NCBI GenBank assembly: GCA_964478285.1
Contig: CAYZHE010000011.1
Location: 4,226-68,225 of the forward strand
DNA: 64,000 nucleotides
DNA from: an uncultured Burkholderiaceae bacterium
GTDB lineage: Bacteria; Pseudomonadota; Gammaproteobacteria; Burkholderiales; Burkholderiaceae_C
Reading direction: 5' to 3'
Shown: positions 1 to 64,000 of the stretch, piece by piece
How positions within the stretch are numbered: position 1 is the stretch's first letter
Layout: each line of letters opens with the position of its first letter
Position numbers and translations under genes: made by a program
The notes under the pieces: model-generated
The model's input: only the letters and a program-made list of their open reading frames with translations
Told to the model about the DNA's origin: nothing
The model's database searches: none

Positions 1-614
1 GCCGGCATATCCTGCGCCTCGATGATGTCGCCATTGATGCGAAAGCGCACAAATCCAAGCGCTTGCATGCGAGCGACGAGATCAGCGAATTCGCCCTTTT
101 TTTCGCGAGCAATCGGCGCCAAGATCATGACCCGAGTCTGTTCTGGGAACCCCAAGACTTGATCCACCATCTGACTGACGCTCTGGGCGCGCAAGGGTAA
201 ATCGTGGTCAGGACAATGCGGCGTACCCGCGCGAGCAAACAGCAGTCGCAGGTAATCATGGATCTCAGTCACTGTGCCCACGGTGGAGCGCGGATTGTGG
301 CTGGTCGCTTTTTGTTCGATTGCAATCGCGGGCGACAGCCCCTCAATCCAATCCACATCGGGCTTATCCATCAGATGCAAAAACTGACGGGCATAAGCCG
401 ATAAGCTTTCCACATACCGGCGTTGTCCCTCTGCATAAAGGGTGTCAAACGCCAAACTTGATTTGCCCGAGCCACTCAAGCCAGTGATCACACTCAATTT
501 GCCCTTGGGCAAATCAACGTCAATGTTTTTCAGATTGTGGGTGCGTGCACCCCGCACACTCAAACGGCCATTGAGGGCAAAAGTTGGAGGGCTCAGCGGA
601 TCTGGGGCATTCAT
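1..614 (-). CDS. uvrA: Excinuclease ABC subunit A (canonical UvrA). Only the N-terminal ~204 aa are present; the gene runs off the left window edge.
   Basis: The minus strand from ATG 614-612 reads [65 protein letters not shown]..., with the UvrA N-terminus and a Walker A motif. It is missing from the ORF track because it is open at the edge. The + ORF 442..729 is its antisense shadow. Confidence 0.85.
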
Positions 615-762
615 TTTTTTGGGCACAATCGGAAAACCACGGGCAACCGCGCATCATAAAGCGCTAGGCCCTTTCAGCCAAATCCGCTGGAGTTGTGGCG
701 CACAATACCGCTTTTACCCCTCGCCCTGATTGCCTGTGAACGTTTCTTCAGCCGAACACAAA

Positions 763-1938
763 ATGACGCCACTTGAGCGCCGAGCCAGCCTATCTCTGGC
801 CTCGCTCTTTGCCCTTCGGATGCTGGGCTTGTTCTTGGTGCTACCCGTTTTCGCCCTCGAAGCATCCCACTACTCCGGGGGAGATGAGCCTGCCAAAGTG
901 GGCTTGGCCATGGGGATTTATGGTTTGATGCAAGCCTGTCTCCAGATCCCAATGGGGGCAGCCTCGGACCGATGGGGGCGCAAGGTCGTGCTCGCCTTCG
1001 GGCTGCTGGTGTTTGCACTGGGCAGTGGTATCGCGGCCACAGCCACCAGCTTAGATGGACTGCTGCTGGGACGAGCCATACAAGGCGCAGGCGCGATTTC
1101 TGCTGCGATCACGGCTTTGCTAGCGGACCTGACGCGCCCGCAAGTCCGAACCAAGGGCATGGCGTTGGTCGGCATCAGCATTGCCGCGATGTTCGCATTG
1201 TCACTGTTGATCGCCCCGCCTCTGGTCACTCAGATCGGCCTCTCAGGCCTGTTTGGTTTGACAGCCGTACTTGCGATCGCTGGGATCATCGTGGTTTTCT
1301 GGGTGGTCCCCGCGGAACCGCCGAGACAGAACGAACCAACCGGCATGGCCGGGATCCGAGCTGTACTCCAAAGTGGATCATTGCGCCGACTCGACTGGGG
1401 CGTCTGGACTTTACACAGCGTTCAAATCGCAATGTGGATGGGGGTCCCTGCGCTGCTGGTGCAAGCGGGTCTCGCCCGAGCTGACCACTGGCAGTTGTAT
1501 TTGCCAGCCCTGATGGCGTCGATTTTGGTGTTGGGAGGCGTGTTGTTCAGGTTGGAGCGCAAAGGCTACATGAAACAAGTCATGTTGTTTTGCATCGCAT
1601 TGTTAGCGCTGGTACAGCTCGGCTTGGTTTGGGCGGCTCACAGCCAAGCTGGTTTATGGCCTTTAGGCAGCTTGTTGTTTGGTTTCTTTTTGGCATTCAA
1701 CGCGCTAGAGGCCAGTCAGCCCAGTTTGACGTCCAAACTCGCCCCTTCAGAGCAACGCGGGGCAGCCTTAGGCGTGTTCAATACCGCTCAATCCTTGGGA
1801 TTTTTCACCGGAGGTGCTGCGGGTGGCTGGTTGTTGCAATGGGGCGGCGCCCCTTTGCTGTATGCCTGCTGCTTTGGCGCACTGGCGATCTGGTGGTGGG
1901 TCGCCAAAGGTCTGGATTTGAGCCAAGCCAATCACTGA
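763..1938 (+). CDS. MFS transporter
   Basis: The ORF 730..1938 has multiple hydrophobic helices and the MFS-like loop motif ASDRWGRK. ATG 763 (MTPLERR) is preferred over the non-ATG start at 730. Confidence 0.8.
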   Translation: MTPLERRASLSLASLFALRMLGLFLVLPVFALEASHYSGGDEPAKVGLAMGIYGLMQACLQIPMGAASDRWGRKVVLAFGLLVFALGSGIAATATSLDGLLLGRAIQGAGAISAAITALLADLTRPQVRTKGMALVGISIAAMFALSLLIAPPLVTQIGLSGLFGLTAVLAIAGIIVVFWVVPAEPPRQNEPTGMAGIRAVLQSGSLRRLDWGVWTLHSVQIAMWMGVPALLVQAGLARADHWQLYLPALMASILVLGGVLFRLERKGYMKQVMLFCIALLALVQLGLVWAAHSQAGLWPLGSLLFGFFLAFNALEASQPSLTSKLAPSEQRGAALGVFNTAQSLGFFTGGAAGGWLLQWGGAPLLYACCFGALAIWWWVAKGLDLSQANH

Positions 1939-1995
1939 TTGCCGGGCGATCTCTTTGGGGCAACACTGCCATGCCTGATCATGGCGGCGCCCCTT

Positions 1996-3363
1996 TTAGT
2001 GCGTGGTCGCAGTGCGCCCAGCTTTGGCATCAGGTGCGACATAAGGGTCGGCCATGTGCTCGGCCAGGGCCGCATAAAGCGGTCGGCTCACCAAGCGTGA
2101 CAGCAAGCTCGCCAGCATTGCTGCAGCCATCAGGGTCAAAACCAAAGCCCGGCCATCAATCATCTCCATCACGATGATGAAACTGGTGAGAGGGGCTTGC
2201 GTCACCGCGGCCAAAAACGCGGCCATGCCAATCGCAATCAAAACTGGCGCCATATCTGCAGCCATGTGGGCGTCGACCAATTGGGCAATGTCGTTGCCAA
2301 TGCCCGCTCCGATTGACAAAGATGGCGCAAAAATCCCACCCGGAACGCCGCACCAAGTCGTGATCCAAGTCGCCATGAATTTGAGCAAAGCATAGAGCTG
2401 AGTGACGTCACTTTCTCCAACCAACATTTTGCGCACCTCTTCACCACCGGCACCAAAAGTGGCACCGCCAGTGCTGAGTCCGATGATGGCAATCGCTAAT
2501 CCTCCCGCACCAGCGAAGCGCACCGGGTAGCGTGCGCGCAGGCGGTTGAGCGCACTAGGCGCACCCGTGAGTGACATCAGCAACAATCGAGAAAACAAGC
2601 CGCCGGCCAATCCACAGACAACGGCGACCAAGATGGAAGGGGCCAAGCTGTTCCAACTCAAGGTGGGCACCTTGATCGACCCAAAGTAACTGTAGTTACC
2701 AAACGCGGATATCGACACCAAGCCCGCCAACACGATCGCGGCAATGATCAGGCCACTGGAACGCGACTCGATCTTGCGCGCCAGCTCTTCAATCGCGAAC
2801 ACAACCCCTGCGAGTGGCGCATTGAACGCCGCAGCAATACCCGCTGCCCCCCCCGCGACCAACAAGGCTTGTTCATTCAGAGCGGAGCCGGGTCGAATCC
2901 ACCGCCTGGCGTTATGCATGATGCCGGCTGCGACTTGGACAGAGGGGCCCTCCCGACCAAGCGACAAACCCGCTAGCAATCCAGCCGCCGAAAGCACCAC
3001 TTTGGCCACAGTCAGCCGGAGCGAAACAAAGTGGCGCCGCGCCAATCCAGGTAAATTAGGGTCGAGCGCAGTGATCACTTGAGGGATACCCGAGCCCGCA
3101 GCTCCCGGCGCGAATGAACGGGTCAGCCACACGATCAGCATGGTGATGGCCGGCGTCCAAATCAAAACACTCCACCGCCATGTCCCGTTGACATGCAAAA
3201 AAAGCTCGAAACACCACTCGGCGAGCATAGTGAAAAGCACCACAACCAAGCCCGCCGCCACGGCGTAACCCAAAACGATGGCCCTATCAAACCACGCACG
3301 TCCATCGCGCAATTCGTGTTGCAGGTTTTCCAGGAAGTCGGGCTCTTGGGTTTGTCTCGTCAT
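1996..3363 (-). CDS. ClC-family chloride channel / H+-Cl- antiporter
   Basis: It carries the ClC signatures GREGPSVQ and GIFAPSLSIGAG and is polytopic. The start is uncertain: ATG 3363 or 3381, and the track start 3501 is probably an over-extension. Confidence 0.85.
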   Translation of the reverse strand: MTRQTQEPDFLENLQHELRDGRAWFDRAIVLGYAVAAGLVVVLFTMLAEWCFELFLHVNGTWRWSVLIWTPAITMLIVWLTRSFAPGAAGSGIPQVITALDPNLPGLARRHFVSLRLTVAKVVLSAAGLLAGLSLGREGPSVQVAAGIMHNARRWIRPGSALNEQALLVAGGAAGIAAAFNAPLAGVVFAIEELARKIESRSSGLIIAAIVLAGLVSISAFGNYSYFGSIKVPTLSWNSLAPSILVAVVCGLAGGLFSRLLLMSLTGAPSALNRLRARYPVRFAGAGGLAIAIIGLSTGGATFGAGGEEVRKMLVGESDVTQLYALLKFMATWITTWCGVPGGIFAPSLSIGAGIGNDIAQLVDAHMAADMAPVLIAIGMAAFLAAVTQAPLTSFIIVMEMIDGRALVLTLMAAAMLASLLSRLVSRPLYAALAEHMADPYVAPDAKAGRTATTH

Positions 3364-3542
3364 TGACGCAGGATTGTGCATGAATTGCCCTCCCATGCAC
3401 GCACCCAGAGGACTCGTGGCCGCAGAGGCGTTGTCGACAGCCGACACCGTCAAAGTTCGCCCGTCCGCGTGTTCGCACCCTCGGTTTGCAGCTTGGGGCA
3501 CAATGTATTCTTTTTAGACACCCTAACAAAGGACTGCGCACC

Positions 3543-4019
3543 ATGGCATCCGTCAACAAAGTGATCCTCATCGGCAATTGCGGCCGTGACCCCGAAATCC
3601 GTTACTTGCCCTCTGGGCAGGCAGTGGCGAACGTGAGTATTGCCACTTCTAGCCGCCGCAAAGACCGCACGTCGGGCGAGATGATCGAAGACACACAGTG
3701 GCATCGCGTGACTTTCTATGACCGTTTGGCCGAGATTGCAGGTGAGTACGTCAAAAAGGGACGTCCCATCTATGTGGAAGGTCGTCTGAAATACGGGAAA
3801 TACACCGATCAGGCGGGCCAAGAGCGCAACACCGTCGACATCATCGCAACCGAATTGCAACTGCTCGGCGGTCGTGAAGGCGGTGGCGCCCCTGCCGGCG
3901 GCGGCGAGTACAGTGCGCCCCGTGCGGCGGCTCCCCGGCCAGCAGGGAACGCCGCGCCCGCAGCAGCACGGCCTGCAGCCGGTGGTTTTGATGACATGGA
4001 CGACGACATTCCGTTCTAA
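3543..4019 (+). CDS. ssb: Single-stranded DNA-binding protein
   Basis: MASVNKVILIGNCGRDPEIRYLPSGQAVANVSIATS... forms an OB fold, followed by a Gly/Pro/Ala-rich linker and the acidic tail DDMDDDIPF. ATG is at 3543. Confidence 0.95.
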   Translation: MASVNKVILIGNCGRDPEIRYLPSGQAVANVSIATSSRRKDRTSGEMIEDTQWHRVTFYDRLAEIAGEYVKKGRPIYVEGRLKYGKYTDQAGQERNTVDIIATELQLLGGREGGGAPAGGGEYSAPRAAAPRPAGNAAPAAARPAAGGFDDMDDDIPF

Positions 4020-4041
4020 AGCCGAGGCGTGCGTGCTGCCC

Positions 4042-4069
4042 AGGCGTGCCTTGAGCACGCCTCTTTTTT
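4042..4069 (+). terminator. Rho-independent terminator after ssb
   Basis: An 8-bp stem, aggcgtgc (4042-4049) pairing with gcacgcct (4055-4062), has loop cttga and is followed by a T-run at 4064-4069. Confidence 0.6.
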
Positions 4070-4148
4070 GGCCTCGCCACATAGGTTTTTTCCGACGAGC
4101 AGAGCCGCTTGCCTTGTGAACGCCCGAGAGCACCTAAAATTCGAACCT

Positions 4149-5822
4149 ATGATCGCCATCAAACAAGAACTCCTGGGCGCACTGAGCGCCGCGCTCAAAA
4201 GCGTTGCGCCCGACCATGACCTGACCCCGGCCTTTGAGGCGCCCAAACAAGCCAGTCACGGTGACTTGGCCTGCACCGCGGCGATGCAGCTTGCGAAGCC
4301 CTTGCGTCAAAATCCACGCCAAGTTGGTGAAGCATTGCAACAAGCGTTGCTCGCCCAAAGCGCTGTCGCGAAATGGGTAGAGGACATCAGCTTGGCTGGG
4401 CCAGGTTTTATCAACCTGCGTTTGAAGCCTGAGGCCAAACAGTCGGTGATCAAAGAAGTGCTGGCCCAGGGCCAGTCATATGGGCGGCAGCGACCCGCCG
4501 CCGACAAAGTCTTGGTTGAGTTTGTGTCTGCGAACCCAACGGGACCACTGCATGTCGGACATGGCCGCCAAGCGGCGCTAGGCGACGCCATTTGCAACCT
4601 GCTCGATACCCAAGGTCTGCAGGTCCATCGTGAGTTTTATTACAACGACGCCGGCGTACAAATCAACAACCTCGCACTATCGGTTCAAGCCCGTGCACGC
4701 GGACATCAGCCCGGCGATGCAGCATGGCCAGAGAACGCTTACAACGGTGATTACATTGCGGATATCGCCAGAGATTTCATGACCGGCGCGACGGTCCATG
4801 CGGATGATCGCAGCTTTACGGCAAGTGGCGACGCTGAGGACATTGAAGGCATTCGTCAATTCGCTGTCGCCTACTTGCGCCATGAACAAGACTTGGATTT
4901 GCAGGCTTTCTCTGTGCGCTTTGACCAGTACTATCTGGAGTCAAGCCTCTACACCGAGGGCCGGGTGGCGGGGACAGTGACGGCATTACAAGCCGCAGGA
5001 AAAACCTACGAGCAAGACGGCGCATTGTGGCTGCGGTCGACTGATTACGGTGATGACAAAGACCGGGTGATGCGCAAGACAGACGGCTCATTCACTTATT
5101 TTGTGCCCGATGTCGCATACCACGTCAGCAAATGGGAACGGGGTTTCAGCCGAGTCGTCAATATTCAAGGTTCGGATCACCATGGCACGATTGCACGAGT
5201 GCGTGCCGGTCTGCAGGCCTTGAACGTCGGCATTCCAGAGGGCTACCCCAGTTACGTGTTGCACACCATGGTGCGCGTGATGCGCGGAGGTGAAGAGGTC
5301 AAGATCTCAAAGCGCGCAGGCAGTTACGTCACCTTGCGCGATTTGATTGAGTGGACCAGTGCAGATGCAGTTCGTTTCTTCTTGCTCAGCCGCAAGCCAG
5401 ACACCGAATACATCTTTGACATCGATTTGGCATTGGCGCAAAACAACGACAACCCGGTGTTTTATGTTCAATATGCCCATGCGCGGATTTGCTCAGTCAT
5501 CCATGCCTGGGGAGGAGAGCGCAATGCCTTGTCCAGCGCCGACCTGTCTTTGCTGTCCAGCGACGCTGCATTGAACTTGATGATGGTGATCTCCAAGTAC
5601 CCTGACATGCTGACAGGTGCGGCGCAGGATTTCGCCCCGCATGATGTGACTTTTTACCTCCGAGAGTTGGCTGCGGCGTACCATAGCTATTACGATGCAG
5701 AACGGATTCTTGTGGAGGACGAAGCTCTCAAGGCTGCTCGCTTGGCGCTGGTCGCAGCAACAGCCCAAGTCCTCAAAAATGGGCTTCAAGTGCTCGGCGT
5801 TCACGCACCAGAAAAGATGTAA
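4149..5822 (+). CDS. argS: Arginine--tRNA ligase
   Basis: It has the class I motif [13 protein letters not shown] and a full-length ArgRS-like sequence with a C-terminal anticodon-binding region. ATG 4149 (MIAIKQELL) is the likely start. Confidence 0.95.
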
Positions 5823-5843
5823 CTTTCAAACAACCACCCTGAC

Positions 5844-6551
5844 ATGACCACACCTTTAACTCACCAACGAGGACTCAGCATCTTGGGTTTTGTCTTTGGC
5901 TTGGTCGTCGGTTTGGCTATCGCCCTTGCTGTCGCGGTGTATGTCACCAAGGTCCCGGTGCCCTTCATCGATCGCGGCGTTCTCGCTACGGCGGAACAAG
6001 AGCAAGCAGAAGCCGAAAGAAACAAAGACTGGAATCCCAACGCCACGTTCAATCAAAACAAAAGTGCTGTCGCCACCGATGGAACGCCAGTCACTGATGA
6101 GGCGCCCAATGATGGCTTGAATGCGTTGGTCAAACTGCATTCCCCGGAGCCCTCTAGCGCGGCAGAGCCTGCGTCAGAAGCGAATTCGGGTTCGGCTGTG
6201 AATGCGCTGCCCGCATCGGAGCCCTCGACCATTGAAGACAGCAAGACCGCTTCTGAAAGCACGCCGGTAGCGCCTGCAGTCGCAATGCCTGTTTCTCCGA
6301 TCGGCCAAGTGCGCGAGTTATTGTTTTTCGTTCAGGCGGGTGCATACAACCGGTTACAAGACGCGGAGTCACAGCGTGCCAAATTGGCCATGCTCGGGAT
6401 CGATGCTCGAGTGACGACTGAAAGCGTCAACGGGCAGCAGGTCAACCGGGTGCGAACGGGACCGTTCAAAACGCGCTCTGCAGCCTTGTCCACGCGTCAG
6501 CGCCTCACTGAACAAGGCATAGAGTCCTTGATCGTCGTCGTGCCGAAATAG
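5844..6551 (+). CDS. SPOR domain-containing membrane protein (division-site peptidoglycan binding)
   Basis: It has an N-terminal TM helix, a low-complexity Ser/Ala/Pro/Glu linker, and a C-terminal SPOR-like ~75 aa (FFVQAGAYNRLQDAESQRAKLAMLGIDARV...). Confidence 0.75.
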   Translation: MTTPLTHQRGLSILGFVFGLVVGLAIALAVAVYVTKVPVPFIDRGVLATAEQEQAEAERNKDWNPNATFNQNKSAVATDGTPVTDEAPNDGLNALVKLHSPEPSSAAEPASEANSGSAVNALPASEPSTIEDSKTASESTPVAPAVAMPVSPIGQVRELLFFVQAGAYNRLQDAESQRAKLAMLGIDARVTTESVNGQQVNRVRTGPFKTRSAALSTRQRLTEQGIESLIVVVPK

Positions 6552-6665
6552 CGCACGACCCAACTAAAGCCCGATGCTCTGCCACAAAGTCGGAACTTTT
6601 TCGACTGCGGCAACTCAGACACTCATGGCACAACAATGTCGTTTGTCTTTAGGAGAATTTTTCGT

Positions 6666-7277
6666 ATGTTCAGTCGACGCCAGTTCAACCACTCTCTCAT
6701 CGCTGCCAGCGTCAGCTCACTCAGCCTGCCCACTTGGGCATTCACTGAAGGCAAGGAGTACATCCGTTTACCCAAAGCGATCCCCACGCAGGTAGATGCC
6801 GGTCAATTCGAGGTACTGGAATTTTTTGCCTACTCCTGTGTGCACTGTTATCGGTTCGAACCCATCCTCGCCGAATGGAAAAAAACCTTGTCCGCCAACG
6901 TCGTCGTGCGTCAGGTCCCGGTCCAGTTTTCGCCCGCGTTCGAACCTTTGGCCAAAACGTTTTACGCATTCGAAGCCTTGGGCTGGTTGGACACTCTCCA
7001 TCAACGTCTATTTGCTGCGATCCATTTGGAGAAAAAGCGCATTTATGACGAAGCTGCAATCATGCAGTGGATATCCCAGCAAGGCGTGGACACAAAAGCT
7101 TTCCAAAAGGCCTACGCCTCGTTCGGCGTCGCGGGCAAAACCAAGCGCGCTGTGCAATTGTCCAACGCTTATGCCGTGGAGGGGACTCCCTCGCTCGGCA
7201 TTCATGGCCAATTCATGGTGCCAGGTCAAGGCGACAAAACCATTCAAGTGGCCAACGAGTTGCTCAAAAAACTCTGA
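6666..7277 (+). CDS. dsbA: Thiol:disulfide interchange protein DsbA
   Basis: It has a signal peptide and the thioredoxin active site CVHC in FFAYSCVHCYRFEP. ATG 6666 has GGAG about 10 nt upstream; the alternative start is 6636. Confidence 0.85.
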   Translation: MFSRRQFNHSLIAASVSSLSLPTWAFTEGKEYIRLPKAIPTQVDAGQFEVLEFFAYSCVHCYRFEPILAEWKKTLSANVVVRQVPVQFSPAFEPLAKTFYAFEALGWLDTLHQRLFAAIHLEKKRIYDEAAIMQWISQQGVDTKAFQKAYASFGVAGKTKRAVQLSNAYAVEGTPSLGIHGQFMVPGQGDKTIQVANELLKKL

Positions 7278-7298
7278 CTCAGCACCACTGAGCCACCC

Positions 7299-7327
7299 AG
7301 CCCGAGGCACCCCTCGGGCTTCTTTTT
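7299..7327 (+). terminator. Rho-independent terminator after dsbA
   Basis: The stem agcccgagg (7299-7307) pairs with cctcgggct (7312-7320) around loop cacc, followed by tcttttt. Confidence 0.6.
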
Positions 7328-7388
7328 GCGCGAGACTAGGGTTCACCAGCAGTCACCGCTACAATGGGCATGCAATTTTCATGCCGCC

Positions 7389-7949
7389 ATGTTCAAGTAC
7401 CCATTCAAATCTATTTCGATCATTGCCCTGTGCGCCACTTGCTTAAGCACCGCCGCACCGGTGATGGCGGCCCCGGAAAAGGCATCGCCCACAACCCAAA
7501 TTGAGGCGGATGCACTCCAGTACAACGAGAAACAACGCCTGAGTGTCTTTACCGGCTCGGTGAAGCTGGTACGGGGAGACCTCCGCATTCAGGGCGAGCG
7601 ACTGGACTTGCAGGAGTTTGAAGGCGGTCGCCAAAAGGGCATCGCCACCGGAAAACCCGCTCAGTTCGAGAAAGAGCGACCGCAAGTTGAAAGTCAGAGT
7701 GTGGTCGAAAAAGTGCGAGGCTTTGCAGACAAGATCACTTATGACACCGCCAGTGAAATGCTGGTGTTGGAGGGCAATGCCAAGCTTCAACGCTGGCGAA
7801 ATGGCAAACTCAACGATGAGACCCAAGGACAGCGCATCACTTATTTGGACACATCAGGGGTATTCACTGTGGAAGGCGGCCCCGCGGCAAGCCAGCCCAA
7901 ACGCGTGACCGCCACCATCGGCCCCGCACCCGCCAAGGACGGCCCGTAA
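7389..7949 (+). CDS. lptA: LPS export periplasmic protein LptA (OstA-like)
   Basis: It has the signal peptide [27 protein letters not shown] and an OstA/LptA-like beta-jellyroll sequence ([35 protein letters not shown]). It lies immediately upstream of lptB. Confidence 0.8.
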
Positions 7950-7953
7950 AGCC

Positions 7954-8715
7954 ATGGTTCAACTGGCCACCACACCCTCAGTCCTGCGGGTAGAACATCT
8001 TCAAAAGTCTTACGGCAGCCGGCAGGTCGTCAAAGATGTCAACCTCCAAGTGCGGCAGGGACAGGTCGTTGGGTTGCTCGGTCCTAACGGGGCTGGAAAA
8101 ACCACATCTTTTTACATGATTGTCGGACTGGTCCGAGCGGATGGAGGCCGGATTTGGCTCGATGATCAACCGATTGAGCGCCTGCCCATGCACAAGCGGG
8201 CGCGCCTGGGACTCGGCTATCTGCCCCAAGAGGCATCCATCTTTCGCAAGCTCACGGTTGAGCAAAACGTGCGCGCAATTTTAGAGTTGCAGACCGATGC
8301 ACAAGGCAGGCCTTGGAGTACTGCACAAATTGAACTGCGCCTCGATGAACTTCTAAGCGATTTGCGTGTCGACCATTTGCGCAACTCGCCTGCCCCTGCG
8401 CTTTCCGGAGGAGAACGACGGCGCGTAGAAATCGCCCGAGCCCTTGCCACTGACCCTCGCTTTATTTTGTTGGATGAGCCCTTTGCTGGCATTGATCCCA
8501 TCGCCGTCATCGAGATCCAACGCATCATCCAGTTCCTCAAGAATCGAAACATCGGCGTACTTATCACAGATCACAACGTGCGCGAGACCCTCGGCATTTG
8601 CGACCAAGCTTTCATCATCAATGATGGCCAGGTACTGGCACAGGGCAGCGCAACCGAAATCGTGGATAACCCAGATGTGCGCCGGGTCTACTTGGGCGAA
8701 CACTTCCGAATGTGA
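7954..8715 (+). CDS. lptB: LPS export ABC transporter ATP-binding protein LptB
   Basis: It has Walker [10 protein letters not shown], signature LSGGERRR and Walker B ILLDEP, is ~253 aa, and sits in the lptA-lptB-rpoN context. Confidence 0.9.
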
Positions 8716-8725
8716 AGCGTAAGGC

Positions 8726-10282
8726 ATGGCGATCGGAATGAAACCCAGCCTCTCGTTGCGCATGTCGCAGCAGTTGACGCTGACACCGCAGCTTCAACAA
8801 TCGATCCGGCTCTTGCAACTCTCGACTTTGGAGATGGAGCAAGAAATCGAACAGGCCCTGGAGGAGAACCCATTTCTAGAGCGGGAGGACGACCACCTTA
8901 TCGCAGAGGATTTTGGGTTAGCTGAGTCTGACCAACCGATTAGCGAAGGCGATTACATCTCAGAGGCTCAACCAGATTGGACCTTGCCATCCTCCACGAC
9001 GACTTCAGAAGTCGCCCCAGACACCTCAACAATCGGTGCTGACGATACTGCCGAAGGGTCCTCAGAAGCGGAGCCAGCATGGGATGGTGATGGAACTGTC
9101 GAAATCGCCACCAATGACACTGAATGGGGAGATGACGCTCCGCCCCGCGGCAACGCCACAGAGGATGGCGCCTCTGCGTCAGATCTCGCCAGTCGTCACC
9201 TGACATTGATTGATCACCTCATCGAGCAATCCATGGGGCTGCGCATCACCAGCGAATTGCGCGGTGCGCTGGAGTACTTGATTGGCAACCTCAATCAAGA
9301 TGGCTACCTCGAAGACACGCTCCAAGAGCTGGCAGAAGCGCTGGTGGGTGACCAAGACGCGGAAACCTTGACTCGCCTCACTGCATTGCTTGAGGAGGCT
9401 TTGGATTGGTTGCAGGATATGGAGCCCTTAGGGGTGGGAGCCCGAGACTTGAAGGAGTGCCTTAGCCTTCAAATTCTTGGTATGCGCAACAGCGAAGCGG
9501 CCCAGTCCGCCTTGCTGCTATGCGAGCAAGACATGACACTGCTGGCTCGCCGCGATGTGAAAAAGCTCGCGAGCCTCTGTAAGCTCAGTGATGCGTCCAT
9601 TAAGGACGGCTTGGCATTGATTCACTCGCTTGAGCCCAAGCCCGGGCGGCGCTTTGCCAACGCCGAGCAATACGTCATCCGCCCCGATGTCATCGTGACG
9701 CGGGAAGGGGACGATTTCAAAGTCAGCCTGAATCCAGCGGTCATGCCACGCTTGCGCATCCTCGACCAATATGCCACCGCACTGAAAGTGAGCCAAGCCA
9801 CAGCTTCACAGCAAAAACTTCAGGAGGCGCGGTGGTTTGTAAAAAACATCGCGCAACGCTTCGAAACAATCGTGCGTGTTTCAAGCGCGATCGTGATGCG
9901 ACAAAGGGGATTTTTTATGCATGGCGAGATGGCCATGCGCCCGATGGTCTTGCGCGAAATCGCCGACGAATTGGGTCTCCATGAATCAACCGTTAGCCGC
10001 GTGACCAGCTCAAAGTACATGGCCACGCCCTGGGGTACATTTGAGCTCAAATATTTCTTTGGCTCTGGGCTAGGCACTGAAGTGGGAGGCAGCGCCTCAA
10101 GCACCGCAGTACGTGCGCTGCTCAAACAGCTGATCAGCGCAGAAAATACCCAGAAGCCGCTTTCCGACAATCAACTCTCAAAAATGCTCAAAGAACAAGG
10201 CATCGATTGCGCCCGCCGCACCGTTGCCAAGTATCGAGAGTCCATGCGCATTGCGCCTGCCAACCTGCGAAAAGCTCTGTGA
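8726..10282 (+). CDS. rpoN: RNA polymerase sigma-54 factor
   Basis: The N-terminus reads LSLRMSQQLTLTPQLQQSIRLLQLSTLEMEQEIEQALEENPFLE, followed by an acidic region and a C-terminal RpoN box (ARRTVAKYRESMRI). The start is 8726 or 8738. Confidence 0.95.
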   Translation: MAIGMKPSLSLRMSQQLTLTPQLQQSIRLLQLSTLEMEQEIEQALEENPFLEREDDHLIAEDFGLAESDQPISEGDYISEAQPDWTLPSSTTTSEVAPDTSTIGADDTAEGSSEAEPAWDGDGTVEIATNDTEWGDDAPPRGNATEDGASASDLASRHLTLIDHLIEQSMGLRITSELRGALEYLIGNLNQDGYLEDTLQELAEALVGDQDAETLTRLTALLEEALDWLQDMEPLGVGARDLKECLSLQILGMRNSEAAQSALLLCEQDMTLLARRDVKKLASLCKLSDASIKDGLALIHSLEPKPGRRFANAEQYVIRPDVIVTREGDDFKVSLNPAVMPRLRILDQYATALKVSQATASQQKLQEARWFVKNIAQRFETIVRVSSAIVMRQRGFFMHGEMAMRPMVLREIADELGLHESTVSRVTSSKYMATPWGTFELKYFFGSGLGTEVGGSASSTAVRALLKQLISAENTQKPLSDNQLSKMLKEQGIDCARRTVAKYRESMRIAPANLRKAL

Positions 10283-11511
10283 CCGCATTCCATTTATTTC
10301 TCCCTTGTCCTGCTGGCGTCGAGTCTATGTTGGCAGACGAAGTTGCGCGCATCACGCACAAATCCGCAACGCAACACCGCGCCGGCATCTCGCTCTCCGG
10401 TGACTGGAGCGACGTGATGCTGCTCAATTTGCACAGCCGATTAGCGCAACGCGTGCTGTTGAGAGTTGCGCATAGCCTGTATCAAACAGAGGACGATATC
10501 TATGCAGCCGCATTGAACGTCCCGTGGGAGAACTGGTTCACGACACGCGAGTGGTTTCGCATCGATATCACTGCTAACCAATGTCCACTCAAGAGCATCA
10601 ACTTCGCTGCACTGCGAGTCAAAGACGGCTTGGTGGATCGCTTCCGTGATCGCACAGGAGAGCGCCCGAGTGTCGATACACAGCGGCCTCATGTGCGGGT
10701 TCAGGCTCACTTGAGTGCCACCGAGGTTAGTCTGTTTTTAGACACTTCTGGCGAGCCATTGTTCAAGCGCGGATGGCGCCAGGACAAGGGAGACGCGCCA
10801 CTGAAGGAGACTTTGGCTGCAGCACTGATCGTGGCAACAGGGTGGGACCCATTGGGAGATCAGGCATTGTATGACCCGTGTTGTGGCAGCGGCACTATTG
10901 CCATCGAAGCCGCTCAAATGTCTTGTCAAATCGCACCAGGATTGAATCGCCGATTCGCTTTCGAAAAACTGATGGGTTTTGACCGAACCCGATGGCTCGA
11001 CTGTCGCAAGGCGGCCATGGCCTCGATTCGCGTACCCGAAACGCCAAGAGTGTTCGGCAGCGATGTGTCGCATCGCATGGTCGATTTCGCCCAACGCAAC
11101 GCGGAGCGCGCCGGCGTGACCAAAGCACTTGAATTGCGCGGTGGTGACGCCTTGCAGCGGATGCCTCCCAGCAACGAAGCTGGCGTGATGCTCCTGAATC
11201 CACCATATGGCGAGCGCATTGATGTCGCAGGCGTTGCCAAGGGGGGTGCCAACCGGCGCTTCCAAACGCGTGACTCGGCGCCGGTCGATATGGATGATGA
11301 GAGCGCAAGCGCTTTTTACAGCGCATTGGCTGCTCATTGGAAAAGCCATTTTGACGGCTGGAGCGCATGGGTTTTGAGCCCCGACGCCAAGCTGCCAGGC
11401 TTGATGCGCCTCAAAGAAACGCGGCGTATGCCAGTGTTCAATGGTCCTATTGAGTGCCGTTTGTTTCGCTTTGATATCCAGGCCCGCAAGCAACAGCCAC
11501 CTGCGCGATGA
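10279..11511 (+). CDS. THUMP-domain class I SAM-dependent RNA methyltransferase (RlmL N-half-like)
   Basis: It has the SAM-binding motif YDPCCGSGTIAIEAA, the catalytic NPPYGERI and a THUMP-like N-terminal region. A likely GTG start at 10279 overlaps the rpoN stop (GTGA). Confidence 0.8.
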   Translation: MTAFHLFLPCPAGVESMLADEVARITHKSATQHRAGISLSGDWSDVMLLNLHSRLAQRVLLRVAHSLYQTEDDIYAAALNVPWENWFTTREWFRIDITANQCPLKSINFAALRVKDGLVDRFRDRTGERPSVDTQRPHVRVQAHLSATEVSLFLDTSGEPLFKRGWRQDKGDAPLKETLAAALIVATGWDPLGDQALYDPCCGSGTIAIEAAQMSCQIAPGLNRRFAFEKLMGFDRTRWLDCRKAAMASIRVPETPRVFGSDVSHRMVDFAQRNAERAGVTKALELRGGDALQRMPPSNEAGVMLLNPPYGERIDVAGVAKGGANRRFQTRDSAPVDMDDESASAFYSALAAHWKSHFDGWSAWVLSPDAKLPGLMRLKETRRMPVFNGPIECRLFRFDIQARKQQPPAR

Positions 11512-11930
11512 TGAGCCATCTGGTGCTGGACACCAACATCATTCTGGATGTCTTGGTCTTTGAAGAGGAACGATGCCATCCCTTGCGCACAGCACTCCAA
11601 CAAGGGCGAATCAGGCTCTTCGCAACCCAGGATATGCGCGCAGAATTGGTGCGCGTATTGGACTACCCGAACATCAAAAAACGCAGGGATCAAAGGCAGC
11701 TATCGATTCCCCATGTATTGAGTCAATTCGACAACTGGGTGGATTGGTGCGAGCCGGCACCCAAGGTCGGCTTTACCTGCAAAGACCCTGACGATCAATG
11801 TTTTTTAAATTTAGCAGCTCAACAACAGTGCGCATTGATCAGCAAAGACGAAGCCGTACTGACGATGCGCAAACGCATGGCCACTGTAGGCGTCATGGTG
11901 CATGACGTTTGGACTGATCCAGCCCCATGA
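11508..11930 (+). CDS. PIN-domain protein (putative ribonuclease; solo PIN toxin-like family)
   Basis: LVLDTNIILDVL places an acidic Asp in the first strand, and further conserved acidic residues (CKDPDDQCFLNLA, ISKDEAVL) fit a PIN fold in 140 aa. The ATG overlaps the methyltransferase stop (ATGA). Confidence 0.7.
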   Translation: MMSHLVLDTNIILDVLVFEEERCHPLRTALQQGRIRLFATQDMRAELVRVLDYPNIKKRRDQRQLSIPHVLSQFDNWVDWCEPAPKVGFTCKDPDDQCFLNLAAQQQCALISKDEAVLTMRKRMATVGVMVHDVWTDPAP

Positions 11931-12666
11931 TGAAACGCAGCGAAGGCATGGAGTGGGCTCGCATTTGTTCATCAGAGTACGCCTCGTTGGACCCAACAGG
12001 GCAAGCTCTCCTGGCCAAACAATCGAGTCGGCAACTCGAATTCGCGCTGAGTCGGTGCGACTGACATTGACTGCCATCCCATTGAGGCGAACAGGCGCCG
12101 GCTGGACAAGCAGCCTCACATGCCCGAGTGAGGCAGCTATCGCAAGGTGATGGGCGATCGACGGGGTCGCATCGCGGCGCCAAAACATCAGCGCAAATCA
12201 CGGCGCGGTATGCAAACCACGTCCCCCACATCTCGTCGATGTTCAATTGAAAAGGGCTGTGGTGTTTCCAGCCCAATATCCGTCCAATCGCCTGTAAAGG
12301 GACCACTGCGCCCATCTCGCCAGTCGCGTCGGGCACCCAAACTTTTGCGGCCCACCCCCTGAGTTGGATGCGCTCACTCAGAAATTGATGCACCCACCTG
12401 TCAATCGGGTTTGCTTCATCAGCCAGCTCATCGATGGAGGCCACGCGATAAGCATCAAGAATCGTTCGCCAAAGGGCGCGGCCATGGTGCCCGACGATCC
12501 ACCATTGCTTGGCCTGCATCGCATGAGCATGGTCTAGCTCGAGGCGGCCTTGCAAATACTCTCCCAACTGGGCTGGTTCCATGACGCCCAGCACGCTCAA
12601 GCCGTGCGCGTCTAAATCATTGACCCAATCACTCCAATCGCTCGCTGAAATCAATGATTCAGTCAT
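11893..12666 (-). CDS. Cys-rich putative Fe-S (ferredoxin-like) protein of unknown function
   Basis: The C-terminal part carries the clusters CDSCLTRACEAACP and CRLDCLARRACPVG, which resemble 4Fe-4S ferredoxin motifs. The ATG shares a base with the dtd stop (TGATG). I do not recognise a family assignment. Confidence 0.45.
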   Translation of the reverse strand: MTESLISASDWSDWVNDLDAHGLSVLGVMEPAQLGEYLQGRLELDHAHAMQAKQWWIVGHHGRALWRTILDAYRVASIDELADEANPIDRWVHQFLSERIQLRGWAAKVWVPDATGEMGAVVPLQAIGRILGWKHHSPFQLNIDEMWGTWFAYRAVICADVLAPRCDPVDRPSPCDSCLTRACEAACPAGACSPQWDGSQCQSHRLSANSSCRLDCLARRACPVGSNEAYSDEQMRAHSMPSLRFIMGLDQSKRHAP

Positions 12667-13103
12667 CACAATTGCATGGGAATGGTGACAGGTCCGTCGT
12701 TGATCAGGTGTACTTGCATGTCTGCTGCAAACACGCCAGTTGCTACCCGAGGGTGCGCATCCCGCGCCATGTGCACCAACTGATCAAACCAGTCGCGGGC
12801 CATTTCAGGCGCCGCTGCGCCAGAAAATCCAGGGCGAGTACCGCGACTCACATCCGCAGCCAGCGTGAATTGACTGACCAACAGCAAACCGCCCTGCACA
12901 TCTTGGACGCTGCGATTCATTTTGCCCTCTTGGTCTGAAAAAATGCGCAGCCGCAGCAGCTTGTCTAAAAATTTTTGGGCAGTTTGCTCGGTGTCTTGAG
13001 GCTGGGCGCAGACGAGTACCAAAAGGCCATGTCCAATTTCGCCAACCACCGCAGCGTCCACCTCAACCCTAGCTTGTTTCACTCGTTGGATGACTGCAAG
13101 CAT
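12666..13103 (-). CDS. dtd: D-aminoacyl-tRNA deacylase
   Basis: This 145-aa protein reads MLAVIQRVKQARVEV...GLLVLVC...SQFTLAAD...GTRPGF...NDGPVTI, a typical Dtd sequence. Confidence 0.9.
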   Translation of the reverse strand: MLAVIQRVKQARVEVDAAVVGEIGHGLLVLVCAQPQDTEQTAQKFLDKLLRLRIFSDQEGKMNRSVQDVQGGLLLVSQFTLAADVSRGTRPGFSGAAAPEMARDWFDQLVHMARDAHPRVATGVFAADMQVHLINDGPVTIPMQL

Positions 13104-13109
13104 TTTCTG

Positions 13110-14027
13110 CTATTTGATGTCGCGAGGATCGTCAAAATGGGCCTCTACATTAGTAGGCAACAACTGGATCGTCGCGCGCAAGCCTGGCACCGAACTCATC
13201 AGGGCCTGCTCCACGCTGATGCGCACAGCAGCAGCCCGTTGCAAGCTCCAAGAGCCCGGCAAATGCATGTGTACGTCGACAAAACATCGGTTGCCGGCAC
13301 GGCGCGTGTACAAGTGATCAAAACGAAGGATGGGGTGACCGTTTCGGGTCAACACGAATTCGTCCAAAACCCCACGAATGCTCGCCAAGGTGTCTGCGTC
13401 CACCGCCTCATCCATGAGTCCTTGCGAGGACTCCCAAACGAGCTTGACACCTTCGCGCGCGATATTTAGCGCCACAACGGCGGCGGCAACCAAGTCCAGC
13501 CACCACCACCCGGTAAACTGCGCGAGCATCAGCCCAGCCACGACGCCTGCCGATGTCCACACATCGGTGATCAAATGGCGCGCATCTCCCTCTAAGGCTT
13601 TGGATCGAAATCGCCGAGCAGAGTGGATCATTCCCCAAGCCAAAAAACCATTGAATGCGGAGCTCAACACCGACAGCCCAATGCCTATATCCAGTGCGCC
13701 CAAGGGCACCGGATCAAACCAACGATCAATGGTGGACCACATGATTCCGGTCGCAGCGCCGAGAATCAAAATGCCTTCAAACCCAGATGAAAAATACTCC
13801 GCCTTGTGATGCCCATATGGGTGATCTTCGTCAGCTGGCTGTTGCGCCACCACGACCATGCGCCAAGCAAACATCGCGCCTGCAAGGTTGACAAAACTTT
13901 CCATCGCATCCGAAAGCAAGGCCACCGAATCGGTGATCCACCAAGCCAGTGTCTTGAGCCCGATCGTGATCAAGGCCACAGCAGCCGAGACTTTGAGCCA
14001 CTGCGAGGGTTGCCAGTTGGCGATCAA
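13110..14027 (-). CDS. Cation diffusion facilitator (CDF) family metal efflux transporter
   Basis: It has 6 TM helices with LLSDAMESFVN and HPYGHHKAEYF motifs and a C-terminal cytoplasmic domain. Confidence 0.85.
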   Translation of the reverse strand: MIANWQPSQWLKVSAAVALITIGLKTLAWWITDSVALLSDAMESFVNLAGAMFAWRMVVVAQQPADEDHPYGHHKAEYFSSGFEGILILGAATGIMWSTIDRWFDPVPLGALDIGIGLSVLSSAFNGFLAWGMIHSARRFRSKALEGDARHLITDVWTSAGVVAGLMLAQFTGWWWLDLVAAAVVALNIAREGVKLVWESSQGLMDEAVDADTLASIRGVLDEFVLTRNGHPILRFDHLYTRRAGNRCFVDVHMHLPGSWSLQRAAAVRISVEQALMSSVPGLRATIQLLPTNVEAHFDDPRDIK

Positions 14028-14039
14028 ATCTAACTCCAG

Positions 14040-15269
14040 TTAGCTGAGCGTGACGCGCGCAAACTTGCGCTTGCCCACCTGCAAGACAAAGCTTCCCGCC
14101 TCTAGCTTAATCCCTCGATCAGTTACCACTGCGCCATCGACTCTCACCCCACCACCGTCGATCAAACGTCCTGCTTCACTGCTCGAAGGTACCAGCCCGG
14201 CTGCCTTAAGTACAGCAGCGATGCCCATGGGTGCGCCCGACACAGTCACCTCGGGAATGTCATCTGGGATGCCCCCTTTGCTGCGGTTGATGAAGTCTTG
14301 CTCAGCAGCAACAGCCGCCGCCGCATTGTGGAAGCGCGCCGTGAGCTCCTTGGCCAACGCAACTTTGGCCTCTTTGGGGTTGAGACCAGCGTTGACCTCC
14401 GAACGCAGTTTCTCAATCTCGGCCATCGAGCGGAACGACAACAAGGTGTACCAACGCCACATCAACTCGTCGCTAATCGACAGCGTTTTGGCAAACATCG
14501 TGTTGGCGTCTTCGGTGATACCGATGTAGTTGTTTTTACTCTTGGACATTTTGTCCACGCCATCCAAGCCTTCTAACAAGGGCATCGTCAGAATGCATTG
14601 TGGCTCTTGTCCGTACTCTTGCTGGAGGTGTCGACCCATGAGCAAATTAAACTTTTGGTCAGTCCCGCCCAACTCCAGATCAGAACGCAAGGCCACACTG
14701 TCATAGCCCTGCATCAGCGGGTACAAAAATTCATGCACGCTGATCGACTGTCCGCTGTGGAATCGCTTGTGGAAATCATCTCTCTCCATCATGCGGGCCA
14801 CGGTGTATTTGGCTGATAACTCGATCATGCCCCGGGCACCCAGGGGATCACTCCATTCGCTGTTGTATCGAATTTCTGTTTTTTCAGGATCTAAAACCAG
14901 ACTGGCCTGGGCAAAATAGGTTTTGGCGTTGGCTTCTATCTGCTCTCGTGTCAGGGGTGGACGGGTGGAATTGCGGCCAGAGGGATCACCAATCATCGAT
15001 GTAAAGTCGCCGATCAAAAAGATCACTTGATGCCCCAAGTCTTGAAGCTGGCGCATTTTGTTTAACACCACGGTATGCCCAAAGTGCAAGTCAGGCGCCG
15101 TAGGATCTAAACCCAACTTGATGCGCAACGGCTGCCCGGTCTGCTGGGACCTCGCGAGCTTTTTCAGCCACTCTGCCTGGGGCAACAACTCATCACATCC
15201 GCGCAGGCTAACGGCCAACGCGTGAGCGAGTTCATCGTTCATTTTGATATCTTGGTGTTCTGCGGTCAC
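14040..15269 (-). CDS. tyrS: Tyrosine--tRNA ligase
   Basis: It has the HIGH-type motif PDLHFGH, KMSKS, and a C-terminal S4-like domain. The exact start is uncertain: 15269 or an internal Met. Confidence 0.92.
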
Positions 15270-15444
15270 TGGTCAATTACCCATTCAGAGCTGCGGATTG
15301 GTGGCTTGTATACTTTGGCATCACAAAGCATTGGTTGAAAATGGCGGTTTGCCCCTTCAACTGTCGATTGATACCAGATTGTAGTGGCGAGTCTTTGGCA
15401 AAAATTTGCGCACTTGAGCGATCGTTTTCAAACATTGTCCAGCG

Positions 15445-16794
15445 GTGAATCCTGTACGAGACCAGTTTCGTCAACACGCGATAGACCTTGAGGCTTCAGC
15501 TCGAACGCCTCGGTCTGCGCAGTGGCGTCGGCGCGCCGCAACAGCGATCGCGGCGTCGTCGATTCTGATCTGCGCACTCACTAGGGCCACGCTGAACTCT
15601 AGCGCGACGCCCAAAAGAGAGGGGGCTCCAACCGTGGAAACGGTCGAGTACATCGATTTATTTGACCGACTCATCCCGGAAATGGCGCTGCACGCGAGCA
15701 CGGCCATCGAAACGGGCGACACCATCAGATCGGTCTTCGAGCGACTCGCTATTCAGGACCTCGACGCTGAGCGCACGCTCCAGAACAACGATCGGATCAT
15801 TGCGCTGCTGAACCTGCGTAACAAGGTCTGGGCAAAAGCGAAAACCAACACGGGCGGCAGGCTTGAAGAGCTCCAGTTTGTGTGGAGCCCGCGGGGTCAA
15901 ACTCAAACCGCCCGCTCACTCAAACTCCATCGACTGACTGAAAGCCAATGGCAAATAGATGAGTCTGATGTCGCGCTACAGCGTCAGGTACGGCTTGTCT
16001 CTGGGCGCATCGAATCCTCCTTGTTTGCTGCCACAGACCAGCTTGGCCTGAACGATGCCATCGCCATCGAGATTGCTGAAGCTTTCTCCAACGATATCGA
16101 TTTCCGGCGTGATTTGCGCCAAGGAGATCAATTCTCAGTCGCCTACGAAGAATGGGTCAATGATGGCGAGGCGATTGCGGATGGCCAAGTGCTGGCCATG
16201 GAGTTCATCAACAAAGGTAAAAAATTGCAAGCCATCTGGTTTGCAGAAAAAAATGAATATTTTGATGCCGACGGCAACAGTGCGAAACGCGAATTTTTGG
16301 CTTCGCCCATGCGGTTCTCGCGCGTATCCAGTGGTTTCAAGATGCGCTTCCATCCAATACAAAAAACCTGGAAACGCCACCTCGGCGTTGACTACGTAGC
16401 CCCGACTGGAACGCCCGTTCGCAGTGTTGGGCGAGGTACGGTGCGCTTCGCTGGTTGGCAAAACGGATATGGGAATGTCGTCATCGTGCGCCACAACGGT
16501 GGTAAGGAAACGCTGTACGCCCACCTGAGCCGCGTCACAGTGCGCAAAGGCCAGAGAATAGAGCGCGAAGAAACCCTTGGTGCGGTTGGCAGCACCGGGT
16601 GGGCCACTGGCCCTCATTTGCATTTTGAGTTTCGCGTGGACGGACAGCACAAAGATCCAGCCATATTGGCGAAGCAGAGCAAGTCCCTGCGTCTCACACA
16701 AGCGGAGCTGTCACGGTTCAAGTTCATTTCACAAGAGATGCAGGCTGCGCTGACCACCGCCGGTGCGGTTCAAACGGCAGAAGTCGAGCGCTGA
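15445..16794 (+). CDS. M23/LytM-family peptidoglycan DD-metalloendopeptidase
   Basis: The C-terminal M23 motifs HLGVDY and GSTGWATGPHLHFE are present, with an N-terminal membrane anchor or signal. A GTG start at 15445 is assumed. Confidence 0.8.
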   Translation: MNPVRDQFRQHAIDLEASARTPRSAQWRRRAATAIAASSILICALTRATLNSSATPKREGAPTVETVEYIDLFDRLIPEMALHASTAIETGDTIRSVFERLAIQDLDAERTLQNNDRIIALLNLRNKVWAKAKTNTGGRLEELQFVWSPRGQTQTARSLKLHRLTESQWQIDESDVALQRQVRLVSGRIESSLFAATDQLGLNDAIAIEIAEAFSNDIDFRRDLRQGDQFSVAYEEWVNDGEAIADGQVLAMEFINKGKKLQAIWFAEKNEYFDADGNSAKREFLASPMRFSRVSSGFKMRFHPIQKTWKRHLGVDYVAPTGTPVRSVGRGTVRFAGWQNGYGNVVIVRHNGGKETLYAHLSRVTVRKGQRIEREETLGAVGSTGWATGPHLHFEFRVDGQHKDPAILAKQSKSLRLTQAELSRFKFISQEMQAALTTAGAVQTAEVER

Positions 16795-16801
16795 GGTACA
16801 A

Positions 16802-17917
16802 ATGAGCCCTCCCGAGCTCTACCTTGGATTGATGTCTGGCACCTCGATGGACGGCGTCGATGCGGTGTTGGCAACGATCCATTCAACAGGTGGCTTGCAA
16901 GTACTAGCGCACCGGCATTGCCCGATGCCAGAGGAATTGCGTGCGCTCTGCCTCTCACTGAATTCAATCGGGGACGACGAGTTAGACGGCATGCAGCGCG
17001 CCGGCAATCATCTGGCCAATTGGTATGCGAATGCTATACATGGCTTATTGGCCGAGGCAAAAACTCCAGCAAAAGACATCCTCGCGATCGGTGTGCACGG
17101 TCAGACGGTGCGCCATCAGCCGAACGGCGTGCAAGGCGTCCCCAATAGCCGTTACACCGTACAGCTGAACAACCCGGCCCTACTGGCTGAACTCACCGGC
17201 ATCGATGTGATCGCCCATTTTCGGGAGCGGGATCTCGCCGCAGGCGGTCAGGGTGCGCCACTCGTCCCTGCCTTTCATCGCCAGTGTTTTGGTGAGACCG
17301 ACCGAAATATCGCAGTCGTCAACATTGGCGGGATCGCCAACGTCACTTGGCTGGGGGCGGACCAATCGTGCCTGGGCTGGGACAGCGGGCCAGGCAACAT
17401 GCTGTTGGACGCCTGGTGTGAGCTGCATACCGGGAAGCCATGGGATGAGGGTGGCGAGTGGGCCGCAAGTGGCCGTATCCAAAGCGCCTTGTTGCACCGG
17501 TGGATGCAAGATCCCTACTTCCGGCGCTCTGGTGCCAAAAGCAGCGGGCGGGACTATTTCGGGGTTCACTGGCTAGATCAAGACGCTGAAGTTCGGAGCT
17601 TGGCGCCTGAAGACGTCCAGGCAACCTTGGTTGCGCTGACTGCCCATAGCATCGTGGACTCCTTGCCCTCCGAACCGGATCGCTTGCTGGTTTGTGGTGG
17701 AGGCGCGCTGAACCCACAGCTGATGTCTGCAATGGTCGCTTTGCTTCCCCAGACCGAGGTGGTTGCGTCCAGCGCCGCTGGCTTGCCTCCGATGCAAGTC
17801 GAAGCTGCCGCATTCGCATGGCTGGCATGGGCATGGGTGCATCGGGTGCCAGGTAACTGGCCTGCAGCGACAGGTGCCAAGGGACCGCGAGTGCTGGGAG
17901 CCCTCTTCCCTGCTTGA
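16802..17917 (+). CDS. anmK: Anhydro-N-acetylmuramic acid kinase
   Basis: YLGLMSGTSMDGVDAVLA at the N-terminus and an AnmK-like sequence throughout support the call. ATG is at 16802. Confidence 0.9.
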   Translation: MSPPELYLGLMSGTSMDGVDAVLATIHSTGGLQVLAHRHCPMPEELRALCLSLNSIGDDELDGMQRAGNHLANWYANAIHGLLAEAKTPAKDILAIGVHGQTVRHQPNGVQGVPNSRYTVQLNNPALLAELTGIDVIAHFRERDLAAGGQGAPLVPAFHRQCFGETDRNIAVVNIGGIANVTWLGADQSCLGWDSGPGNMLLDAWCELHTGKPWDEGGEWAASGRIQSALLHRWMQDPYFRRSGAKSSGRDYFGVHWLDQDAEVRSLAPEDVQATLVALTAHSIVDSLPSEPDRLLVCGGGALNPQLMSAMVALLPQTEVVASSAAGLPPMQVEAAAFAWLAWAWVHRVPGNWPAATGAKGPRVLGALFPA

Positions 17918-17940
17918 GCTTGGGGTATGGTTCACACCAA

Positions 17941-17965
17941 TAAAAAAGAGCCCGTGCGGGCTCTT
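17941..17965. terminator. Bidirectional hairpin between convergent anmK and erpA
   Basis: The hairpin gagcccg-tgc-gggctc is flanked by an A-run on the + strand, which is a T-run on the minus strand downstream of erpA. Confidence 0.55.
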
Positions 17966-17984
17966 GGCTTGGCGGCTGTCTGAA

Positions 17985-18341
17985 TCAGACGCTGAAGCTG
18001 GAACCACAGCCACAGGTGGTCGTGGCATTGGGGTTCTTGATCACAAACTGAGCGCCTTGCAGATCTTCTTTGTAATCAATTTCAGCCCCGACCAAGTACT
18101 GGTAGCTCATGGCATCGATCAACAGTGACACGCCATTCTTCGTCATAGTGGTGTCGTCATCGTTGGTGATTTCGTCGAAAGTAAAACCGTATTGAAACCC
18201 GGAACAGCCGCCACCCTGAACGAAAACACGCAGCTTCAGGTCTGGGTTACCTTCTTCTGCAATCAAGTCTGCCACTTTGGCTGCCGCAGAATCTGTGAAC
18301 ACCAAAGGCGCGGGCATTTCCATCACAACATCATCTGACAT
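17985..18341 (-). CDS. erpA: Iron-sulfur cluster insertion protein ErpA (HesB/IscA family)
   Basis: [21 protein letters not shown] and the C-terminal CGCGSSF give the typical A-type carrier Cys triad. ATG is at 18341. Confidence 0.9.
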
Positions 18342-18385
18342 AGGTTTCTTTCTTCTTTGCCGCAAATTTGCGAATAAGTTGAATG

Positions 18386-18808
18386 CTACAGCAATGAGTC
18401 TTCGACGTGGGCTGGAGGCAACAAGCCTCCACCCGCATTGGGGTTTTCTAGCTCGCGATCGGCAATGGGACACAAGCGCCCAGTCACCATCGCACCCAAA
18501 TGGAGCTCGATTTGCCGGTAGTTCACGTCCCCTTGGACAACAGCGTTGGGCTGTAGTTCGGCCAATTGCCTGGCGATCACAGGGCCCTCAATTTTGCCGT
18601 TAACAATCACGTGGGCAGCCATGACTTGTCCTTGGATCAAGGCACCTGGCCCCACCACCAACACACTGGGCTTGTCCGTGGTGGCGATCACATTGCCAGT
18701 AATCGTACCGTCCACGCGCAAGCCATCTTCGAAAGTGATGTCCCCCTGAATATGGGTGCCTGCAGCGACCAAGCTCTTGAGGGCTGGGATCTTGTCTTTT
18801 TTAAACAT
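18386..18808 (-). CDS. Bactofilin (polymer-forming cytoskeletal protein, CcmA-like)
   Basis: A repetitive beta-helix pattern ([24 protein letters not shown]...[20 protein letters not shown]...[20 protein letters not shown]) is present. ATG 18808 is preceded by AGGAG. Confidence 0.8.
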
Positions 18809-18835
18809 GGTGTCTCCTAAAACCATTGCCGGATT

Positions 18836-19606
18836 CTATTTTGGCTTGACTTTAACAGTTGCAGTTGAGATCAACCGTGTTCCTTGGCGCAATTGGACGG
18901 TGAGCGAGTCGAGTTCCAGCGCCTCGGGTACCACGATCAGGCCATCCATGCGCACGTACTGGAGCAAAGTGACCGGCGTTGGGGTGTCCGCCGTACTTTG
19001 CTTCCAGGGCTGCCCTGCCAATTTACCTTGGACCGTGAAAACGAGCTCCCCCTTGAATTCATCGGGATTTTTATTGGCTTGGACGATCAAAGCCCGCCAC
19101 TGCAAATGGGTCGGATCAACGCGCACCGCAGTGATCGTCTTCACGCGTTGCCGAGTCGAGCCCTTGCTTTTCGGAATGACCGTTTCGAAAAATCCGAGAT
19201 CCGTTTTGAGTTGCTCGTTTTCTGACTCCAGCACCCTGAGCCGCCGAGTCAGTTCGGCCTGCATGGCCTGGTCTGCCAGCTTCTGGCTTTGCGCCGTATT
19301 GTTCAAAAGCCGCGCCTGCTCAACCACGTCCTTTTGCGACAAGAGTGTTTCTCTCAAGACTTGATTTTCGCCTGCCAAATGAGCCAAGCTCTGTTGCGCA
19401 GACGCAAACTCAACTTTCAGCGCCTCGAACTCTGCGACCGTGCTGGTTTGCAATTGTTCCAACCGCTCGCGTTGCACAGCAATCACGCTGCTCAGCACCC
19501 CGACCAACACAAGTGTCAGGGCAGTCACTGCCCAGCGCAATGCTCTTGGCCATCCATCACCCGAGCCTACAAACCACATCCGGCGGCGGCGCAACCAGCG
19601 CCTCAT
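18836..19606 (-). CDS. Membrane-anchored coiled-coil protein, function unknown
   Basis: It has an Arg-rich N-terminus, one TM helix (WAVTALTLVLVGVLSSVIAV), a long heptad-like Q/E/L-rich stretch and a beta-rich C-terminus. It ends 27 nt upstream of the bactofilin gene. Confidence 0.5.
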   Translation of the reverse strand: MRRWLRRRRMWFVGSGDGWPRALRWAVTALTLVLVGVLSSVIAVQRERLEQLQTSTVAEFEALKVEFASAQQSLAHLAGENQVLRETLLSQKDVVEQARLLNNTAQSQKLADQAMQAELTRRLRVLESENEQLKTDLGFFETVIPKSKGSTRQRVKTITAVRVDPTHLQWRALIVQANKNPDEFKGELVFTVQGKLAGQPWKQSTADTPTPVTLLQYVRMDGLIVVPEALELDSLTVQLRQGTRLISTATVKVKPK

Positions 19607-19658
19607 GCCATCACCCTTTGTTGAATCATTCGGACTACCTCGTAGACTCCCAGAAAGC

Positions 19659-19690
19659 AAAAAACCGCCCGGTGTAGCACGCGGGCGGTT
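19659..19690 (-). terminator. Rho-independent terminator after rpsI
   Basis: The minus strand reads aaccgcccg-cgtgctacac-cgggcggtt followed by tttttt. Confidence 0.55.
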
Positions 19691-19711
19691 GATCGCATTC
19701 CAGCAGGCCGA

Positions 19712-20104
19712 TTAACGCTTGCTGAACTGCTTGCGGCGACGTGCACCACGCAAGCCAACCTTTTTACGCTCGACTTCACGAGCATCGCGGGTCACATAAC
19801 CTGCGGCTGACAAAGCGGGTTTCAAGTTTGCATCGTAGTCGATCAGTGCGCGGGTGATCCCGTGTCGCACTGCGCCTGCCTGACCGGATTCGCCACCACC
19901 ATGGACATTCACTTGAATGTCAAAGGACTCGACGTTGTCGGTCAACACCAGAGGCTGCTTGGCAATCATGATCGAGGTTTGACGGCCGAAAAATTCAGCA
20001 ATATCTTTACCATTGACCGTGATCTTGCCACTGCCTTTTTTCAAAAAAACACGTGCCACACTGGATTTGCGGCGGCCCGTGCCATTGTTCCATTCACCAA
20101 TCAT
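19712..20104 (-). CDS. rpsI: 30S ribosomal protein S9
   Basis: This 130-aa protein ends with [14 protein letters not shown] and has a canonical S9 sequence. Confidence 0.97.
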
Positions 20105-20115
20105 CGCGGTGCTCC

Positions 20116-20544
20116 TTAGATGTCCAAGACTTTGGGTTGCTGGGCGGTATGAGGATGCTCAGCGCCACCGTAGACCTTGAGCTTCTTGATCATCGCGTAG
20201 CCAAGTGGGCCTTTGGGCAACATGCCCTTTACAGCCTTTTCCAACGCACGGCCAGGGTGCTTGGCTTGCATGTCACGGAAACTCGTGCCATAGATGCCAC
20301 CGGGGAAGCCCGAGTGACGGTAATAAATCTTGTCCAGAGCTTTGTTGCCCGTGACTTTGATTTTTGATGCGTTGATGACAACGATGAAGTCACCGGTGTC
20401 AACGTGAGGCGTATAAATGGCCTTGTGTTTGCCGCGCAGACGGAGAGCAACTTCGCTGGCTACTCGTCCGAGGACCTTGTCGGTCGCGTCAATCACAAAC
20501 CACTCGTGTTGCACCTCAGCGGGTTTGGCGCTGAATGTTTTCAT
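20116..20544 (-). CDS. rplM: 50S ribosomal protein L13
   Basis: [41 protein letters not shown]... is a canonical L13 sequence. ATG is at 20544. Confidence 0.97.
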
Positions 20545-20668
20545 TGCAATACTTTCATGAGGGTTTGGCGGACTCTTTTCCACGGTCGGTGCCTCTTATA
20601 TTTGAGACCTCTTAGGTGGTGTCGATGAACTTCGCCGCGGAGTCCTAAAAGTCGCTGCGAAGCCCGCC

Positions 20669-20698
20669 ATTATACGATTCTTGTCCGATCGATGCAAA
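20669..20698 (-). promoter_or_regulatory. Candidate sigma-70 promoter for rplM-rpsI
   Basis: On the minus strand, TTTGCA (20698-20693) is followed by an 18-nt spacer and TATAAT (20674-20669), about 120 nt upstream of the rplM ATG. Confidence 0.35.
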
Positions 20699-20717
20699 AG
20701 ACGCGTACCATCGCGCC

Positions 20718-21596
20718 ATGTTCAGTTACCGCCACGCCTTTCATGCAGGCAATCACGCCGACGTGCTCAAGCATGCGGTATGGATTGCTCTTCTGCGCCG
20801 CCTCACCGAAAAAGACAAAGCGCTCCAGGTCATTGACACCCACGCCGGCACCGGCATGTATCGCTTGCAAAGCGAGGCAGCAAAGGAAAGCCAAGAGTCT
20901 ATGCGCGGTGTTATTCAATTGGCGCAAGCTGCGTCTATTGATGTACAAACTCCTGATTTAATCAAAGATTATTTGAAAGTGGTGACTCACTTCAATGGTG
21001 GGATCATGGGCCAACATTATCCTGGCTCACCAGCGATATCTGCGCACCTGCTGCGCGCCCAAGACCGATTGGAAGTGTTTGAGGTTCACCCAACAGATCA
21101 CAAGACTTTGCGGACTTGGGCAGACCATGTGGATACGCCAGCCACCGTACAAATGACGCGCCAAAACAGCTTTGAAGGCGTCAAACGCTTGATGCCACCT
21201 CCTTCGCGCCGAGGCGCGTTGCTGTGCGATCCCAGTTACGAACTGAAGTCAGACTACGCGGATGTCGTCAAATTACTACAAGAGGGTATGCTGAAGTTCT
21301 CCACCGGGGTCTACATGATCTGGATTCCCCAGGTCGCCCGCCCTGAGGCACATGAACTCCCCAGAAAGCTGCGCAGCATCGCCAACAAGGCGGGTAAGCC
21401 TTGGCTGCATGCTCTGCTCCAGGTGCGAGGCACGAACCTCAGCGCACCAGGGGGCGGTTTGGCCGGCAGCAGCGTTTTTGTGGTCAACCCAACATTCGGA
21501 TTGCGAGAGTCGCTGCAAGCGACATTGCCGTTTTTGGTGAGCACTTTGGGCCAAGACAAAAAGGCTCGATTTGACCTCCAATCCCAAGGCATTTAA
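20718..21596 (+). CDS. rlmJ: 23S rRNA (adenine2030-N6)-methyltransferase RlmJ
   Basis: The N-terminal MFSYRHAFHAGNHADVLKH is the hallmark of RlmJ (YhiR), and the length is 292 aa. Confidence 0.9.
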   Translation: MFSYRHAFHAGNHADVLKHAVWIALLRRLTEKDKALQVIDTHAGTGMYRLQSEAAKESQESMRGVIQLAQAASIDVQTPDLIKDYLKVVTHFNGGIMGQHYPGSPAISAHLLRAQDRLEVFEVHPTDHKTLRTWADHVDTPATVQMTRQNSFEGVKRLMPPPSRRGALLCDPSYELKSDYADVVKLLQEGMLKFSTGVYMIWIPQVARPEAHELPRKLRSIANKAGKPWLHALLQVRGTNLSAPGGGLAGSSVFVVNPTFGLRESLQATLPFLVSTLGQDKKARFDLQSQGI

Positions 21597-21616
21597 CGCA
21601 CTCTATGCGGGGATTT

Positions 21617-21646
21617 AAATTAACCGACCGAATGGTCGGTTAATTT
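21617..21646. promoter_or_regulatory. Perfect 13-4-13 inverted repeat; candidate repressor operator at the paa promoter
   Basis: AAATTAACCGACC-GAAT-GGTCGGTTAATTT matches 13/13. A TATACT -10-like hexamer follows at 21649-21654, about 60 nt upstream of paaA. Confidence 0.5.
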
Positions 21647-21708
21647 TGTATACTTGCGCCTGGCTTTGTGCGACCCAACGTCGCGCCATGTTGAAAGGTC
21701 TGGTAACG

Positions 21709-22719
21709 ATGTATACGCAATCCATGGATGTGCCCCCTCCCGAGGGCGAGCAAGGTGCAGTCACGACACTTACAGGGGATACGGCCAAGCAGGCCCAGTT
21801 TGACGAAGTGATCGATGCTGACGGCAAGATTGAGCCGCGCGATTGGATGCCCGACGCTTATCGAAAAACCTTGGTGCGCCAAATCAGCCAACACGCACAC
21901 AGTGAAATCGTTGGCATGCTGCCTGAAGGCAACTGGATCAGCCGTGCGCCGAGCTTGAAACGCAAAGCCATTCTGGTTGCCAAAGTGCAAGACGAAGGCG
22001 GCCACGGCCTCTACCTGTACAGCGCAGCCGAAACCCTTGGCACGTCACGTGATCAGATGCTAGACGGGCTTCACTCGGGCAAAGCAAAGTACAGCTCGAT
22101 CTTCAACTACCCAACCCTGAACTGGGCTGACGTAGGCGTCATTGGTTGGCTGGTTGATGGCGCCGCCATCATGAACCAAATTCCGCTGTGCCGCTGTTCT
22201 TATGGACCTTACGCGCGAGCCATGATTCGCGTGTGCAAAGAGGAATCTTTTCACCAGCGCCAAGGTTACGAGTCATTGCTCACCATGATGCAGGGAACCG
22301 ACGAGCAAAAGGCAATGGTGCAAGACGCCGTGAACCGTTGGTGGTGGAAATGTTTGGCTATGTTCGGCCCACCAGATGCCGATAGTCCCAACAGTGCGCA
22401 AGGTATGCGCTGGGGCATCAAACGCATCAGCAACGACGATTTGCGTCAAAAGTTCGTCGACGCCACGGTGCCTCAGGCCAACGTCTTGGGCGTCACCTTG
22501 CCCGATCCAGAACTCTGCTGGAACGAGGCACGAGGGCATTACGACTATGGCGCAATCGATTGGGATGAATTTTGGCAAGTCGTCAACGGCCATGGCCCTT
22601 GCAACGAAGAGCGCCTAGCCACCCGTGTCAAGGCCCACAACGATGGTCAATGGGTGCGTGACGCAGCAATTGCGCACGCCCGCAAACAACAAGCTAGAGC
22701 CCTTAAGGAGGCCGCATGA
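21709..22719 (+). CDS. paaA: 1,2-phenylacetyl-CoA epoxidase subunit A
   Basis: [40 protein letters not shown]...[13 protein letters not shown] gives the diiron ligand motifs of PaaA. The start is uncertain (21688 or 21709). Confidence 0.9.
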
Positions 22720-23012
22720 CCACTCCCGCACTCAAAGAATGGCCCTTATGGGAAGTTTTTATCCGCAGCAAACAAGGACTTGAGCACAAACACTGTGGCA
22801 GCCTTCACGCCAGCGATGCAAGGCACGCGCTTCAAATGGCACGCGACGTCTACACGCGCCGCCAAGAGGGCGTGAGCATCTGGGTCGTCCCATCGCAATC
22901 CATCACCGCGAGCGAACCAGACAGCAAAGACAACTTTTTCGACCCGGCGGCAGACAAGGTGTATCGCCATCCCACTTTTTACGAAATCCCAGAGGCAGTG
23001 GGGCACATGTAA
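22716..23012 (+). CDS. paaB: 1,2-phenylacetyl-CoA epoxidase subunit B
   Basis: This 98-aa protein ([24 protein letters not shown]) overlaps the paaA stop. Confidence 0.9.
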
Positions 23013-23854
23013 TGCAATCACATGCCCCGATCGATTACCTGCTGCACTGGGCCGATAACGCCTTGGTGCTGGGCCAGCGCAACGCAGAGTGGTGCGGCCA
23101 CGGCCCTATCCTCGAGGAAGATCTCGCCTTAGCCAACCAGAGCCTCGACTGGATCGGCCAAGCACGCTTGCTCTATCAGCTGGCCGCGCAGCGGATCAAC
23201 TCCAATGAAAAAGCACGCCAGCGCTTCGCTCACCTCAAAGGCGCACGTGCACAAGGTGCCGTTACTGAGGACACCCTGGCCTACTTTCGCGACACCCATG
23301 AGTTTCTCAACCATACTTTGCTCGAGTTGCCTCACACCCCTGCGCTAGCAGGCACCGCAGCAGGTGATCGCGATTACGCCACCACCATAGCTCGGAACTT
23401 CTTGTTCAGCGCATATATGGTGCTCGTCTGGCAGGCACTGCAACAAAGCAAAGACGATGATCTCGCAGCCATCGCTGCGAAATCACTCAAAGAGGTGCGC
23501 TATCACTTGCAACACGCCAGCGATTGGTTGGTGCGCTTGGGCGATGGCACAACTCAATCCCATACGAGAGCACAAGCCGCCATCGATCACTTGATGCGCT
23601 ACACCGCTTCGTTCTGGATTCCCGTGCCGTCTCAAATTGAAGCTCTTGCCAATGGCTCTGGCGTCGACGTGGCGACCTTACAAAAGGCGTGGGACACCCT
23701 CGTGGACGAGACCCTGACAGACGCCACTTTGGTTCGCCCCCCTATCACCGGCGCAGCCCCCAAGGGGCACTGGGGCGTGCACTCGGAACACCTTGGGTTT
23801 TTGTTAGCCGAGATGCAAGTCCTCGCACGAGCTCACCCAGAAGCGACTTGGTAA
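23012..23854 (+). CDS. paaC: 1,2-phenylacetyl-CoA epoxidase subunit C
   Basis: This 280-aa protein reads ADNALVLGQRNAEWCGHGPILEEDLALANQSLDWIGQARLLY, is PaaC-like, and sits in the operon position between paaB and paaD. Confidence 0.85.
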   Translation: MQSHAPIDYLLHWADNALVLGQRNAEWCGHGPILEEDLALANQSLDWIGQARLLYQLAAQRINSNEKARQRFAHLKGARAQGAVTEDTLAYFRDTHEFLNHTLLELPHTPALAGTAAGDRDYATTIARNFLFSAYMVLVWQALQQSKDDDLAAIAAKSLKEVRYHLQHASDWLVRLGDGTTQSHTRAQAAIDHLMRYTASFWIPVPSQIEALANGSGVDVATLQKAWDTLVDETLTDATLVRPPITGAAPKGHWGVHSEHLGFLLAEMQVLARAHPEATW

Positions 23855-23858
23855 ACCC

Positions 23859-24404
23859 ATGTACACCGCTCACGTTGCTGCCGCTGAAGTTCCCATGGCT
23901 GATCGCATCGAAGCCATCTGGAAAGCATTGGAAACGGTCACTGATCCGGAAATACCGGTCGTCACCCTGCTGGAGTTGGGTATTTTGCGCTCGGTCCAGC
24001 TCGGAGATGACGGCGTACCAGAAGTGATCATCACGCCAACTTACAGTGGCTGTCCGGCGATGGAACAAATGACAGACGACGTGCATGCCGCGCTTCAAGC
24101 CACAGGCCAACAAGCCCGCATCGTCACACAGCTCTCGCCCGCCTGGACCACCGACTGGATCACGCCTGCTGCCAGAGAAAAGCTGCGCAAATTCGGCATT
24201 GCTCCTCCAGCAGGTTCAGCCCACGCAAACCCCAAAGGAATCATTCAGTTCTCGCGGCGCAACCGCCAAGCAGATACCGTCGCCTGTCCTCAATGTGGCT
24301 CAATCCAAACCACAGAGACTTCGCCTTTCGGCTCGACGGCGTGCAAGGCGCAATACAAATGTTTGGCTTGCATGGAACCATTTGATTATTTCAAGCCTTA
24401 TTGA
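23859..24404 (+). CDS. paaD: Phenylacetate-CoA oxygenase subunit PaaD (PaaJ-type, Fe-S assembly SUF-like domain)
   Basis: VTDPEIPVVTLLELGILR is DUF59-like, and the protein has a C-terminal CPQCGS...CKAQYKCLAC Cys cluster. Confidence 0.85.
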   Translation: MYTAHVAAAEVPMADRIEAIWKALETVTDPEIPVVTLLELGILRSVQLGDDGVPEVIITPTYSGCPAMEQMTDDVHAALQATGQQARIVTQLSPAWTTDWITPAAREKLRKFGIAPPAGSAHANPKGIIQFSRRNRQADTVACPQCGSIQTTETSPFGSTACKAQYKCLACMEPFDYFKPY

Positions 24405-24438
24405 GCCAAACCCTATTTATTCACGCCCCAGCCACGCC

Positions 24439-25545
24439 ATGAGTACCGCACCCCGCTTTCACGATCTACGAGTGACTCGCATCAGTCCTGAAGCAGGAAA
24501 TGCAGTCGCCATCACGCTGGCGATTCCAGATGGGTTGAGAGACACCTTCACATTCACGCCTGGACAATTTGTAACCGTGCGCGCTCATATTGGCGGGCAA
24601 GAGGTGCGGCGCAGTTACTCGATCTGTAGCACCCGACGTGACTTGCGTGATTTCGGTCAGCTCAGCTTGGGTATCCGCTCGGTCGCGGGGGGGGTGTTCA
24701 GCAATTGGGCCGCCTCAGAACTACAGGTGGACCAACACCTGAGCGTCATGCCGCCAGAGGGGCGCTTCACCATTCACAAGCCACGGGCCATCCACCGCGT
24801 CGGCTTTGCGGCAGGCTCTGGTATCACGCCCATTTTGTCCATCATCGCCAGCACCTTAGAAGAGGACATCAACAGCAAATTCACGCTGGTTTACGGCAAC
24901 CGCCGCATGTCTAGTGTTATGTTCAACGAGGCTCTTCAAGATCTCAAAGACCGCTACCCTAGCCGCCTCACTTTGATCCACATTCTGTCTCGGCAAGCAC
25001 AAGAAGTGCCTTTGCTAGAAGGTCGCATCGACGCAGACAAGGTGCGCGCCATTGTTCAGTCTCTGTTGCCGATAGGTAGCATGGACGAAGTATTTATCTG
25101 CGGTCCCGAAGCCATGATTGAAGAGACAGAGCAGGCGTTGTTGGGCGCTGGCTTGCGCTCAGATCGCATCCATACAGAAAGATTCAGCTCACCGATAACA
25201 AACCCATCAGCCGTGACTGATCGTTCAATTGCGGCACTGCGTCAACCCGAGGACACAGTGGAAGGCAATGTCGAGCTCACTGTCATCCTCGACGGTAAGC
25301 CACATCCGATGCGAATGGCCAAGCATCAAAAAATACTCGATATCGCACTCAATGCGGGTTTAGATTTGCCTTGGTCTTGCAAGGGAGGCGTGTGTTGCAC
25401 TTGTCGAGCCAAAGTGATGGAGGGCGAGGTCCACATGGAGCGGAACTTTACTTTAGAGCCCTGGGAGATGGAGCAAGGGTTCGTCTTGTCGTGTCAAGCC
25501 ATGCCGATCACTGATCGCGTCACACTGAGTTACGACGAACGCTGA
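24439..25545 (+). CDS. paaE: Phenylacetate-CoA oxygenase/reductase subunit PaaE (FNR-like plus 2Fe-2S ferredoxin)
   Basis: It has the FAD-binding motif RSYSICS, an NAD-binding domain and a C-terminal plant-type 2Fe-2S motif CKGGVCCTCRAKV...SCQA. ATG is at 24439; the track start 24085 overlaps paaD and is rejected. Confidence 0.9.
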   Translation: MSTAPRFHDLRVTRISPEAGNAVAITLAIPDGLRDTFTFTPGQFVTVRAHIGGQEVRRSYSICSTRRDLRDFGQLSLGIRSVAGGVFSNWAASELQVDQHLSVMPPEGRFTIHKPRAIHRVGFAAGSGITPILSIIASTLEEDINSKFTLVYGNRRMSSVMFNEALQDLKDRYPSRLTLIHILSRQAQEVPLLEGRIDADKVRAIVQSLLPIGSMDEVFICGPEAMIEETEQALLGAGLRSDRIHTERFSSPITNPSAVTDRSIAALRQPEDTVEGNVELTVILDGKPHPMRMAKHQKILDIALNAGLDLPWSCKGGVCCTCRAKVMEGEVHMERNFTLEPWEMEQGFVLSCQAMPITDRVTLSYDER

Positions 25546-25567
25546 ATACATTCGCTCGGGTTTACAC

Positions 25568-25595
25568 AAAAAAAGCCCGCTATTGCGGGCTTTTT
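25568..25595. terminator. Bidirectional rho-independent terminator between convergent paaE and metY
   Basis: aaaaaaa-gcccgc-tatt-gcgggc-ttttt is a perfect 6-bp GC stem flanked by A- and T-runs. Confidence 0.7.
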
Positions 25596-25611
25596 GCTGC
25601 TCAGTTGAAAA

Positions 25612-26883
25612 TCAAGCCGCAGCCAGTGCTTGCTCCAAATCTGCCTTGATGTCATCAATGTGCTCAATGCCGATACACAGGCGTACCGTCTCCTCTTTGA
25701 CGCCAGCCTTGGCCAACTCTTCAGGGTTCAGCTGGCGGTGCGTGGTCGAAGCGGGGTGCGTGGCCAAGGACTTGGTGTCGCCAATGTTGACCAAGCGGGT
25801 GAACAACTGCAAGGCATCGAGGAACTTCTCTCCAGCGGCGCGCCCACCTTTCACGCCAAAGGTCATGAGGCCGGAAGCCCGGCCACCCATCATGCGTTGT
25901 GCCACATCGTGATCGACATGGCTAGGCAAACCAGCATAGTCAACCCACTCCACTTTGGGGTGCGACTTCAGATACTGTGCAACCGCCAAGGTGTTGTCAC
26001 AAATCCGATCCATGCGCAAGGCCAAGGTTTCCAGACCCTGCAAAATCAACCAAGCATTCATCGGAGAAATCGCGGCACCCATATTGCGCAAAGGCACGAC
26101 GCGGGCGCGGGCAATGTATGCAGCGGGACCCAGTGCCTCCGTGTAGACCACACCGTGGTAGCTGACATCGGGTTCGTTGAGTCGCTTGAATCGTGCTTTG
26201 TGCTCAGCCCAAGGGAACTTGCCGGAGTCGACGATCATGCCGCCGATGCTGTTGCCTTGGCCGCCGATGTATTTCGTCAAAGAGTGCACGACGATGTCTG
26301 CGCCATGCTCAAAAGGTCTGCATAAGTAAGGGCTGGGCACAGTGTTGTCCACGATCAGCGGCACACCGTGGGCGTGTGCCACTTGAGCAATCGCTGCGAT
26401 ATCGGTCACATTGCCCAACGGGTTGCCGATCGACTCGACATACACCGCTTTGGTTTTTTCATCGATCAGCGAAGCGAAGCTGGCTGGGTTGCGGGAATCT
26501 GCGAATCGCACTTCGATCCCGTACTGAGGGAAGGTATGGGCGAACAAGTTATAGGTCCCACCATACAAGGCGCTCGCCGAGACCACGTTGTCACCCGCCT
26601 CAGCGATGGTTTGAATCGCATAGGTGATCGCAGCCTGCCCAGACGCTACAGCGAGGGCCGCAATGCCGCCCTCGAGCGACGCCACACGCTCTTCTAAAAC
26701 CGCTTGAGTGGGGTTCATGATTCGGGTGTAGATGTTGCCCGGCACCTTGAGATCAAACAGGTCTGCACCATGTTGCGCATTGTCAAACGCATAGGCCACA
26801 GTCTGATAAATGGGTACTGCCATGGCCTTCGTCGTTGGGTCTGGGCTGTAGCCAACGTGCACGGCTTTGGTTTCGAATTTCAT
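25612..26883 (-). CDS. metY: O-acetylhomoserine aminocarboxypropyltransferase / sulfhydrylase
   Basis: This 423-aa Cys/Met-metabolism PLP enzyme has its Lys in HSLTKYIGGQGNS and the N-terminal region FETKAVHVGYSPDPTTKAMAVPIYQT. Confidence 0.9.
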   Translation of the reverse strand: MKFETKAVHVGYSPDPTTKAMAVPIYQTVAYAFDNAQHGADLFDLKVPGNIYTRIMNPTQAVLEERVASLEGGIAALAVASGQAAITYAIQTIAEAGDNVVSASALYGGTYNLFAHTFPQYGIEVRFADSRNPASFASLIDEKTKAVYVESIGNPLGNVTDIAAIAQVAHAHGVPLIVDNTVPSPYLCRPFEHGADIVVHSLTKYIGGQGNSIGGMIVDSGKFPWAEHKARFKRLNEPDVSYHGVVYTEALGPAAYIARARVVPLRNMGAAISPMNAWLILQGLETLALRMDRICDNTLAVAQYLKSHPKVEWVDYAGLPSHVDHDVAQRMMGGRASGLMTFGVKGGRAAGEKFLDALQLFTRLVNIGDTKSLATHPASTTHRQLNPEELAKAGVKEETVRLCIGIEHIDDIKADLEQALAAA

Positions 26884-26960
26884 CGCAAATCTCCTGTGTG
26901 GTATTTGGTTTTAAAACGCCTTGCGAGGTGGCGTCGGGTAGCAGAATCGTAGTCGAACTT

Positions 26961-27785
26961 TCAAGCCAGCGCTTTACAAATGTGCGCCGTTGGATTGCTT
27001 TGATTCATGGTGTAGAAATGCAAACTTGGCGCACCGCCGCGAATCAATTGCTCGCACACCCGCACCATGACCTCATGGCCAAACGCCTTGATCGACGCTA
27101 CATCGTCACCGTAACCTTGGAGTCGCTGGCGTATCCATCGCGGGACGTCTGCGCCGCACATGTCAGAAAAACGGATCAGTTGCGAACTGTTGGTGATTGG
27201 CATGATGCCTGGCACGATCGGAATACTCACACCGGCAGCATTCACCTCATCGACAAACCGAAAATACGCATCTGGATTGAAAAAGTATTGGGTGATTGCG
27301 CTATCAGCCCCAGCCTTGGCTTTGGCGATAAATGCATTCAAGTCAGCCTCGGCGCTGCGAGCCTGGGGATGCACTTCGGGGTAAGCCGCCACTTCAATAT
27401 GAAATGCATCACCGAACGTGGCGCGAACGAACGACACCAAATCGGCCGCGTAATGGAACTCACCTCCAGCCCCATACCCACTCGGCAAATCACCGCGCAA
27501 TGCGACCAACCGCCGCACCCCCATGGCCTGCAATTGTTCGAGTCGCTCCTTCACCGAGACTTGGGTCGCCCCGATACAGGAAAAGTGGGCGGCCGCCTCA
27601 TACCCTTCGGACTGGATGGCCGCGACCGTCGCGAACGAGCCCTCTTGCGTCGAGCCACCCGCACCGTAAGTCACCGAGCAAAATTGCGGCTTCAAGGCAT
27701 AAAGGGCTTGCCGAGCCACTGCCAGCTTGGCGGCAGCCTCATCCGTTTTGGGCGGAAAAAATTCAAAGCTAATCGGCAGGTTCAC
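26961..27785 (-). CDS. metF: Methylenetetrahydrofolate reductase
   Basis: ISFEFFPPKT...VTYGAGGST...HFSCIG are MetF motifs. The GTG start at 27785 is preceded by GGAG. Confidence 0.9.
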   Translation of the reverse strand: MNLPISFEFFPPKTDEAAAKLAVARQALYALKPQFCSVTYGAGGSTQEGSFATVAAIQSEGYEAAAHFSCIGATQVSVKERLEQLQAMGVRRLVALRGDLPSGYGAGGEFHYAADLVSFVRATFGDAFHIEVAAYPEVHPQARSAEADLNAFIAKAKAGADSAITQYFFNPDAYFRFVDEVNAAGVSIPIVPGIMPITNSSQLIRFSDMCGADVPRWIRQRLQGYGDDVASIKAFGHEVMVRVCEQLIRGGAPSLHFYTMNQSNPTAHICKALA

Positions 27786-27954
27786 TGCGCACTCCGTTGA
27801 CTTGCTGTCAATTCAAGTCGTGAAAGAGCAAGACGCATTTGCGCCCCGCTGTATCTATTGGATCTAGGCCATTGGCCAGCCGCCTCTCAGCCCAATCATG
27901 GGGAAGAGACGCTGGCATTTTGACATGGCTTGACCGCTCACGCGGTCAGCCAGA

Positions 27955-29391
27955 TCAGTAGCGGTAAGCGTGGGGCTTGTAGGGACCTTCCACCGTCACT
28001 CCGATGTAGGCCGCCTGTGCGGGTGTCAACTCGGTCAACTGTGCATTCAAGGTCGAAAGCTGCAAACGCGCCACCTTCTCATCCAAATGCTTGGGGAGCA
28101 CGTAGACCTGACCGACAGCGTAAGCGTCAGGCCTGGTGAACAACTCGACTTGCGCCAAGGTTTGGTTGGCAAAAGAGCTGCTCATGACATAACTGGGGTG
28201 TCCAGTGCCACAGCCCAAGTTCACCAGGCGCCCCCTCGCCAACAAAATGATGCGGTGGCCGTCAGGGAAGACAACGTGGTCCACTTGGGGCTTGATCTCT
28301 TCAAAGCGGCAGAGCTCTTCTAACTTGGCCACCTGGATTTCATTGTCAAAGTGACCGATGTTGCACACAATGGCTTCGTCGTGCATTTTGGACATGTGCT
28401 CGTACGTGATGACGTCGCGGTTGCCTGTCGTGGTTACAAAGATATCTGCCTTGTCCGCTGCCCAGTCCATGGTCACTACACGGTAGCCTTCCATGGCCGC
28501 CTGCAGAGCACAAATGGGATCGACTTCGGTCACCCAGACCTGCGCAGACAATGCGCGCAACGCTTGTGCGCTGCCCTTGCCGACATCGCCATATCCGCAG
28601 ACGACGGCAACTTTGCCCGCGATCATGACGTCCGTCGCGCGCTTGATGCCATCGACCAAAGACTCGCGACAGCCATACAGGTTATCGAATTTGCTCTTGG
28701 TCACAGAGTCATTCACGTTGATCGCGCGCAAGCGCAGTGTGCCTTTGGCGGACATCTCGTTGAGGCGATGGACACCAGTGGTGGTTTCTTCGGTTACGCC
28801 AATGATGTTGGCAAGGCGACGGCTATACCAAGTGCTGTCCTGGGACAGTTTAGCCTTAATGGCAGCAAACAAAATGGTTTCTTCCTCGCTGCTGGGGTTG
28901 GCCAATACCGACAAATCTGTTTCGGCTTGCGTACCCAAGTGCATGAGCAACGTGGCATCACCCCCGTCGTCAAGAATCATATTGGGGCCTTCTTCGGGCG
29001 TACCCTTGGCGCCATTGAATTCAAAAATACGGTGGGTGTAGTCCCAGTAATCTTCGAGCGTTTCACCCTTGACCGCAAAAACAGGGGTACCGTTGGCAGC
29101 AATCGCAGCGGCGGCGTGGTCTTGCGTTGAGTAGATGTTGCAAGAAGCCCAGCGCACATCAGCGCCCAGTTCTTTCAAGGTCTCAATCAGGACTGCCGTT
29201 TGAATGGTCATGTGCAAGGAACCCGTGATGCGGGCGCCCTTGAGCGGCAGGGATGCAGCGAGTTCACGGCGGATCGCCATCAAACCTGGCATCTCGGTTT
29301 CAGCGATTTGGATTTCTTTTCGACCCCAACCTGCCAAAGAAATATCGGCAATGATGGATTGGTTCACAGGGGCGTCTACAACGGCGTTCAT
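27955..29391 (-). CDS. ahcY: Adenosylhomocysteinase
   Basis: [26 protein letters not shown]...[15 protein letters not shown]...HFDNEI is canonical AhcY. ATG 29391 has GGAG 6 nt upstream. Confidence 0.95.
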
Positions 29392-29434
29392 GGTTTTCTC
29401 CGGTTGGTGTTGCACAGCACCACGCTTGGAGGTT

Positions 29435-29515
29435 GCTCACCCTTCAAGTCGTGGGTGAGCGCCGTTGTTGTCTGTCCGAGCCTCGTCAAATTTGACTGCA
29501 GCGCTCCTCGGATGA
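29435..29515 (-). promoter_or_regulatory. SAH (S-adenosylhomocysteine) riboswitch in the ahcY 5' leader
   Basis: The minus strand reads CCGAGGAGCGCUGCAGUCAAAUUUGACGAGGCUCGGACAGACAACAACGGCGCUCACCC. It contains the pairings P1 CCGAG/CUCGG, P2 GUCA-AAUU-UGAC and pseudoknot GAGCGC/GCGCUC. It matches the conserved SAH riboswitch core as I remember it and sits in the expected position upstream of ahcY. Confidence 0.8.
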
Positions 29516-29718
29516 GTGTGATTTTAACCACGGCTCGGTAAGATCTCCCGAGGATGCGGCAATATTGCCACGTTGTGAGCAGGTGCAATGCCCTGTTAAT
29601 CTAGACGCCGATTCATTTGCACGACCAGAGATGAGCGTCAAATCTGACACTCAACTGAAGAACCAGGTCCTGCTCCCATGACTGTTTGCGCCCCAATGGC
29701 GTGCTTGTTCCGTCCTCA

Positions 29719-30966
29719 ATGACCACCATGACCGCCCCAAAGCGAGGCCTGCTCGCGATTTTTGCCTCCACCTTCTTTGAGTTGACCGGGGTATTCATGT
29801 TGCAGCCCCTCAACGTGCTCAGAGTCAAGGCTATGGGCGTCGATACCGCCACAGCAGGCTTGTTTGCAGCTGTTGTTTGGATCGCGATTTTCTTCATCAC
29901 ACCACTGGTATCGCATATCACCACCACCCTAGGCCGACGGCCGACATTGTGGCTGAGCGCGTTTGTACCCGTCGGGACTGGTTTGGTATTCGCGCTCAGC
30001 ACCTCCCTTTGGGCTTGGGTACTGGCGGCAGCTCTGGCCGGCATGTCCGGCGGGCTGCGCTGGATATTGGCCGAGTCTTTGGTTGCTGAATTTGCGCCGG
30101 ATCACAGGCGTGGCGCTTTGGTGGGCTGGTTCGAGACCATGGTTGGCGCTACCTTTGTACTCGGGCCAGTGCTCCTGAGTGCAGTCGGCGCAGATGCACC
30201 GCAAGCGGTGTGGGTGGCTTGGGTCTTTTTGTTCGTGGGCGCTTTGTTGTCTTTGGCGATCCCCGAATTGAAAGCGCACCACTGGGCTGATCAACGCGAT
30301 CATGCGCGAGGCGCCAAGGGCATTTGGCGTGCATTTCAAGCCGCACCGATCATCATGCTGGCAGGGTTTGCAGGCGGATTTTTTGAAGCCGGATTGACTG
30401 CCATGCTGCCCCTCTATGGCCTTGCGCTGGGCTTGGGCGCGGCCGGGGCAGCGTTGTTGGTTTCTGCCAGTGGGTTGGGCAGCAGCGTAGCCATGTGGCC
30501 AATTGGAAAATTGAGCGATGTGTTCGCGCGACGTGCAGGGGGCACAACTGCGGCCAGCGCAGAAGCCCGCTGGCTGCTGATGAAATACTGCGCACTCACC
30601 ACCTTATTAGCCACCTTGTGTATGCCTTGGGTGGCACCCCACCCGTTCTTGGCTTGGCCGGTGGCGTTTTTGTGGGGCGGTGCTGGAGGCGCACTCTACA
30701 CATTGGCCATGATTGACATTGGCTCACGAACCAAGGGCATTGCTCTGGAGAACGCGACCGCTGTGTTGGTCTTGAGTTACACGGCTGGTGGCATTCTGGC
30801 CCCCTCGCTTGGCGCCAGTGCCTTGCAATGGTCTCCACAGTGGGGGTTGGTTTCATTGCTCACTTTTGTCGCAGCCGCGCTCTACCTCGCCCTGCGGCGC
30901 CGACCCGCGTTGCCTATTGATCTGCGAGCCAGTGAGAGCCACCCACACGATCACCCCACACCTTGA
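29719..30966 (+). CDS. MFS transporter
   Basis: It is a ~12-TM hydrophobic protein with an MFS loop-like TTTLGRRP. The start is ATG 29719, or upstream at 29686. Confidence 0.8.
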   Translation: MTTMTAPKRGLLAIFASTFFELTGVFMLQPLNVLRVKAMGVDTATAGLFAAVVWIAIFFITPLVSHITTTLGRRPTLWLSAFVPVGTGLVFALSTSLWAWVLAAALAGMSGGLRWILAESLVAEFAPDHRRGALVGWFETMVGATFVLGPVLLSAVGADAPQAVWVAWVFLFVGALLSLAIPELKAHHWADQRDHARGAKGIWRAFQAAPIIMLAGFAGGFFEAGLTAMLPLYGLALGLGAAGAALLVSASGLGSSVAMWPIGKLSDVFARRAGGTTAASAEARWLLMKYCALTTLLATLCMPWVAPHPFLAWPVAFLWGGAGGALYTLAMIDIGSRTKGIALENATAVLVLSYTAGGILAPSLGASALQWSPQWGLVSLLTFVAAALYLALRRRPALPIDLRASESHPHDHPTP

Positions 30967-31036
30967 GCGCTGATCACAGCACTCTGCGCCACAATACCAA
31001 TGACCCATGGCGACAGGCCATGCTCCGGAGAATGAA

Positions 31037-32017
31037 ATGAACGCCGCTTTGCCCCTGTTGTTCGCCTTGATCGTGCTTTGGCTGTTGGTCAAGCGCCTCA
31101 CTATCGGCTACACCGTCGACGTCAGCGCAACCATCGAGGCGCCGCAAGCGCACGTGGATGTAATGATCGGTGACTTTGAACATTGGCTGCAATGGAACCC
31201 CTGGCTGATGCAAGAACCTGACGCCCAAATCACACTTGTATCACCTGACGCAATCGGCGGCGAATACCGTTGGCAGGGTCGCTTGATCGGCGCTGGAGTG
31301 ATCCGCCACTTGAGCCGAGCACCAGCCCACCAATTCAACATGGCGTTGAGCTTCTTGCGCCCGTTCAAGGCGCACTCACGCCTCGTCTTTGTGACCACTG
31401 CGCTGGACGACCAGCGCACCGAGGTCCGCTGGAAAATGCAAGGTCGCCTGCCTTTGATGATGGCACCCATGCGCACTTGGATGAGCAAAATGCTGGCAGT
31501 CGATTTCGAATTGGGATTGGCACGCCTCGGGGGTTACGCCAACCCACAATCCCCTCACCCTGTGATCACCTTCGGCGAGCGTGAAGACCGCGCGTCGTTT
31601 CACGCATTGGCGTCTAGCCACCACACCAGTTTGACCCATTTGCCAGAGGTGGTTGGCCCCGCCTTTGAAGCTTTGGTTGCCATCGCCAATGGCGCCATCA
31701 GCGACGCTCCCATTGCGGTGTATCACCGCATCGATGGCAAATCCAACTCGGTAGAAATGGAGGCAACCCTACCCGTAGAAGAGACCACGCCAGGGGCAGT
31801 GTTGATTCGCGGTGGCTACTATTTCAAGACGGTCCTGCAAGGTGACTATCAATTTTTGAAAGTCGCCTGGCACGCTGCCTACGGTCAGGCTCGGATGCGC
31901 AAATACAAATGGGATTCCAGCAGCCCAGCCCTTGAACGTTATGTGATCGGCCGAGCTCAATCGAATAACAGCAACGACTGGGTCACTGAGCTCTATATAC
32001 CCATCAAGGAGTCATAA
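31037..32017 (+). CDS. Membrane-anchored SRPBCC (START/Bet v1-like) plus GyrI-like small-molecule-binding domain fusion protein
   Basis: It has an N-terminal TM helix (LPLLFALIVLWLLV), a polyketide-cyclase/SRPBCC-like ~150 aa, and a C-terminal GyrI-like/AraC-effector-binding-like domain ending ALERYVIG...NDWVTELYIPIK. GGAG lies 6 nt before ATG 31037. Confidence 0.7.
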   Translation: MNAALPLLFALIVLWLLVKRLTIGYTVDVSATIEAPQAHVDVMIGDFEHWLQWNPWLMQEPDAQITLVSPDAIGGEYRWQGRLIGAGVIRHLSRAPAHQFNMALSFLRPFKAHSRLVFVTTALDDQRTEVRWKMQGRLPLMMAPMRTWMSKMLAVDFELGLARLGGYANPQSPHPVITFGEREDRASFHALASSHHTSLTHLPEVVGPAFEALVAIANGAISDAPIAVYHRIDGKSNSVEMEATLPVEETTPGAVLIRGGYYFKTVLQGDYQFLKVAWHAAYGQARMRKYKWDSSSPALERYVIGRAQSNNSNDWVTELYIPIKES

Positions 32018-32020
32018 GCC

Positions 32021-32377
32021 ATGCCTGTGTCTTTGTGGACGGCACTCAAAGTCATTCCTTGGAAGGACGTGGTGGATGCAGCCCCCGCTGTGGTTGCAGC
32101 CGCGAAGGCCCTGCGCAAAGGTCGTCCTGAAACACCCGCTGCGCCGAGCGCGGGTACCTCACTAGAACCGCAGGTATCACAAGTGCTGCGCGAGCAATCA
32201 GATCGGATCGCTGCGCTCGAGGCGACACTGGGCGAATTGGCGGAGCACCATGTTCGGCTGATCACCGCCATCGATGTATTGCGCACGCGCACCCGATGGC
32301 TGATGGCGGGTGTTGGCATCGCCCTTGGCATGGCGCTGCTGCTCGCGTACCGACTCGGTCAAACACTCAATATGTGA
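32021..32377 (+). CDS. Small hypothetical tail-anchored coiled-coil protein
   Basis: This 118-aa protein has AAGGAG 9 nt upstream and starts 4 nt after the preceding stop. It has a central heptad-like stretch (QSDRIAALEATLGELAEHHVRLITAIDVLR) and a C-terminal TM helix (WLMAGVGIALGMALLLAY). I recognise no family. Confidence 0.5.
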   Translation: MPVSLWTALKVIPWKDVVDAAPAVVAAAKALRKGRPETPAAPSAGTSLEPQVSQVLREQSDRIAALEATLGELAEHHVRLITAIDVLRTRTRWLMAGVGIALGMALLLAYRLGQTLNM

Positions 32378-32433
32378 GGCCAAACGTCCTCGCCAACTGA
32401 CCTCAGCGGAGGAGGCATCGGCACTCACCCGTT

Positions 32434-35400
32434 TCACAGCAGCGGCGCGATTGCTCTACCCGTATGCGTTGCGGCCTTGACCAAGCCCTCAGGCGTGGTG
32501 GATGCGACCAACTGCCCCCCCTGTTTACCGCCCTCTGGCCCCAAGTCCAACACCCAATCCGCTTCCGCAATGACATCGAGGTCATGCTCAATCACGACCA
32601 CACTGTGCCCCCCGTCCACCAACCGGTGCAAGACCCGAATAAGTTTCTCAACATCACTCATGTGCAAGCCCACGGTGGGTTCATCCAGCACATAAAGCGT
32701 GTGAGGCGCCTTTTGACCGCGGCGACCGACCTCATCGCGCACTTTGGTCAGCTCCGTGACCAATTTGATGCGCTGAGCCTCTCCCCCCGACAGGGTCGGC
32801 GATGGTTGGCCCAGCGTCAAATAACCCAGTCCTACATCTTTCAACAGCTGCAAGGGATGGGCGATCGCAGGCATCGCCGCAAAAAACTCAACTGCCTCAT
32901 CCACCTCCATTTGCAGCACATCACCAATGTGTTTGCCCCGCCAGGTCACCGCAAGTGTTTCAGGATTGAACCGCATACCGTGACAGGTTTCACACAAAAC
33001 TTTGACGTCGGGTAAAAAACTCATTTCCACAGTCCGCATACCCTGACCTTCACAGGTGGGGCAGCGGCCCTCACCCGTGTTGAACGAGAAGCGCGCTGCA
33101 CCATAGCCTCGCGCTTGAGCCTCCAGCGTGCCGGCAAACAACTTGCGCACCACATCCCAGAATCCGATGTAAGTTGCGGGGCATGATCGCGGCGTCTTTC
33201 CTATCGGCGTCTGATCAACCTCTAGAACGCGGTCAACTGCAGCGACGCCCTCAATGCGTGCGCAGCCCTGCCAGTTCATAGATGCGCTTTTATCGCGCCG
33301 CTGACCCACCACTGTGGCCATGTTTTGCAGCAGCACGTCGCGCGCTAAAGTTGACTTACCAGAGCCAGAAACCCCCGTCACGGCCACCAGTCGGTACAGC
33401 GGTATATCGGCGTCCACTTGTTGCAAATTGTGCAAACTCGCACCTTTGACTGCCAACCACTCCCCCTCAGTCCGATTGACAGAACGGCGCGGTTGCAAGG
33501 GATGACGCATGACGTCGCGCAAATAACGGCCAGTCAAAGAGCCATCGTGATTCAAAAGCTCTTGAACCGTGCCCTGCGCCACGACAGTACCACCTCGCTT
33601 GCCAGCCCCCGGACCGATATCAATCACATGGTCCGCTCGTCGAATGGTGTCTTGGTCATGTTCCACGACAACCAATGTATTGCCCTTGCTGCCCAGGCGC
33701 TGCAGTGCATCGAGCAAAATCTGGTTGTCTCTGGCATGCAGGCCTATGGTGGGCTCATCGAGCACGTAACACACGCCCTGCAAGTTGCTGCCCAACTGCG
33801 CAGCCAATCGAATGCGTTGCGCCTCCCCACCACTCAATGTGGGGGCCCCTCGATCCAGCGTCAAATAGCCCAGCCCCACGTCCTGTAAGAACTGGAGTCT
33901 CGACTCGATCTCCGGCAATAAATCTCGAGCGATTTGGCCAGCGCGACCATCCAGTTTCAGTGCTTGTACCCACGCATACACCTCAGCCACAGACAATCGC
34001 GCAATTTCATGAATTCCCACTCCTTCAAACCGAACCGCACGGGCTTGTGGATTGAGTCGGGTACCAAGACATGCTGGACATTCGCCCTCACCCACGCCAT
34101 CGAGCTCTGGCTCTGCAAAACTTTGCTCGCGGCCCCGCTGATCCGAACTGAACAGGGTGTCGTCCAACTCAGCGCGCTGGGCTTTGGACAAGGGTTTGCC
34201 CGTGCCAACGCAATCCGGACACCAGCCGTGCTTGCTGTTGTAGGAGAACAATCTTGGGTCAAGTTCTGGGTAGCTTGTCGCGCAAACAGGGCACGCCCGT
34301 AAGCCAGAGATCACCTCAATCTGTCCAAGGCCGACGGTGCTTTTGCCTGAGGTCATGGCATGAGCCAGTCCATCCAGCGGCGCCAGCAAATGCACCACAC
34401 CCTTACCTAAAGTCAGTGCGGTGAGCAGCAGATGCTTGACTTGCGCCTCCTCGTTCGGCTGTACCACAGCATCACCGATCGGCAGTTCTATGGTGTGTTC
34501 TTTGAAACGATCTATGCGCGGAAATCCATTGGTTGGCAGGAACTCGCCGTCGACACGCAGGTGGCTGTAACCCCGAGGCCGCGCCCACTCTGCAAGCTCG
34601 GTATAGACGCCCTTGCGGTTGACCACCAAAGGTGCAAGCACGCCAATGTGCTGACCACGGTAGTGGCGCATCACATGTGCCACCATTTGCTCAGGCGTTT
34701 GAGGAGCCACCAGAGCGCCGTCATGAACACAATGCTGCGCACCGAGTTTCACGAAAAGCAAGCGCAAGAAATGCCAAACCTCTGTCGTCGTACCAACGGT
34801 ACTCTTGTGGCCGCCGCGAGACAGGCGTTGCTCAATTGCAACCGTGGGCGGTATGCCGTAAACCGCATCGACCTCGGGTCGGCCCGCCGGTTGGACGATC
34901 GAGCGGGCGTAGGCGTTCAAGCTTTCTAAGTAGCGGCGTTGCCCTTCGTTGAACAAGATATCAAACGCCAGGGTTGACTTGCCTGACCCCGAGACGCCGG
35001 AAATCACGTTGAACTTGCCACGTGGAATATCGACAGACAATCCTTTGAGGTTGTGCTCTTGTGCATTGATGATTTGGATGGCAGGCGAATTGGTTTCGCG
35101 ACGCCGTGCCGGGCGCAACCGGGGAACTGGTGACTCACCCACACCCTTGCCACCCAGACCCATGGCCTCTTCATACTCCCTCAGTGCCTTGGCTGTATGC
35201 GACTTGGGGTGATCGCGCAGGCTCTCGGGCGTGCCCTGGGCCACAATCAAACCACCCGCGTCGCCACCCTCGGGCCCCAGATCAATGAGCCAATCTGCGC
35301 AGCGAATCACGTCTAAATTGTGCTCGATCACCACAATCGAATGTCCCGCCTCTAACAGCTTGCGCAAACTGCGCATCAACTTGGCGATATCGTCAAAGTG

Positions 35401-38154
35401 CAATCCTGTCGTCGGCTCGTCAAACAAAAACAGTTGCCCCTTGCGCGCAGTCGGTTGTCGGCTTTTGCTCGCGGTTTGAGCGGCTTGGGCCAGAAAGCCT
35501 GCCAACTTGAGACGCTGAGCCTCGCCTCCAGACAACGTTGGTACTGGCTGCCCCAAACGCACGTAATCCAAACCGACATCAACGATGGGTTGCAGGGCTC
35601 GAATCACTTCCGAATCTTTGGCAAACACTTGCACGGCTTGTGCAACGGTGAGTTCTAGAACATCCGCCACATTGAGTGGTAAATCTGTCTCTGGGTGGCG
35701 GCGATCACTCGCTCGCACCTCCAATACTTCGGGTCGATAGCGCTGACCATTGCAGTCAGGGCAACGGAGATACACATCCGATAAAAACTGCATTTCAACG
35801 TGTTCAAAACCTGATCCGCCACAAAGTGGGCAGCGACCATCACCACTGTTGAAACTGAATTTGCTCGAGGTGTATCCACGCTGGCGAGCCAAAGGTTGGT
35901 CGGCGAACAGTGCGCGAATGCCATCCCAGGCGCCGACATAGCTGATCGGATTAGAACGTGCCGTTTTGCCAATTGGTGACTGGTCGACAAACACCACGCC
36001 ACTCAAATGATCACCGCCGAGCAAGCGCTGGTGCGCGCCGGGTGATTCAGTGGCGACACCAAACTGACGCATCAGAGCTGGCGCCAGCACATCCTGAATC
36101 AATGTGGACTTGCCCGAACCCGAGACCCCAGTGATACAAACCAAACGCTGTAACGGAATGTCGACTGAGATGTTCTTCAAGTTGTGTTCCGTGACGCCCT
36201 CAAGAATCAATCGGGGCGTCGATTCGGAAACCATTCGTTTGAGGCCCATGCCAACCTGTTTGCGATTGCCCAAATAGGCACCCGTCAACGTATCAGCATG
36301 GCGCAATGCTTCGGGCGTACCGTCAAACACAATGTCACCCCCTCGCTCGCCAGGACCAGGTCCCATGTCCAAGACGCGGTCAGCCGCCAACATCACGGCT
36401 GGGTCGTGCTCAACGACCACCAAGGTATTGCCGGAGTCTCTGAGTTTGAGCATGGCTTCGTTGATTCGATCCATGTCACGGGGGTGTAAACCGATGCTCG
36501 GCTCATCCAACACAAACAAGGTGTTCACCAAAGAGGTACCGAGGGCAGTGGTCAGGTTGATGCGCTGCACTTCACCACCTGACAACGTGCGGCTTTGGCG
36601 ATCGAGAGTGAGGTAACCCAAGCCCACGTTGCACAGGTACCGCAGGCGCGATGTGATCTCCTCGAACAACAAGCTTTGCGCACGAGACTGGGCATCGTGG
36701 CGGTCTAAAGTCGTGGTTTGTAACTTTTCAAAAAATTTGAGCAGCGTGCTCATTGGCATCAGCATCAAGTCGTGCAAGCTCAAGCCAGGCAGAGATTCCA
36801 GTTGGGCTCTTGTCCATCTAACTCCCGCTGGCAAGAACCGAGCAGATGGCGCCATCACTGCATTCGCCTGTGCGTCATCGCCCAAGCGCCAAAGCAAGCT
36901 TTCGGTTTTCAGCCGTGCCCCTGCGCAAACCGGACAGGTTGTGTAACTGCGGTACTTAGAGAGCAATACTCGGATGTGCATCTTGTAGGCTTTGCTCTCG
37001 AGGTATTCGAAGAAACGCTTGATGCCATACCACTGCTGGTTCCATTTGCCTTTCCAATGGGGCGAACCGTTGATAACCCAATCTTTTTGCTCCTGGGTGA
37101 GCAGGCTCCAAGGGGTATCGCGTGGGACACCGGCCGTCTCAGCATGGCGCAAGAGGTCATCCTGACATTCCTTCCAAGCCGGTGTTTGGATGGTCTTGAT
37201 GGCGCCAGTGCGGAGTGTCAAGCGATGATCTGGGATCACCAACCCGTAATCCACACCAATGACACGACCAAACCCTCGGCACGTCTCACAGGCACCGACT
37301 GCTGAGTTGAACGAGAACATGGAGGGCGTTGGCGCTGCATAACGCAAGTCACTGTCTGGGCAGTGGAGACCTGTCGAAAACTTCCATACCTCGGGCTCGG
37401 CGTCCAGCGCATCTTGCGGGGTCGCCACGACTTGCATTTGCCCGCTGCCTCGCTTGAGCGCCAACTCGATCGCCTCCATGGCACGCGGGCGATCGACACC
37501 AGGCCATTTGAATCGATCGATGACGACGTCCAACACCTTGCGCACGCCCTCAGCACTGCTGACTTCGCGCTCGGCGTGCACCCGCGTAAAACCGCTCGCT
37601 GCGAGCCACTGCTGGACCTCCTCAGCGGTGGTCTTCGCTGGCAACTCGACAGCAAAGGTCACGTGAATGCGCCAACTTTGAACGCCCGCGCGCTGTGTGA
37701 TCTGCTCAAAAATAGTGTCAGGCGTGTCGTGTTGAACGGGCTGGGCGGTATCGCGGTCGAATAGCTGGGCACTGCGGGCGAACAAAAGCTTCAAGTGGTC
37801 GTTCAGCTCAGTCATCGTGCCAACGGTAGACCGTGAGCTGCGCACTGGATTGGTTTGATCGATCGCAATGGCTGGCGGCACCCCCTCGACCGCATCGACG
37901 GCTGGCTTATCCATGCGATCCAGAAACTGGCGCGCGTAGGCAGAAAACGTTTCTACATAGCGCCGTTGCCCTTCGGCGAACAACGTATCGAACACCAGAC
38001 TTGATTTGCCTGATCCGCTCGGTCCTGTAAATACGGTCAGTTCACCTGTGCGGATATCAATATCTAAGTTTTTTAGATTGTGCTGGCGAGCACCCCGTAT
38101 GCGAATCACGCCGGCTTCTGCATGCATTGGACTGGTTTTTTTAGGGAAGGTCAT
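32434..38154 (-). CDS. Tandem (double) UvrA-like protein of ~1907 aa: two fused UvrA modules with four ABC nucleotide-binding sites
   Basis: The ORF is uninterrupted. Residue numbers count from the track Met at 38313. It has four Walker A motifs (GPSGSGKS 97, GVSGSGKS 729, 1106, 1648), four LSGGE signatures, UvrA-type CxxC zinc knuckles, and IRIRGARQHNLKNLDIDI / IQIINAQEHNLKGLSVDI module starts. ATG 38154 (MTFPKK) is preferred because the upstream extension overlaps the usp gene and its terminator. Confidence 0.9.
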   Translation of the reverse strand: MTFPKKTSPMHAEAGVIRIRGARQHNLKNLDIDIRTGELTVFTGPSGSGKSSLVFDTLFAEGQRRYVETFSAYARQFLDRMDKPAVDAVEGVPPAIAIDQTNPVRSSRSTVGTMTELNDHLKLLFARSAQLFDRDTAQPVQHDTPDTIFEQITQRAGVQSWRIHVTFAVELPAKTTAEEVQQWLAASGFTRVHAEREVSSAEGVRKVLDVVIDRFKWPGVDRPRAMEAIELALKRGSGQMQVVATPQDALDAEPEVWKFSTGLHCPDSDLRYAAPTPSMFSFNSAVGACETCRGFGRVIGVDYGLVIPDHRLTLRTGAIKTIQTPAWKECQDDLLRHAETAGVPRDTPWSLLTQEQKDWVINGSPHWKGKWNQQWYGIKRFFEYLESKAYKMHIRVLLSKYRSYTTCPVCAGARLKTESLLWRLGDDAQANAVMAPSARFLPAGVRWTRAQLESLPGLSLHDLMLMPMSTLLKFFEKLQTTTLDRHDAQSRAQSLLFEEITSRLRYLCNVGLGYLTLDRQSRTLSGGEVQRINLTTALGTSLVNTLFVLDEPSIGLHPRDMDRINEAMLKLRDSGNTLVVVEHDPAVMLAADRVLDMGPGPGERGGDIVFDGTPEALRHADTLTGAYLGNRKQVGMGLKRMVSESTPRLILEGVTEHNLKNISVDIPLQRLVCITGVSGSGKSTLIQDVLAPALMRQFGVATESPGAHQRLLGGDHLSGVVFVDQSPIGKTARSNPISYVGAWDGIRALFADQPLARQRGYTSSKFSFNSGDGRCPLCGGSGFEHVEMQFLSDVYLRCPDCNGQRYRPEVLEVRASDRRHPETDLPLNVADVLELTVAQAVQVFAKDSEVIRALQPIVDVGLDYVRLGQPVPTLSGGEAQRLKLAGFLAQAAQTASKSRQPTARKGQLFLFDEPTTGLHFDDIAKLMRSLRKLLEAGHSIVVIEHNLDVIRCADWLIDLGPEGGDAGGLIVAQGTPESLRDHPKSHTAKALREYEEAMGLGGKGVGESPVPRLRPARRRETNSPAIQIINAQEHNLKGLSVDIPRGKFNVISGVSGSGKSTLAFDILFNEGQRRYLESLNAYARSIVQPAGRPEVDAVYGIPPTVAIEQRLSRGGHKSTVGTTTEVWHFLRLLFVKLGAQHCVHDGALVAPQTPEQMVAHVMRHYRGQHIGVLAPLVVNRKGVYTELAEWARPRGYSHLRVDGEFLPTNGFPRIDRFKEHTIELPIGDAVVQPNEEAQVKHLLLTALTLGKGVVHLLAPLDGLAHAMTSGKSTVGLGQIEVISGLRACPVCATSYPELDPRLFSYNSKHGWCPDCVGTGKPLSKAQRAELDDTLFSSDQRGREQSFAEPELDGVGEGECPACLGTRLNPQARAVRFEGVGIHEIARLSVAEVYAWVQALKLDGRAGQIARDLLPEIESRLQFLQDVGLGYLTLDRGAPTLSGGEAQRIRLAAQLGSNLQGVCYVLDEPTIGLHARDNQILLDALQRLGSKGNTLVVVEHDQDTIRRADHVIDIGPGAGKRGGTVVAQGTVQELLNHDGSLTGRYLRDVMRHPLQPRRSVNRTEGEWLAVKGASLHNLQQVDADIPLYRLVAVTGVSGSGKSTLARDVLLQNMATVVGQRRDKSASMNWQGCARIEGVAAVDRVLEVDQTPIGKTPRSCPATYIGFWDVVRKLFAGTLEAQARGYGAARFSFNTGEGRCPTCEGQGMRTVEMSFLPDVKVLCETCHGMRFNPETLAVTWRGKHIGDVLQMEVDEAVEFFAAMPAIAHPLQLLKDVGLGYLTLGQPSPTLSGGEAQRIKLVTELTKVRDEVGRRGQKAPHTLYVLDEPTVGLHMSDVEKLIRVLHRLVDGGHSVVVIEHDLDVIAEADWVLDLGPEGGKQGGQLVASTTPEGLVKAATHTGRAIAPLL

Positions 38155-38224
38155 GGGCACAGCTTGGCGTGAAATGAAGAGGTCAACCATTCTAGGGATT
38201 ACCCAGGGCAACCGCTGTAACCCA

Positions 38225-38248
38225 CAAAAAAGCGCACCCGAGGTGCGC
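38225..38248 (-). terminator. Rho-independent terminator after usp
   Basis: The minus strand reads GCGCACC-TCG-GGTGCGC followed by TTTTTTG. It separates usp from the double-uvrA gene. Confidence 0.6.
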
Positions 38249-38296
38249 CTTTGAACGACCGCAAAGCAGTCAACGATACAGCGTACGCTGCTGAAA

Positions 38297-38734
38297 TCAG
38301 GGCTTGATGACAAGCACCGGCAAGTCGCTGTGGGTCAACACTTTTTGAGTGACACTGCCCAAAATCAGGGCCTTCATCCCCTGACGCCCGTGCGATCCCA
38401 TCACAATCAAATCGCAATGCTCGGCTTCAGCCGTGTCCAATATGCCCTCATAGGTCGCGCTGCGTTCGATGGTATCGCCCTGGTATCGCACGCCCAATGC
38501 CTCCGCTTCGATGCGAATGTCAGTGAGGGCCTTTTGGGCAGCCAGCTGAACCTCTTCCATGTAAGCCTGGAGTCCTAGCGCGGAAGCCTCCCCCAATCCG
38601 ATATAAGGAAACGGATCAATCACATACACACCCACAACAGAGGCGCCCTGCAACTTGGCCATCTCGAGTGCATCCTTGGCAGCCTTGTTGGCCAACTCAG
38701 AGCCGTCCGTGGGAATCAAGATTCTGTTGAACAT
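38297..38734 (-). CDS. Universal stress protein (UspA family)
   Basis: This 145-aa protein has ILIPTDGSE...IVMGSHGRQG...LGSVTQKVLTHSDLPVLVI. Confidence 0.85.
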   Translation of the reverse strand: MFNRILIPTDGSELANKAAKDALEMAKLQGASVVGVYVIDPFPYIGLGEASALGLQAYMEEVQLAAQKALTDIRIEAEALGVRYQGDTIERSATYEGILDTAEAEHCDLIVMGSHGRQGMKALILGSVTQKVLTHSDLPVLVIKP

Positions 38735-38801
38735 GCTGGGTCTCCTTCGGTTGGGTTGGATTCATCCTACGCACCCATGTTGCGTCTGAGTTTGAGCCAA
38801 G

Positions 38802-39482
38802 TCAAACCTTGCGCGCAATTCCAACAGGGATATTCCCAACTTCTCGCCATATCGCGCTATTGAACCACTCGTCACCTGTCAGCGCTTGGCGCAGCATCGG
38901 CAGTGCATCCAGCCCCCAAAACAATTCCCCGCGCCACTCGCAAGTCGGCACGCCGAAGACACCGCGCGCCAACGCTTGCTCCGTGTTGTCGATCAGCAGT
39001 TGCTTGACCACCTCAGGGCTCAGATCCGGCGCGCCTGGATAGGCCTTCGTTCGATGTGCTTGTAATACTGCGTGCAAATCGGACAAGCGATCGGCATCCA
39101 AGGGATCCAGTCCTTGCTGCCAGACATGGTCCAGAACCATTTGCGTGACCCACCGGTTGGTGAACCCACTGCCGTCAGTGGCCGCCAATGCGCTCCGAGT
39201 CAGCTGCAAAGGGTTGAAGGGATGAGCCACAGGCATGGCCATCGGAAGACCCATCTCGCGGGCTTGCCACAAGACTTGCCGATAAGTCCACTCGCGCTTG
39301 CCAGCAATTTCAGCCGGCCCCTTTTGTCCACCCGCTTTCAGGAGTGCGCCAAATAGAACCGGTCGGTAACGCACTTGGACACTGATTCCTTGGAGCGCAT
39401 CAGGCAAGGCGTGAAAGGCCAGGTATGCGTAGGGTGAAATAGGGTCGTAATAAAAATCAATGGTGCTCGGATCACTTGCCAT
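38802..39482 (-). CDS. 2-hydroxychromene-2-carboxylate isomerase family protein (DsbA-like thioredoxin fold)
   Basis: IDFYYDPISPYAYLAF and GVFGVPTCEWRGELFWGLD are typical of the HCCA isomerase / GST-kappa-like family. ATG is at 39482. Confidence 0.8.
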   Translation of the reverse strand: MASDPSTIDFYYDPISPYAYLAFHALPDALQGISVQVRYRPVLFGALLKAGGQKGPAEIAGKREWTYRQVLWQAREMGLPMAMPVAHPFNPLQLTRSALAATDGSGFTNRWVTQMVLDHVWQQGLDPLDADRLSDLHAVLQAHRTKAYPGAPDLSPEVVKQLLIDNTEQALARGVFGVPTCEWRGELFWGLDALPMLRQALTGDEWFNSAIWREVGNIPVGIARKV

Positions 39483-39714
39483 GTAAGACCCCTTTGGTCG
39501 CCTGTTCGCGCGCCAAAATTTGTTGCCAAATCCCTGTCTTGTCGGCGTCCGACAGGGTGGACCACTGCGCAATTTCATCCAATGTCCGATAACAGCCTGA
39601 GCAAAAGCCCGCGCCAGCCTCCATCCGACAGACCGATACACAAGGACTCAGAACGGCAGAGCTGCGCTGGCTCCGCTCGTAGACCATCTGCAAACGACTG
39701 CGGCTCACGTTCAT
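39472..39714 (-). CDS. DUF1289 domain-containing protein
   Basis: The SPCVSVCRMEAGAGFCSGCYRTLDEIAQW motif (CxxxC...CxxC) is characteristic of DUF1289, and the protein is 80 aa. Confidence 0.7.
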   Translation of the reverse strand: MNVSRSRLQMVYERSQRSSAVLSPCVSVCRMEAGAGFCSGCYRTLDEIAQWSTLSDADKTGIWQQILAREQATKGVLHGK

Positions 39715-40253
39715 TGCACATCCTCCACCACATCTTGGAAATGGGCTCCAGTCAATGGCTCCAGCCTATCCACAGGAATTTGAAACACCGCATGGGGGTG
39801 TCCAGCTGCTGCCCAAACTGACTCAAACCGCAACAATGACCGATCTATGAGGGTGATACCGACCTTCGCGTGCGCGATCGGTGGCACGCCTCCAATCGCA
39901 AAGCCAGTTGCGTCCCGCACGTCGTCGGCCGTCGCTTTGGCCAGGCGTTGCCCTTGCGTGCAAACGATGCCTTGGACTTTCGCAGTATCAACGCGGCGAT
40001 CACCGGCGGTAATCACCAGCACATGAACGCCATCCGGTTGCTGCATGAAGACGATGCTTTTGGCAATTTGGCCTAGGTCGACACCCAAGGCGTCTGCCGC
40101 TTGCTGAGCGGTGCGAGCAGCACCATCGAGCATCACTGGTCGATGCACATGGCCTGCCGCTTGAAGCACTTCGACGACCCGCTGCACACTGGCTGGCCAT
40201 GCAGATTGAGCATTGCGCGCCGATGTGCTGGCATATTCATTGGCGTGGCTCAT
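39711..40253 (-). CDS. YbaK/EbsC-family (aminoacyl-tRNA editing domain) protein
   Basis: IAKSIVFMQQ...VLVITAGDRRVD...FAIGGVPPIAH resembles the YbaK/ProRS-associated domain, and the protein is 180 aa. Confidence 0.8.
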   Translation of the reverse strand: MSHANEYASTSARNAQSAWPASVQRVVEVLQAAGHVHRPVMLDGAARTAQQAADALGVDLGQIAKSIVFMQQPDGVHVLVITAGDRRVDTAKVQGIVCTQGQRLAKATADDVRDATGFAIGGVPPIAHAKVGITLIDRSLLRFESVWAAAGHPHAVFQIPVDRLEPLTGAHFQDVVEDVQ

Positions 40254-40265
40254 TCGGCGATCCTC

Positions 40266-41177
40266 TCAGGCAGCGGCCCGCTGCTTGAGTTTGGCGACTG
40301 AGACTCGCCCATTGGGCGCACGACCCAAAAAACGGCTGATGGCGTCTGCAGTGTCGATCAACTGTTCCAAATCAATGCCTGTGTCGATGCCCATGCCGTG
40401 CAACATATAGACCACGTCTTCGGTCGCAACATTGCCGGTCGCGCCTTTGGCATAAGGGCAGCCTCCCAGCCCAGCAACAGACGTCTCAAACACCCGAATC
40501 CCCAGTTCTAAAGATGCCAAAGTGTTGGCCAAGGCTTGGCCGTAAGTGTCGTGAAAGTGACCGCTGACTTGCGCCACATCGTAGTGCCGCAATGCGGCCT
40601 CCATAGCCGCCTGCACCCGCCGCGGGGTACCGACTCCAATCGTATCTGCCACAGCGATGCGCTCTACGCCGATGTCTTTCATGAGGCGGGCCACGTGTGC
40701 CACCGCCTCTGCAGACACATCCCCCTCATAAGGACAACCCACTGCGCATGAAATGGCGCCGCGCGTCGCTACTCCTGCAGCTCGAGCGGCTTCAACCACA
40801 GGGGCAAAGCGCTCCATCGACTCCGCCACCGAACAGTTGATGTTTTTCTGACTAAACGCCTCGCTGGCAGCACCAAACACCACCACCTCTCCGGGATGGC
40901 TCTCGAGAGCTGACTCTAGGCCCTTCATGTTTGGCGTCAACACGCTGTACACCACACCCGGGCTACGTTCCAAGCCAGACATCACGTCTGTGGCGTCAGC
41001 CATTTGTGGCACCCATTTGGGGCTGACAAAGCTGGTGGCTTCCAGATGGCGAATCCCCGCCCGGACCAGCCTGTGTATCAAATCGATCTTGACTGCCGCG
41101 GGAACGGCTTGTTTTTCATTTTGAAGCCCGTCACGCGGGCCAACATCAATGATGTCAACGGTAGTAGGTAATGCCAT
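40266..41177 (-). CDS. liuE: Hydroxymethylglutaryl-CoA lyase
   Basis: VGPRDGLQNE...GCPYA...TGNVATEDVVYML are canonical HMGL motifs. Confidence 0.9.
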   Translation of the reverse strand: MALPTTVDIIDVGPRDGLQNEKQAVPAAVKIDLIHRLVRAGIRHLEATSFVSPKWVPQMADATDVMSGLERSPGVVYSVLTPNMKGLESALESHPGEVVVFGAASEAFSQKNINCSVAESMERFAPVVEAARAAGVATRGAISCAVGCPYEGDVSAEAVAHVARLMKDIGVERIAVADTIGVGTPRRVQAAMEAALRHYDVAQVSGHFHDTYGQALANTLASLELGIRVFETSVAGLGGCPYAKGATGNVATEDVVYMLHGMGIDTGIDLEQLIDTADAISRFLGRAPNGRVSVAKLKQRAAA

Positions 41178-41199
41178 GGCGAAGATTGGAATTCAGTTT

Positions 41200-42132
41200 T
41201 CAGTATGAGCGAATCGGATCAACCACGCCAACCATCGGGTTGTTGAACAACCAAGCTTCGATGTTTCTCGTGATGCTTTGTATTGCCTCAGGCATCCAGG
41301 TTTGGGCGGCAATATGGGGGGTGCCGATGACTTGGGGGAGTTGCCTCAAAGCGTGGTCTGGCGGCAAGGGTTCCTCTTCAAACACATCCAATGCGGCGCC
41401 CGCTAGATGTCCGCTTTGGATGGCAGCCACCAATGCATCTGTATCGATCAGCCCACCGCGTGCGAGGTTGATGACGTAAGCCTCTCGAGGCAACAGCCCC
41501 AAATTGTGCGCATTCAGCACACGGTGGGTCTCAGGCGTGAGAGGCAACAGCAAGACCAACACTTGGGAAGCACTTAAAAACGCAGGCAACCCCTCGAATC
41601 CGTGGTGATGAACCAGGTCAGTGCCGCTTTTGGCAGAGCGACTCCATGCATGCACAGCATAGCCCCTCGATTTCAGGGCTTGCGCGACTTTTGATCCCAA
41701 CGCGCCGTACCCCATGATCCCGATGCTCCACGTCCCTGCAGGACGCACAGCGCGTGGATTCCAATCGCCAGCCCGCCATTCGTGCTCATACCGGGCGAAT
41801 GCCCGGGTGTGGCGCGTCACGGCATACAGCGCATAGTCCACCATCTGTTCGGCCATGCCCGCGTCTTCCAAGCGCACAACCTGCATGGCTGCTGGGCGCT
41901 TCAGCCGCCACAAAACGTCTACGCCGGCCCCCAAGTGAAACAATACTTTCAATCCGGGTTGCTCGTCCAACAACTGTTGAGGAGGTGACCATGCGATCGC
42001 CAGTTCGGCTGCAACTTCACCTGGCTGCCATTTCACAACATCCCAATCAGGCAAAGCGTGTTGCAGCGATGTCAACCACTGCGCCTCTTGCGCAGAAGGA
42101 TGATGAAACAAGATGCGTTTGCGAAGGGTCAT
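41200..42132 (-). CDS. D-isomer-specific 2-hydroxyacid dehydrogenase (glyoxylate/hydroxypyruvate reductase A-like)
   Basis: It has the NAD-binding motif IGIMGYGALGSKVA, the catalytic region NLARGGLID...TPHIAA, and is 310 aa. Confidence 0.8.
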   Translation of the reverse strand: MTLRKRILFHHPSAQEAQWLTSLQHALPDWDVVKWQPGEVAAELAIAWSPPQQLLDEQPGLKVLFHLGAGVDVLWRLKRPAAMQVVRLEDAGMAEQMVDYALYAVTRHTRAFARYEHEWRAGDWNPRAVRPAGTWSIGIMGYGALGSKVAQALKSRGYAVHAWSRSAKSGTDLVHHHGFEGLPAFLSASQVLVLLLPLTPETHRVLNAHNLGLLPREAYVINLARGGLIDTDALVAAIQSGHLAGAALDVFEEEPLPPDHALRQLPQVIGTPHIAAQTWMPEAIQSITRNIEAWLFNNPMVGVVDPIRSY

Positions 42133-42157
42133 GCAGGGCCTAGTAGGTCTGAGGGTA

Positions 42158-44167
42158 TCAGTCTGCCATCGTCAACAACTCCGCTCCGTCACCAACTTGA
42201 TCTCCAGGCGCAATCATGACCTCACCGATGACTCCGTCTTTGGAAGCAACAATGCTGTGTTCCATTTTCATCGCCTCAAGCACGGCCAGCAATTGGCCTT
42301 TTTTCACAACATCCCCAGGCACCACATCGACACGCAACACCTTGCCCGGCATCGGTGCCTTGAGGTGACCGCCGCCTGCATCATCATCGCTAGCCCGATC
42401 CATAGGGTCGACCCAGGTCAATGATGCAGCGCCTTCCCGCGTGAATACGTGGCACTGAGCACCGACCACTTCTACATCCACTCGTCCGCGCCAGTTGCCC
42501 ACTTGGATATCCCCGCGCTGATCACGGCGCCAATCACGCAGCAGCCAGCCTCTCGCGTCATCATCTGCAAACAAACGCAACTCACCATCTCGAGCGACCC
42601 GCAATTCCAACCGGTGCAATACATCGCCACACTTGACCTCGAACCATTGCTGACGTACGCCAAAACCAACCCAATGGTCGGCCCGACTCCAAGGATCAAC
42701 ACCTTCCCGTTCCGTCACTTGCGCTAGTTGATGCAACACCGCTGCACCCCAAACAACCTGCAGTGGCAATGAGGGTTGACCGAACAGTTGTGCTGCCTCG
42801 CGCTCGATCAATGCTGTGTCTAGCGTGGGCAGCTGAAAAGATGGTGTCCGAATCAAGCGACGCAAAAATTGGACATTGGTGTGCACCCCGACGATTCGGG
42901 TGAGTGCGAGCGCCGCGTCTAATTTGGCCAGGGCCTCCGTGCGGTCTGCGCCGTGCACAATCAGCTTGGCAACCATCGAGTCATAAAACGGCGATATCTC
43001 ATCCCCCTCTCGAACGCCTGCATCCCAACGCACTGGCGCCCGGTCAAACGCGCTGGAAGGCGGTGGACTGAGTCGATGCAAACGACCAATCGCAGGTAAA
43101 AATTGTTGGTCGGGATTTTCTGCACAAATGCGGGCCTCAATCGCGTGTCCTTTGACTTGCACATCAGATTGCTGCATCGGCAGGCGTTCGCCGCTGGCCA
43201 CACGCAACTGCCATTCCACCAAATCCAAACCAGTGATCGCCTCTGTGACTGGATGCTCGACTTGCAAACGAGTGTTCATTTCCATGAAATAAAACTTCAT
43301 GGTCTCCGGACTGTCATAAGCAGTTTGCTCAACAATGAATTCAACCGTCCCCGCTCCAACATAGTTCACGGCTTTTGCGGCTGCAATCGCCGCAGCGCCC
43401 ATGGCCTCCCTAAGCGCCTCCGGCATACCCGGCGCAGGGGCTTCTTCCAGCACCTTTTGATGCCGACGCTGGACCGAACAATCGCGTTCATACAGATGAA
43501 TCACGTTGCCATGTTGATCGCCAAACACTTGGATCTCAATGTGCCGAGGACGCTGGACGTATTTTTCAATCAATACCGCGTCATCCCCAAAACTCTTGCT
43601 GGCCTCGCGTTGGCAAGACGCCAATGCTGCGTTGAAGTCGGTCGGCGCATTGACGACGCGCATCCCTTTGCCACCACCGCCCGCACTTGCCTTGATCAAC
43701 ACCGGATAGCCAATGTTGTCAGCCTGAGACTGCAGAAATTTTGGCTCCTGATTTTTCCCGTGATAGCCCGGTACCAAAGGGACACCGGCAGACTCCATCA
43801 AACGCTTGCTTTCTGCTTTGAGGCCCATTGCCTCGATTGACGATGCCGACGGGCCGATAAACACCACCCCCGCTGCCAAACAGGCTTGCGCAAACGCTGC
43901 GTTTTCAGATAAAAAACCATATCCTGGATGGATTGCCTGCGCACCTGTCTCTTTGGCCGCTTGGAGGATCGCCTCCCAACGCAAGTAACTGTCAGCCGGC
44001 GCGCTTCCCCCGATATGTACAGCCTCATCACAAGCCTGAACATGGGCGGCGCACGCATCTGCATCAGAGTACACCGCGACCGTTCGGATGCCCATGCGGC
44101 GAGCCGTCGCTGCCACGCGACACGCAATCTCACCTCGGTTGGCAATCAATATTTTGCTGAACATCAT
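42158..44167 (-). CDS. liuD: 3-methylcrotonyl-CoA carboxylase alpha subunit (biotin carboxylase plus BCCP domain)
   Basis: The N-terminus KILIANRGEIACRV, the ATP-grasp domain and the C-terminal biotinyl motif LEAMKMEH support the call. The start ATG shares a base with the liuC stop (TGATG). Confidence 0.9.
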   Translation of the reverse strand: MMFSKILIANRGEIACRVAATARRMGIRTVAVYSDADACAAHVQACDEAVHIGGSAPADSYLRWEAILQAAKETGAQAIHPGYGFLSENAAFAQACLAAGVVFIGPSASSIEAMGLKAESKRLMESAGVPLVPGYHGKNQEPKFLQSQADNIGYPVLIKASAGGGGKGMRVVNAPTDFNAALASCQREASKSFGDDAVLIEKYVQRPRHIEIQVFGDQHGNVIHLYERDCSVQRRHQKVLEEAPAPGMPEALREAMGAAAIAAAKAVNYVGAGTVEFIVEQTAYDSPETMKFYFMEMNTRLQVEHPVTEAITGLDLVEWQLRVASGERLPMQQSDVQVKGHAIEARICAENPDQQFLPAIGRLHRLSPPPSSAFDRAPVRWDAGVREGDEISPFYDSMVAKLIVHGADRTEALAKLDAALALTRIVGVHTNVQFLRRLIRTPSFQLPTLDTALIEREAAQLFGQPSLPLQVVWGAAVLHQLAQVTEREGVDPWSRADHWVGFGVRQQWFEVKCGDVLHRLELRVARDGELRLFADDDARGWLLRDWRRDQRGDIQVGNWRGRVDVEVVGAQCHVFTREGAASLTWVDPMDRASDDDAGGGHLKAPMPGKVLRVDVVPGDVVKKGQLLAVLEAMKMEHSIVASKDGVIGEVMIAPGDQVGDGAELLTMAD

Positions 44168-44958
44168 CACGTCCCCAGCCACTTTGGGGCGCGCTTTTCA
44201 AGGAACGACGACACACCCTCTTTCCCCTCATCTGTCGCGCGAATGTCCGCAATCCGGCGTGCCGTCTCTGACCGCAATTCCGCATCGATCTGCCGCTGGC
44301 CAACATCACGCACCAACTGCTTTGATGCCCTCACAGCTGCAGGGCCACAGCCCAGAATGGCGTCGACGATTGATTGGATGCGCGCATCGAGTTGCTCTGC
44401 CGGGACAATTTCATGCACCAAACCGCAATCTGCTGCCACCTGAGCACTGAATCGCTCGGCCGTCACAAAGTAACGTTGCGCCGCTCGGTACCCCATCGAC
44501 CGAACCACATAAGGGCTGATGGTTGCAGGGATCAAACCGAGTCGAACCTCACTGAGGCAAAACGTGGCCTCAGGCACACTCACCACGATGTCTGACTGGG
44601 CGCACAAGCCCATGCCTCCCGCATAACAATCCCCATGGACCCGCCCAACGATCGGTACCTGGCACGCTTCGATCATGGCCATCATGTCCGCCATGGCTTG
44701 AGCATCCCGGCGATTGTCCTCCCAATCGTAATCAGCCATTGCCCGCATCCAATTGAGATCTCCGCCCGCACAAAACGCTTTGCCATGCCCACCGAGCACC
44801 ACCACCTTCGCTTGCGGATCGCCGTGGATGCGCTCAAAAGCCAGATGCAATGCCTGGATGACCTCGCTGTTGAATGCGTTGCGAACCTCCGGACGATTCA
44901 AATAAACGCGCCATACACCCGCATCGCTGCGTTCGACATCTAATAAATTTTGTGACAT
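44167..44958 (-). CDS. liuC: Enoyl-CoA hydratase (methylglutaconyl-CoA hydratase)
   Basis: It is crotonase fold (GHGKAFCAGGDLNWM) and sits between the MCCase beta and alpha genes. ATG 44958 has GAGG 6 nt upstream. Confidence 0.85.
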   Translation of the reverse strand: MSQNLLDVERSDAGVWRVYLNRPEVRNAFNSEVIQALHLAFERIHGDPQAKVVVLGGHGKAFCAGGDLNWMRAMADYDWEDNRRDAQAMADMMAMIEACQVPIVGRVHGDCYAGGMGLCAQSDIVVSVPEATFCLSEVRLGLIPATISPYVVRSMGYRAAQRYFVTAERFSAQVAADCGLVHEIVPAEQLDARIQSIVDAILGCGPAAVRASKQLVRDVGQRQIDAELRSETARRIADIRATDEGKEGVSSFLEKRAPKWLGT

Positions 44959-44966
44959 GGTTGACC

Positions 44967-46574
44967 TCACATGCGAAAGACGCCAAATCGCGTCTCAGGA
45001 ATCGGTGCATTCAACGCGGCAGACAGTCCCAACGCCAACACGCGTCGAGTGTCTGCTGGGTCGATGACGCCGTCGTCCCACAGGCGGGCGCTGGCGTAAT
45101 AGGGGTGGCCTTGGAGCTCGTATTGTTCTTTGATCGGCGCTTTGAATGCTGCTTCTTCGTCTGGGCTCCACTGACCACCTTTGGATTCGATGCCATCGCG
45201 CTTGACGGTCGCCAAAACGCTGGCGGCTTGTTCTCCGCCCATCACGCTGATGCGCGCATTCGGCCACATCCAAAGGAATCGCGGGGAGTAGGCGCGTCCG
45301 CACATCCCATAGTTGCCAGCACCAAAGCTGCCTCCAATGATGACCGTGAATTTCGGCACCTGTGCGGTAGCGACCGCCGTGACCATCTTGGCACCGTTGC
45401 GAGCAATACCCTCGTTTTCATATTTGCGCCCGACCATGAAACCGGTGATGTTCTGTAAAAAAACCAAAGGGATTTTTCGCTTGGCACACAGCTCAATGAA
45501 ATGCGCGCCTTTGAGCGCACTTTCAGAAAACAATATCCCGTTGTTGGCCACGATCCCCACCGGCATCCCTTCAATATGTGCAAACCCACACACCAGTGTG
45601 GCGCCGTAGCGCGACTTGAATTCGTCAAACTCACTGTGGTCTGCAATGCGGGCGATGATTTCACGCACATCGAAAGGCTGACGAGTGTCGGTCGGAATCA
45701 CGCCGTATAACTCTTTGGGATCAAAACGAGGTGCATGGGGAGTTCGCAAAGCGATATCGATGGTTTTTCGACGGTTCAAATTGCCAACAGACTGGCGGGC
45801 CAGTGCAATCGCGTGGACGTCGTCTTGCGCCAAGTAATCAGCGACGCCAGACAAGCGTGTATGCACGTCACCGCCGCCCAAATCCTCTGCACTCACGATC
45901 TCGCCTGTGGCGGCCTTGACCAGCGGTGGTCCACCTAAAAAAATCGTGCCCTGGTTTTTGACAATGATGGCCTCATCACTCATCGCCGGCACGTACGCGC
46001 CCCCTGCGGTGCAAGAGCCCATGACCACCGCAATTTGCGCAATCCCTTTCGCACTCATATTGGCTTGATTGAAAAAGATGCGTCCAAAGTGCTCTCGATC
46101 TGGGAACACCTCATCTTGGTTGGGCAAATTGGCCCCCCCTGAGTCGACCAAATACACACAGGGCAATTGGTTTTCTTCAGCAATTTCCTGCGCTCGCAAA
46201 TGTTTTTTGACTGTCATGGGGTAATAGGTCCCCCCTTTCACTGTGGCGTCATTGCAGACAATGACACACTCCACCCCCGCGATGCGACCAATCCCAGTGA
46301 TGATCCCAGCACTCGGTGCAGCGCCCTCGTACATGCCGTGCGCAGCCAAAGGTGACAGCTCCAAAAAAGGAGTGCCCGGGTCAAGCAAACGCTGCACACG
46401 TTCACGAGGCAACAACTTGCCGCGAGCGACGTGCTTGGCTCTGGCCGCCTCCCCGCCGCCGAGTGATGCTTGATGAACTTGCGCGTTCAAATCGTCGACC
46501 AATGCCTGCATCGCTTGCGCATTCGCAGCGAAGGCGGCCGACCGTGTGTTGAGTTGCGTTTCGAGAACTGTCAT
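44967..46574 (-). CDS. liuB: 3-methylcrotonyl-CoA carboxylase beta subunit (carboxyltransferase)
   Basis: It is 535 aa from ATG 46574 ([12 protein letters not shown]...) and carboxyltransferase-like throughout ([27 protein letters not shown]). The track start 46793 is an over-extension. Confidence 0.9.
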
Positions 46575-46670
46575 GGAGATCCAACCGAGGTTGAAAGAAA
46601 AAACAGCACCCAGCTTAATGCGAATTAGTGCGCAATGTGCGACACTACGGTTGCAATTTCTGCCAAACCA

Positions 46671-47720
46671 ATGAATAAGCCTAAACCCATCATTGCCGGC
46701 CAAAAGGCCACGCCGATGCACTACGCGAGGCAGATGGTGTCGGCACTCGAGGCCAAAGGTATGGCGTGGATGGACATCATCGAAGAGGTGCAAATTGCGC
46801 CAGAACTTTTACACAAGGCTTCAGCCCGGATCACCGCGACTCAAATGGAGTCTTTGTCCGCACTGGTGATGAGGCGACTGAATGATGAGGCACTGGGGTG
46901 GTTTGAACGCAACTTGGCCTGGGGAAGCTACGGCATGCTCGCGCGAGCCTCCTTGAACGCCACGAATCTCGAAGTGGCACTCAAACGGTGGTGCCGGCAC
47001 CACGGCCTCCTCACTCAGGCGGTGACGATGCGCGTGTTTGTGGAGCGTGATAGCGCGAGCATTGAGTTGGATGCACATGGCGTTGCCCCCGCAAACATCG
47101 AGTTTTGTTCGGTCACTCTGCTTCGCAACATCATGGGCTTTGCCAGTTGGATCATCGACTCTCGGATTGCGATGCGACACGCCGCATTTGCCTATCCACC
47201 GCCTGAGCACGTCGGTGCCTACGCGGACCTGTTTCCCTGCGAAGTGAACTTTCACGCGCCACTGACCCGTGTGTCATTTGATGCGGCGTACTTGCGCCTG
47301 CCAACGTGTCGACACGAAGATGAGTTGAACGCCATGTTGCAAAGGGCTTTGCCACTGACTGTGAGGCACTACCCCAAAGACCGCCTGCTCGTGGAACGCG
47401 TACAGCGGCTGTTGCGCACCTCACCGAAACTGTGGCGCGACGCAGAATCGGTGGCAGATGCACTCTCGATTTCGGCTCGAAGCCTACACCGCCAATTGGC
47501 CGCAGAAGGCGCCCAATGGCAGGCTCTGAAAACCGAAGAGCGTATGCGCATGGCGAGCTCTTTGCTGCGGTATACCGACCGAGGTTTGAAACAAATCGCA
47601 GACGCCAGTGGCTTTGAGGATGTGAAAAGCTTTTCTCGCGCGTTCAAAGCCTGGAGCCACACCAGCCCCAACCAATTTCGCCGCGACCAGCGAAACGTGG
47701 TGGCTCAAACCGGGCGTTGA
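46671..47720 (+). CDS. AraC-family transcriptional regulator
   Basis: The C-terminal double HTH reads [17 protein letters not shown]...[25 protein letters not shown], and the gene is divergent from liuB. The start is uncertain (46635, 46671 or 46716). Confidence 0.8.
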
Positions 47721-48388
47721 CGGTGGCGAAAATCCGCAGCCATCGAGACCAATGAGTCCCACTGGTCAACCGCACCTGCGGCACGCAAATCTTGTGGGCG
47801 CAAGCCCACAAACCCCCATACCGTTGCACCAGCGGCTACCCCGGCGCTCACGCCGACTGGTGAATCCTCGATCACCAAACATTGGCTGGCGTCTACACCG
47901 AGCGCCCGAGCACCTGCAAGGTAGACATCAGGGAAGGGTTTGCTGCGCGGCAACTCGTGCCCACTAAATACGCGGTCCGAGAAAAATGAACTGAGTCCAA
48001 GTTGATTAAGCATCAAGGTGAGCTTTTTGCGATCAGCGCCTGAACACACGGCGACTTTTCCACCGCAAAGCTCATGGGCCGATGCGACCATCTCTAACGC
48101 ACCGTTGACTAACTCCATGCGTGCGATCAATCGGCGATCGCGCTCAGCATAAAAGGCTTCCATCCAAGCATCGGTCAGGATCATGCCGGTGTTGGCCTCG
48201 ATGGTGGCAGTTTCGCTGCGTACCGTCTTGCCTACAAAAAAGTCCATGCATTCGGCAAGACTCATGCGCCAGCCAGATGCTGCCAACATGTCGCGCAACG
48301 CTGAGCACGTGATGGTTTCGCTGTCCACCAAGACGCCGTCACAATCAAATAAGACAGCTTCAAAAGGCTTTTTCTTATCAGTGGTCAT
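47705..48388 (-). CDS. HAD-superfamily hydrolase (beta-phosphoglucomutase-like subfamily IA)
   Basis: It has DxD motif I AVLFDCDGVLVDSE and motifs II-IV (SGADRK, IEDSPVGV). The ATG overlaps the ychJ-like stop (ATGA). Confidence 0.8.
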   Translation of the reverse strand: MTTDKKKPFEAVLFDCDGVLVDSETITCSALRDMLAASGWRMSLAECMDFFVGKTVRSETATIEANTGMILTDAWMEAFYAERDRRLIARMELVNGALEMVASAHELCGGKVAVCSGADRKKLTLMLNQLGLSSFFSDRVFSGHELPRSKPFPDVYLAGARALGVDASQCLVIEDSPVGVSAGVAAGATVWGFVGLRPQDLRAAGAVDQWDSLVSMAADFRHRQRPV

Positions 48389-48780
48389 GGTTGACTTCCG
48401 CTCACATAAAACCACTGCCCACCCTCGCGCACAAATTGACTCACCTCCTCTAGGCGATGTCCTCGCCCCCCTTCTCGGTAGCGGGCAACGAAATGAACCG
48501 TTGCACTTACATCATCGATCAGGAGGTGACGCTTGACATCGAGTCCCAGCCAGCGGGTGTCGGGATCGAGTACACAATCACTGGGACGCGTCGTCGGATG
48601 CCAAGTGTTTATTAAATGGGCTTCTGCGCCGGTCGCATAGGCTGTATAACGCGAGCGCATCAAGGCTTCGGCATCGGCAGCGTTGTACGGATTAGCGATC
48701 ACTGGACCGCAACAAGCACTCAGCGCAAGGGGCTTCCCCTTGTCACTGAGCGCCCCGCAAGGGCATACCTCGGTGCTCAC
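48385..48780 (-). CDS. YchJ-family (UPF0225, SEC-C motif) protein
   Basis: It has an N-terminal CPCG...CCG metal-binding motif, MRSRYTAYA and an NTF2-like core, and is 131 aa. Confidence 0.75.
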   Translation of the reverse strand: MSTEVCPCGALSDKGKPLALSACCGPVIANPYNAADAEALMRSRYTAYATGAEAHLINTWHPTTRPSDCVLDPDTRWLGLDVKRHLLIDDVSATVHFVARYREGGRGHRLEEVSQFVREGGQWFYVSGSQP

Positions 48781-49199
48781 TGGGACTTTTTCTTCGCCTT
48801 AGCTTCCTCGAGGGTCTCTATAGGAGCGCCTTTCTTTTTCCACGCGCCCCAGCCACCATCGATGTGTGCCACGTTGGTCATGCCCATGTCTTGCAGCGAC
48901 TTGGTCGCCAATGCACTGCGCCAGCCAGCGCCACAAAACAAGACAAATTCTTTGTCCTCATCAGCAAACACGGGCTTGTGATAAGGGGATTCTGGATCGA
49001 CCCAAAACTCAAGCATCCCACGTGGGGCATGCACACTGTCGACTGCCGTCCCTTCCGCCGCCAATTCACGCACATCTCGAATATCCACCAATACGAGCCG
49101 AGGGTCGTTCAAGCGGGCGATCACCTCGTCCACGGAGTAGGTCGTGACTTGGTCCATTGCCTCTTGGACGAGTTGGCGAAATCCTTTGGTGATCGGCAT
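48777..49199 (-). CDS. Rhodanese-like sulfurtransferase
   Basis: The active-site loop is FCGAGWRSA (CxxGxR). The protein is 140 aa, and its stop overlaps the downstream start (ATGA). Confidence 0.8.
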   Translation of the reverse strand: MPITKGFRQLVQEAMDQVTTYSVDEVIARLNDPRLVLVDIRDVRELAAEGTAVDSVHAPRGMLEFWVDPESPYHKPVFADEDKEFVLFCGAGWRSALATKSLQDMGMTNVAHIDGGWGAWKKKGAPIETLEEAKAKKKSQ

Positions 49200-49272
49200 G
49201 GTGACTCCTTTGCGTGTTTGGAAGTTGATTTTATGGGACGGGTGTGACCAGTTCTGAGGCCAGACTGGTTGC

Positions 49273-50403
49273 TCAAACTAAAGCCCTCTGGATGATTAGT
49301 TTTTGAATGTCGCTGGTGCCTTCGTAAATTTGGCACACCCGCACATCTCGGTAAATGCGTTCAACTGGAAAGTCATTCACGTAACCGTAACCTCCGAGTG
49401 TTTGAATCGCAGCGGAACAAATCTTCTCTGCCACTTCACTGGCAAACAACTTGGCCATCGCCGCCTCTTTCAAGCAAGGCACGCCAGCGTCTCTCAGGCT
49501 CGCGGCATGCCAGATCAGCTGTCTGGCAGCTTCCAGTTGGGTCGCACACTCCGCTAAGCGAAATCCGACAGCCTGGTGCGCGATGATGGGCTGCCCAAAA
49601 CTTTGCCTCTCATTGGCATAGGTGATGGCCACATCGAGCGCGCTGCGAGCCATACCGACGGCTTGTGCTGCGATCCCAATGCGCCCGCCTTCGAGCGCGC
49701 TGAGCGCGATTTTGTAGCCCTCGCCTTCTTGACCAATGAGTTGACTGGCAGGCACACGGCATTGCTCCAACCTTATTTGCGCCGTATCACTCGAGTGTTG
49801 ACCCAACTTATCTTCCAAGCGCTCAACTGTGTATCCAGGCGCATTGGTTGGCACCAAAAAGGCACTGATGCCTCGCTTGCCTGCAGCCTTATCAGTAACT
49901 GCGATCACGATGGCCACGTCCCCATTCTTACCGCTGGTGATGAACTGTTTGACGCCATTGAGAATGTATTCGTCACCATCCTTGTGAGCAGTGGTGGACA
50001 GGGCTGATGCATCTGAACCAACCTCGGGTTCAGTCAAGCAAAAAGCGCCCAACATATCGCCTTGAGCCAAAGGCCGCAGCCACTGCTCTTTTTGAGCATC
50101 GTTGCCGTAGGCCATCAAGATGGCGTTGACAGGGCAATTGGTCACACTGATCACGGTGCTGGTACCGCCATCACCGGCGGCAATCTCTTCGATGACCAGC
50201 GCCAGCGTGAGATAGTCCAAACCTGCACCACCAAGTGCCTCTGGCACACAAATGCCATAGCACCCCAGTTGCGCCAGCCCGCGGTGAACATCTCGAGGGA
50301 AGTGGTGCGTGCGATCCCATTCTGATGCGCGCGGCCATACTTCGGATTGAACGAATTCGCGCACTGCATCGCGCACCATGGTGTGTTCAGAACTCAGCAA
50401 CAT
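49273..50403 (-). CDS. Acyl-CoA dehydrogenase (short/branched-chain type)
   Basis: This 376-aa protein has ACAD motifs (CLTEPEVGSDA, QTLGGYGYVNDFPVERIYRDVRVCQIYEGTSDIQ). Confidence 0.9.
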   Translation of the reverse strand: MLLSSEHTMVRDAVREFVQSEVWPRASEWDRTHHFPRDVHRGLAQLGCYGICVPEALGGAGLDYLTLALVIEEIAAGDGGTSTVISVTNCPVNAILMAYGNDAQKEQWLRPLAQGDMLGAFCLTEPEVGSDASALSTTAHKDGDEYILNGVKQFITSGKNGDVAIVIAVTDKAAGKRGISAFLVPTNAPGYTVERLEDKLGQHSSDTAQIRLEQCRVPASQLIGQEGEGYKIALSALEGGRIGIAAQAVGMARSALDVAITYANERQSFGQPIIAHQAVGFRLAECATQLEAARQLIWHAASLRDAGVPCLKEAAMAKLFASEVAEKICSAAIQTLGGYGYVNDFPVERIYRDVRVCQIYEGTSDIQKLIIQRALV

Positions 50404-50410
50404 AGCGGGG

Positions 50411-51592
50411 TTAGATCATCTCAAATGCCATGGCGGTCGCCTCACCACCGCCAATGCAGAGCGAGGCAACGCCACGCTTGCCACCCGATGCCTTCAACGC
50501 ATGGAGCAGCGTCACAATGATGCGTGCACCTGAGGCGCCAATCGGGTGTCCTAGGGCACAGGCACCGCCATGGATATTGACCTTGTCATGTGGTAATCCC
50601 AAATCATGCATGGCCGCCATAGGAACCACCGCAAACGCCTCATTGATCTCAAACAAGTCGACAGAGTCAGCGCTCCATCCGGTTTGCTTGAACAATTTTT
50701 GCATTGCAAACACGGGCGCTGTGGTGAACCAGTTGGGCTCTTGGGCGTGGGTGGTGTGTCCTACGACGCGAGCCAATGGCTGACACCCCAAGCGTTGAGC
50801 GGTGGAATCTCTCATCAGGACCAATGCAGCAGCGCCATCGTTGATCGACGAGCTGGACGCTGCCGTGATCGTGCCGTCTTTTTTGAACGCGGCGCGAAGA
50901 TTTGGAATCTTATCGACTTTGATCTTGCCGGGTCCCTCATCAATATTGATGATTTGCTCGCCCTGGCGGGTGGTGACTCTGACCGGGGCGATTTCCGCAG
51001 CAAAGTGGCCGGATGATGTGGCTGCTTGGGCACGCTTGACTGAGGTCATCGCGAAATGGTCTTGTTGCTCTCGCGTAAAGTGGTACTTGGCGGCGCAATC
51101 TTCGCCAAACGTTCCCATGGAACGACCCGCCTCGTAGGCGTCCTCGAGGCCATCCAGCATCATGTGGTCATAGACCTTGTCATGGCCCATGCGATAGCCA
51201 CCACGTCCTTTCAACAAAAGGTAAGGCGCATTTGTCATGCTCTCCATGCCGCCTGCGACCAGAACCTCTGATGAGCCAGCGACCAAAAGATCGTGCGCAA
51301 GCATGGTCGCCTTCATGGCCGAGCCACACATCTTGGACAAAGTCACGGCGCCGGTGGAAAGCGGCAGCCCCCCTTTGAGCAAAGCCTGTCGGGCTGGGGC
51401 TTGGCCCTGTCCGGCCATCAAACAGTTGCCAAACAAGACCTCTTCGACCAACTCGGGCTGGATGCCTGCTCGCTCAACAGCCGCCTGAATCGCTACACCG
51501 CCCAAGTCGTGGGCGGCAAGGCTAGCGAAATCACCTTGGTATGCACCCATCGGTGTGCGCGCCGCACCAACGATGACAATCGAATCTGACAT
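50411..51592 (-). CDS. Acetyl-CoA C-acetyltransferase (thiolase II)
   Basis: It has the active-site Cys in LSKMCGSAMKA, plus NIHGGACALGHPIGASG and CIGGGEATA. ATG 51592 is preceded by GAGGAG. Confidence 0.9.
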   Translation of the reverse strand: MSDSIVIVGAARTPMGAYQGDFASLAAHDLGGVAIQAAVERAGIQPELVEEVLFGNCLMAGQGQAPARQALLKGGLPLSTGAVTLSKMCGSAMKATMLAHDLLVAGSSEVLVAGGMESMTNAPYLLLKGRGGYRMGHDKVYDHMMLDGLEDAYEAGRSMGTFGEDCAAKYHFTREQQDHFAMTSVKRAQAATSSGHFAAEIAPVRVTTRQGEQIINIDEGPGKIKVDKIPNLRAAFKKDGTITAASSSSINDGAAALVLMRDSTAQRLGCQPLARVVGHTTHAQEPNWFTTAPVFAMQKLFKQTGWSADSVDLFEINEAFAVVPMAAMHDLGLPHDKVNIHGGACALGHPIGASGARIIVTLLHALKASGGKRGVASLCIGGGEATAMAFEMI

Positions 51593-51602
51593 GTTTTTCT
51601 CC

Positions 51603-53423
51603 TCAAGGTTTAGGGGTTGCCGCTGGACGGACAAAGCGACGCTCTTGCTCATAGGGGAACACATCGTGCACGTAGCCTTGGGCAATGCGATCCTTGTGTG
51701 CCTGCCAATACTCCGATTCCAACAGGTCGCCGTGAACTTTCATGAAGTCTTCTCGCACCATTGGGTTGCCCAACAAAAACGGCGCAAAGGTCTCGGGGAA
51801 TACATCTTGAGGGCCAACGTGGTACCAGATCTCGCCAGACATTTCGTCTTCTTCGTTGCGGGGAGCCGGCACCTTGCGGAAGTTGCAGTCAGTGATGTAT
51901 TCGATTTCGTCGTAGTCGTAAAAAACAACCTTGCCTTGGTGAGTGATACCAAAATTTTTCCAAAGCATATCGCCCGGAAAAATATTGGCGGCGACCAGGT
52001 CTTTGATGGCGTTGCCATACTCGACGACAGATCGGCGCAATTGGGTTCGTGCTTTTTCGTTGCCCGGATCGGCCTGCAGCGCGTCGAATGCCTCTTGCAA
52101 ATAAATATTCAGCGGGATCATGCGGCGCTCGATGTACACGTGTTTGAGCACCAACTCCTCCTCTCCGTCACCATCGACGTCCGCAATTTCCAGTTGACTT
52201 GGCGCAAATTTCCGGATTTCGTCAATCAACTCAGGCGCAAATCGTTCAAGGGGAAAGACGACATTAGAGTACTCCATGGTGTCAGCCATGCGACCAACTC
52301 GGTCGTGTTGCTTCACCAGTAAATACTTGCCCTTGATTTGTTCGCGCGTCGTTTCCTTTGGAGGCGGGTAATAGTCTTTGATAACTTTGAAGACGAATGG
52401 GAAACTAGGCAGATCAAACACCAACATCACCATTCCCTTGATGCCCGGAGCGATGCGGAATTGGTCTGTGCTGTGGCGAAGGTGAAAGAGAAAATCGCGG
52501 TAAAACAGGGTTTTGCCCTGCTTCGCTAACCCCAGCGCGTTGTAATGCTCTGCTCTGGGTTTGCTCGGCATCATGGTGCGCAAAAACTGCACATAAGCAG
52601 AAGGCACCACCATATCCACCATGAAATAGGCGCGGGCAAAACTGAACAAGATCACCAGTTCTGCCTCGCCAAATAATACGGCATCGACATACAAGTCACC
52701 TTGCGCGTTGTGCAAAACGGCGATGGCAAATGGGACGCTTTGGTAGCCGTTGATGATTTTCCCAACGATGTAGGCTCCCTTGTTTCGGAAAAACAAACTC
52801 GACAACACTTGAAACTGAAAATTGGGGCGCAAACGCTCATGATCGCAGTTGTCGAGCATCGCTTGGTGCACGCGGGCAACATCTCCTTCGAGGTCTGCGA
52901 AAGGACATTGCAAATCAAAATCTTTGATCATGCTATGGACTTGCGCCCGCATGTTTTCACGCGTGGGGTAATACGCCCGGTAGGTGGGCGGGGCTCCACT
53001 GCTGTCGCTGTCAATGTATTCCGTTGATACTGCTGGGCGCACGAAGATGAAGTCGTTGTGAAAATAACTTCGATGAAGGATTTTCGTCGTCACTGAATTG
53101 AAAAATGTCTCAGCCAATTCAGGCTGATAGTGATCTACCAGAAGCCCGATGAAATGCAGTTTGACTTGCGCCCAAACCTCTTTTGACTGCTGACTGGCAT
53201 TGAACTCCCGCTCCAAACGAGTCGAGGCTTCGCGGACCCGCAGATCGTAAAACTCGATGCGTTCACGCTGCGCCCTTTGCTGGCCAGCCCAATCTTGCGT
53301 TTCAAATCGATGTTTGGCTCTCGCCGACTCCGCGCGAAACAATCGATAGTGGCGGTTGAATCCATCCAAGAGCGCACGGGCCATGTTGTAGGCATTCACT
53401 GAATCCAAACGTTGGGGGAACAT
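51603..53423 (-). CDS. aceK: Bifunctional isocitrate dehydrogenase kinase/phosphatase
   Basis: [60 protein letters not shown] closely parallels E. coli AceK. ATG 53423 is preceded by AAGGA; the track start 53450 is TTG. Confidence 0.9.
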
Positions 53424-53446
53424 CAGGTTTCCTTGAGAAATAGGCT

Positions 53447-54103
53447 TCAACGTTGGGCGTTGGCAACGCCATCCACGGCTGACTTATAAATCGCGACCAC
53501 ACTGTCGGTGCCATCGATGCTGACCATCAAGTCCTTCAATAGCCCGTCGCGCAAGCCATAAACCCATCCATGCACTTGCAGCGATTGCTGTCGAGCCCAA
53601 GCGTCTTGCATGACGGTGCTCTGGCAAACATTCTTGACTTGCTCAATAACATTGAGCTCACACAATGCGTCAGCGCGATGTTCCGCAGGCAATTCAGCCA
53701 AAATATCTGCGTGTCGATCCCGCACATCTTGCACATGGCGCAGCCAATTGTCAGCGACGCCAATGCGAGCGCCCTCCAAGGCGGCCTGCACGCCTGAGCA
53801 ACCGTAATGACCGACCACCATCACGTGTGAGACACCCAGCCGCTCGACGGCAAACTGCACGGTCGACAATGCGTTCAAATCGCTGTGCACGACGACGTTG
53901 GCAACGTTGCGGTGCACAAACACCTCACCAGGCTCCAGGCCTGTGATTTGGTTGGCTGGAACGCGGCTGTCCGAACAGCCGATCCACATGTAGCGTGGCT
54001 TTTGCTGTTCACTCAAGCGAGTAAAGAATCCAGGCTGCTGGGCTTGAACTTGGGCTGCCCAGCGGCGATTGTGTTCAAAAAGGTCGTCGAGAGATTTGCT
54101 CAA
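53447..54103 (-). CDS. can: Beta-class carbonic anhydrase
   Basis: CSDSRVPAN and [10 protein letters not shown] provide the zinc ligands, and the protein is 218 aa. Confidence 0.9.
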
Positions 54104-54168
54104 TGTCTTGCTTTCACTTGAATTATCGTAAAGGCATCGCTCTGCGAGTGCTGCCCGATCTGGAAGGC

Positions 54169-55347
54169 TTACATTGTTTCAGCAAATAGCTCTCTGCCAA
54201 TCAACATCCGCCGGATTTCTGAAGTGCCAGCGCCGATTTCATAGAGTTTGGCGTCTCGCCAAAGGCGTCCGAGCGGGTATTCATTGATGTAGCCGTTGCC
54301 GCCAAAAATCTGGATACCCTCGCCTGCCATCCAGGTCGCCTTTTCAGCGGTCCATAGGATCACCGATGCACAGTCCTTTCGAACTTGTCGCACGTGTTCG
54401 GTGCCCAATGCATCCAGGTTTTTTGCGACAGTGTATGCAAAGGCTCGACCCGCCTGTAGGGTTGAATACATGTCCGCTACTTTGCCCTGCATCAGCTGAA
54501 ACTCGCCGATGCTTTGGCCAAATTGCTTGCGATCGTGGATGTAGGGAATGATGTTGTCCATCACAGCCTGCATGATGCCCAGTGGCCCACCACTCAACAC
54601 AGCGCGCTCGTAATCCAACCCACTCATCAACACTTTGGCGCCGCTACCCACTCCGCCCAGGACGTTCTCCGCTGGCACCTCTACGTTGTGGAAGACCAGC
54701 TCCCCAGTATGGCTGCCACGCATACCGAGCTTGTCTAGCTTTTGGGCAATGGAAAAGCCAGGCATCCCTTTTTCGATTAAAAAAGCAGTCATGCCACGTG
54801 CGCCCATGTCAGGCTCTGTCTTGGCATAGACGACCAGCGTGTCGGCATCTGGACCGTTGGTGATCCACATCTTGGAGCCATTCAACACGTAATAACCGCC
54901 TTTATCTTCGGCGCGCAACTTCATGCTGACAACGTCTGAGCCAGCGCCCGGCTCACTCATGGCCAATGCGCCGACTTGCTCTCCAGTGATGAGCTTGGGC
55001 AAATATCTGGCGCGCTGTTCAGGTGTGCCATTGCGGCGAATTTGATTGACACACAAATTGCTGTGTGCGCCGTACGACAGCCCCACAGAAGCTGACGCAC
55101 GACTGATCTCCTCCATCGCAATCATGTGAGCCAAGTAGCCCATATTGGCACCGCCATACTCCTCTTCAACGGTGATGCCGAGCACGCCCAAGTCACCCAT
55201 CTTCTGCCAGAGATCCATCGGAAATTGGTCTTCTCGGTCGATTTGTGCAGCGCGGGGAGCGATCTCGGCTTGCGCAAAATCTGCCACCGCTTCGCGCAAC
55301 GCGTCGATGTCTTCGCCCAATTGAAAGTTCAGGCCTGGTAAATTCAC
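54169..55347 (-). CDS. liuA: Isovaleryl-CoA dehydrogenase
   Basis: This 392-aa protein is IVD-like throughout ([48 protein letters not shown]). The GTG start at 55347 has GGAG upstream. Confidence 0.92.
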
Positions 55348-55476
55348 GATGTGTACTCCGTCAATGGTTGGGGGCTCGGCGGTGGCGCCATAGGATCATT
55401 TTGAGGTAGGTCTCGAGAGTCTGAGGGGAGGCATCCATTGCCACGCTCTGCCACACCCATTGAGCCCCGCCAAAGC

Positions 55477-55869
55477 TCACGCCTCGATTTCTTTCAGGAG
55501 CGCTTGGGCTTCCTTTTCATGGGCTTTGAGCTCATCGAGGTTGCTTTGCAAATCGGCCATTTGCTCCAACAATTTGGTCTTGTTCTGAGCGATGACCTGC
55601 AGAAATTTGCGCAATTGTGGTGCTGTGTCACGAGGCGATTCATACATGTCGATCAGGTCTTTGGCCTCCGTGAGGGAAAGACCCAACCGCTTCGCTCGAA
55701 GTGTCAACTTCAGGCGCGTGCGGTCTCTGCTGGAGTACACCCGAACCCGTCCCCCCGGACCATCGCGCTTGGGGTCGAGCAGGCCCATGTCCTCGTAAAA
55801 ACGAATAGCGCGGGTGGTTAAGTCGAATTCCTTTGCCAGTTCTCGGATCGTGTAACTCGGGGTTGCCAT
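55477..55869 (-). CDS. liuR: MerR-family transcriptional regulator (LiuR-type)
   Basis: The N-terminal wHTH reads YTIRELAKEFDLTTRAIRFYEDMGLL, and the gene is the first gene upstream of isovaleryl-CoA dehydrogenase. Confidence 0.8.
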   Translation of the reverse strand: MATPSYTIRELAKEFDLTTRAIRFYEDMGLLDPKRDGPGGRVRVYSSRDRTRLKLTLRAKRLGLSLTEAKDLIDMYESPRDTAPQLRKFLQVIAQNKTKLLEQMADLQSNLDELKAHEKEAQALLKEIEA

Positions 55870-55907
55870 AGGGACAGAAGAGCGTTGAGCGGTTATTTAC
55901 AATGGCG

Positions 55908-55938
55908 TTACGTTAATTGACGTTAACGTAAACGTCAA
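55908..55938. promoter_or_regulatory. ACGT-rich palindromic element; candidate LiuR operator in the liuR / MBL-hydrolase divergent region
   Basis: The sequence is TTACGTTAA-TTGACGTTAACGTAAACGTCAA. The 22-mer at 55917-55938 is 20/22 self-complementary, and four ACGT cores fall within 31 bp. Confidence 0.5.
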
Positions 55939-55956
55939 CCTCTGTTTGGAAAGTTC

Positions 55957-57069
55957 ATGGCCAACCCCTACGAAGCGCGCTTGCATTATCCTTTTGCGGA
56001 TGCATTGCCGGGGGCTGGCGAAGTCATTGAGGTGCGGCCGGGCATCCTCTGGGCGCGCCTGCCCTTGCCGTTTGCACTTGACCACATCAATGTGTGGCTG
56101 CTGAGGGACTACGTTGAGCGCGATGGGGCTCGCGTTGAGGGATGGTGCATCGTCGATTGTGGCGTAGATCGCCCCGAAGTCCGCCAGCAGTGGGAGGCCA
56201 TTTGGGCGGACCATTTGCAGGGTCTTCCAATTGTGCGTGTGTTAGCAACACACATGCACCCCGACCACATTGGCTTGGCCCATTGGATCTGTCATGAGTG
56301 GAGCAAGAATGGGTTTTCCTGCGACTTGTGGATGAGCGCGACAGACTTCCATTTGGCCACTTTAGGCACACTGGATGGAACCGGCTTTGGCGGAAATGCA
56401 GGCGCGGACTTCATGGCCTCCCATGGCATGGCAGATGCAACACTTTTGGATGGCATGAGAACCCGACAAAACGGCTTTAAAGTGTTGGTGCCACAAATGC
56501 CGAAGTATTTTCATCGATTGATGGCGGGCATGAAGGTGCGAATCGGTCATGCTGAGTGGACTTGCATCGTTGGTCATGGTCACTCGCCTGAGCACATGGC
56601 CCTGTTTCAGAGAGAGTCTGGGGTGTTGATCTCTGGCGACATGGTTTTGCCCCGGATTTCCACAAATATCAGTGTTTACAGCGGCGAACCTGAAGGGAAT
56701 CCGCTCCAGCAGTTTCTGGACTCATTGAGCGCGTTCGAAACACTCCCCGCCGATACGCTGGTCCTGCCCTCGCATGGCCGGCCCTTTGGGTCGTCACCGA
56801 CAGATACGGAAAACCGTGGGTTGCATGAACGCATCAGGCAGCTGCGAGCGCACCACGAGGAGCACTTGGCAAATGTTCTCGCAAGCTGTCAGATCACACC
56901 GAAGCATGCAGCGGATATCCTGCCTGTCCTTTTCAAACGGCCTCTCAATGCGCATGAAACATCGTTTGCCATTGGCGAGGCGATTGCCCATTTGCACTTG
57001 CTTTGGTTCAAAGGAGCCCTCCAGCGCCATCGTGACGCAAGCGGTAGATGGCTTTTTTCAGCATACTGA
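55957..57069 (+). CDS. MBL-fold metallo-hydrolase
   Basis: The metal-binding motif ATHMHPDHIGLA (HxHxDH) is present, with further His/Asp ligands downstream. The protein is 370 aa. Confidence 0.8.
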   Translation: MANPYEARLHYPFADALPGAGEVIEVRPGILWARLPLPFALDHINVWLLRDYVERDGARVEGWCIVDCGVDRPEVRQQWEAIWADHLQGLPIVRVLATHMHPDHIGLAHWICHEWSKNGFSCDLWMSATDFHLATLGTLDGTGFGGNAGADFMASHGMADATLLDGMRTRQNGFKVLVPQMPKYFHRLMAGMKVRIGHAEWTCIVGHGHSPEHMALFQRESGVLISGDMVLPRISTNISVYSGEPEGNPLQQFLDSLSAFETLPADTLVLPSHGRPFGSSPTDTENRGLHERIRQLRAHHEEHLANVLASCQITPKHAADILPVLFKRPLNAHETSFAIGEAIAHLHLLWFKGALQRHRDASGRWLFSAY

Positions 57070-57073
57070 CCAC

Positions 57074-57994
57074 TCAGCGGGGCGGCAATACCCACTCTTG
57101 CAGCTCTCGCTGCTGCTGCTGATAGTCAGGCATGACACTGGCAACGGTGCGCCAGAAGCGCGGACTGTGGTTCATTTCTCTCAAGTGACTGAGCTCATGA
57201 ACCACCACATAGTCGGTGAACGAAAGTGGGCCATGAATCAAGCGCCAATTCAGTCGGATGCTGCCGTCCCGGCTCGCACTGCCCCATCTGGTGTGCGCGC
57301 TGCTCAGCTTCAGTTTTTGCCACTGCACGCCCAGCTTAGGCGCGTACTCATTCAGTCTTTGTGTGAAAATTTCTTGCGCCTGCTGCATCAACCATGCATG
57401 AACCATGTCCTTCACTTGCAATTCGGAAGCCTGTGATGGCAAAGGTATCCACAACTCGGCACCTTGATCGCCGGCGAGGGCACGCCAAGGTGTCGAGCAC
57501 TTCGCACCGAGGCCAACGTGACGGTGCTCCGGCAAAAGCTTGAGTGTGAGTGTCGCCCCAAGGAAAGGCAGTTTGCCGCCAGAACGCCACGCAATCGCTT
57601 GGGTTTGCTGCTTGGCTTCCCGTTGCTGCATCACGGCAAGTTGCTGCAAGATCCAATCGGCTCGTTCGGTCAGAACCCGATTGAGCTCACCAATCAAACA
57701 AAACCGAGGAGCCCTTACCTCCAGGCCAACAGAAGTGATGCGCATCGCAATCGACTTTCGCTTGGCGCGGGTGAACAAGTAACTGACGGTTCGGCCTTTG
57801 AACACAATGGAGCGATTGGCTTGAGGATGGGCGAAAGGTGCGGCCCTGCCCAATTCATTCAGCCCCTTGGCTTCAGCTGCCGGAATCCACTCGGTTGGTG
57901 GCTGGGGTTCTGACAACCAATGCTCGTCCCCCCAGTCAAACGAAAGCTGAGGCACAGCATTCCATTGGGCACTGGCAGGTGGCATCGACCTCAC
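57074..57994 (-). CDS. YgjP-like M48/DUF45-family metal-dependent hydrolase
   Basis: The zincin motif VVVHELSHLREMNHSPRFW lies near the C-terminus, and the protein is 306 aa. Confidence 0.8.
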   Translation of the reverse strand: MRSMPPASAQWNAVPQLSFDWGDEHWLSEPQPPTEWIPAAEAKGLNELGRAAPFAHPQANRSIVFKGRTVSYLFTRAKRKSIAMRITSVGLEVRAPRFCLIGELNRVLTERADWILQQLAVMQQREAKQQTQAIAWRSGGKLPFLGATLTLKLLPEHRHVGLGAKCSTPWRALAGDQGAELWIPLPSQASELQVKDMVHAWLMQQAQEIFTQRLNEYAPKLGVQWQKLKLSSAHTRWGSASRDGSIRLNWRLIHGPLSFTDYVVVHELSHLREMNHSPRFWRTVASVMPDYQQQQRELQEWVLPPR

Positions 57995-58737
57995 CGATAG
58001 GCTTCAGGATCAAGCCGAAGCATTTCGGTCTCAATCCACTGTTCAACTTCTTTCATCAGTTCTTCTGGATCGCGTCCTTGGCTAGAAATCATCGGGCCAA
58101 TTGAAATGTCCACAATCCCCGGGCGCTTGACCAATGCTTTTCTGGGCCAGCACTTTGCTGAGGTAACAGCCACCGGTATGACGGGAGCACCGGTTTGAAT
58201 CGCGAGGCGCGTCCCACCTGACTTGTATGTTCCCTTTTCACCGCGCGGAATACGCGTCCCTTCAGGAAACATAATGATCCAAGTTCCTTGATCCAGCAGC
58301 CGCTGACCTTGCTCAACCACTTTGGCAAACGCCTGCGCTCTTTTAGAACGGTCAATGTGCACCATATCCAGTCGCCCCATGGCCCAACCAAAAAACGGGA
58401 CATAAAGGAGCTCACGCTTGAATACATAGGCCAAAGGATGCGGCATCAACACCGGCATCGAGAATGTTTCCCAAGTCGACTGGTGCTTGACCAACAGAAT
58501 AGCCGGATCACTTTTGCCACTCGGCAGGTTCTCCATGCCGGTGACCCTGTTTTCAATGCCTAGAATCCAGCGCCCCCCATTCACCGCCAAGCTCAACCAC
58601 CCCACGCACATCCAGTAAAGCCGTGTGCTGTTCACGAACCACGAGGCGACGATCACAACCAGCGCCCATGGGATCACGGTCACAGCCATGAACAACAGGT
58701 GCGCTACCGAACGAGTGGCATTGACCCATTGCGTCAT
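57991..58737 (-). CDS. plsC: 1-acyl-sn-glycerol-3-phosphate acyltransferase
   Basis: It has acyltransferase motifs VKHQSTWE and MFPEGTR and an N-terminal TM segment. Confidence 0.85.
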   Translation of the reverse strand: MTQWVNATRSVAHLLFMAVTVIPWALVVIVASWFVNSTRLYWMCVGWLSLAVNGGRWILGIENRVTGMENLPSGKSDPAILLVKHQSTWETFSMPVLMPHPLAYVFKRELLYVPFFGWAMGRLDMVHIDRSKRAQAFAKVVEQGQRLLDQGTWIIMFPEGTRIPRGEKGTYKSGGTRLAIQTGAPVIPVAVTSAKCWPRKALVKRPGIVDISIGPMISSQGRDPEELMKEVEQWIETEMLRLDPEAYR

Positions 58738-59318
58738 GGCTTCTCACGCGCCGACACGCGTACCAATAATTCGTCCACGAATGCCGACAAATTTTTGTGC
58801 ATCTGCGTGGAGGGTGGAAGCCCTTGCGGCGGATGACTCAGCGAATAAGCTGCACACTTACCAGTGAGAATCAGATGGGTCGAGGCACCGACACTGGCAC
58901 CGGCCTCGACATGTCGAACGGTGTTGCCGGCGACGACCATTTGCGATGGTTGCACACTGAATCGCTGGCTAATTTTTTCAAACAGTCCGGATTTAGGTTT
59001 CCGACACCCACAATCATCTTCGCGGGTGTGCGGGCAAAAGAAAACAGCCTCTACCCGCGCTCCCTCTTGCGCCAGCAAGCGATGCATTTTGTCGTGCACA
59101 GCGTTCATGGTCGCCATATCAAACAACCCCCGACCAAGGCCAGATTGGTTGGTCGCAATAACGACCTTGAAACCTGCTTGATTCAATCTCGCGACTGCTT
59201 CCAGCGCGCCCGGGATGGGCTGCCATTCCGCCGGCGAAGCGATGATTGAGTGACGGTCGTCATTCAACGTCCCATCCCTATCCAAGACGACGATGGTGGC
59301 TGCGGTCGAGCTGGGCAT
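58734..59318 (-). CDS. gmhB: D-glycero-beta-D-manno-heptose 1,7-bisphosphate 7-phosphatase
   Basis: It has the HAD motif VLDRDGTLN, the GmhB zinc motif FCPHTREDDCGCRKP and the motif VVIATNQSG. Confidence 0.9.
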   Translation of the reverse strand: MPSSTAATIVVLDRDGTLNDDRHSIIASPAEWQPIPGALEAVARLNQAGFKVVIATNQSGLGRGLFDMATMNAVHDKMHRLLAQEGARVEAVFFCPHTREDDCGCRKPKSGLFEKISQRFSVQPSQMVVAGNTVRHVEAGASVGASTHLILTGKCAAYSLSHPPQGLPPSTQMHKNLSAFVDELLVRVSAREKP

Positions 59319-59322
59319 GGTT

Positions 59323-61482
59323 TTAAGCGCTCAACCGTGATAAATCTGCCACTTGATTCATCGCCGCATGCAAAGTCGCGAGCAGGCCCAAACGATTCGC
59401 TTTCAGCTCAGGGTCGTCTGCATTGACCATCACATCTGCAAAGAAGGCGTCCACGGGCTCTCGAAGAATAGCCAGAGCCTTCAATGCTGCTTGGTAATCA
59501 CCTTGATCGACATAGCCTTGAGACTCAGTTAACGCAGGTCCCATGGCGCGAAATAAGCTCACCTCAGCGGCATCTTTGAGGAGTGTCTCCTTGACGTCGG
59601 CCTGCACGCCGTCTGCCTTTTTAAGTATGTTGGAGATGCGCTTATTGGCCGCAGCCAACGAAGCAGCCTCTGGCATGAGAGCAAAAGCCCGGACAGCTTG
59701 TAAACGCGACGGGATATCTGCCAAACACTGGATGTTGAGTGACAACACAGCCTCGACCTCTTGAGAGGAGTACCCTTGCTCTTTCAAACTACCTGCCAAG
59801 CGATCCATCACAAAATCGTTCAGCGGCTCCAGTGAGTGGGTGAGCAAATCGCCAAAGGTCTTCGCTGCATCGCTGATGAGCGCATTGAGCTGCAAATCAA
59901 GCTTGTTTTCCGTTAACAGCCGAATCACCCCCAGTGCATGGCGACGCAGAGCGAATGGATCCTTCACACCGGTTGGTAAGTTGCCAATGCCAAACATGCC
60001 CACCAGGGTTTCCAGCTTGTCCGCAAGCGCCAGCAGCGTACCGGTGTGATTGCGAGGCAAAGCGTCGCCGGCGAATCGAGGTTTGTAGTGGTCTTCAATT
60101 GCAATTGCAACGCCGTCGCGCAATCCTTCATGGCGAGCATAGTAGCCCCCCATGATGCCCTGCAATTCCGGGAACTCGCCCACCATATCTGTGAGGAGAT
60201 CAGTTTTTGCCAAGCGTGCTGCCTCTTGAACCTTTGAGTCCAACACATCAAATTCGTCTTTGGCGGCGACCGTGAAAGGAACTTGTGCTTGGCGCAGCTG
60301 ATTGATGATCGCGTGTCCAATCTGCCGAACTCGCTCGCTGCGCTCTCCTTGCGTGCCCAGCTTGTTGTGATAGACCACTTTGCCCAGCCCTTCGGCTCGA
60401 GAGGCGAGGGTCTTTTTTCGATCTTGGTCAAAGAAAAATTTGGCATCAGCCAAGCGCGGTCTCACGACGCGCTCATTGCCCTGCACCACGGCGCTCGAAT
60501 CCGTGGGTGAAATGTTACTGACCACCAAAAATCGATGTGTCAGTTTCCCTTGCGCATCTAACAATGGAAAGTACTTCTGATTGGCCTTCATTGTGAGAAT
60601 CAGGCACTCCTGGGGGACTTGGAGAAACTCAGGTTCAAAAGCACAGGCGACAACATTAGGCCGCTCAACCAAGGCTGTGACCTCATCCAGCAAATCCTCA
60701 TCATGGATCGGCTTGACACCCCCTCCTACTTGCGCAGCAGCGGCTTGAAGCTGCTCCAGAATCAAGGCGCGGCGGGTCTCAAATGATGCGACCACGGCGC
60801 CCTCTTGAAGCAACAAGTTCTCATACTGATCGGCGTGCGGGACATGAAGCGAGGTCTGCTTGGCTTCAAACCGATGGCCAATGGTCGTTCGCCCGGCTTC
60901 AAGCCCCAACGCCCGCACAGGAACCACTTCAGCCCCGTGTAACGCAATCAAAGAGTGAACAGGCCTGACGAACTTGACACTGTCCCAACCTGGCAATGCG
61001 CAGCCCTGCTGCAGCTGATACGTCATCACCTTGGGGATCGGTAGGCCAGCGATGGTCTCATCGAGCGCCTTTTGTAGCCCTTCGACCAACGACACTCCTG
61101 CCACATCTCTTTCATAAACCAGCACCTCGTTTTTCCCATCTTGGAGCCGCTGGAGTATAGGTACAGCTGAGAGATCTAAGCCCAAGCTGGTCAGTCTTTT
61201 GAGCAATGCAGGAGTGGCTTGCCCATTGGCGTCAAGCGCCACCGAAACCGGCATCAGCTTTTGGCTTTGCCGCGAATGAGGGGCCAGTGCTTGCACGCTT
61301 TCGACCCATACGGCCAAACGGCGCGGAGACGCGTAACCACGGTGTTGCGCCGTTTCATTTGCAAGGCCTTGTCGCTGGAGGCTATTCAACACCTGTTGCG
61401 CAAATGCTTCGCCCAAGTTTTTCAATGCCTTGGGTGGCAACTCTTCAACCAGCAACTCAACCAATAGGTTTTGTGAATTCAT
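59323..61482 (-). CDS. glyS: Glycine--tRNA ligase beta subunit
   Basis: LLVELLVEELPPKAL at the N-terminus and full-length GlyS similarity support the call. ATG is at 61482. Confidence 0.95.
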   Translation of the reverse strand: MNSQNLLVELLVEELPPKALKNLGEAFAQQVLNSLQRQGLANETAQHRGYASPRRLAVWVESVQALAPHSRQSQKLMPVSVALDANGQATPALLKRLTSLGLDLSAVPILQRLQDGKNEVLVYERDVAGVSLVEGLQKALDETIAGLPIPKVMTYQLQQGCALPGWDSVKFVRPVHSLIALHGAEVVPVRALGLEAGRTTIGHRFEAKQTSLHVPHADQYENLLLQEGAVVASFETRRALILEQLQAAAAQVGGGVKPIHDEDLLDEVTALVERPNVVACAFEPEFLQVPQECLILTMKANQKYFPLLDAQGKLTHRFLVVSNISPTDSSAVVQGNERVVRPRLADAKFFFDQDRKKTLASRAEGLGKVVYHNKLGTQGERSERVRQIGHAIINQLRQAQVPFTVAAKDEFDVLDSKVQEAARLAKTDLLTDMVGEFPELQGIMGGYYARHEGLRDGVAIAIEDHYKPRFAGDALPRNHTGTLLALADKLETLVGMFGIGNLPTGVKDPFALRRHALGVIRLLTENKLDLQLNALISDAAKTFGDLLTHSLEPLNDFVMDRLAGSLKEQGYSSQEVEAVLSLNIQCLADIPSRLQAVRAFALMPEAASLAAANKRISNILKKADGVQADVKETLLKDAAEVSLFRAMGPALTESQGYVDQGDYQAALKALAILREPVDAFFADVMVNADDPELKANRLGLLATLHAAMNQVADLSRLSA

Positions 61483-61505
61483 GTTCTGTCCTGTCGGTCT
61501 TGGCA

Positions 61506-62411
61506 TCAAGCAGCTTTGGGCTGCATTTGCGCAACCCACTCTTTGGGGGCCATGGGGAACCCCAGGCGCTCACGGCTCTCGTAGTAGCTTTGGGCCACAG
61601 ACCTCGCCAAATTGCGAATGCGACCGATGAAGGCAGCGCGCTCGGTCACGGAAATCGCACCTCGCGCGTCCAGCAGGTTGAAAGTGTGGGCAGCCTTGAG
61701 TACCTGCTCATAGGCGGGCAATGCCAGTTGCTGAGTCATCAAATGCTGGGCCTGGCGTTCATGGGCATCGAATGCTTGGAAAAGGAAGTCCACATCGCTG
61801 TGTTCGAAGTTATAGGCCGACTGCTCTTGCTCGTTTTGCAGGTACACGTCTCCATAGGTCAAATCTTCGGTCCACTTCAAATCGTAAACGTTCTCCACGC
61901 CTTGAAGGTACATCGCCAGCCGCTCAAGCCCATAGGTGATCTCGCCGGTCGCTGGGCGGCAATCAATACCGCCCACTTGTTGGAAGTACGTGAACTGAGT
62001 CACTTCCATGCCATTGAGCCAAACCTCCCACCCTAAACCCCACGCGCCGAGGGTTGGATTTTCCCAGTCATCCTCGACGAAGCGCACATCGTTTTTTTTC
62101 AAATCAAAGCCCAGTGCTTCGAGGCTACCCAGATACAGATCCAAAATATTGGCGGGTGCTGGCTTGAGAACCACCTGAAACTGGTAATAGTGCTGGAGAC
62201 GGTTGGGGTTCTGGCCATATCGACCATCTTTGGGTCGGCGGCTTGGCTGAACGTAAGCCGCTTTCCAAGGCTCAGGCCCAATCGCCCTCAGAAATGTGGC
62301 GGTATGGCTGGTTCCAGCGCCCACTTCCATATCGTAAGGCTGCAGCAAAGCACAACCCTGTTGGTCCCAATAGGACTGGAGTTTCAAAATGATTTGTTGG
62401 AATGTCAACAT
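61506..62411 (-). CDS. glyQ: Glycine--tRNA ligase alpha subunit
   Basis: [49 protein letters not shown] is a canonical GlyQ sequence. Confidence 0.95.
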
Positions 62412-62457
62412 ATTGATTTGCTTGCGCCGTAAGGCCCCGTAAGGCCAATTGATTAGC

Positions 62458-64000
62458 CTAGATTCTACGGGCAGCGCGGTCGCGCGCGCGGTGGCGCCAC
62501 TCGACAAGGCCCAGCACCCACAACGCGATGATGACCCATGGCCAATGGCCCCATCGACCTGCCCATCTCACATAGGGCGTTAAGCCCTCGCGACCCTCAA
62601 CCTCCCCCTCGAGGACTCCCCGCTCAAAAGCAGGCAACAACGCATCAACCTGCCCAAGGTGATTGATGATGGCCGTAGCCCCAGAGTTGGTGGCTCTCAC
62701 TGTCGCCCGTCCAAGTTCGCGCGCGCGCCAACGAGCGATATTCAGGTGCTGCGGGACGGCAACGGTATCTCCAAACCAAGCAATGTTGCTCAAATTGACC
62801 CACACGTTCGGATGCGTTTGCCACATCCGCTCAGCCAACTCGTCGCCAAACAAGTCTTCGTAACAGATGTTGATGCCCCACCGCAGATCATTCCACTGAG
62901 GTGCCACTTGATTCAAACCACCGGATGAGAACCCATTCAGTGGTAATCCAAGCACCTCAGTCCACCAACCAAACAAGGCGGGGGTATATTCGCCGAATGG
63001 CACCAAGTGCGTTTTCGCATACCTTTGCGACGCCGGCAATGACGGAAGCTGCCCCCCTCTTTCCAATAATCGCTCCGCATCCTCTGGGCGGACAAACCAA
63101 GCAGCGTTGTAGTACCGGCTTTCCTTTGATCCTATTGGCAAGCCAAATATGACGGCGTGTTCACTGGAAGCGATGCGAGCCCACATGTTTGACCAATACC
63201 CCTGCTCTACGTTCTGGGGCAACCAAGGAATGGCAGTCTCGGGTGCGATGGTGATGCCGCGCCTTGATCGAGTTAATTCAGCTCCGTACCAAGACAGCGC
63301 CTCGGGAATGCCCTTTTGTTCTTCAAATTTGTGAGTGGGATTGATATTGCCTTGGAGGAGTGTGACCGGCACTCGATGCATCGCAGCCGTTTGACTGAGA
63401 TCTACATCTGACCAACGCAACGACGGATGGATGATCACACAAGCAGCTGCAACGACAAACACAGCGCGCAGACTACCTTTCCCAGACCATGGCATGACGG
63501 CGAACCAAGCGGCCATGAGAGCTACCAGCGCACCAACGCCCAAGCTTCCCAAAATCGGGGCTAGAAACCCAAGACCATCGACGTGCGCAACCGCTGCGCT
63601 GCCCCAAGGGAAGCCACCCAACCACGTCGCGCGGGCCCACTCAGCCAAGACACATGCTGCGGCCCAAGCCCAGGGGGCTCGCCAAGCGATGAACGCATTG
63701 CTGCGGTGTAACCACATCGCCAAGATGGCGAGATAGAGCGCGAGGAATGCGTTCAGCAGCAAAACGGCTATCACTGCGGCGATCATTGGGGCTTGACCGT
63801 AGGTCGCCATGGAGATGTAAAGCCACCAGGTGGTGCTCACACCTTGCGCCGTTCCACACAACCAAGCCCAGAATCCCGCTTGGAGCGGACGCTCAGCCCA
63901 CGTGAGCACCTTGACCATCAATGCCATCCCCGCAAATTGCAGGTATGGCTGCGGCGCCCCGTAAATCAACCCAATCTTGGTGTGCCATGTCACGTCGTCC
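62458..64000 (-). CDS. lnt: Apolipoprotein N-acyltransferase; the N-terminus is probably beyond the right window edge
   Basis: It has a polytopic N-terminal half and a CN-hydrolase domain with [11 protein letters not shown]. The reading frame is still open at position 64000. Confidence 0.85.

Follow-up and report, generated by a model that had tools for sequence, protein, structure and literature searches.

Bacterial nucleotide excision repair begins with a symmetric UvrA2 dimer and ends asymmetric, with one UvrB on the damaged strand. The symmetric-to-asymmetric step and the delivery of one versus two UvrB molecules are still debated (PMC11985968). On a lesion, canonical UvrA2 uses its two insertion domains differently, one for "recognition" and one for "support," and its complexes with UvrB have been observed as A2B1 as well as A2B2 (PMC11985968). 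Deletion of the insertion domain lowers damage discrimination by UvrA, and the R216A/E222A substitutions are cited as disruptive to the surface through which E. coli UvrA interacts with UvrB (PMC3025350). Mfd probably uses this surface too. R216 and E222 are just two of the UvrB interface residues.

Class I UvrA (E. coli b4058; Bacillus stearothermophilus 2R6F/3UWX; Mycobacterium tuberculosis 3ZQJ/9GA3/9GA4) is a homodimer of chains of about 940 aa. Each chain has two ABC nucleotide-binding domains (NBDs): NBD-I contains the inserted accessory domains and NBD-II a C-terminal zinc finger. The dimer thus holds two each of the insertion domain, zinc module 1, and the R216/E222 surface. Class II UvrAs (Deinococcus radiodurans UvrA2, 2VF7; Ecm16, 7SH1; DrrC) are single, not tandem, proteins encoded by an extra paralogue beside the canonical gene, and by definition they are without the UvrB-binding domain. 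These paralogues act independently of UvrB, UvrC, and UvrD, and those of class IIa also lack zinc module 1 (PMC9328131).

Here, we describe a gene for a tandem UvrA in a 64,000-nucleotide stretch of DNA from an uncultured Burkholderiaceae bacterium (GCA_964478285.1, contig CAYZHE010000011.1), which we call the window. Like other tandem UvrAs, its product has two UvrA modules in one polypeptide. We take these proteins to be the "class III UvrA" of reviews, and they are presumably what SEED labels "Excinuclease ABC subunit A, dimeric form." Full-text literature searches returned 0 matches for the term "class III UvrA" and no study of the function or structure of a tandem UvrA, which agrees with the description of these proteins as uncharacterized in a first-pass annotation of this DNA. 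One literature match for "UvrA duplication" was about Methanobrevibacter, in which the two genes are separate. Natural single-chain UvrAs with permanently specialized halves offer a handle on the problem of UvrA2 asymmetry.

The tandem uvrA gene is intact and additional to canonical uvrA

The tandem uvrA coding sequence lies at 32434..38154 on the minus strand and encodes 1906 aa plus a stop codon, as judged from the ORF list, the translation, and the score against the NCBIfam UvrA equivalog model NF001503. The open frame extends from 38313 to 32434 and has 1959 codons when counted from a TTG. We took ATG 38154 as the start; an ATG nine codons downstream is an alternative, and there is no obvious Shine-Dalgarno sequence at either. 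The protein scored 1936 bits against NF001503 (cutoff, 1147) and 1914 bits against TIGR00630 (cutoff, 730), in each case in three stretches that covered both modules. NCBI also has an equivalog model for a UvrA of about 1800 aa, NF001885 (PRK00635, double-length UvrA, 1809 positions), against which the protein scored 1149 bits, below the cutoff of 3054.

We considered whether such a gene could be an assembly or annotation artifact, that is, two neighboring uvrA-like genes or a pseudogene. An ORF of 1900 codons at 57% G+C is far above chance expectation, and the frame is open in the window. We then looked at 80 tandem uvrA loci in other Burkholderiales genome records, complete chromosomes included. 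At 74 of the 80, the longest ORF was uninterrupted and had at least 1900 codons; thus, the frame across the linker, which had been in question at nt 35050 to 35200, is open in related genomes as well. In addition, the catalytic motifs are all conserved. These results rule out two adjacent genes, and we give an artifact of any of these kinds practically no weight. The tandem uvrA is a real, intact gene in which one ORF encodes two UvrA modules in a single polypeptide, as had been proposed, and the fusion is real and conserved.

The N-terminal 204 codons of a canonical class I uvrA are found at 1..614 on the minus strand, where the gene is cut by the window edge. This 204-aa fragment is 71% identical to E. 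coli UvrA, compared with 43 to 45% identity to either tandem module. Therefore, the tandem gene is an addition and not a replacement, and this part of the first-pass annotation stands.

Genomic context and regulation

The neighbors of the tandem uvrA are usp, a DsbA-like gene, ybaK, an HMG-CoA-lyase-like gene, an MFS gene, and ahcY, and this arrangement is syntenic across the Comamonadaceae. The neighborhood thus consists of housekeeping genes, with no DNA repair gene beside the tandem uvrA. The gene does not lie in a biosynthetic or resistance cluster. PADLOC matches to the MADS anti-phage proteins Mad3 (mad3, 492 bits) and Mad8 (mad8, 216 bits) were rejected as generic nucleotide-binding-domain similarity, given the housekeeping context and the lack of a mad cluster. 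Small downstream ORFs at 31993-32377 had no family matches and were conserved at one locus only.

Between the upstream usp gene and the tandem uvrA we read a terminator-like hairpin at 38226..38249 (minus strand), GGCGCACC-TCG-GGTGCGC followed by TTTTTT, which was absent from the consensus-scan list. This hairpin suggests that the tandem uvrA forms a separate transcription unit. No convincing sigma-70 promoter was found upstream of it; the pair TTACAG...TAGAAT has a 20-nt spacer. Perfect SOS boxes, CTGTAT-N4-(A/G)TACAG, were present upstream of the tandem uvrA at 10 of 74 loci, versus about 0.4 expected by chance from 1-in-4^8 odds per position. These loci belong to the Burkholderiaceae (Pandoraea, Cupriavidus, Burkholderia, Caballeronia, and Mycetohabitans) and to some Comamonas. 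The window gene and most Comamonadaceae orthologues lacked such an upstream box. We rejected SOS regulation in the window, where no CTGT-N8-ACAG occurs upstream of either uvrA; the motif matched once, at 1249-1264, as often as expected by chance. The boxes appear to tie the tandem uvrA to the damage response in the lineages that carry them.

These observations bear on whether the protein needs UvrB at all. It might act as class II proteins such as Ecm16, DrrC, and D. radiodurans UvrA2 do, through ATP-driven recognition and clearing of DNA-bound intercalators or adducts, or through toxin protection, with no loading for excision repair. Its status as an extra paralogue next to canonical uvrA would fit with this, since class II paralogues need no UvrB, UvrC, or UvrD (PMC9328131), and so would the absence of adjoining repair partners and, in the window's lineage, of an SOS box. 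The location of the gene outside any biosynthetic or resistance cluster does not fit well with such a role. The domain content of the modules, described next, speaks more directly to this question.

Both modules are class I-like, with four intact ATPase sites

The N module (35170..38154, minus strand; aa 1-995) carries an insertion domain and an insert resembling the UvrB-binding domain in its NBD-I, and a C-terminal zinc finger in its NBD-II. The C module (32437..35082, minus strand; aa 1025-1906) has zinc module 1 and a UvrB-binding-domain fold in its NBD-I, where the insertion domain is absent; its NBD-II also carries a C-terminal zinc finger. The two module starts noted earlier, IRIRGARQHNLKNLDIDI and IQIINAQEHNLKGLSVDI, are present. 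Between the modules is the linker (35083..35169, minus strand; aa 996-1024), which in the window protein is Gly/Pro/Arg rich, as first described. It is the least conserved part of the protein: across orthologues it is 20 to 79 aa long, Ala/Gly/Arg rich, and unalignable. Such a hypervariable linker would behave as a tether.

All four Walker A and four LSGGE motifs claimed in the first-pass annotation were found, at residue numbers that are lower by 53 (±1 residue) when counted from ATG 38154. The Walker A motifs are GPSGSGKS in NBD-I of the N module (aa 44-51; 38002..38025) and GVSGSGKS in its NBD-II (aa 676-683; 36106..36129), in NBD-I of the C module (aa 1053-1060; 34975..34998), and in NBD-II of the C module (aa 1594-1601; 33352..33375), all on the minus strand and each at least 90% conserved in orthologues. 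The LSGGE signatures are at aa 524, 874, 1440, and 1788, and the Walker B and H-loop motifs (DEPxxGLH) are at aa 546, 908, 1462, and 1820. All of these sets are at least 90% conserved among 72 orthologues, and by motif all four ATPase sites are intact. The residues equivalent to E. coli K37, K646, G502, R712, and R724 are likewise at least 90% conserved in the 72 orthologues; conservation of ATPase and DNA-binding residues is shared with class I UvrA. The protein has nine CxxC motifs.

Compared separately with class representatives by phmmer, both halves are class I-like. The N module scored 724 bits against B. stearothermophilus UvrA (2r6f) and 543 against class II 2vf7, and the C module scored 805 bits against 2r6f, with chain residues 306-417 unmatched, and 587 against 2vf7. 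An AF2 model of the C module (pLDDT 74) had class I UvrAs as its best Foldseek matches (TM 0.67-0.73), which supports the same assignment; class II proteins gave lower sequence and fold scores. The predicted model of the N module was poor overall (pLDDT 52). Both modules also align over E. coli UvrA 118-248, the UvrB-binding domain, with 124 and 131 matched positions. We therefore rejected a class I-class II UvrA fusion for the window's family: the UvrB-binding-domain region is retained in both modules, and both have their best scores against class I.

In the N module, the UvrB-binding-domain-like region (37369..37767, minus strand; aa ~130-262) matched Pfam UvrA_inter (PF17760) at 30 bits and was locally modeled at pLDDT 70-85. 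It has lost the ligands of zinc module 1: the position reads HCP(D/E)S, with no upstream Cys or His. However, the equivalents of E. coli R216 and E222 are kept (VVIDRF...R..E.IELAL), and both residues reach at least 90% conservation across 72 orthologues. The insertion domain (36937..37278, minus strand; aa 293-406) is flanked by the two CxxC pairs of zinc module 2, matches UvrA_DNA-bind (PF17755) at 40 bits, and aligns to the insertion domain of B. stearothermophilus UvrA. Zinc modules 2 and 3 are kept. Alignment to 2r6f showed an extra insert of about 34 aa (aa 426-459), which class I UvrA does not have.

In the C module, the UvrB-binding-domain fold (34285..34737, minus strand) matched PF17760 at 90 bits and was modeled at pLDDT 82-89. 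It has the ligands of zinc module 1 (HCVH..., ACPVC), so that the module retains zinc modules 1, 2, and 3, whereas the R216/E222 positions are not conserved. In place of the insertion domain, a loop of about 43 aa (34081..34209, minus strand; pLDDT ~44) connects the CxxC pairs of zinc module 2.

The lack of zinc module 1 in the N module, as in class IIa, would be consistent with UvrB-independent action. However, both modules have a domain the size of the UvrB-binding domain, which class II UvrAs lack, the contact residues R216 and E222 of the N module are conserved, and both modules score nearer to class I than to class II. We therefore consider action without UvrB unlikely.

The asymmetry between the modules is fixed in orthologues

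The first-pass annotation had described two complete modules, and this description did not hold. The C module has no insertion domain, the N module has no zinc module 1, and the R216/E222 residues are in the N module only. This pattern was fixed in 72 of 72 aligned orthologues, whose N modules alone carried the insertion domain and the R216/E222 equivalents and whose C modules alone carried zinc module 1. The spacing between the CxxC pairs of zinc module 2 was 115 to 116 aa in every N module and 43 to 46 aa in every C module (72/72 each). Unlike class I UvrA2, one tandem molecule of 1906 aa thus has two nonidentical modules and one each of these three features.

The 80 loci encode proteins with 67 to 76% identity to the window protein (best-segment tblastn) over essentially the full length, including proteins from Burkholderia, Cupriavidus, Variovorax, and Acidovorax genomes. 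In a separate homologue search, full-length homologues were 74 to 92% identical. Compared with the window protein, orthologue N modules averaged 74.3% identity and C modules 74.6%, and so the two modules are equally constrained.

We asked whether the domain losses could be neutral trimming in a redundant or back-up form of canonical UvrA, in which both UvrB-binding domains still bind UvrB to give the equivalent of A2B2. The high Pfam score and well-folded model of the C-module domain agree with this idea, as does the existence of an equivalog model for UvrAs of about 1800 aa. Moreover, the 0.8-Mb genome of an endosymbiont (Ca. Kinetoplastibacterium) retains a tandem UvrA of the same architecture, which suggests that the protein has the capacity for an essential repair job. 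However, the R216/E222 positions are variable in C modules, and the pattern of a complete N module with an insertion-domain-less C module is both invariant in the 72 orthologues and the commonest tandem architecture (49 of about 120 clusters). A fixed and common pattern argues for selection, not drift, and a back-up UvrA is an improbable explanation.

The modules belong to an old pair within a widespread family

Related sequence was found in hundreds of stretches of Burkholderiales genomes. Among the best 150 cluster representatives (50% identity), about 120 were tandem UvrAs of 1500 to 2340 aa from several phyla, all of them named plainly "excinuclease ABC subunit UvrA." Alignment to E. coli UvrA with phmmer divided them into several architectures. 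After the commonest one, these included 27 clusters with both modules complete and 22 with a double class II arrangement. The window gene is an orthologue of a widespread, already annotated but uncharacterized family, not a rarity.

The two modules are 34 to 44% identical to each other and 39 to 50% identical to E. coli UvrA, and each is nearer to E. coli UvrA than to the other. In a neighbor-joining tree of 222 modules, no module was nearest to its own partner. Thus, we rejected a recent internal duplication. The window's N and C modules fell in matching clades of 46 tandem clusters each, which suggests that they are an old, coevolving pair. We also rejected stand-alone N-module-like genes as precursors: the few matches of about 1000 aa look like fragments, and the one examined, P0176, is annotated as partial and lies on a 4.5-kb contig.

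This pairing is relevant to whether modules associate within or between chains. If they paired between chains, domain-swapped dimers or higher oligomers would form, with assemblies of eight ATPase sites. The long, flexible linker would permit this, and nothing more direct favors it. Since tethering strongly favors intramolecular pairing, and the N- and C-module lineages codiverged as a fixed pair, we regard pairing between chains as very improbable.

A proposed single-chain, asymmetric pseudo-dimer

Our preferred reading, which we hold to be fairly probable, is that the tandem UvrA acts as a DNA damage sensor in the form of a single-chain UvrA pseudo-dimer whose asymmetry is hard-wired, with a putative fold and a putative hand-off to UvrB. 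From its two-module sequence, intramolecular folding into a covalent pseudo-dimer can reasonably be inferred. The gene is a vertically inherited paralogue beside canonical uvrA. The N and C modules would fold together like the two protomers of UvrA2. The resulting single-chain damage sensor would have four functional ABC ATPase sites and a pair of C-terminal zinc-finger/DNA-binding surfaces. The N module is the sole bearer of the insertion domain and of the UvrB/Mfd-contact residues. The C module retains the core, zinc module 1, and the UvrB-binding-domain fold, having lost the insertion domain and the R216/E222 contacts. Because the insertion domain and the contact residues are in the N module only, DNA is expected to be clamped by one insertion domain, and at most one UvrB would be recruited, through the N module.

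A stronger form of this proposal, toward which we are rather doubtful, is that the protein is obligately asymmetric. Because its insertion domain and its UvrB/Mfd-docking surface share one module, each lesion would receive exactly one UvrB, in a geometry fixed relative to the DNA. The UvrB-binding-domain fold of the C module is conserved, however, and may use other residues to bind UvrB or a different partner. If it binds UvrB in this way, the idea of a 1:1 ratio with UvrB fails.

If the obligately asymmetric form is true, these proteins would provide a system for studying A2B1 versus A2B2 stoichiometry and the choice of the damaged strand in canonical UvrA2. Each of the four ATPase sites could be mutated separately, unlike in the homodimer, and the zinc fingers and the single insertion domain would also be independently mutable. 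A single-chain UvrA with specialized halves would also explain why many Burkholderiales have a second, very large uvrA under strong purifying selection, with an SOS box in some lineages. For annotation, the name shared with canonical UvrA hides a distinct, old paralogue family.

In Cupriavidus metallidurans CH34, a second excinuclease gene, uvrA2, has been reported on the second replicon (PMC2864759). Orthologues of the tandem uvrA are on chromosome 2 in other Cupriavidus and in Burkholderia, and C. metallidurans uvrA2 (Rmet_4549) is a candidate tandem UvrA.

The tandem uvrA frame is intact and conserved in the Burkholderiales

The frame of tandem uvrA is open from 38313 to 32434 on the minus strand and encodes 1906 aa from the ATG at 38154. 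A second ATG nine codons 3' is an alternative start, and a clear ribosome-binding site is absent at both candidate ATGs. We found Walker A motifs at aa 44, 676, 1053, and 1594, LSGGE motifs at aa 524, 874, 1440, and 1788, Walker B with H-loop (DEPxxGLH) at aa 546, 908, 1462, and 1820, and nine CxxC motifs. Every motif listed in the first-pass annotation was recovered, with residue numbers there equal to ours plus 53 (± one residue). The protein scores 1936 bits against the NCBIfam UvrA equivalog (cutoff, 1147). The N module (aa 1 to 995; 35170-38154) and the C module (aa 1025 to 1906; 32437-35082) are joined by a linker at aa 996 to 1024 (nt 35083-35169, minus strand).

Scanning one genome per species, we found at least 596 confirmed stretches related to tandem UvrA. 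The 80 best stretches each represent a different locus, with 67 to 76% identity over essentially the whole protein, and every one classified below phylum level belongs to the Burkholderiales: Comamonadaceae, the Rubrivivax/Roseateles group, Burkholderia, Cupriavidus, Pandoraea, Caballeronia, and Mycetohabitans. Burkholderia and Cupriavidus loci lie on chromosome 2 wherever the replicon is named. The longest ORF spans at least 1900 codons in 74 of the 80 loci, which bears on the earlier question about the frame across the linker and effectively refutes an assembly error or other artefact as the source of the tandem gene. The remaining six loci are shorter; in at least some, the match reaches the contig end. 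Relatives in the protein database, from Hylemonella, Curvibacter, Rhodoferax, Hydrogenophaga, Ramlibacter, Acidovorax, and others, are full length (1896 to 1988 aa; 73 to 92% identity), and all are named plainly "excinuclease ABC subunit UvrA."

Tandem uvrA is a stable core-genome gene. A genomic island is ruled out by a G+C content the same as that of flanking DNA and by shared neighbors, with DsbA-like, YbaK-like, and HMG-CoA-lyase-like genes common to 15 to 24 Comamonadaceae loci. The tandem gene had been described as an addition beside a normal uvrA, and this was borne out: the first 204 codons of canonical uvrA (614-1, minus strand, running past the window edge) encode a fragment with 71% identity to E. 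coli UvrA and 43 to 45% to either tandem module.

The two modules differ in their accessory domains

We examined module anatomy by aligning the protein, residue by residue, with UvrA from B. stearothermophilus and E. coli and by aligning 72 orthologues. By every sequence test, each module is a UvrA. The comparison of each half with class representatives, proposed in the first-pass annotation, favored class I for both: the N module scored 724 bits with 2r6f (class I) versus 543 with 2vf7 and 445 with 7sh1 (both class II), and the C module scored 805, 587, and 461 bits, respectively. Class I UvrA is a homodimer of ~940-aa chains and class II UvrA lacks the UvrB-binding domain, and tandem UvrA fits neither description. 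Zinc modules 2 and 3 and the equivalents of K37, K646, G502, R712, and R724 are present in both modules. Mean identity of orthologues to the window protein is 74.3% for the N module and 74.6% for the C module; the two are equally constrained. Conservation is lowest in the linker, whose length varies from 20 to 79 aa.

The expectation of two complete modules held only for their number. The N module has a full insertion domain (zinc module 2 CxxC pairs 115 to 116 aa apart; Pfam PF17755 match), a region sized like the UvrB-binding domain, and residues equivalent to E. coli R216 and E222, conserved in at least 90% of orthologues; its zinc module 1 ligands are lost. Zinc module 1 is retained in the C module, which also matches the UvrB-binding domain strongly (PF17760, 90 bits). 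The R216/E222 positions of the C module are not conserved and are not Arg/Glu in either plausible alignment register, and a 43- to 46-aa loop replaces the insertion domain in all 72 aligned orthologues. Thus, judged from the alignments, the halves are non-equivalent, with a conserved, complementary loss of accessory domains. The N module also carries ~34 extra aa after the second CxxC of zinc module 2 (aa 426 to 459; 36778-36879), without counterpart in B. stearothermophilus UvrA and conserved among orthologues (e.g., W447 and P456-G457).

In the AF2 model of the C module (pLDDT 74), the UvrB-binding-domain region is confident and the loop at the insertion-domain site is low confidence; class I UvrA structures match its fold best (TM 0.67 to 0.73), with class II behind. 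The N-module model is poor overall (pLDDT 52), with a locally confident UvrB-binding-domain-like region predicted to have the same helix/strand order as in the C module. In UvrA, R216A/E222A disrupts the UvrB interaction surface (PMC3025350, citing Pakotiprapha et al. 2009), which is probably the Mfd surface too; deletion of residues 131 to 248 abolishes excision repair, and deletion of the insertion domain (290 to 400) lessens damage discrimination (PMC3025350). A rival reading, a class II-like role independent of UvrB, is disfavored by the retention of UvrB-binding domains and contact residues.

Tandem UvrAs are widespread and apparently old

With the N module as query, we obtained 57,110 matches among 1.84 billion 50%-identity cluster representatives. 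The top 150 are mostly proteins of 1550 to 2340 aa, and the high rank of tandem proteins comes partly from both modules scoring. By alignment to E. coli UvrA, ~120 of these 150 cluster representatives (P0121 to P0270) are tandem: 49 clusters pair a complete module with one lacking the insertion domain, as in the window, 27 have two complete modules, 22 have two class II-like modules (~1600 aa), and the remainder have rarer combinations. Some reach 2334 to 2343 aa, with ~350 aa of additional C-terminal region. Named examples come from Chloroflexota, Planctomycetota, and the 0.8-Mb endosymbiont "Ca. Kinetoplastibacterium crithidii" (CP064915; 816,901 bp), whose 1809-aa protein (locus L082, 10001-15430) has the window architecture, a complete N module and a C module without the insertion domain. 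If this endosymbiont lacks canonical uvrA, the tandem form must suffice for repair there.

The tree of halves proposed in the first-pass annotation was built by neighbor joining, a distance-based method, from 222 modules, with E. coli UvrA as the only single-module sequence. No module had its own partner as nearest neighbor, and the window N and C modules each fell into a pure clade of 46 clusters, the two clades matching. This topology therefore argues that window-type tandem UvrAs descend from one old tandem ancestor whose halves have co-diverged since.

The window protein belongs to the tandem UvrA kind, known in reviews as "class III UvrA" and in SEED annotation as the "dimeric form." It scores 1149 bits against NCBIfam NF001885 (~1800-aa model), below the curated cutoff of 3054. 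For C. metallidurans CH34, an additional excinuclease gene named "uvrA2" is reported on the second replicon (PMC2864759); it may be of the tandem type. The full-text literature searched contained no work on the function or structure of a tandem UvrA, though such work may exist outside it. Tandem uvrA here is an orthologue in a widespread, already-annotated, apparently uncharacterised family; this analysis adds the complementary loss of domains conserved among orthologues, evidence of how old and widespread tandem UvrAs are, and the lineage-specific SOS boxes.

SOS boxes precede tandem uvrA in some lineages

Ten of 74 loci have a perfect LexA-type box, CTGTAT-N4-(A/G)TACAG, upstream of the orthologue, 66 to 218 nt before the conserved IRIRGARQH motif near its start; chance would give ~0.4 of 74 (1-in-4^8 per-position odds). 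The loci (L040, L049, L050 [5875-5890], L053, L060, L061, L062, L069, L074, and L081) come from Pandoraea, Cupriavidus (three), Burkholderia multivorans, Caballeronia (two), Mycetohabitans, and Comamonas (two). In B. multivorans, a TATAGT hexamer overlaps the box, which lies ~140 nt ahead of the start. No CTGT-N8-ACAG box lies upstream of tandem or canonical uvrA in the window (canonical start region, 1-730); the sole match in the 64 kb, at 1249-1264, is within an ORF and at chance level. Most Comamonadaceae loci scanned also lack a LexA-type box upstream of tandem uvrA. This distribution suggests lineage-specific SOS control of the paralogue; the predicted tie to the SOS regulon thus covers part of the range of window-type tandem uvrA, and for the window organism the box scan gives no sign of it.

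A hard-wired asymmetric UvrA is a testable model

Most likely, the two modules pack like UvrA2 protomers: they are tethered, they have co-diverged, and all four ATPase sites and both DNA-binding/zinc-finger surfaces are intact. In a rival arrangement, modules would pair between chains. Because its accessory domains are divided in a conserved way, the molecule is asymmetric by construction, with a single insertion domain and a single canonical UvrB/Mfd-contact surface, both in the N module. As a best guess, the protein would act as a single-chain damage sensor and recruit one UvrB via the N module. It is possible instead that the protein is a plain fused back-up UvrA binding two UvrB, since the UvrB-binding domain of the C module, which is conserved, might bind through different contacts. 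The complementary domain loss, the age and spread of tandem UvrAs, and the lineage-specific SOS boxes together make the hard-wired asymmetric UvrA a concrete, testable hypothesis. This asymmetric model fits recent cryo-EM of M. tuberculosis UvrA2, in which the insertion domains split "recognition" and "support" roles on the lesion and A2B1 and A2B2 complexes were both observed; UvrA:UvrB stoichiometry is termed unresolved there (PMC11985968).

Surroundings of tandem uvrA

The directly upstream neighbor is a universal stress protein gene (38297-38734, minus strand). A terminator-like GC-rich hairpin with T6 (38226-38249, minus strand), read by eye, lies 3' of it. Because the hairpin and T-run separate this gene from tandem uvrA, the latter looks monocistronic. 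A terminator scan of the region did not list the hairpin, though it apparently matches the scan's stated pattern.

The nucleotide-binding domains of tandem UvrA match two PADLOC models for the MADS defence system, mad3 (492 bits) and mad8 (216 bits), and these MADS components are therefore UvrA-like ATPases; no mad-type gene cluster surrounds tandem uvrA in the window. The tandem uvrA stop and a convergent SRPBCC/GyrI-like gene lie 416 nt apart, and this gap contains a 118-aa ORF (32021-32377, plus strand) with a hydrophobic C terminus and no Pfam match. Its counterpart occurs at the same position, with 45% identity, in one related locus only (L019).

Follow-up and report, generated by a model that had tools for sequence, protein, structure and literature searches.

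Whether the working damage sensor of nucleotide excision repair is UvrA2–UvrB2 or UvrA2–UvrB1, and whether two UvrB molecules on opposite strands are used to find the damaged one, has long been debated (PMC7835731). [quoted passage not shown] For E. coli UvrA, R216A/E222A is a mutant of the UvrB-interaction surface (PMC3025350). Some bacteria carry more than one uvrA: in Cupriavidus metallidurans, CHR2 bears "a second excinuclease gene uvrA2" (PMC2864759), and in Ralstonia solanacearum two uvrA genes accompany a single uvrB (PMC518961). We found no paper in the open literature that describes or tests a tandem, duplicated or "class III" UvrA. Here we analyze such a protein, in which evolution has fused the UvrA halves and stripped the insertion domain and UvrB-docking residues from one half only.

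Two unlike UvrA modules in one chain

The window, a stretch of 64,000 nucleotides from an uncultured Burkholderiaceae bacterium, carries a gene whose product has four GSGKS and four LSGGE motifs and scores 1935.8 bits against the NCBIfam UvrA equivalog NF001503 (cut-off 1147). This protein is two UvrA modules, each with a full ATPase core, fused in one chain and mutually non-identical (Table 1). Each unit has two ABC sites and the Cys4 modules Zn2 and Zn3, features that define the UvrA superfamily. The equivalents of E. coli K37 and K646, the Walker A lysines, are invariant in both modules, and the eight cysteines that form Zn2 and Zn3 in each module correspond to E. coli C277/C280/C406/C409 and C740/C743/C763/C766. 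Across 76 species, little or no variation is seen in either module at the Walker A lysines, the Zn2/Zn3 cysteines or the equivalents of G502. Among the four DNA-binding arginines, the same is true of the R712 and R724 equivalents, while those of R722 and R730 vary. The four ATPase sites are intact, as are Zn2 and Zn3 of each module and, apart from this variation at R722 and R730, the signature-II DNA-binding arginines.

The N module is ∼39% identical to E. coli UvrA. Identity between the N and C modules is about 34–44%, so that neither resembles the other more than it resembles E. coli UvrA, and the modules are orthologous N-to-N and C-to-C across the family. The two units are anciently diverged; a recent tandem duplication is ruled out by the low N/C identity and by same-position orthology in distant proteins. 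The linker that joins them varies in length and sequence, with a mean column entropy of 2.27 bits versus 0.2–1.1 bits in the domains. A slightly wider interval, residues 1040–1085, spans 40–70 aa among 120 protein clusters.

Residue numbers in this paper count from the start of the mechanical ORF, a TTG at nt 38313. An earlier note on this DNA, made from the letters alone, counted from the same codon as a Met, but it lies in a 5′ extension and is not a true Met. The true start is probably Met63, at nt 38127. The orthologue N-terminal consensus, MxMxQGxIRIRGARQ, supports this start, and the extension on the 38127–38313 side overlaps an upstream usp-like gene and holds the terminator-like hairpin of that gene. 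With a Met63 start, the residue numbers of the earlier note are 62 too high for the probable protein. Counted from the TTG, the motifs lie where that note had placed them: FDRDT at 185, VLDVVIDRFKW at 260, HCPDS at 317–321, CETC at 342 and CPVC at 460 in the N module; HCVHD at 1194, CPVC at 1341, CPDC at 1365 and CPAC at 1412 (nt 34069–34080) in the C module.

Table 1. Coordinates of the tandem UvrA gene and its parts (window positions; residues counted from TTG 38313)
Feature	Position	Strand	Details
Tandem UvrA, probable CDS	32434..38127	(-)	Met63 of mechanical ORF to stop; 1897 aa
Terminator-like hairpin and U-run	38226..38248	(-)	downstream of usp-like gene; predicted fold -16.2 kcal/mol
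N module	35194..38127	(-)	residues 63-1040; Walker A K103, K735; Zn2, Zn3, G592, DNA-binding Arg
N first Zn1 pair site	37747..37761	(-)	FDRDT (from residue 185) for E. coli C120-P-D-H123; no Cys/His
N UvrB-binding-type domain	37366..37746	(-)	residues 190-316; Pfam UvrA_inter 32.1 bits, cut-off 23.3
N VVIDR motif and docking helix	37465..37518	(-)	VVIDR 263-267 (D266/R267); R277/E280/E283 = E. coli R216/E219/E222
N second Zn1 pair site	37351..37365	(-)	HCPDS 317-321; C318 = E. coli C253, S321 for C256
N Zn2 site	36925..37290	(-)	CETC 342-345 and CPVC 460-463; brackets 114-aa insertion (DNA-binding) domain
Inter-module linker	35077..35193	(-)	approximately residues 1041-1079, ∼40 aa; length and sequence variable
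C module	32437..35076	(-)	residues 1080-1959; K1112, K1653, G1508, Zn2, Zn3; no insertion domain
C first Zn1 pair	34720..34734	(-)	H-C1195-V-H-D1198; C1195 = E. coli C120, D1198 = H123
C UvrB-binding-type domain and second Zn1 pair	34282..34719	(-)	residues 1199-1340, then CPVC 1341-1344; UvrA_inter 92.3 bits
C Zn2 site	34069..34221	(-)	CPDC 1365-1368 and CPAC 1412-1415; brackets 43-aa remnant

The N module has lost Zn1 ligands and kept both appendages

A phmmer search against the PDB aligned the N module to Bacillus stearothermophilus UvrA through both appendages, the UvrB-binding domain and the insertion domain. This alignment and the Pfam UvrA_inter match bear out the earlier observation that a UvrB-binding-like segment is still recognizable here. 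At three of the four Zn1 ligand positions the module has neither Cys nor His; mapping of the ligands to E. coli UvrA thus reproduced what had been proposed by eye. MAFFT places the four positions at D186/T189/C318/S321, and HMMER assigns F185/D188 to the first pair. The first-pair consensus is F-D-[RK]-x-T over the 76 species and 120 clusters. S321 is invariant, and C318 is present in 66 of the 76 species, with S, N or H in the other 10. The replaced positions are themselves fixed, as F185, D186, H317 and S321. In an AF2 model, the UvrB-binding-type domain has a pLDDT of ∼65–85, and its helices and strands follow one another as they do in the C-module counterpart. The model of the whole N module, built from a 25-row orthologue alignment, has a mean pLDDT of 52 and a pTM of 0.33, too poor to judge D186, H317 or D322 as Zn1 substitutes.

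All four cysteines of the N-module Zn2 are invariant, and the segment they enclose is 114–115 aa in all orthologues. The spacing between the Zn2 pairs is 114 aa in the N module, 43 aa in the C module and 125 aa in E. coli UvrA. It had been claimed that the N module keeps the full insertion domain of ∼114 aa. The length holds, but "full" does not: the domain is ∼20 aa short relative to E. coli, and its Pfam UvrA_DNA-bind match (37.5 bits) is partial, covering profile positions 1–72 of 110.

The C module has lost the insertion domain

The same phmmer search aligned the C module to residues 24–305 and 418–956 of the B. stearothermophilus UvrA chain, skipping the insertion domain. Whereas UvrA_inter matched in both modules, no UvrA_DNA-bind match was found in the C module with Pfam, even at E ≤ 10. 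What remains between the Zn2 pairs is a segment of 42–45 aa in the 76 species, with 10 invariant positions, which AF2 models as a single short helix followed by a low-confidence loop. The AF2 model of the C module (pLDDT 71.8) agrees with the sequence result, and its best Foldseek matches are the UvrA structures 3uwx, 2r6f and 3pih. That the C-module insertion domain is essentially deleted, as had been suggested, is upheld by all these comparisons. Relocation of the domain within the C module was considered and rejected, as the alignment to the B. stearothermophilus structure (2r6f) is continuous except for the gap and there is no second UvrA_DNA-bind match.

Zn1 of the C module is Cys-Asp-Cys-Cys (C1195/D1198/C1341/C1344). 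C1195 does not vary, and 74 of the 76 species have D1198. An earlier reading had all Zn1 ligands kept in this module. Three cysteines are indeed kept, but the fourth ligand, by alignment with E. coli His123, is Asp1198 and not the His cited; H1197 is out of register and variable (H in 45 species, K in 17, R in 6, N in 5 and F in 2). The class I set of Zn1 ligands (C120, H123, C253 and C256) is incomplete in both modules.

UvrB-docking residues are conserved in the N module alone

We scored the docking surface by R216/E222, as given in PMC3025350. The N-module R277 is invariant in all 76 species, and at positions 280 and 283 every one of them has E or D; all three residues are invariant in a 121-sequence cluster alignment. 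The VVDR motif of this module is likewise invariant or nearly so. In the C module, LPIGD stands in place of VVDR, and Q1291/H1294/L1297 occupy the R216/E219/E222 positions, which vary among the 76 species. The UvrB-binding fold, as detected by UvrA_inter, is found in both modules, with docking residues conserved in N alone. The N module is nearly complete and looks competent for UvrB docking and DNA clamping, whereas the C module has degenerated in both appendages and looks competent for neither. The earlier note had read the two modules as having undergone reciprocal losses. They are not functionally reciprocal, because the Zn1-less N module keeps the docking residues, VVDR and the clamp, and the Zn1-bearing C module lacks all of these.

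The N-module UvrB-binding-type domain is the more divergent of the two (32 versus 92 bits), so the predicted UvrB binding rests on a handful of conserved residues. Such divergence might fit a rather improbable alternative, that the tandem UvrA is a UvrB-independent DNA-scanning ATPase, similar to class II proteins, which removes or tolerates DNA ligands or lesions and has re-used its UvrB-binding-type domains. Yet the UvrB-binding domain is missing from class II proteins, and here both modules retain it. Moreover, near-invariance of the N-module R216/E219/E222 equivalents and VVDR over a wide phylogeny is hard to explain without a partner for this surface, whether UvrB or Mfd, both of which use it.

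Conservation and order of events

The asymmetric pattern is present in all 120 of the closest protein clusters and in 76 species-representative Burkholderiales genomes (∼200 orthologues), and is therefore conserved and not the result of chance. Identity to the 120 clusters and to 80 genome loci is 67–92% over the full length, and Cupriavidus, Burkholderia, Pandoraea and Caballeronia show the same motif states. An intact ORF of ∼1,900 aa is found at 80 of the 80 loci examined; they were drawn from at least 596 stretches that match in species-representative genomes, the leaf-nodule symbionts Candidatus Burkholderia among them. Conservation covers both appendage regions but not the linker. The tandem UvrA is widespread, and it is clearly under selection.

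The asymmetry might instead be neutral decay of a redundant duplicate, devoid of functional meaning. Several tandem UvrA lineages have lost Zn1, their ligand positions reading CSSS or DTST, for example, and this suggests that Zn1 is dispensable. But intact ORFs at every locus, invariant catalytic residues, the narrow length range and invariant positions of the C-module remnant, and the fixation of F185, D186, H317 and S321 all argue against decay, and we regard it as very improbable and largely refuted by the conservation data already.

The N-type/C-type architecture is seen in 40 of 103 tandem-UvrA cluster representatives, and the family extends to about 52–55% core identity. Deletion of the C insertion domain and loss of the C docking residues are common to distant family members. 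N docking residues kept and C docking residues lost is also the commonest state among representatives of the same architecture. Loss of Zn1 from the N module is seen in the Burkholderiales clade only; N modules of the outgroup, whose nearest sequence is P0121, carry Cys4, with CxxC at the first pair. The alignments show the anatomy of the modules, its conservation and this order of events: the C-module losses are old, and the N-module Zn1 loss is later and specific to Burkholderiales.

Two single-unit proteins resembling the N module were also seen. One, P0176, is labelled partial by its source; the other is P0214.

Annotation and gene neighborhood

Burkholderiales have a tandem UvrA paralogue that is annotated "Excinuclease ABC subunit A, dimeric form" or uvrA2, and the window gene is orthologous to it. 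Its identity to a Ralstonia megaplasmid gene annotated "dimeric form", with which it is collinear in the same module order, is ∼69% over residues 5–1897. The idea of a fused form is not new: annotation pipelines already recognize it. In Burkholderia, Cupriavidus and Ralstonia the gene is on chromosome 2 or a megaplasmid, and in the latter two genera it coexists with canonical uvrA. The C. metallidurans uvrA2 on CHR2 (Rmet_4549) is probably the tandem gene. The closest named matches of the window gene are from Comamonadaceae, where it occupies a conserved chromosomal neighborhood (liu cluster, ahcY–metF) and not a secondary replicon. The synteny involves these genes only. The Ralstonia neighbors are unrelated, and neither setting offers an operon-level clue.

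No repair gene was found as a conserved neighbor in the Comamonadaceae synteny or in Ralstonia, and no biosynthetic gene cluster lies near the gene. SOS regulation was considered and rejected: no LexA/SOS box (CTGT-N8-ACAG) was found upstream of the gene, and one-mismatch matches across the window number 15, below the 22 expected by chance. The lack of an SOS box and of a repair neighbor would suit a UvrB-independent function, as would the position of a second, non-essential-looking paralogue on secondary replicons. Ecm16 works without UvrB, UvrC or UvrD, and other UvrA paralogues add little to UV repair (PMC9328131). Against such a function, no biosynthetic gene cluster accompanies the gene.

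A proposed single-chain pseudo-dimer that would dock one UvrB

Our best inference, to which we give a probability of about 0.5, is that the single chain of the tandem UvrA forms a pseudo-dimer and docks one UvrB. The two units would fold back on each other, giving the head-to-head arrangement adopted by two canonical UvrA chains. Only the N unit would bring a DNA-clamping insertion domain, and this unit alone would dock UvrB domain 2. The C unit would provide the second ATPase and DNA-binding half, and its signature-II surface may contact UvrB domain 1b, by analogy with solved UvrA–UvrB complexes. With docking residues and clamp in the N unit alone, the sensor would place a single UvrB next to the lesion instead of two. 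Zn1 belongs to the flexible tether that carries the UvrB-binding domain, and its loss from the N unit left the domain and the docking residues in place. The tandem UvrA may then act as an auxiliary nucleotide-excision-repair sensor alongside canonical UvrA. The earlier note had also proposed a fused, asymmetric pseudo-dimer; the two UvrA units and their conserved asymmetry support it, while intramolecular pairing, like UvrB binding and a role in repair, is what we infer from them.

Pairing could in principle occur in trans, between N units, between C units or by N–C swapping, which would yield particles with two insertion domains and two UvrB sites and so restore symmetry. UvrA modules dimerize readily, and the variable, presumably flexible linker would allow swapping. 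However, covalent fusion hugely raises the local concentration for the intramolecular pair, and the division into a complete and a stripped unit has been kept down to ∼52–55% core identity, as expected of one constant pair. We consider trans pairing unlikely.

A stricter form of the pseudo-dimer proposal is more tentative than the proposal itself. It holds that the protein is a one-sided sensor, which has one insertion-domain clamp and loads precisely one UvrB, always in the same place with respect to the lesion, and that the C-module UvrB-binding-type domain has been re-used for another partner. Invariant columns make up 34 of 142 in this C-module domain versus 13 of 127 in its N-module counterpart. 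Being at least as conserved as the latter, it must do something that the pseudo-dimer model leaves unexplained. If the protein is such a one-sided sensor, neither two UvrB molecules nor two insertion domains would be needed for productive hand-over of damage. With stoichiometry and polarity set by sequence, the tandem UvrA would be a ready-made reagent for the question of one versus two UvrB. UvrA is very well known, and this is a paralogue of it whose fused nature is familiar to annotators; the function suggested here is read from sequence. The gene is annotated plainly "UvrA" in hundreds of Burkholderiales genomes, and repair-gene inventories should separate it from the housekeeping gene.

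Comparison with known systems

As canonical class I references we used the UvrA proteins of E. coli, B. stearothermophilus, Mycobacterium tuberculosis and Thermotoga maritima (structures 2r6f, 3uwx, 3zqj and 3pih). Each module resembles them in its two ABC sites, signature domains, Zn2, Zn3 hairpin and UvrB-binding-type domain. The N module alone also shares the insertion domain and the R216/E222 docking residues. Class I proteins are homodimers of chains of ∼940–1000 aa, whereas the tandem UvrA is a single chain of 1897 aa with two unlike units that share ∼40% identity: an N unit without Zn1, and a C unit with a Cys3-Asp Zn1 and without insertion domain or docking residues.

Class II UvrA proteins (Deinococcus radiodurans UvrA2, 2vf7; Ecm16, 7sh1; DrrC) are similar in being paralogues beside a canonical UvrA and in lacking Zn1. 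In class II proteins, however, it is the UvrB-binding domain that has been deleted, and the insertion domain is retained. The tandem UvrA keeps the UvrB-binding fold in both modules and has the insertion domain deleted in one, and the UvrA_inter matches in both modules set it outside class II, which is defined by the absence of the UvrB-binding domain and of Zn1.

The long UvrA of ∼1,800 aa represented by NCBIfam NF001885 (PRK00635), which we take to be a Chlamydia family, is alike in size, its profile of 1,809 positions being about twice a single UvrA. The window protein matches this profile only in part, with 1148.9 bits against a cut-off of 3054, and belongs to another family.

The C module is a natural equivalent of the engineered insertion-domain deletion E. 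coli UvrA Δ290–400. That protein is active, but it is poorer at rejecting undamaged DNA, which it binds unproductively (PMC3025350). The engineered dimer lacks both insertion domains, whereas the tandem UvrA keeps one. The Burkholderiales "dimeric form" paralogue of the R. solanacearum megaplasmid is a full-length orthologue, from which the window protein does not differ in architecture.

One gene for two UvrA units

A single minus-strand ORF of 1959 codons carries two UvrA units, each complete, one after the other: an N module (residues 63–1040) and a C module (1080–1959). Residues are counted here from the TTG that opens the ORF. The earlier note had taken this codon for the start Met, but it lies in a spurious 5' extension: the first 62 codons overlap the 3' end of an upstream usp-like gene and carry its terminator-like hairpin and U-run, and orthologue N-termini match the equivalent of Met63, so this part is almost certainly untranslated. 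Translation probably begins at Met63, possibly at Met54. A possible promoter, TTGCCC-N17-TAGAAT, also falls within the extension.

Features of the tandem uvrA locus (window coordinates)
Feature	Position	Strand	Residues or remark
ORF	32434–38313	-	from TTG
5' extension	38128–38313	-	holds possible promoter
usp-like gene	38297–38734		
Terminator-like hairpin and U-run	38226–38248	-	inside first 62 codons
Probable start	38127	-	Met63
N-module-specific segment	36754–36918	-	466–520
C-module UvrB-binding-type domain	34294–34719	-	
C-module remnant	34081–34209	-	1369–1411
CPAC motif	34069–34080	-	1412
Genes right beside tandem uvrA	31007–32377		
ahcY-metF	26961–29415		
Leucine-catabolism cluster	40266–46793		

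The modules lack different appendages

Both modules were mapped onto E. coli UvrA from MG1655 by pairwise and HMMER alignments, using as landmarks Zn1 (C120, H123, C253, C256), which brackets the UvrB-binding domain; Zn2 (C277, C280, C406, C409), which brackets the insertion domain; Zn3 (C740, C743, C763, C766); and the UvrB-surface residues R216 and E222. All motifs on which the proposed asymmetry was based stand at the residues given for them: FDRDT (185), HCPDS (317–321), CETC (342) and CPVC (460) in the N module, and HCVHD (1194), CPVC (1341), CPDC (1365) and CPAC in the C module.

As proposed, the N module has lost most of Zn1 and kept its insertion domain. Its first Zn1 pair, F185/D188 or D186/T189 (the alignment is ambiguous by one residue), has no Cys or His, and the second is C318/S321. 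Its UvrA_inter domain scores 32 bits in Pfam. Zn2 is intact, and the 114 aa between its pairs match Pfam UvrA_DNA-bind (37.5 bits, profile positions 1–72 of 110). The C module was said to retain every Zn1 ligand; C1195, C1341 and C1344 are indeed there, but the fourth position is D1198. Its UvrA_inter match is strong (92 bits). The deletion of its insertion domain is borne out: merely 43 aa separate the pairs of an intact Zn2, UvrA_DNA-bind finds no Pfam match in the module even at E ≤ 10, and in the alignment to 2r6f chain residue 418 follows directly on 305. In the C-module AF2 model (pLDDT 72), whose best structural matches are UvrA structures, the remnant is a short helix plus a loop of low confidence; the N-module model was too poor for use. 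Residues conserved in both modules comprise the lysines of Walker A, the cysteines of Zn2 and Zn3, and the positions matching G502 and the DNA-binding arginines R712 and R724; those matching R722 and R730 are variable.

UvrB-docking residues lie in the N module

The published double mutant R216A/E222A alters the surface by which E. coli UvrA interacts with UvrB (PMC3025350). The N module has R277 and E283 at these positions and E280 at that of E. coli E219, and it also keeps the VVDR motif just before them. All three are invariant in an alignment of the query and its 120 closest protein clusters (121 sequences); over 76 species-level genomes R277 is invariant and E280 and E283 are E or D. The C module has LP[VI][AG][DS] in place of VVDR, with docking positions that read Q, H and L in the query and vary freely among orthologues. 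From these residues, the Zn1-less N module looks able to dock UvrB, whereas the Zn1-bearing C module does not. The earlier reading of an asymmetric fused pair stands, but it had overlooked this distribution.

Despite its absent docking residues, the C-module UvrB-binding-type domain fits the Pfam consensus better than its N-module counterpart does, and has more invariant columns among orthologues (34/142 versus 13/127). It is therefore under selection for some role, possibly structural or with another partner. Relative to E. coli, it holds a 13-aa insertion (MTSGKSTVGLGQI).

The asymmetry is fixed across Burkholderiales

The best 120 protein clusters span 1896–1988 aa at 73–92% identity to the query, and their organism-named members belong to Comamonadaceae-type genera. 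Scanning one genome per GTDB species gave at least 600 stretches, 596 of them confirmed; 80 loci were kept and 76 species aligned. Genus-named loci among the 80 are all Burkholderiales: Comamonadaceae, the Rubrivivax, Roseateles and Sphaerotilus group, Burkholderia, Cupriavidus, Pandoraea, Caballeronia, Mycetohabitans and the leaf-nodule symbionts Candidatus Burkholderia. Over the 76 species the N insertion domain measures 114–115 aa and the C remnant 42–45 aa, and motif states are likewise fixed; the sole fast-evolving segment is the inter-module linker. The pattern is thus conserved, not random, which contradicts neutral decay as the source of the asymmetry and makes that explanation very improbable. 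With 10 invariant positions in its 43 aa, conserved motifs that include VGTG, QR, DD and GRE, and a length fixed across Burkholderiales, the C remnant does not read as a random linker. Just 3' of the second Zn2 pair is an N-module-specific segment (LLWRLGDDAQANAVMAPSARFLPAGVRW...), in which ~26 aa are without E. coli UvrA counterpart and 15 of 55 columns are invariant (76 species).

An old fusion family

Searching exhaustively with the N module in HMMER and taking the top 150 representatives of clusters at 50% identity (P0121–P0270) gave mostly double-length proteins. The 103 with four Walker A motifs, mapped onto E. coli UvrA, show nine appendage architectures; tandem UvrA is both varied and common, with no fewer than 103 of these clusters. 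Forty share the query layout (N with both appendages, C with the UvrB-binding domain and without the insertion domain), 33 are two complete units and 17 are double class-II-like (~1,600 aa); a few are reversed or mixed, including some whose N unit lacks the insertion domain instead. Tandem UvrA of ~2,300 aa also occurs, and in several tandem lineages neither unit retains Zn1 (ligand patterns CSSS, DTST).

Between them, N and C units share only ~34–44% identity. When core regions only were compared, 24 of the 39 other query-layout representatives paired N closest to query N and C closest to query C. This kinship argues that query-layout proteins are one old fusion family, and rules out repeated recent duplications as their origin.

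Single-residue calls from pairwise alignment of divergent domains are noisy; a multiple alignment of 20 distant members is firmer evidence. In it, the DR motif and R216 are almost always kept in N modules and almost always missing from C modules, and both Zn1 sites are Cys4. P0121 is the outgroup closest to the Burkholderiales clade; its N-module Zn1 reads Cys-Cys-Cys-Asp, which looks like an intermediate step to the full loss in the window. From these states it follows that the C module first lost its insertion domain and docking residues; N Zn1 was lost later, in the Burkholderiales lineage, where C Zn1 also underwent its Cys-to-Asp change. P0214, a 999-aa protein from an 8.3-kb contig, consists of one unit that matches the N module end to end at ~49% identity. 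It could be an N-type UvrA that stands alone, or else a truncated gene call. The similar-looking P0176 is labelled partial by its source.

Genomic context

Burkholderia multivorans and Cupriavidus carry the tandem gene on chromosome 2; in 134 Ralstonia records it lies on a 2-Mb megaplasmid, annotated there as "uvrA", "uvrA_2" or "Excinuclease ABC subunit A, dimeric form". For CHR2 of C. metallidurans the genome paper names "a second excinuclease gene uvrA2" (PMC2864759), probably this gene, and for R. solanacearum a survey from 2004 gives two uvrA against one uvrB (PMC518961); in Ralstonia and Cupriavidus the tandem gene is thus a paralogue beside canonical uvrA. UvrA-like genes occur on 918 plasmid records in all; many of them, on plasmids of Enterobacter, Acinetobacter, Klebsiella, Pantoea and Streptomyces, are less than 60% identical.

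In the window, tandem uvrA is flanked by ahcY-metF and a leucine-catabolism cluster (HMG-CoA lyase, methylcrotonyl-CoA carboxylase subunits and enoyl-CoA hydratase, assigned by eye from translations). Of 80 related loci, 13–31 share parts of this neighbourhood, a pattern suggestive of vertical descent within Comamonadaceae; the genes right beside tandem uvrA are not conserved. We found no SOS box upstream of it, and no conserved repair-gene neighbour among the Comamonadaceae and Ralstonia loci compared.

A one-sided damage sensor?

The motif asymmetry is confirmed; the interpretation placed on it finds partial support and is sharpened here. Annotators already know this gene family, and no study of it turned up in the literature that could be searched; the new element is the conserved one-sidedness. 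Its interest is moderate and lies in the question whether UvrA2–UvrB2 or UvrA2–UvrB1 is the working damage sensor (PMC7835731).

In published UvrA structures, DNA is clamped by both insertion domains and a flexible Zn-finger region carries the UvrB-binding domain (PMC12796330). E. coli UvrA without its insertion domain is still active and rejects undamaged DNA poorly (PMC3025350). Combined with the sequence pattern, these data best support a model, to which we give a probability of about 0.5, in which N and C units would pair within one chain as a pseudo-dimer with a single clamp and a single UvrB dock; the C unit would, by analogy, provide the signature-II contact in trans. Pairing of separate chains in trans would be less economical than this intramolecular arrangement, and we consider it unlikely. 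The main rival to the pseudo-dimer, tentative but the more plausible of these two alternatives, is a UvrB-independent role like that of class II UvrA (the DrrC, Ecm16 and D. radiodurans UvrA2 type).
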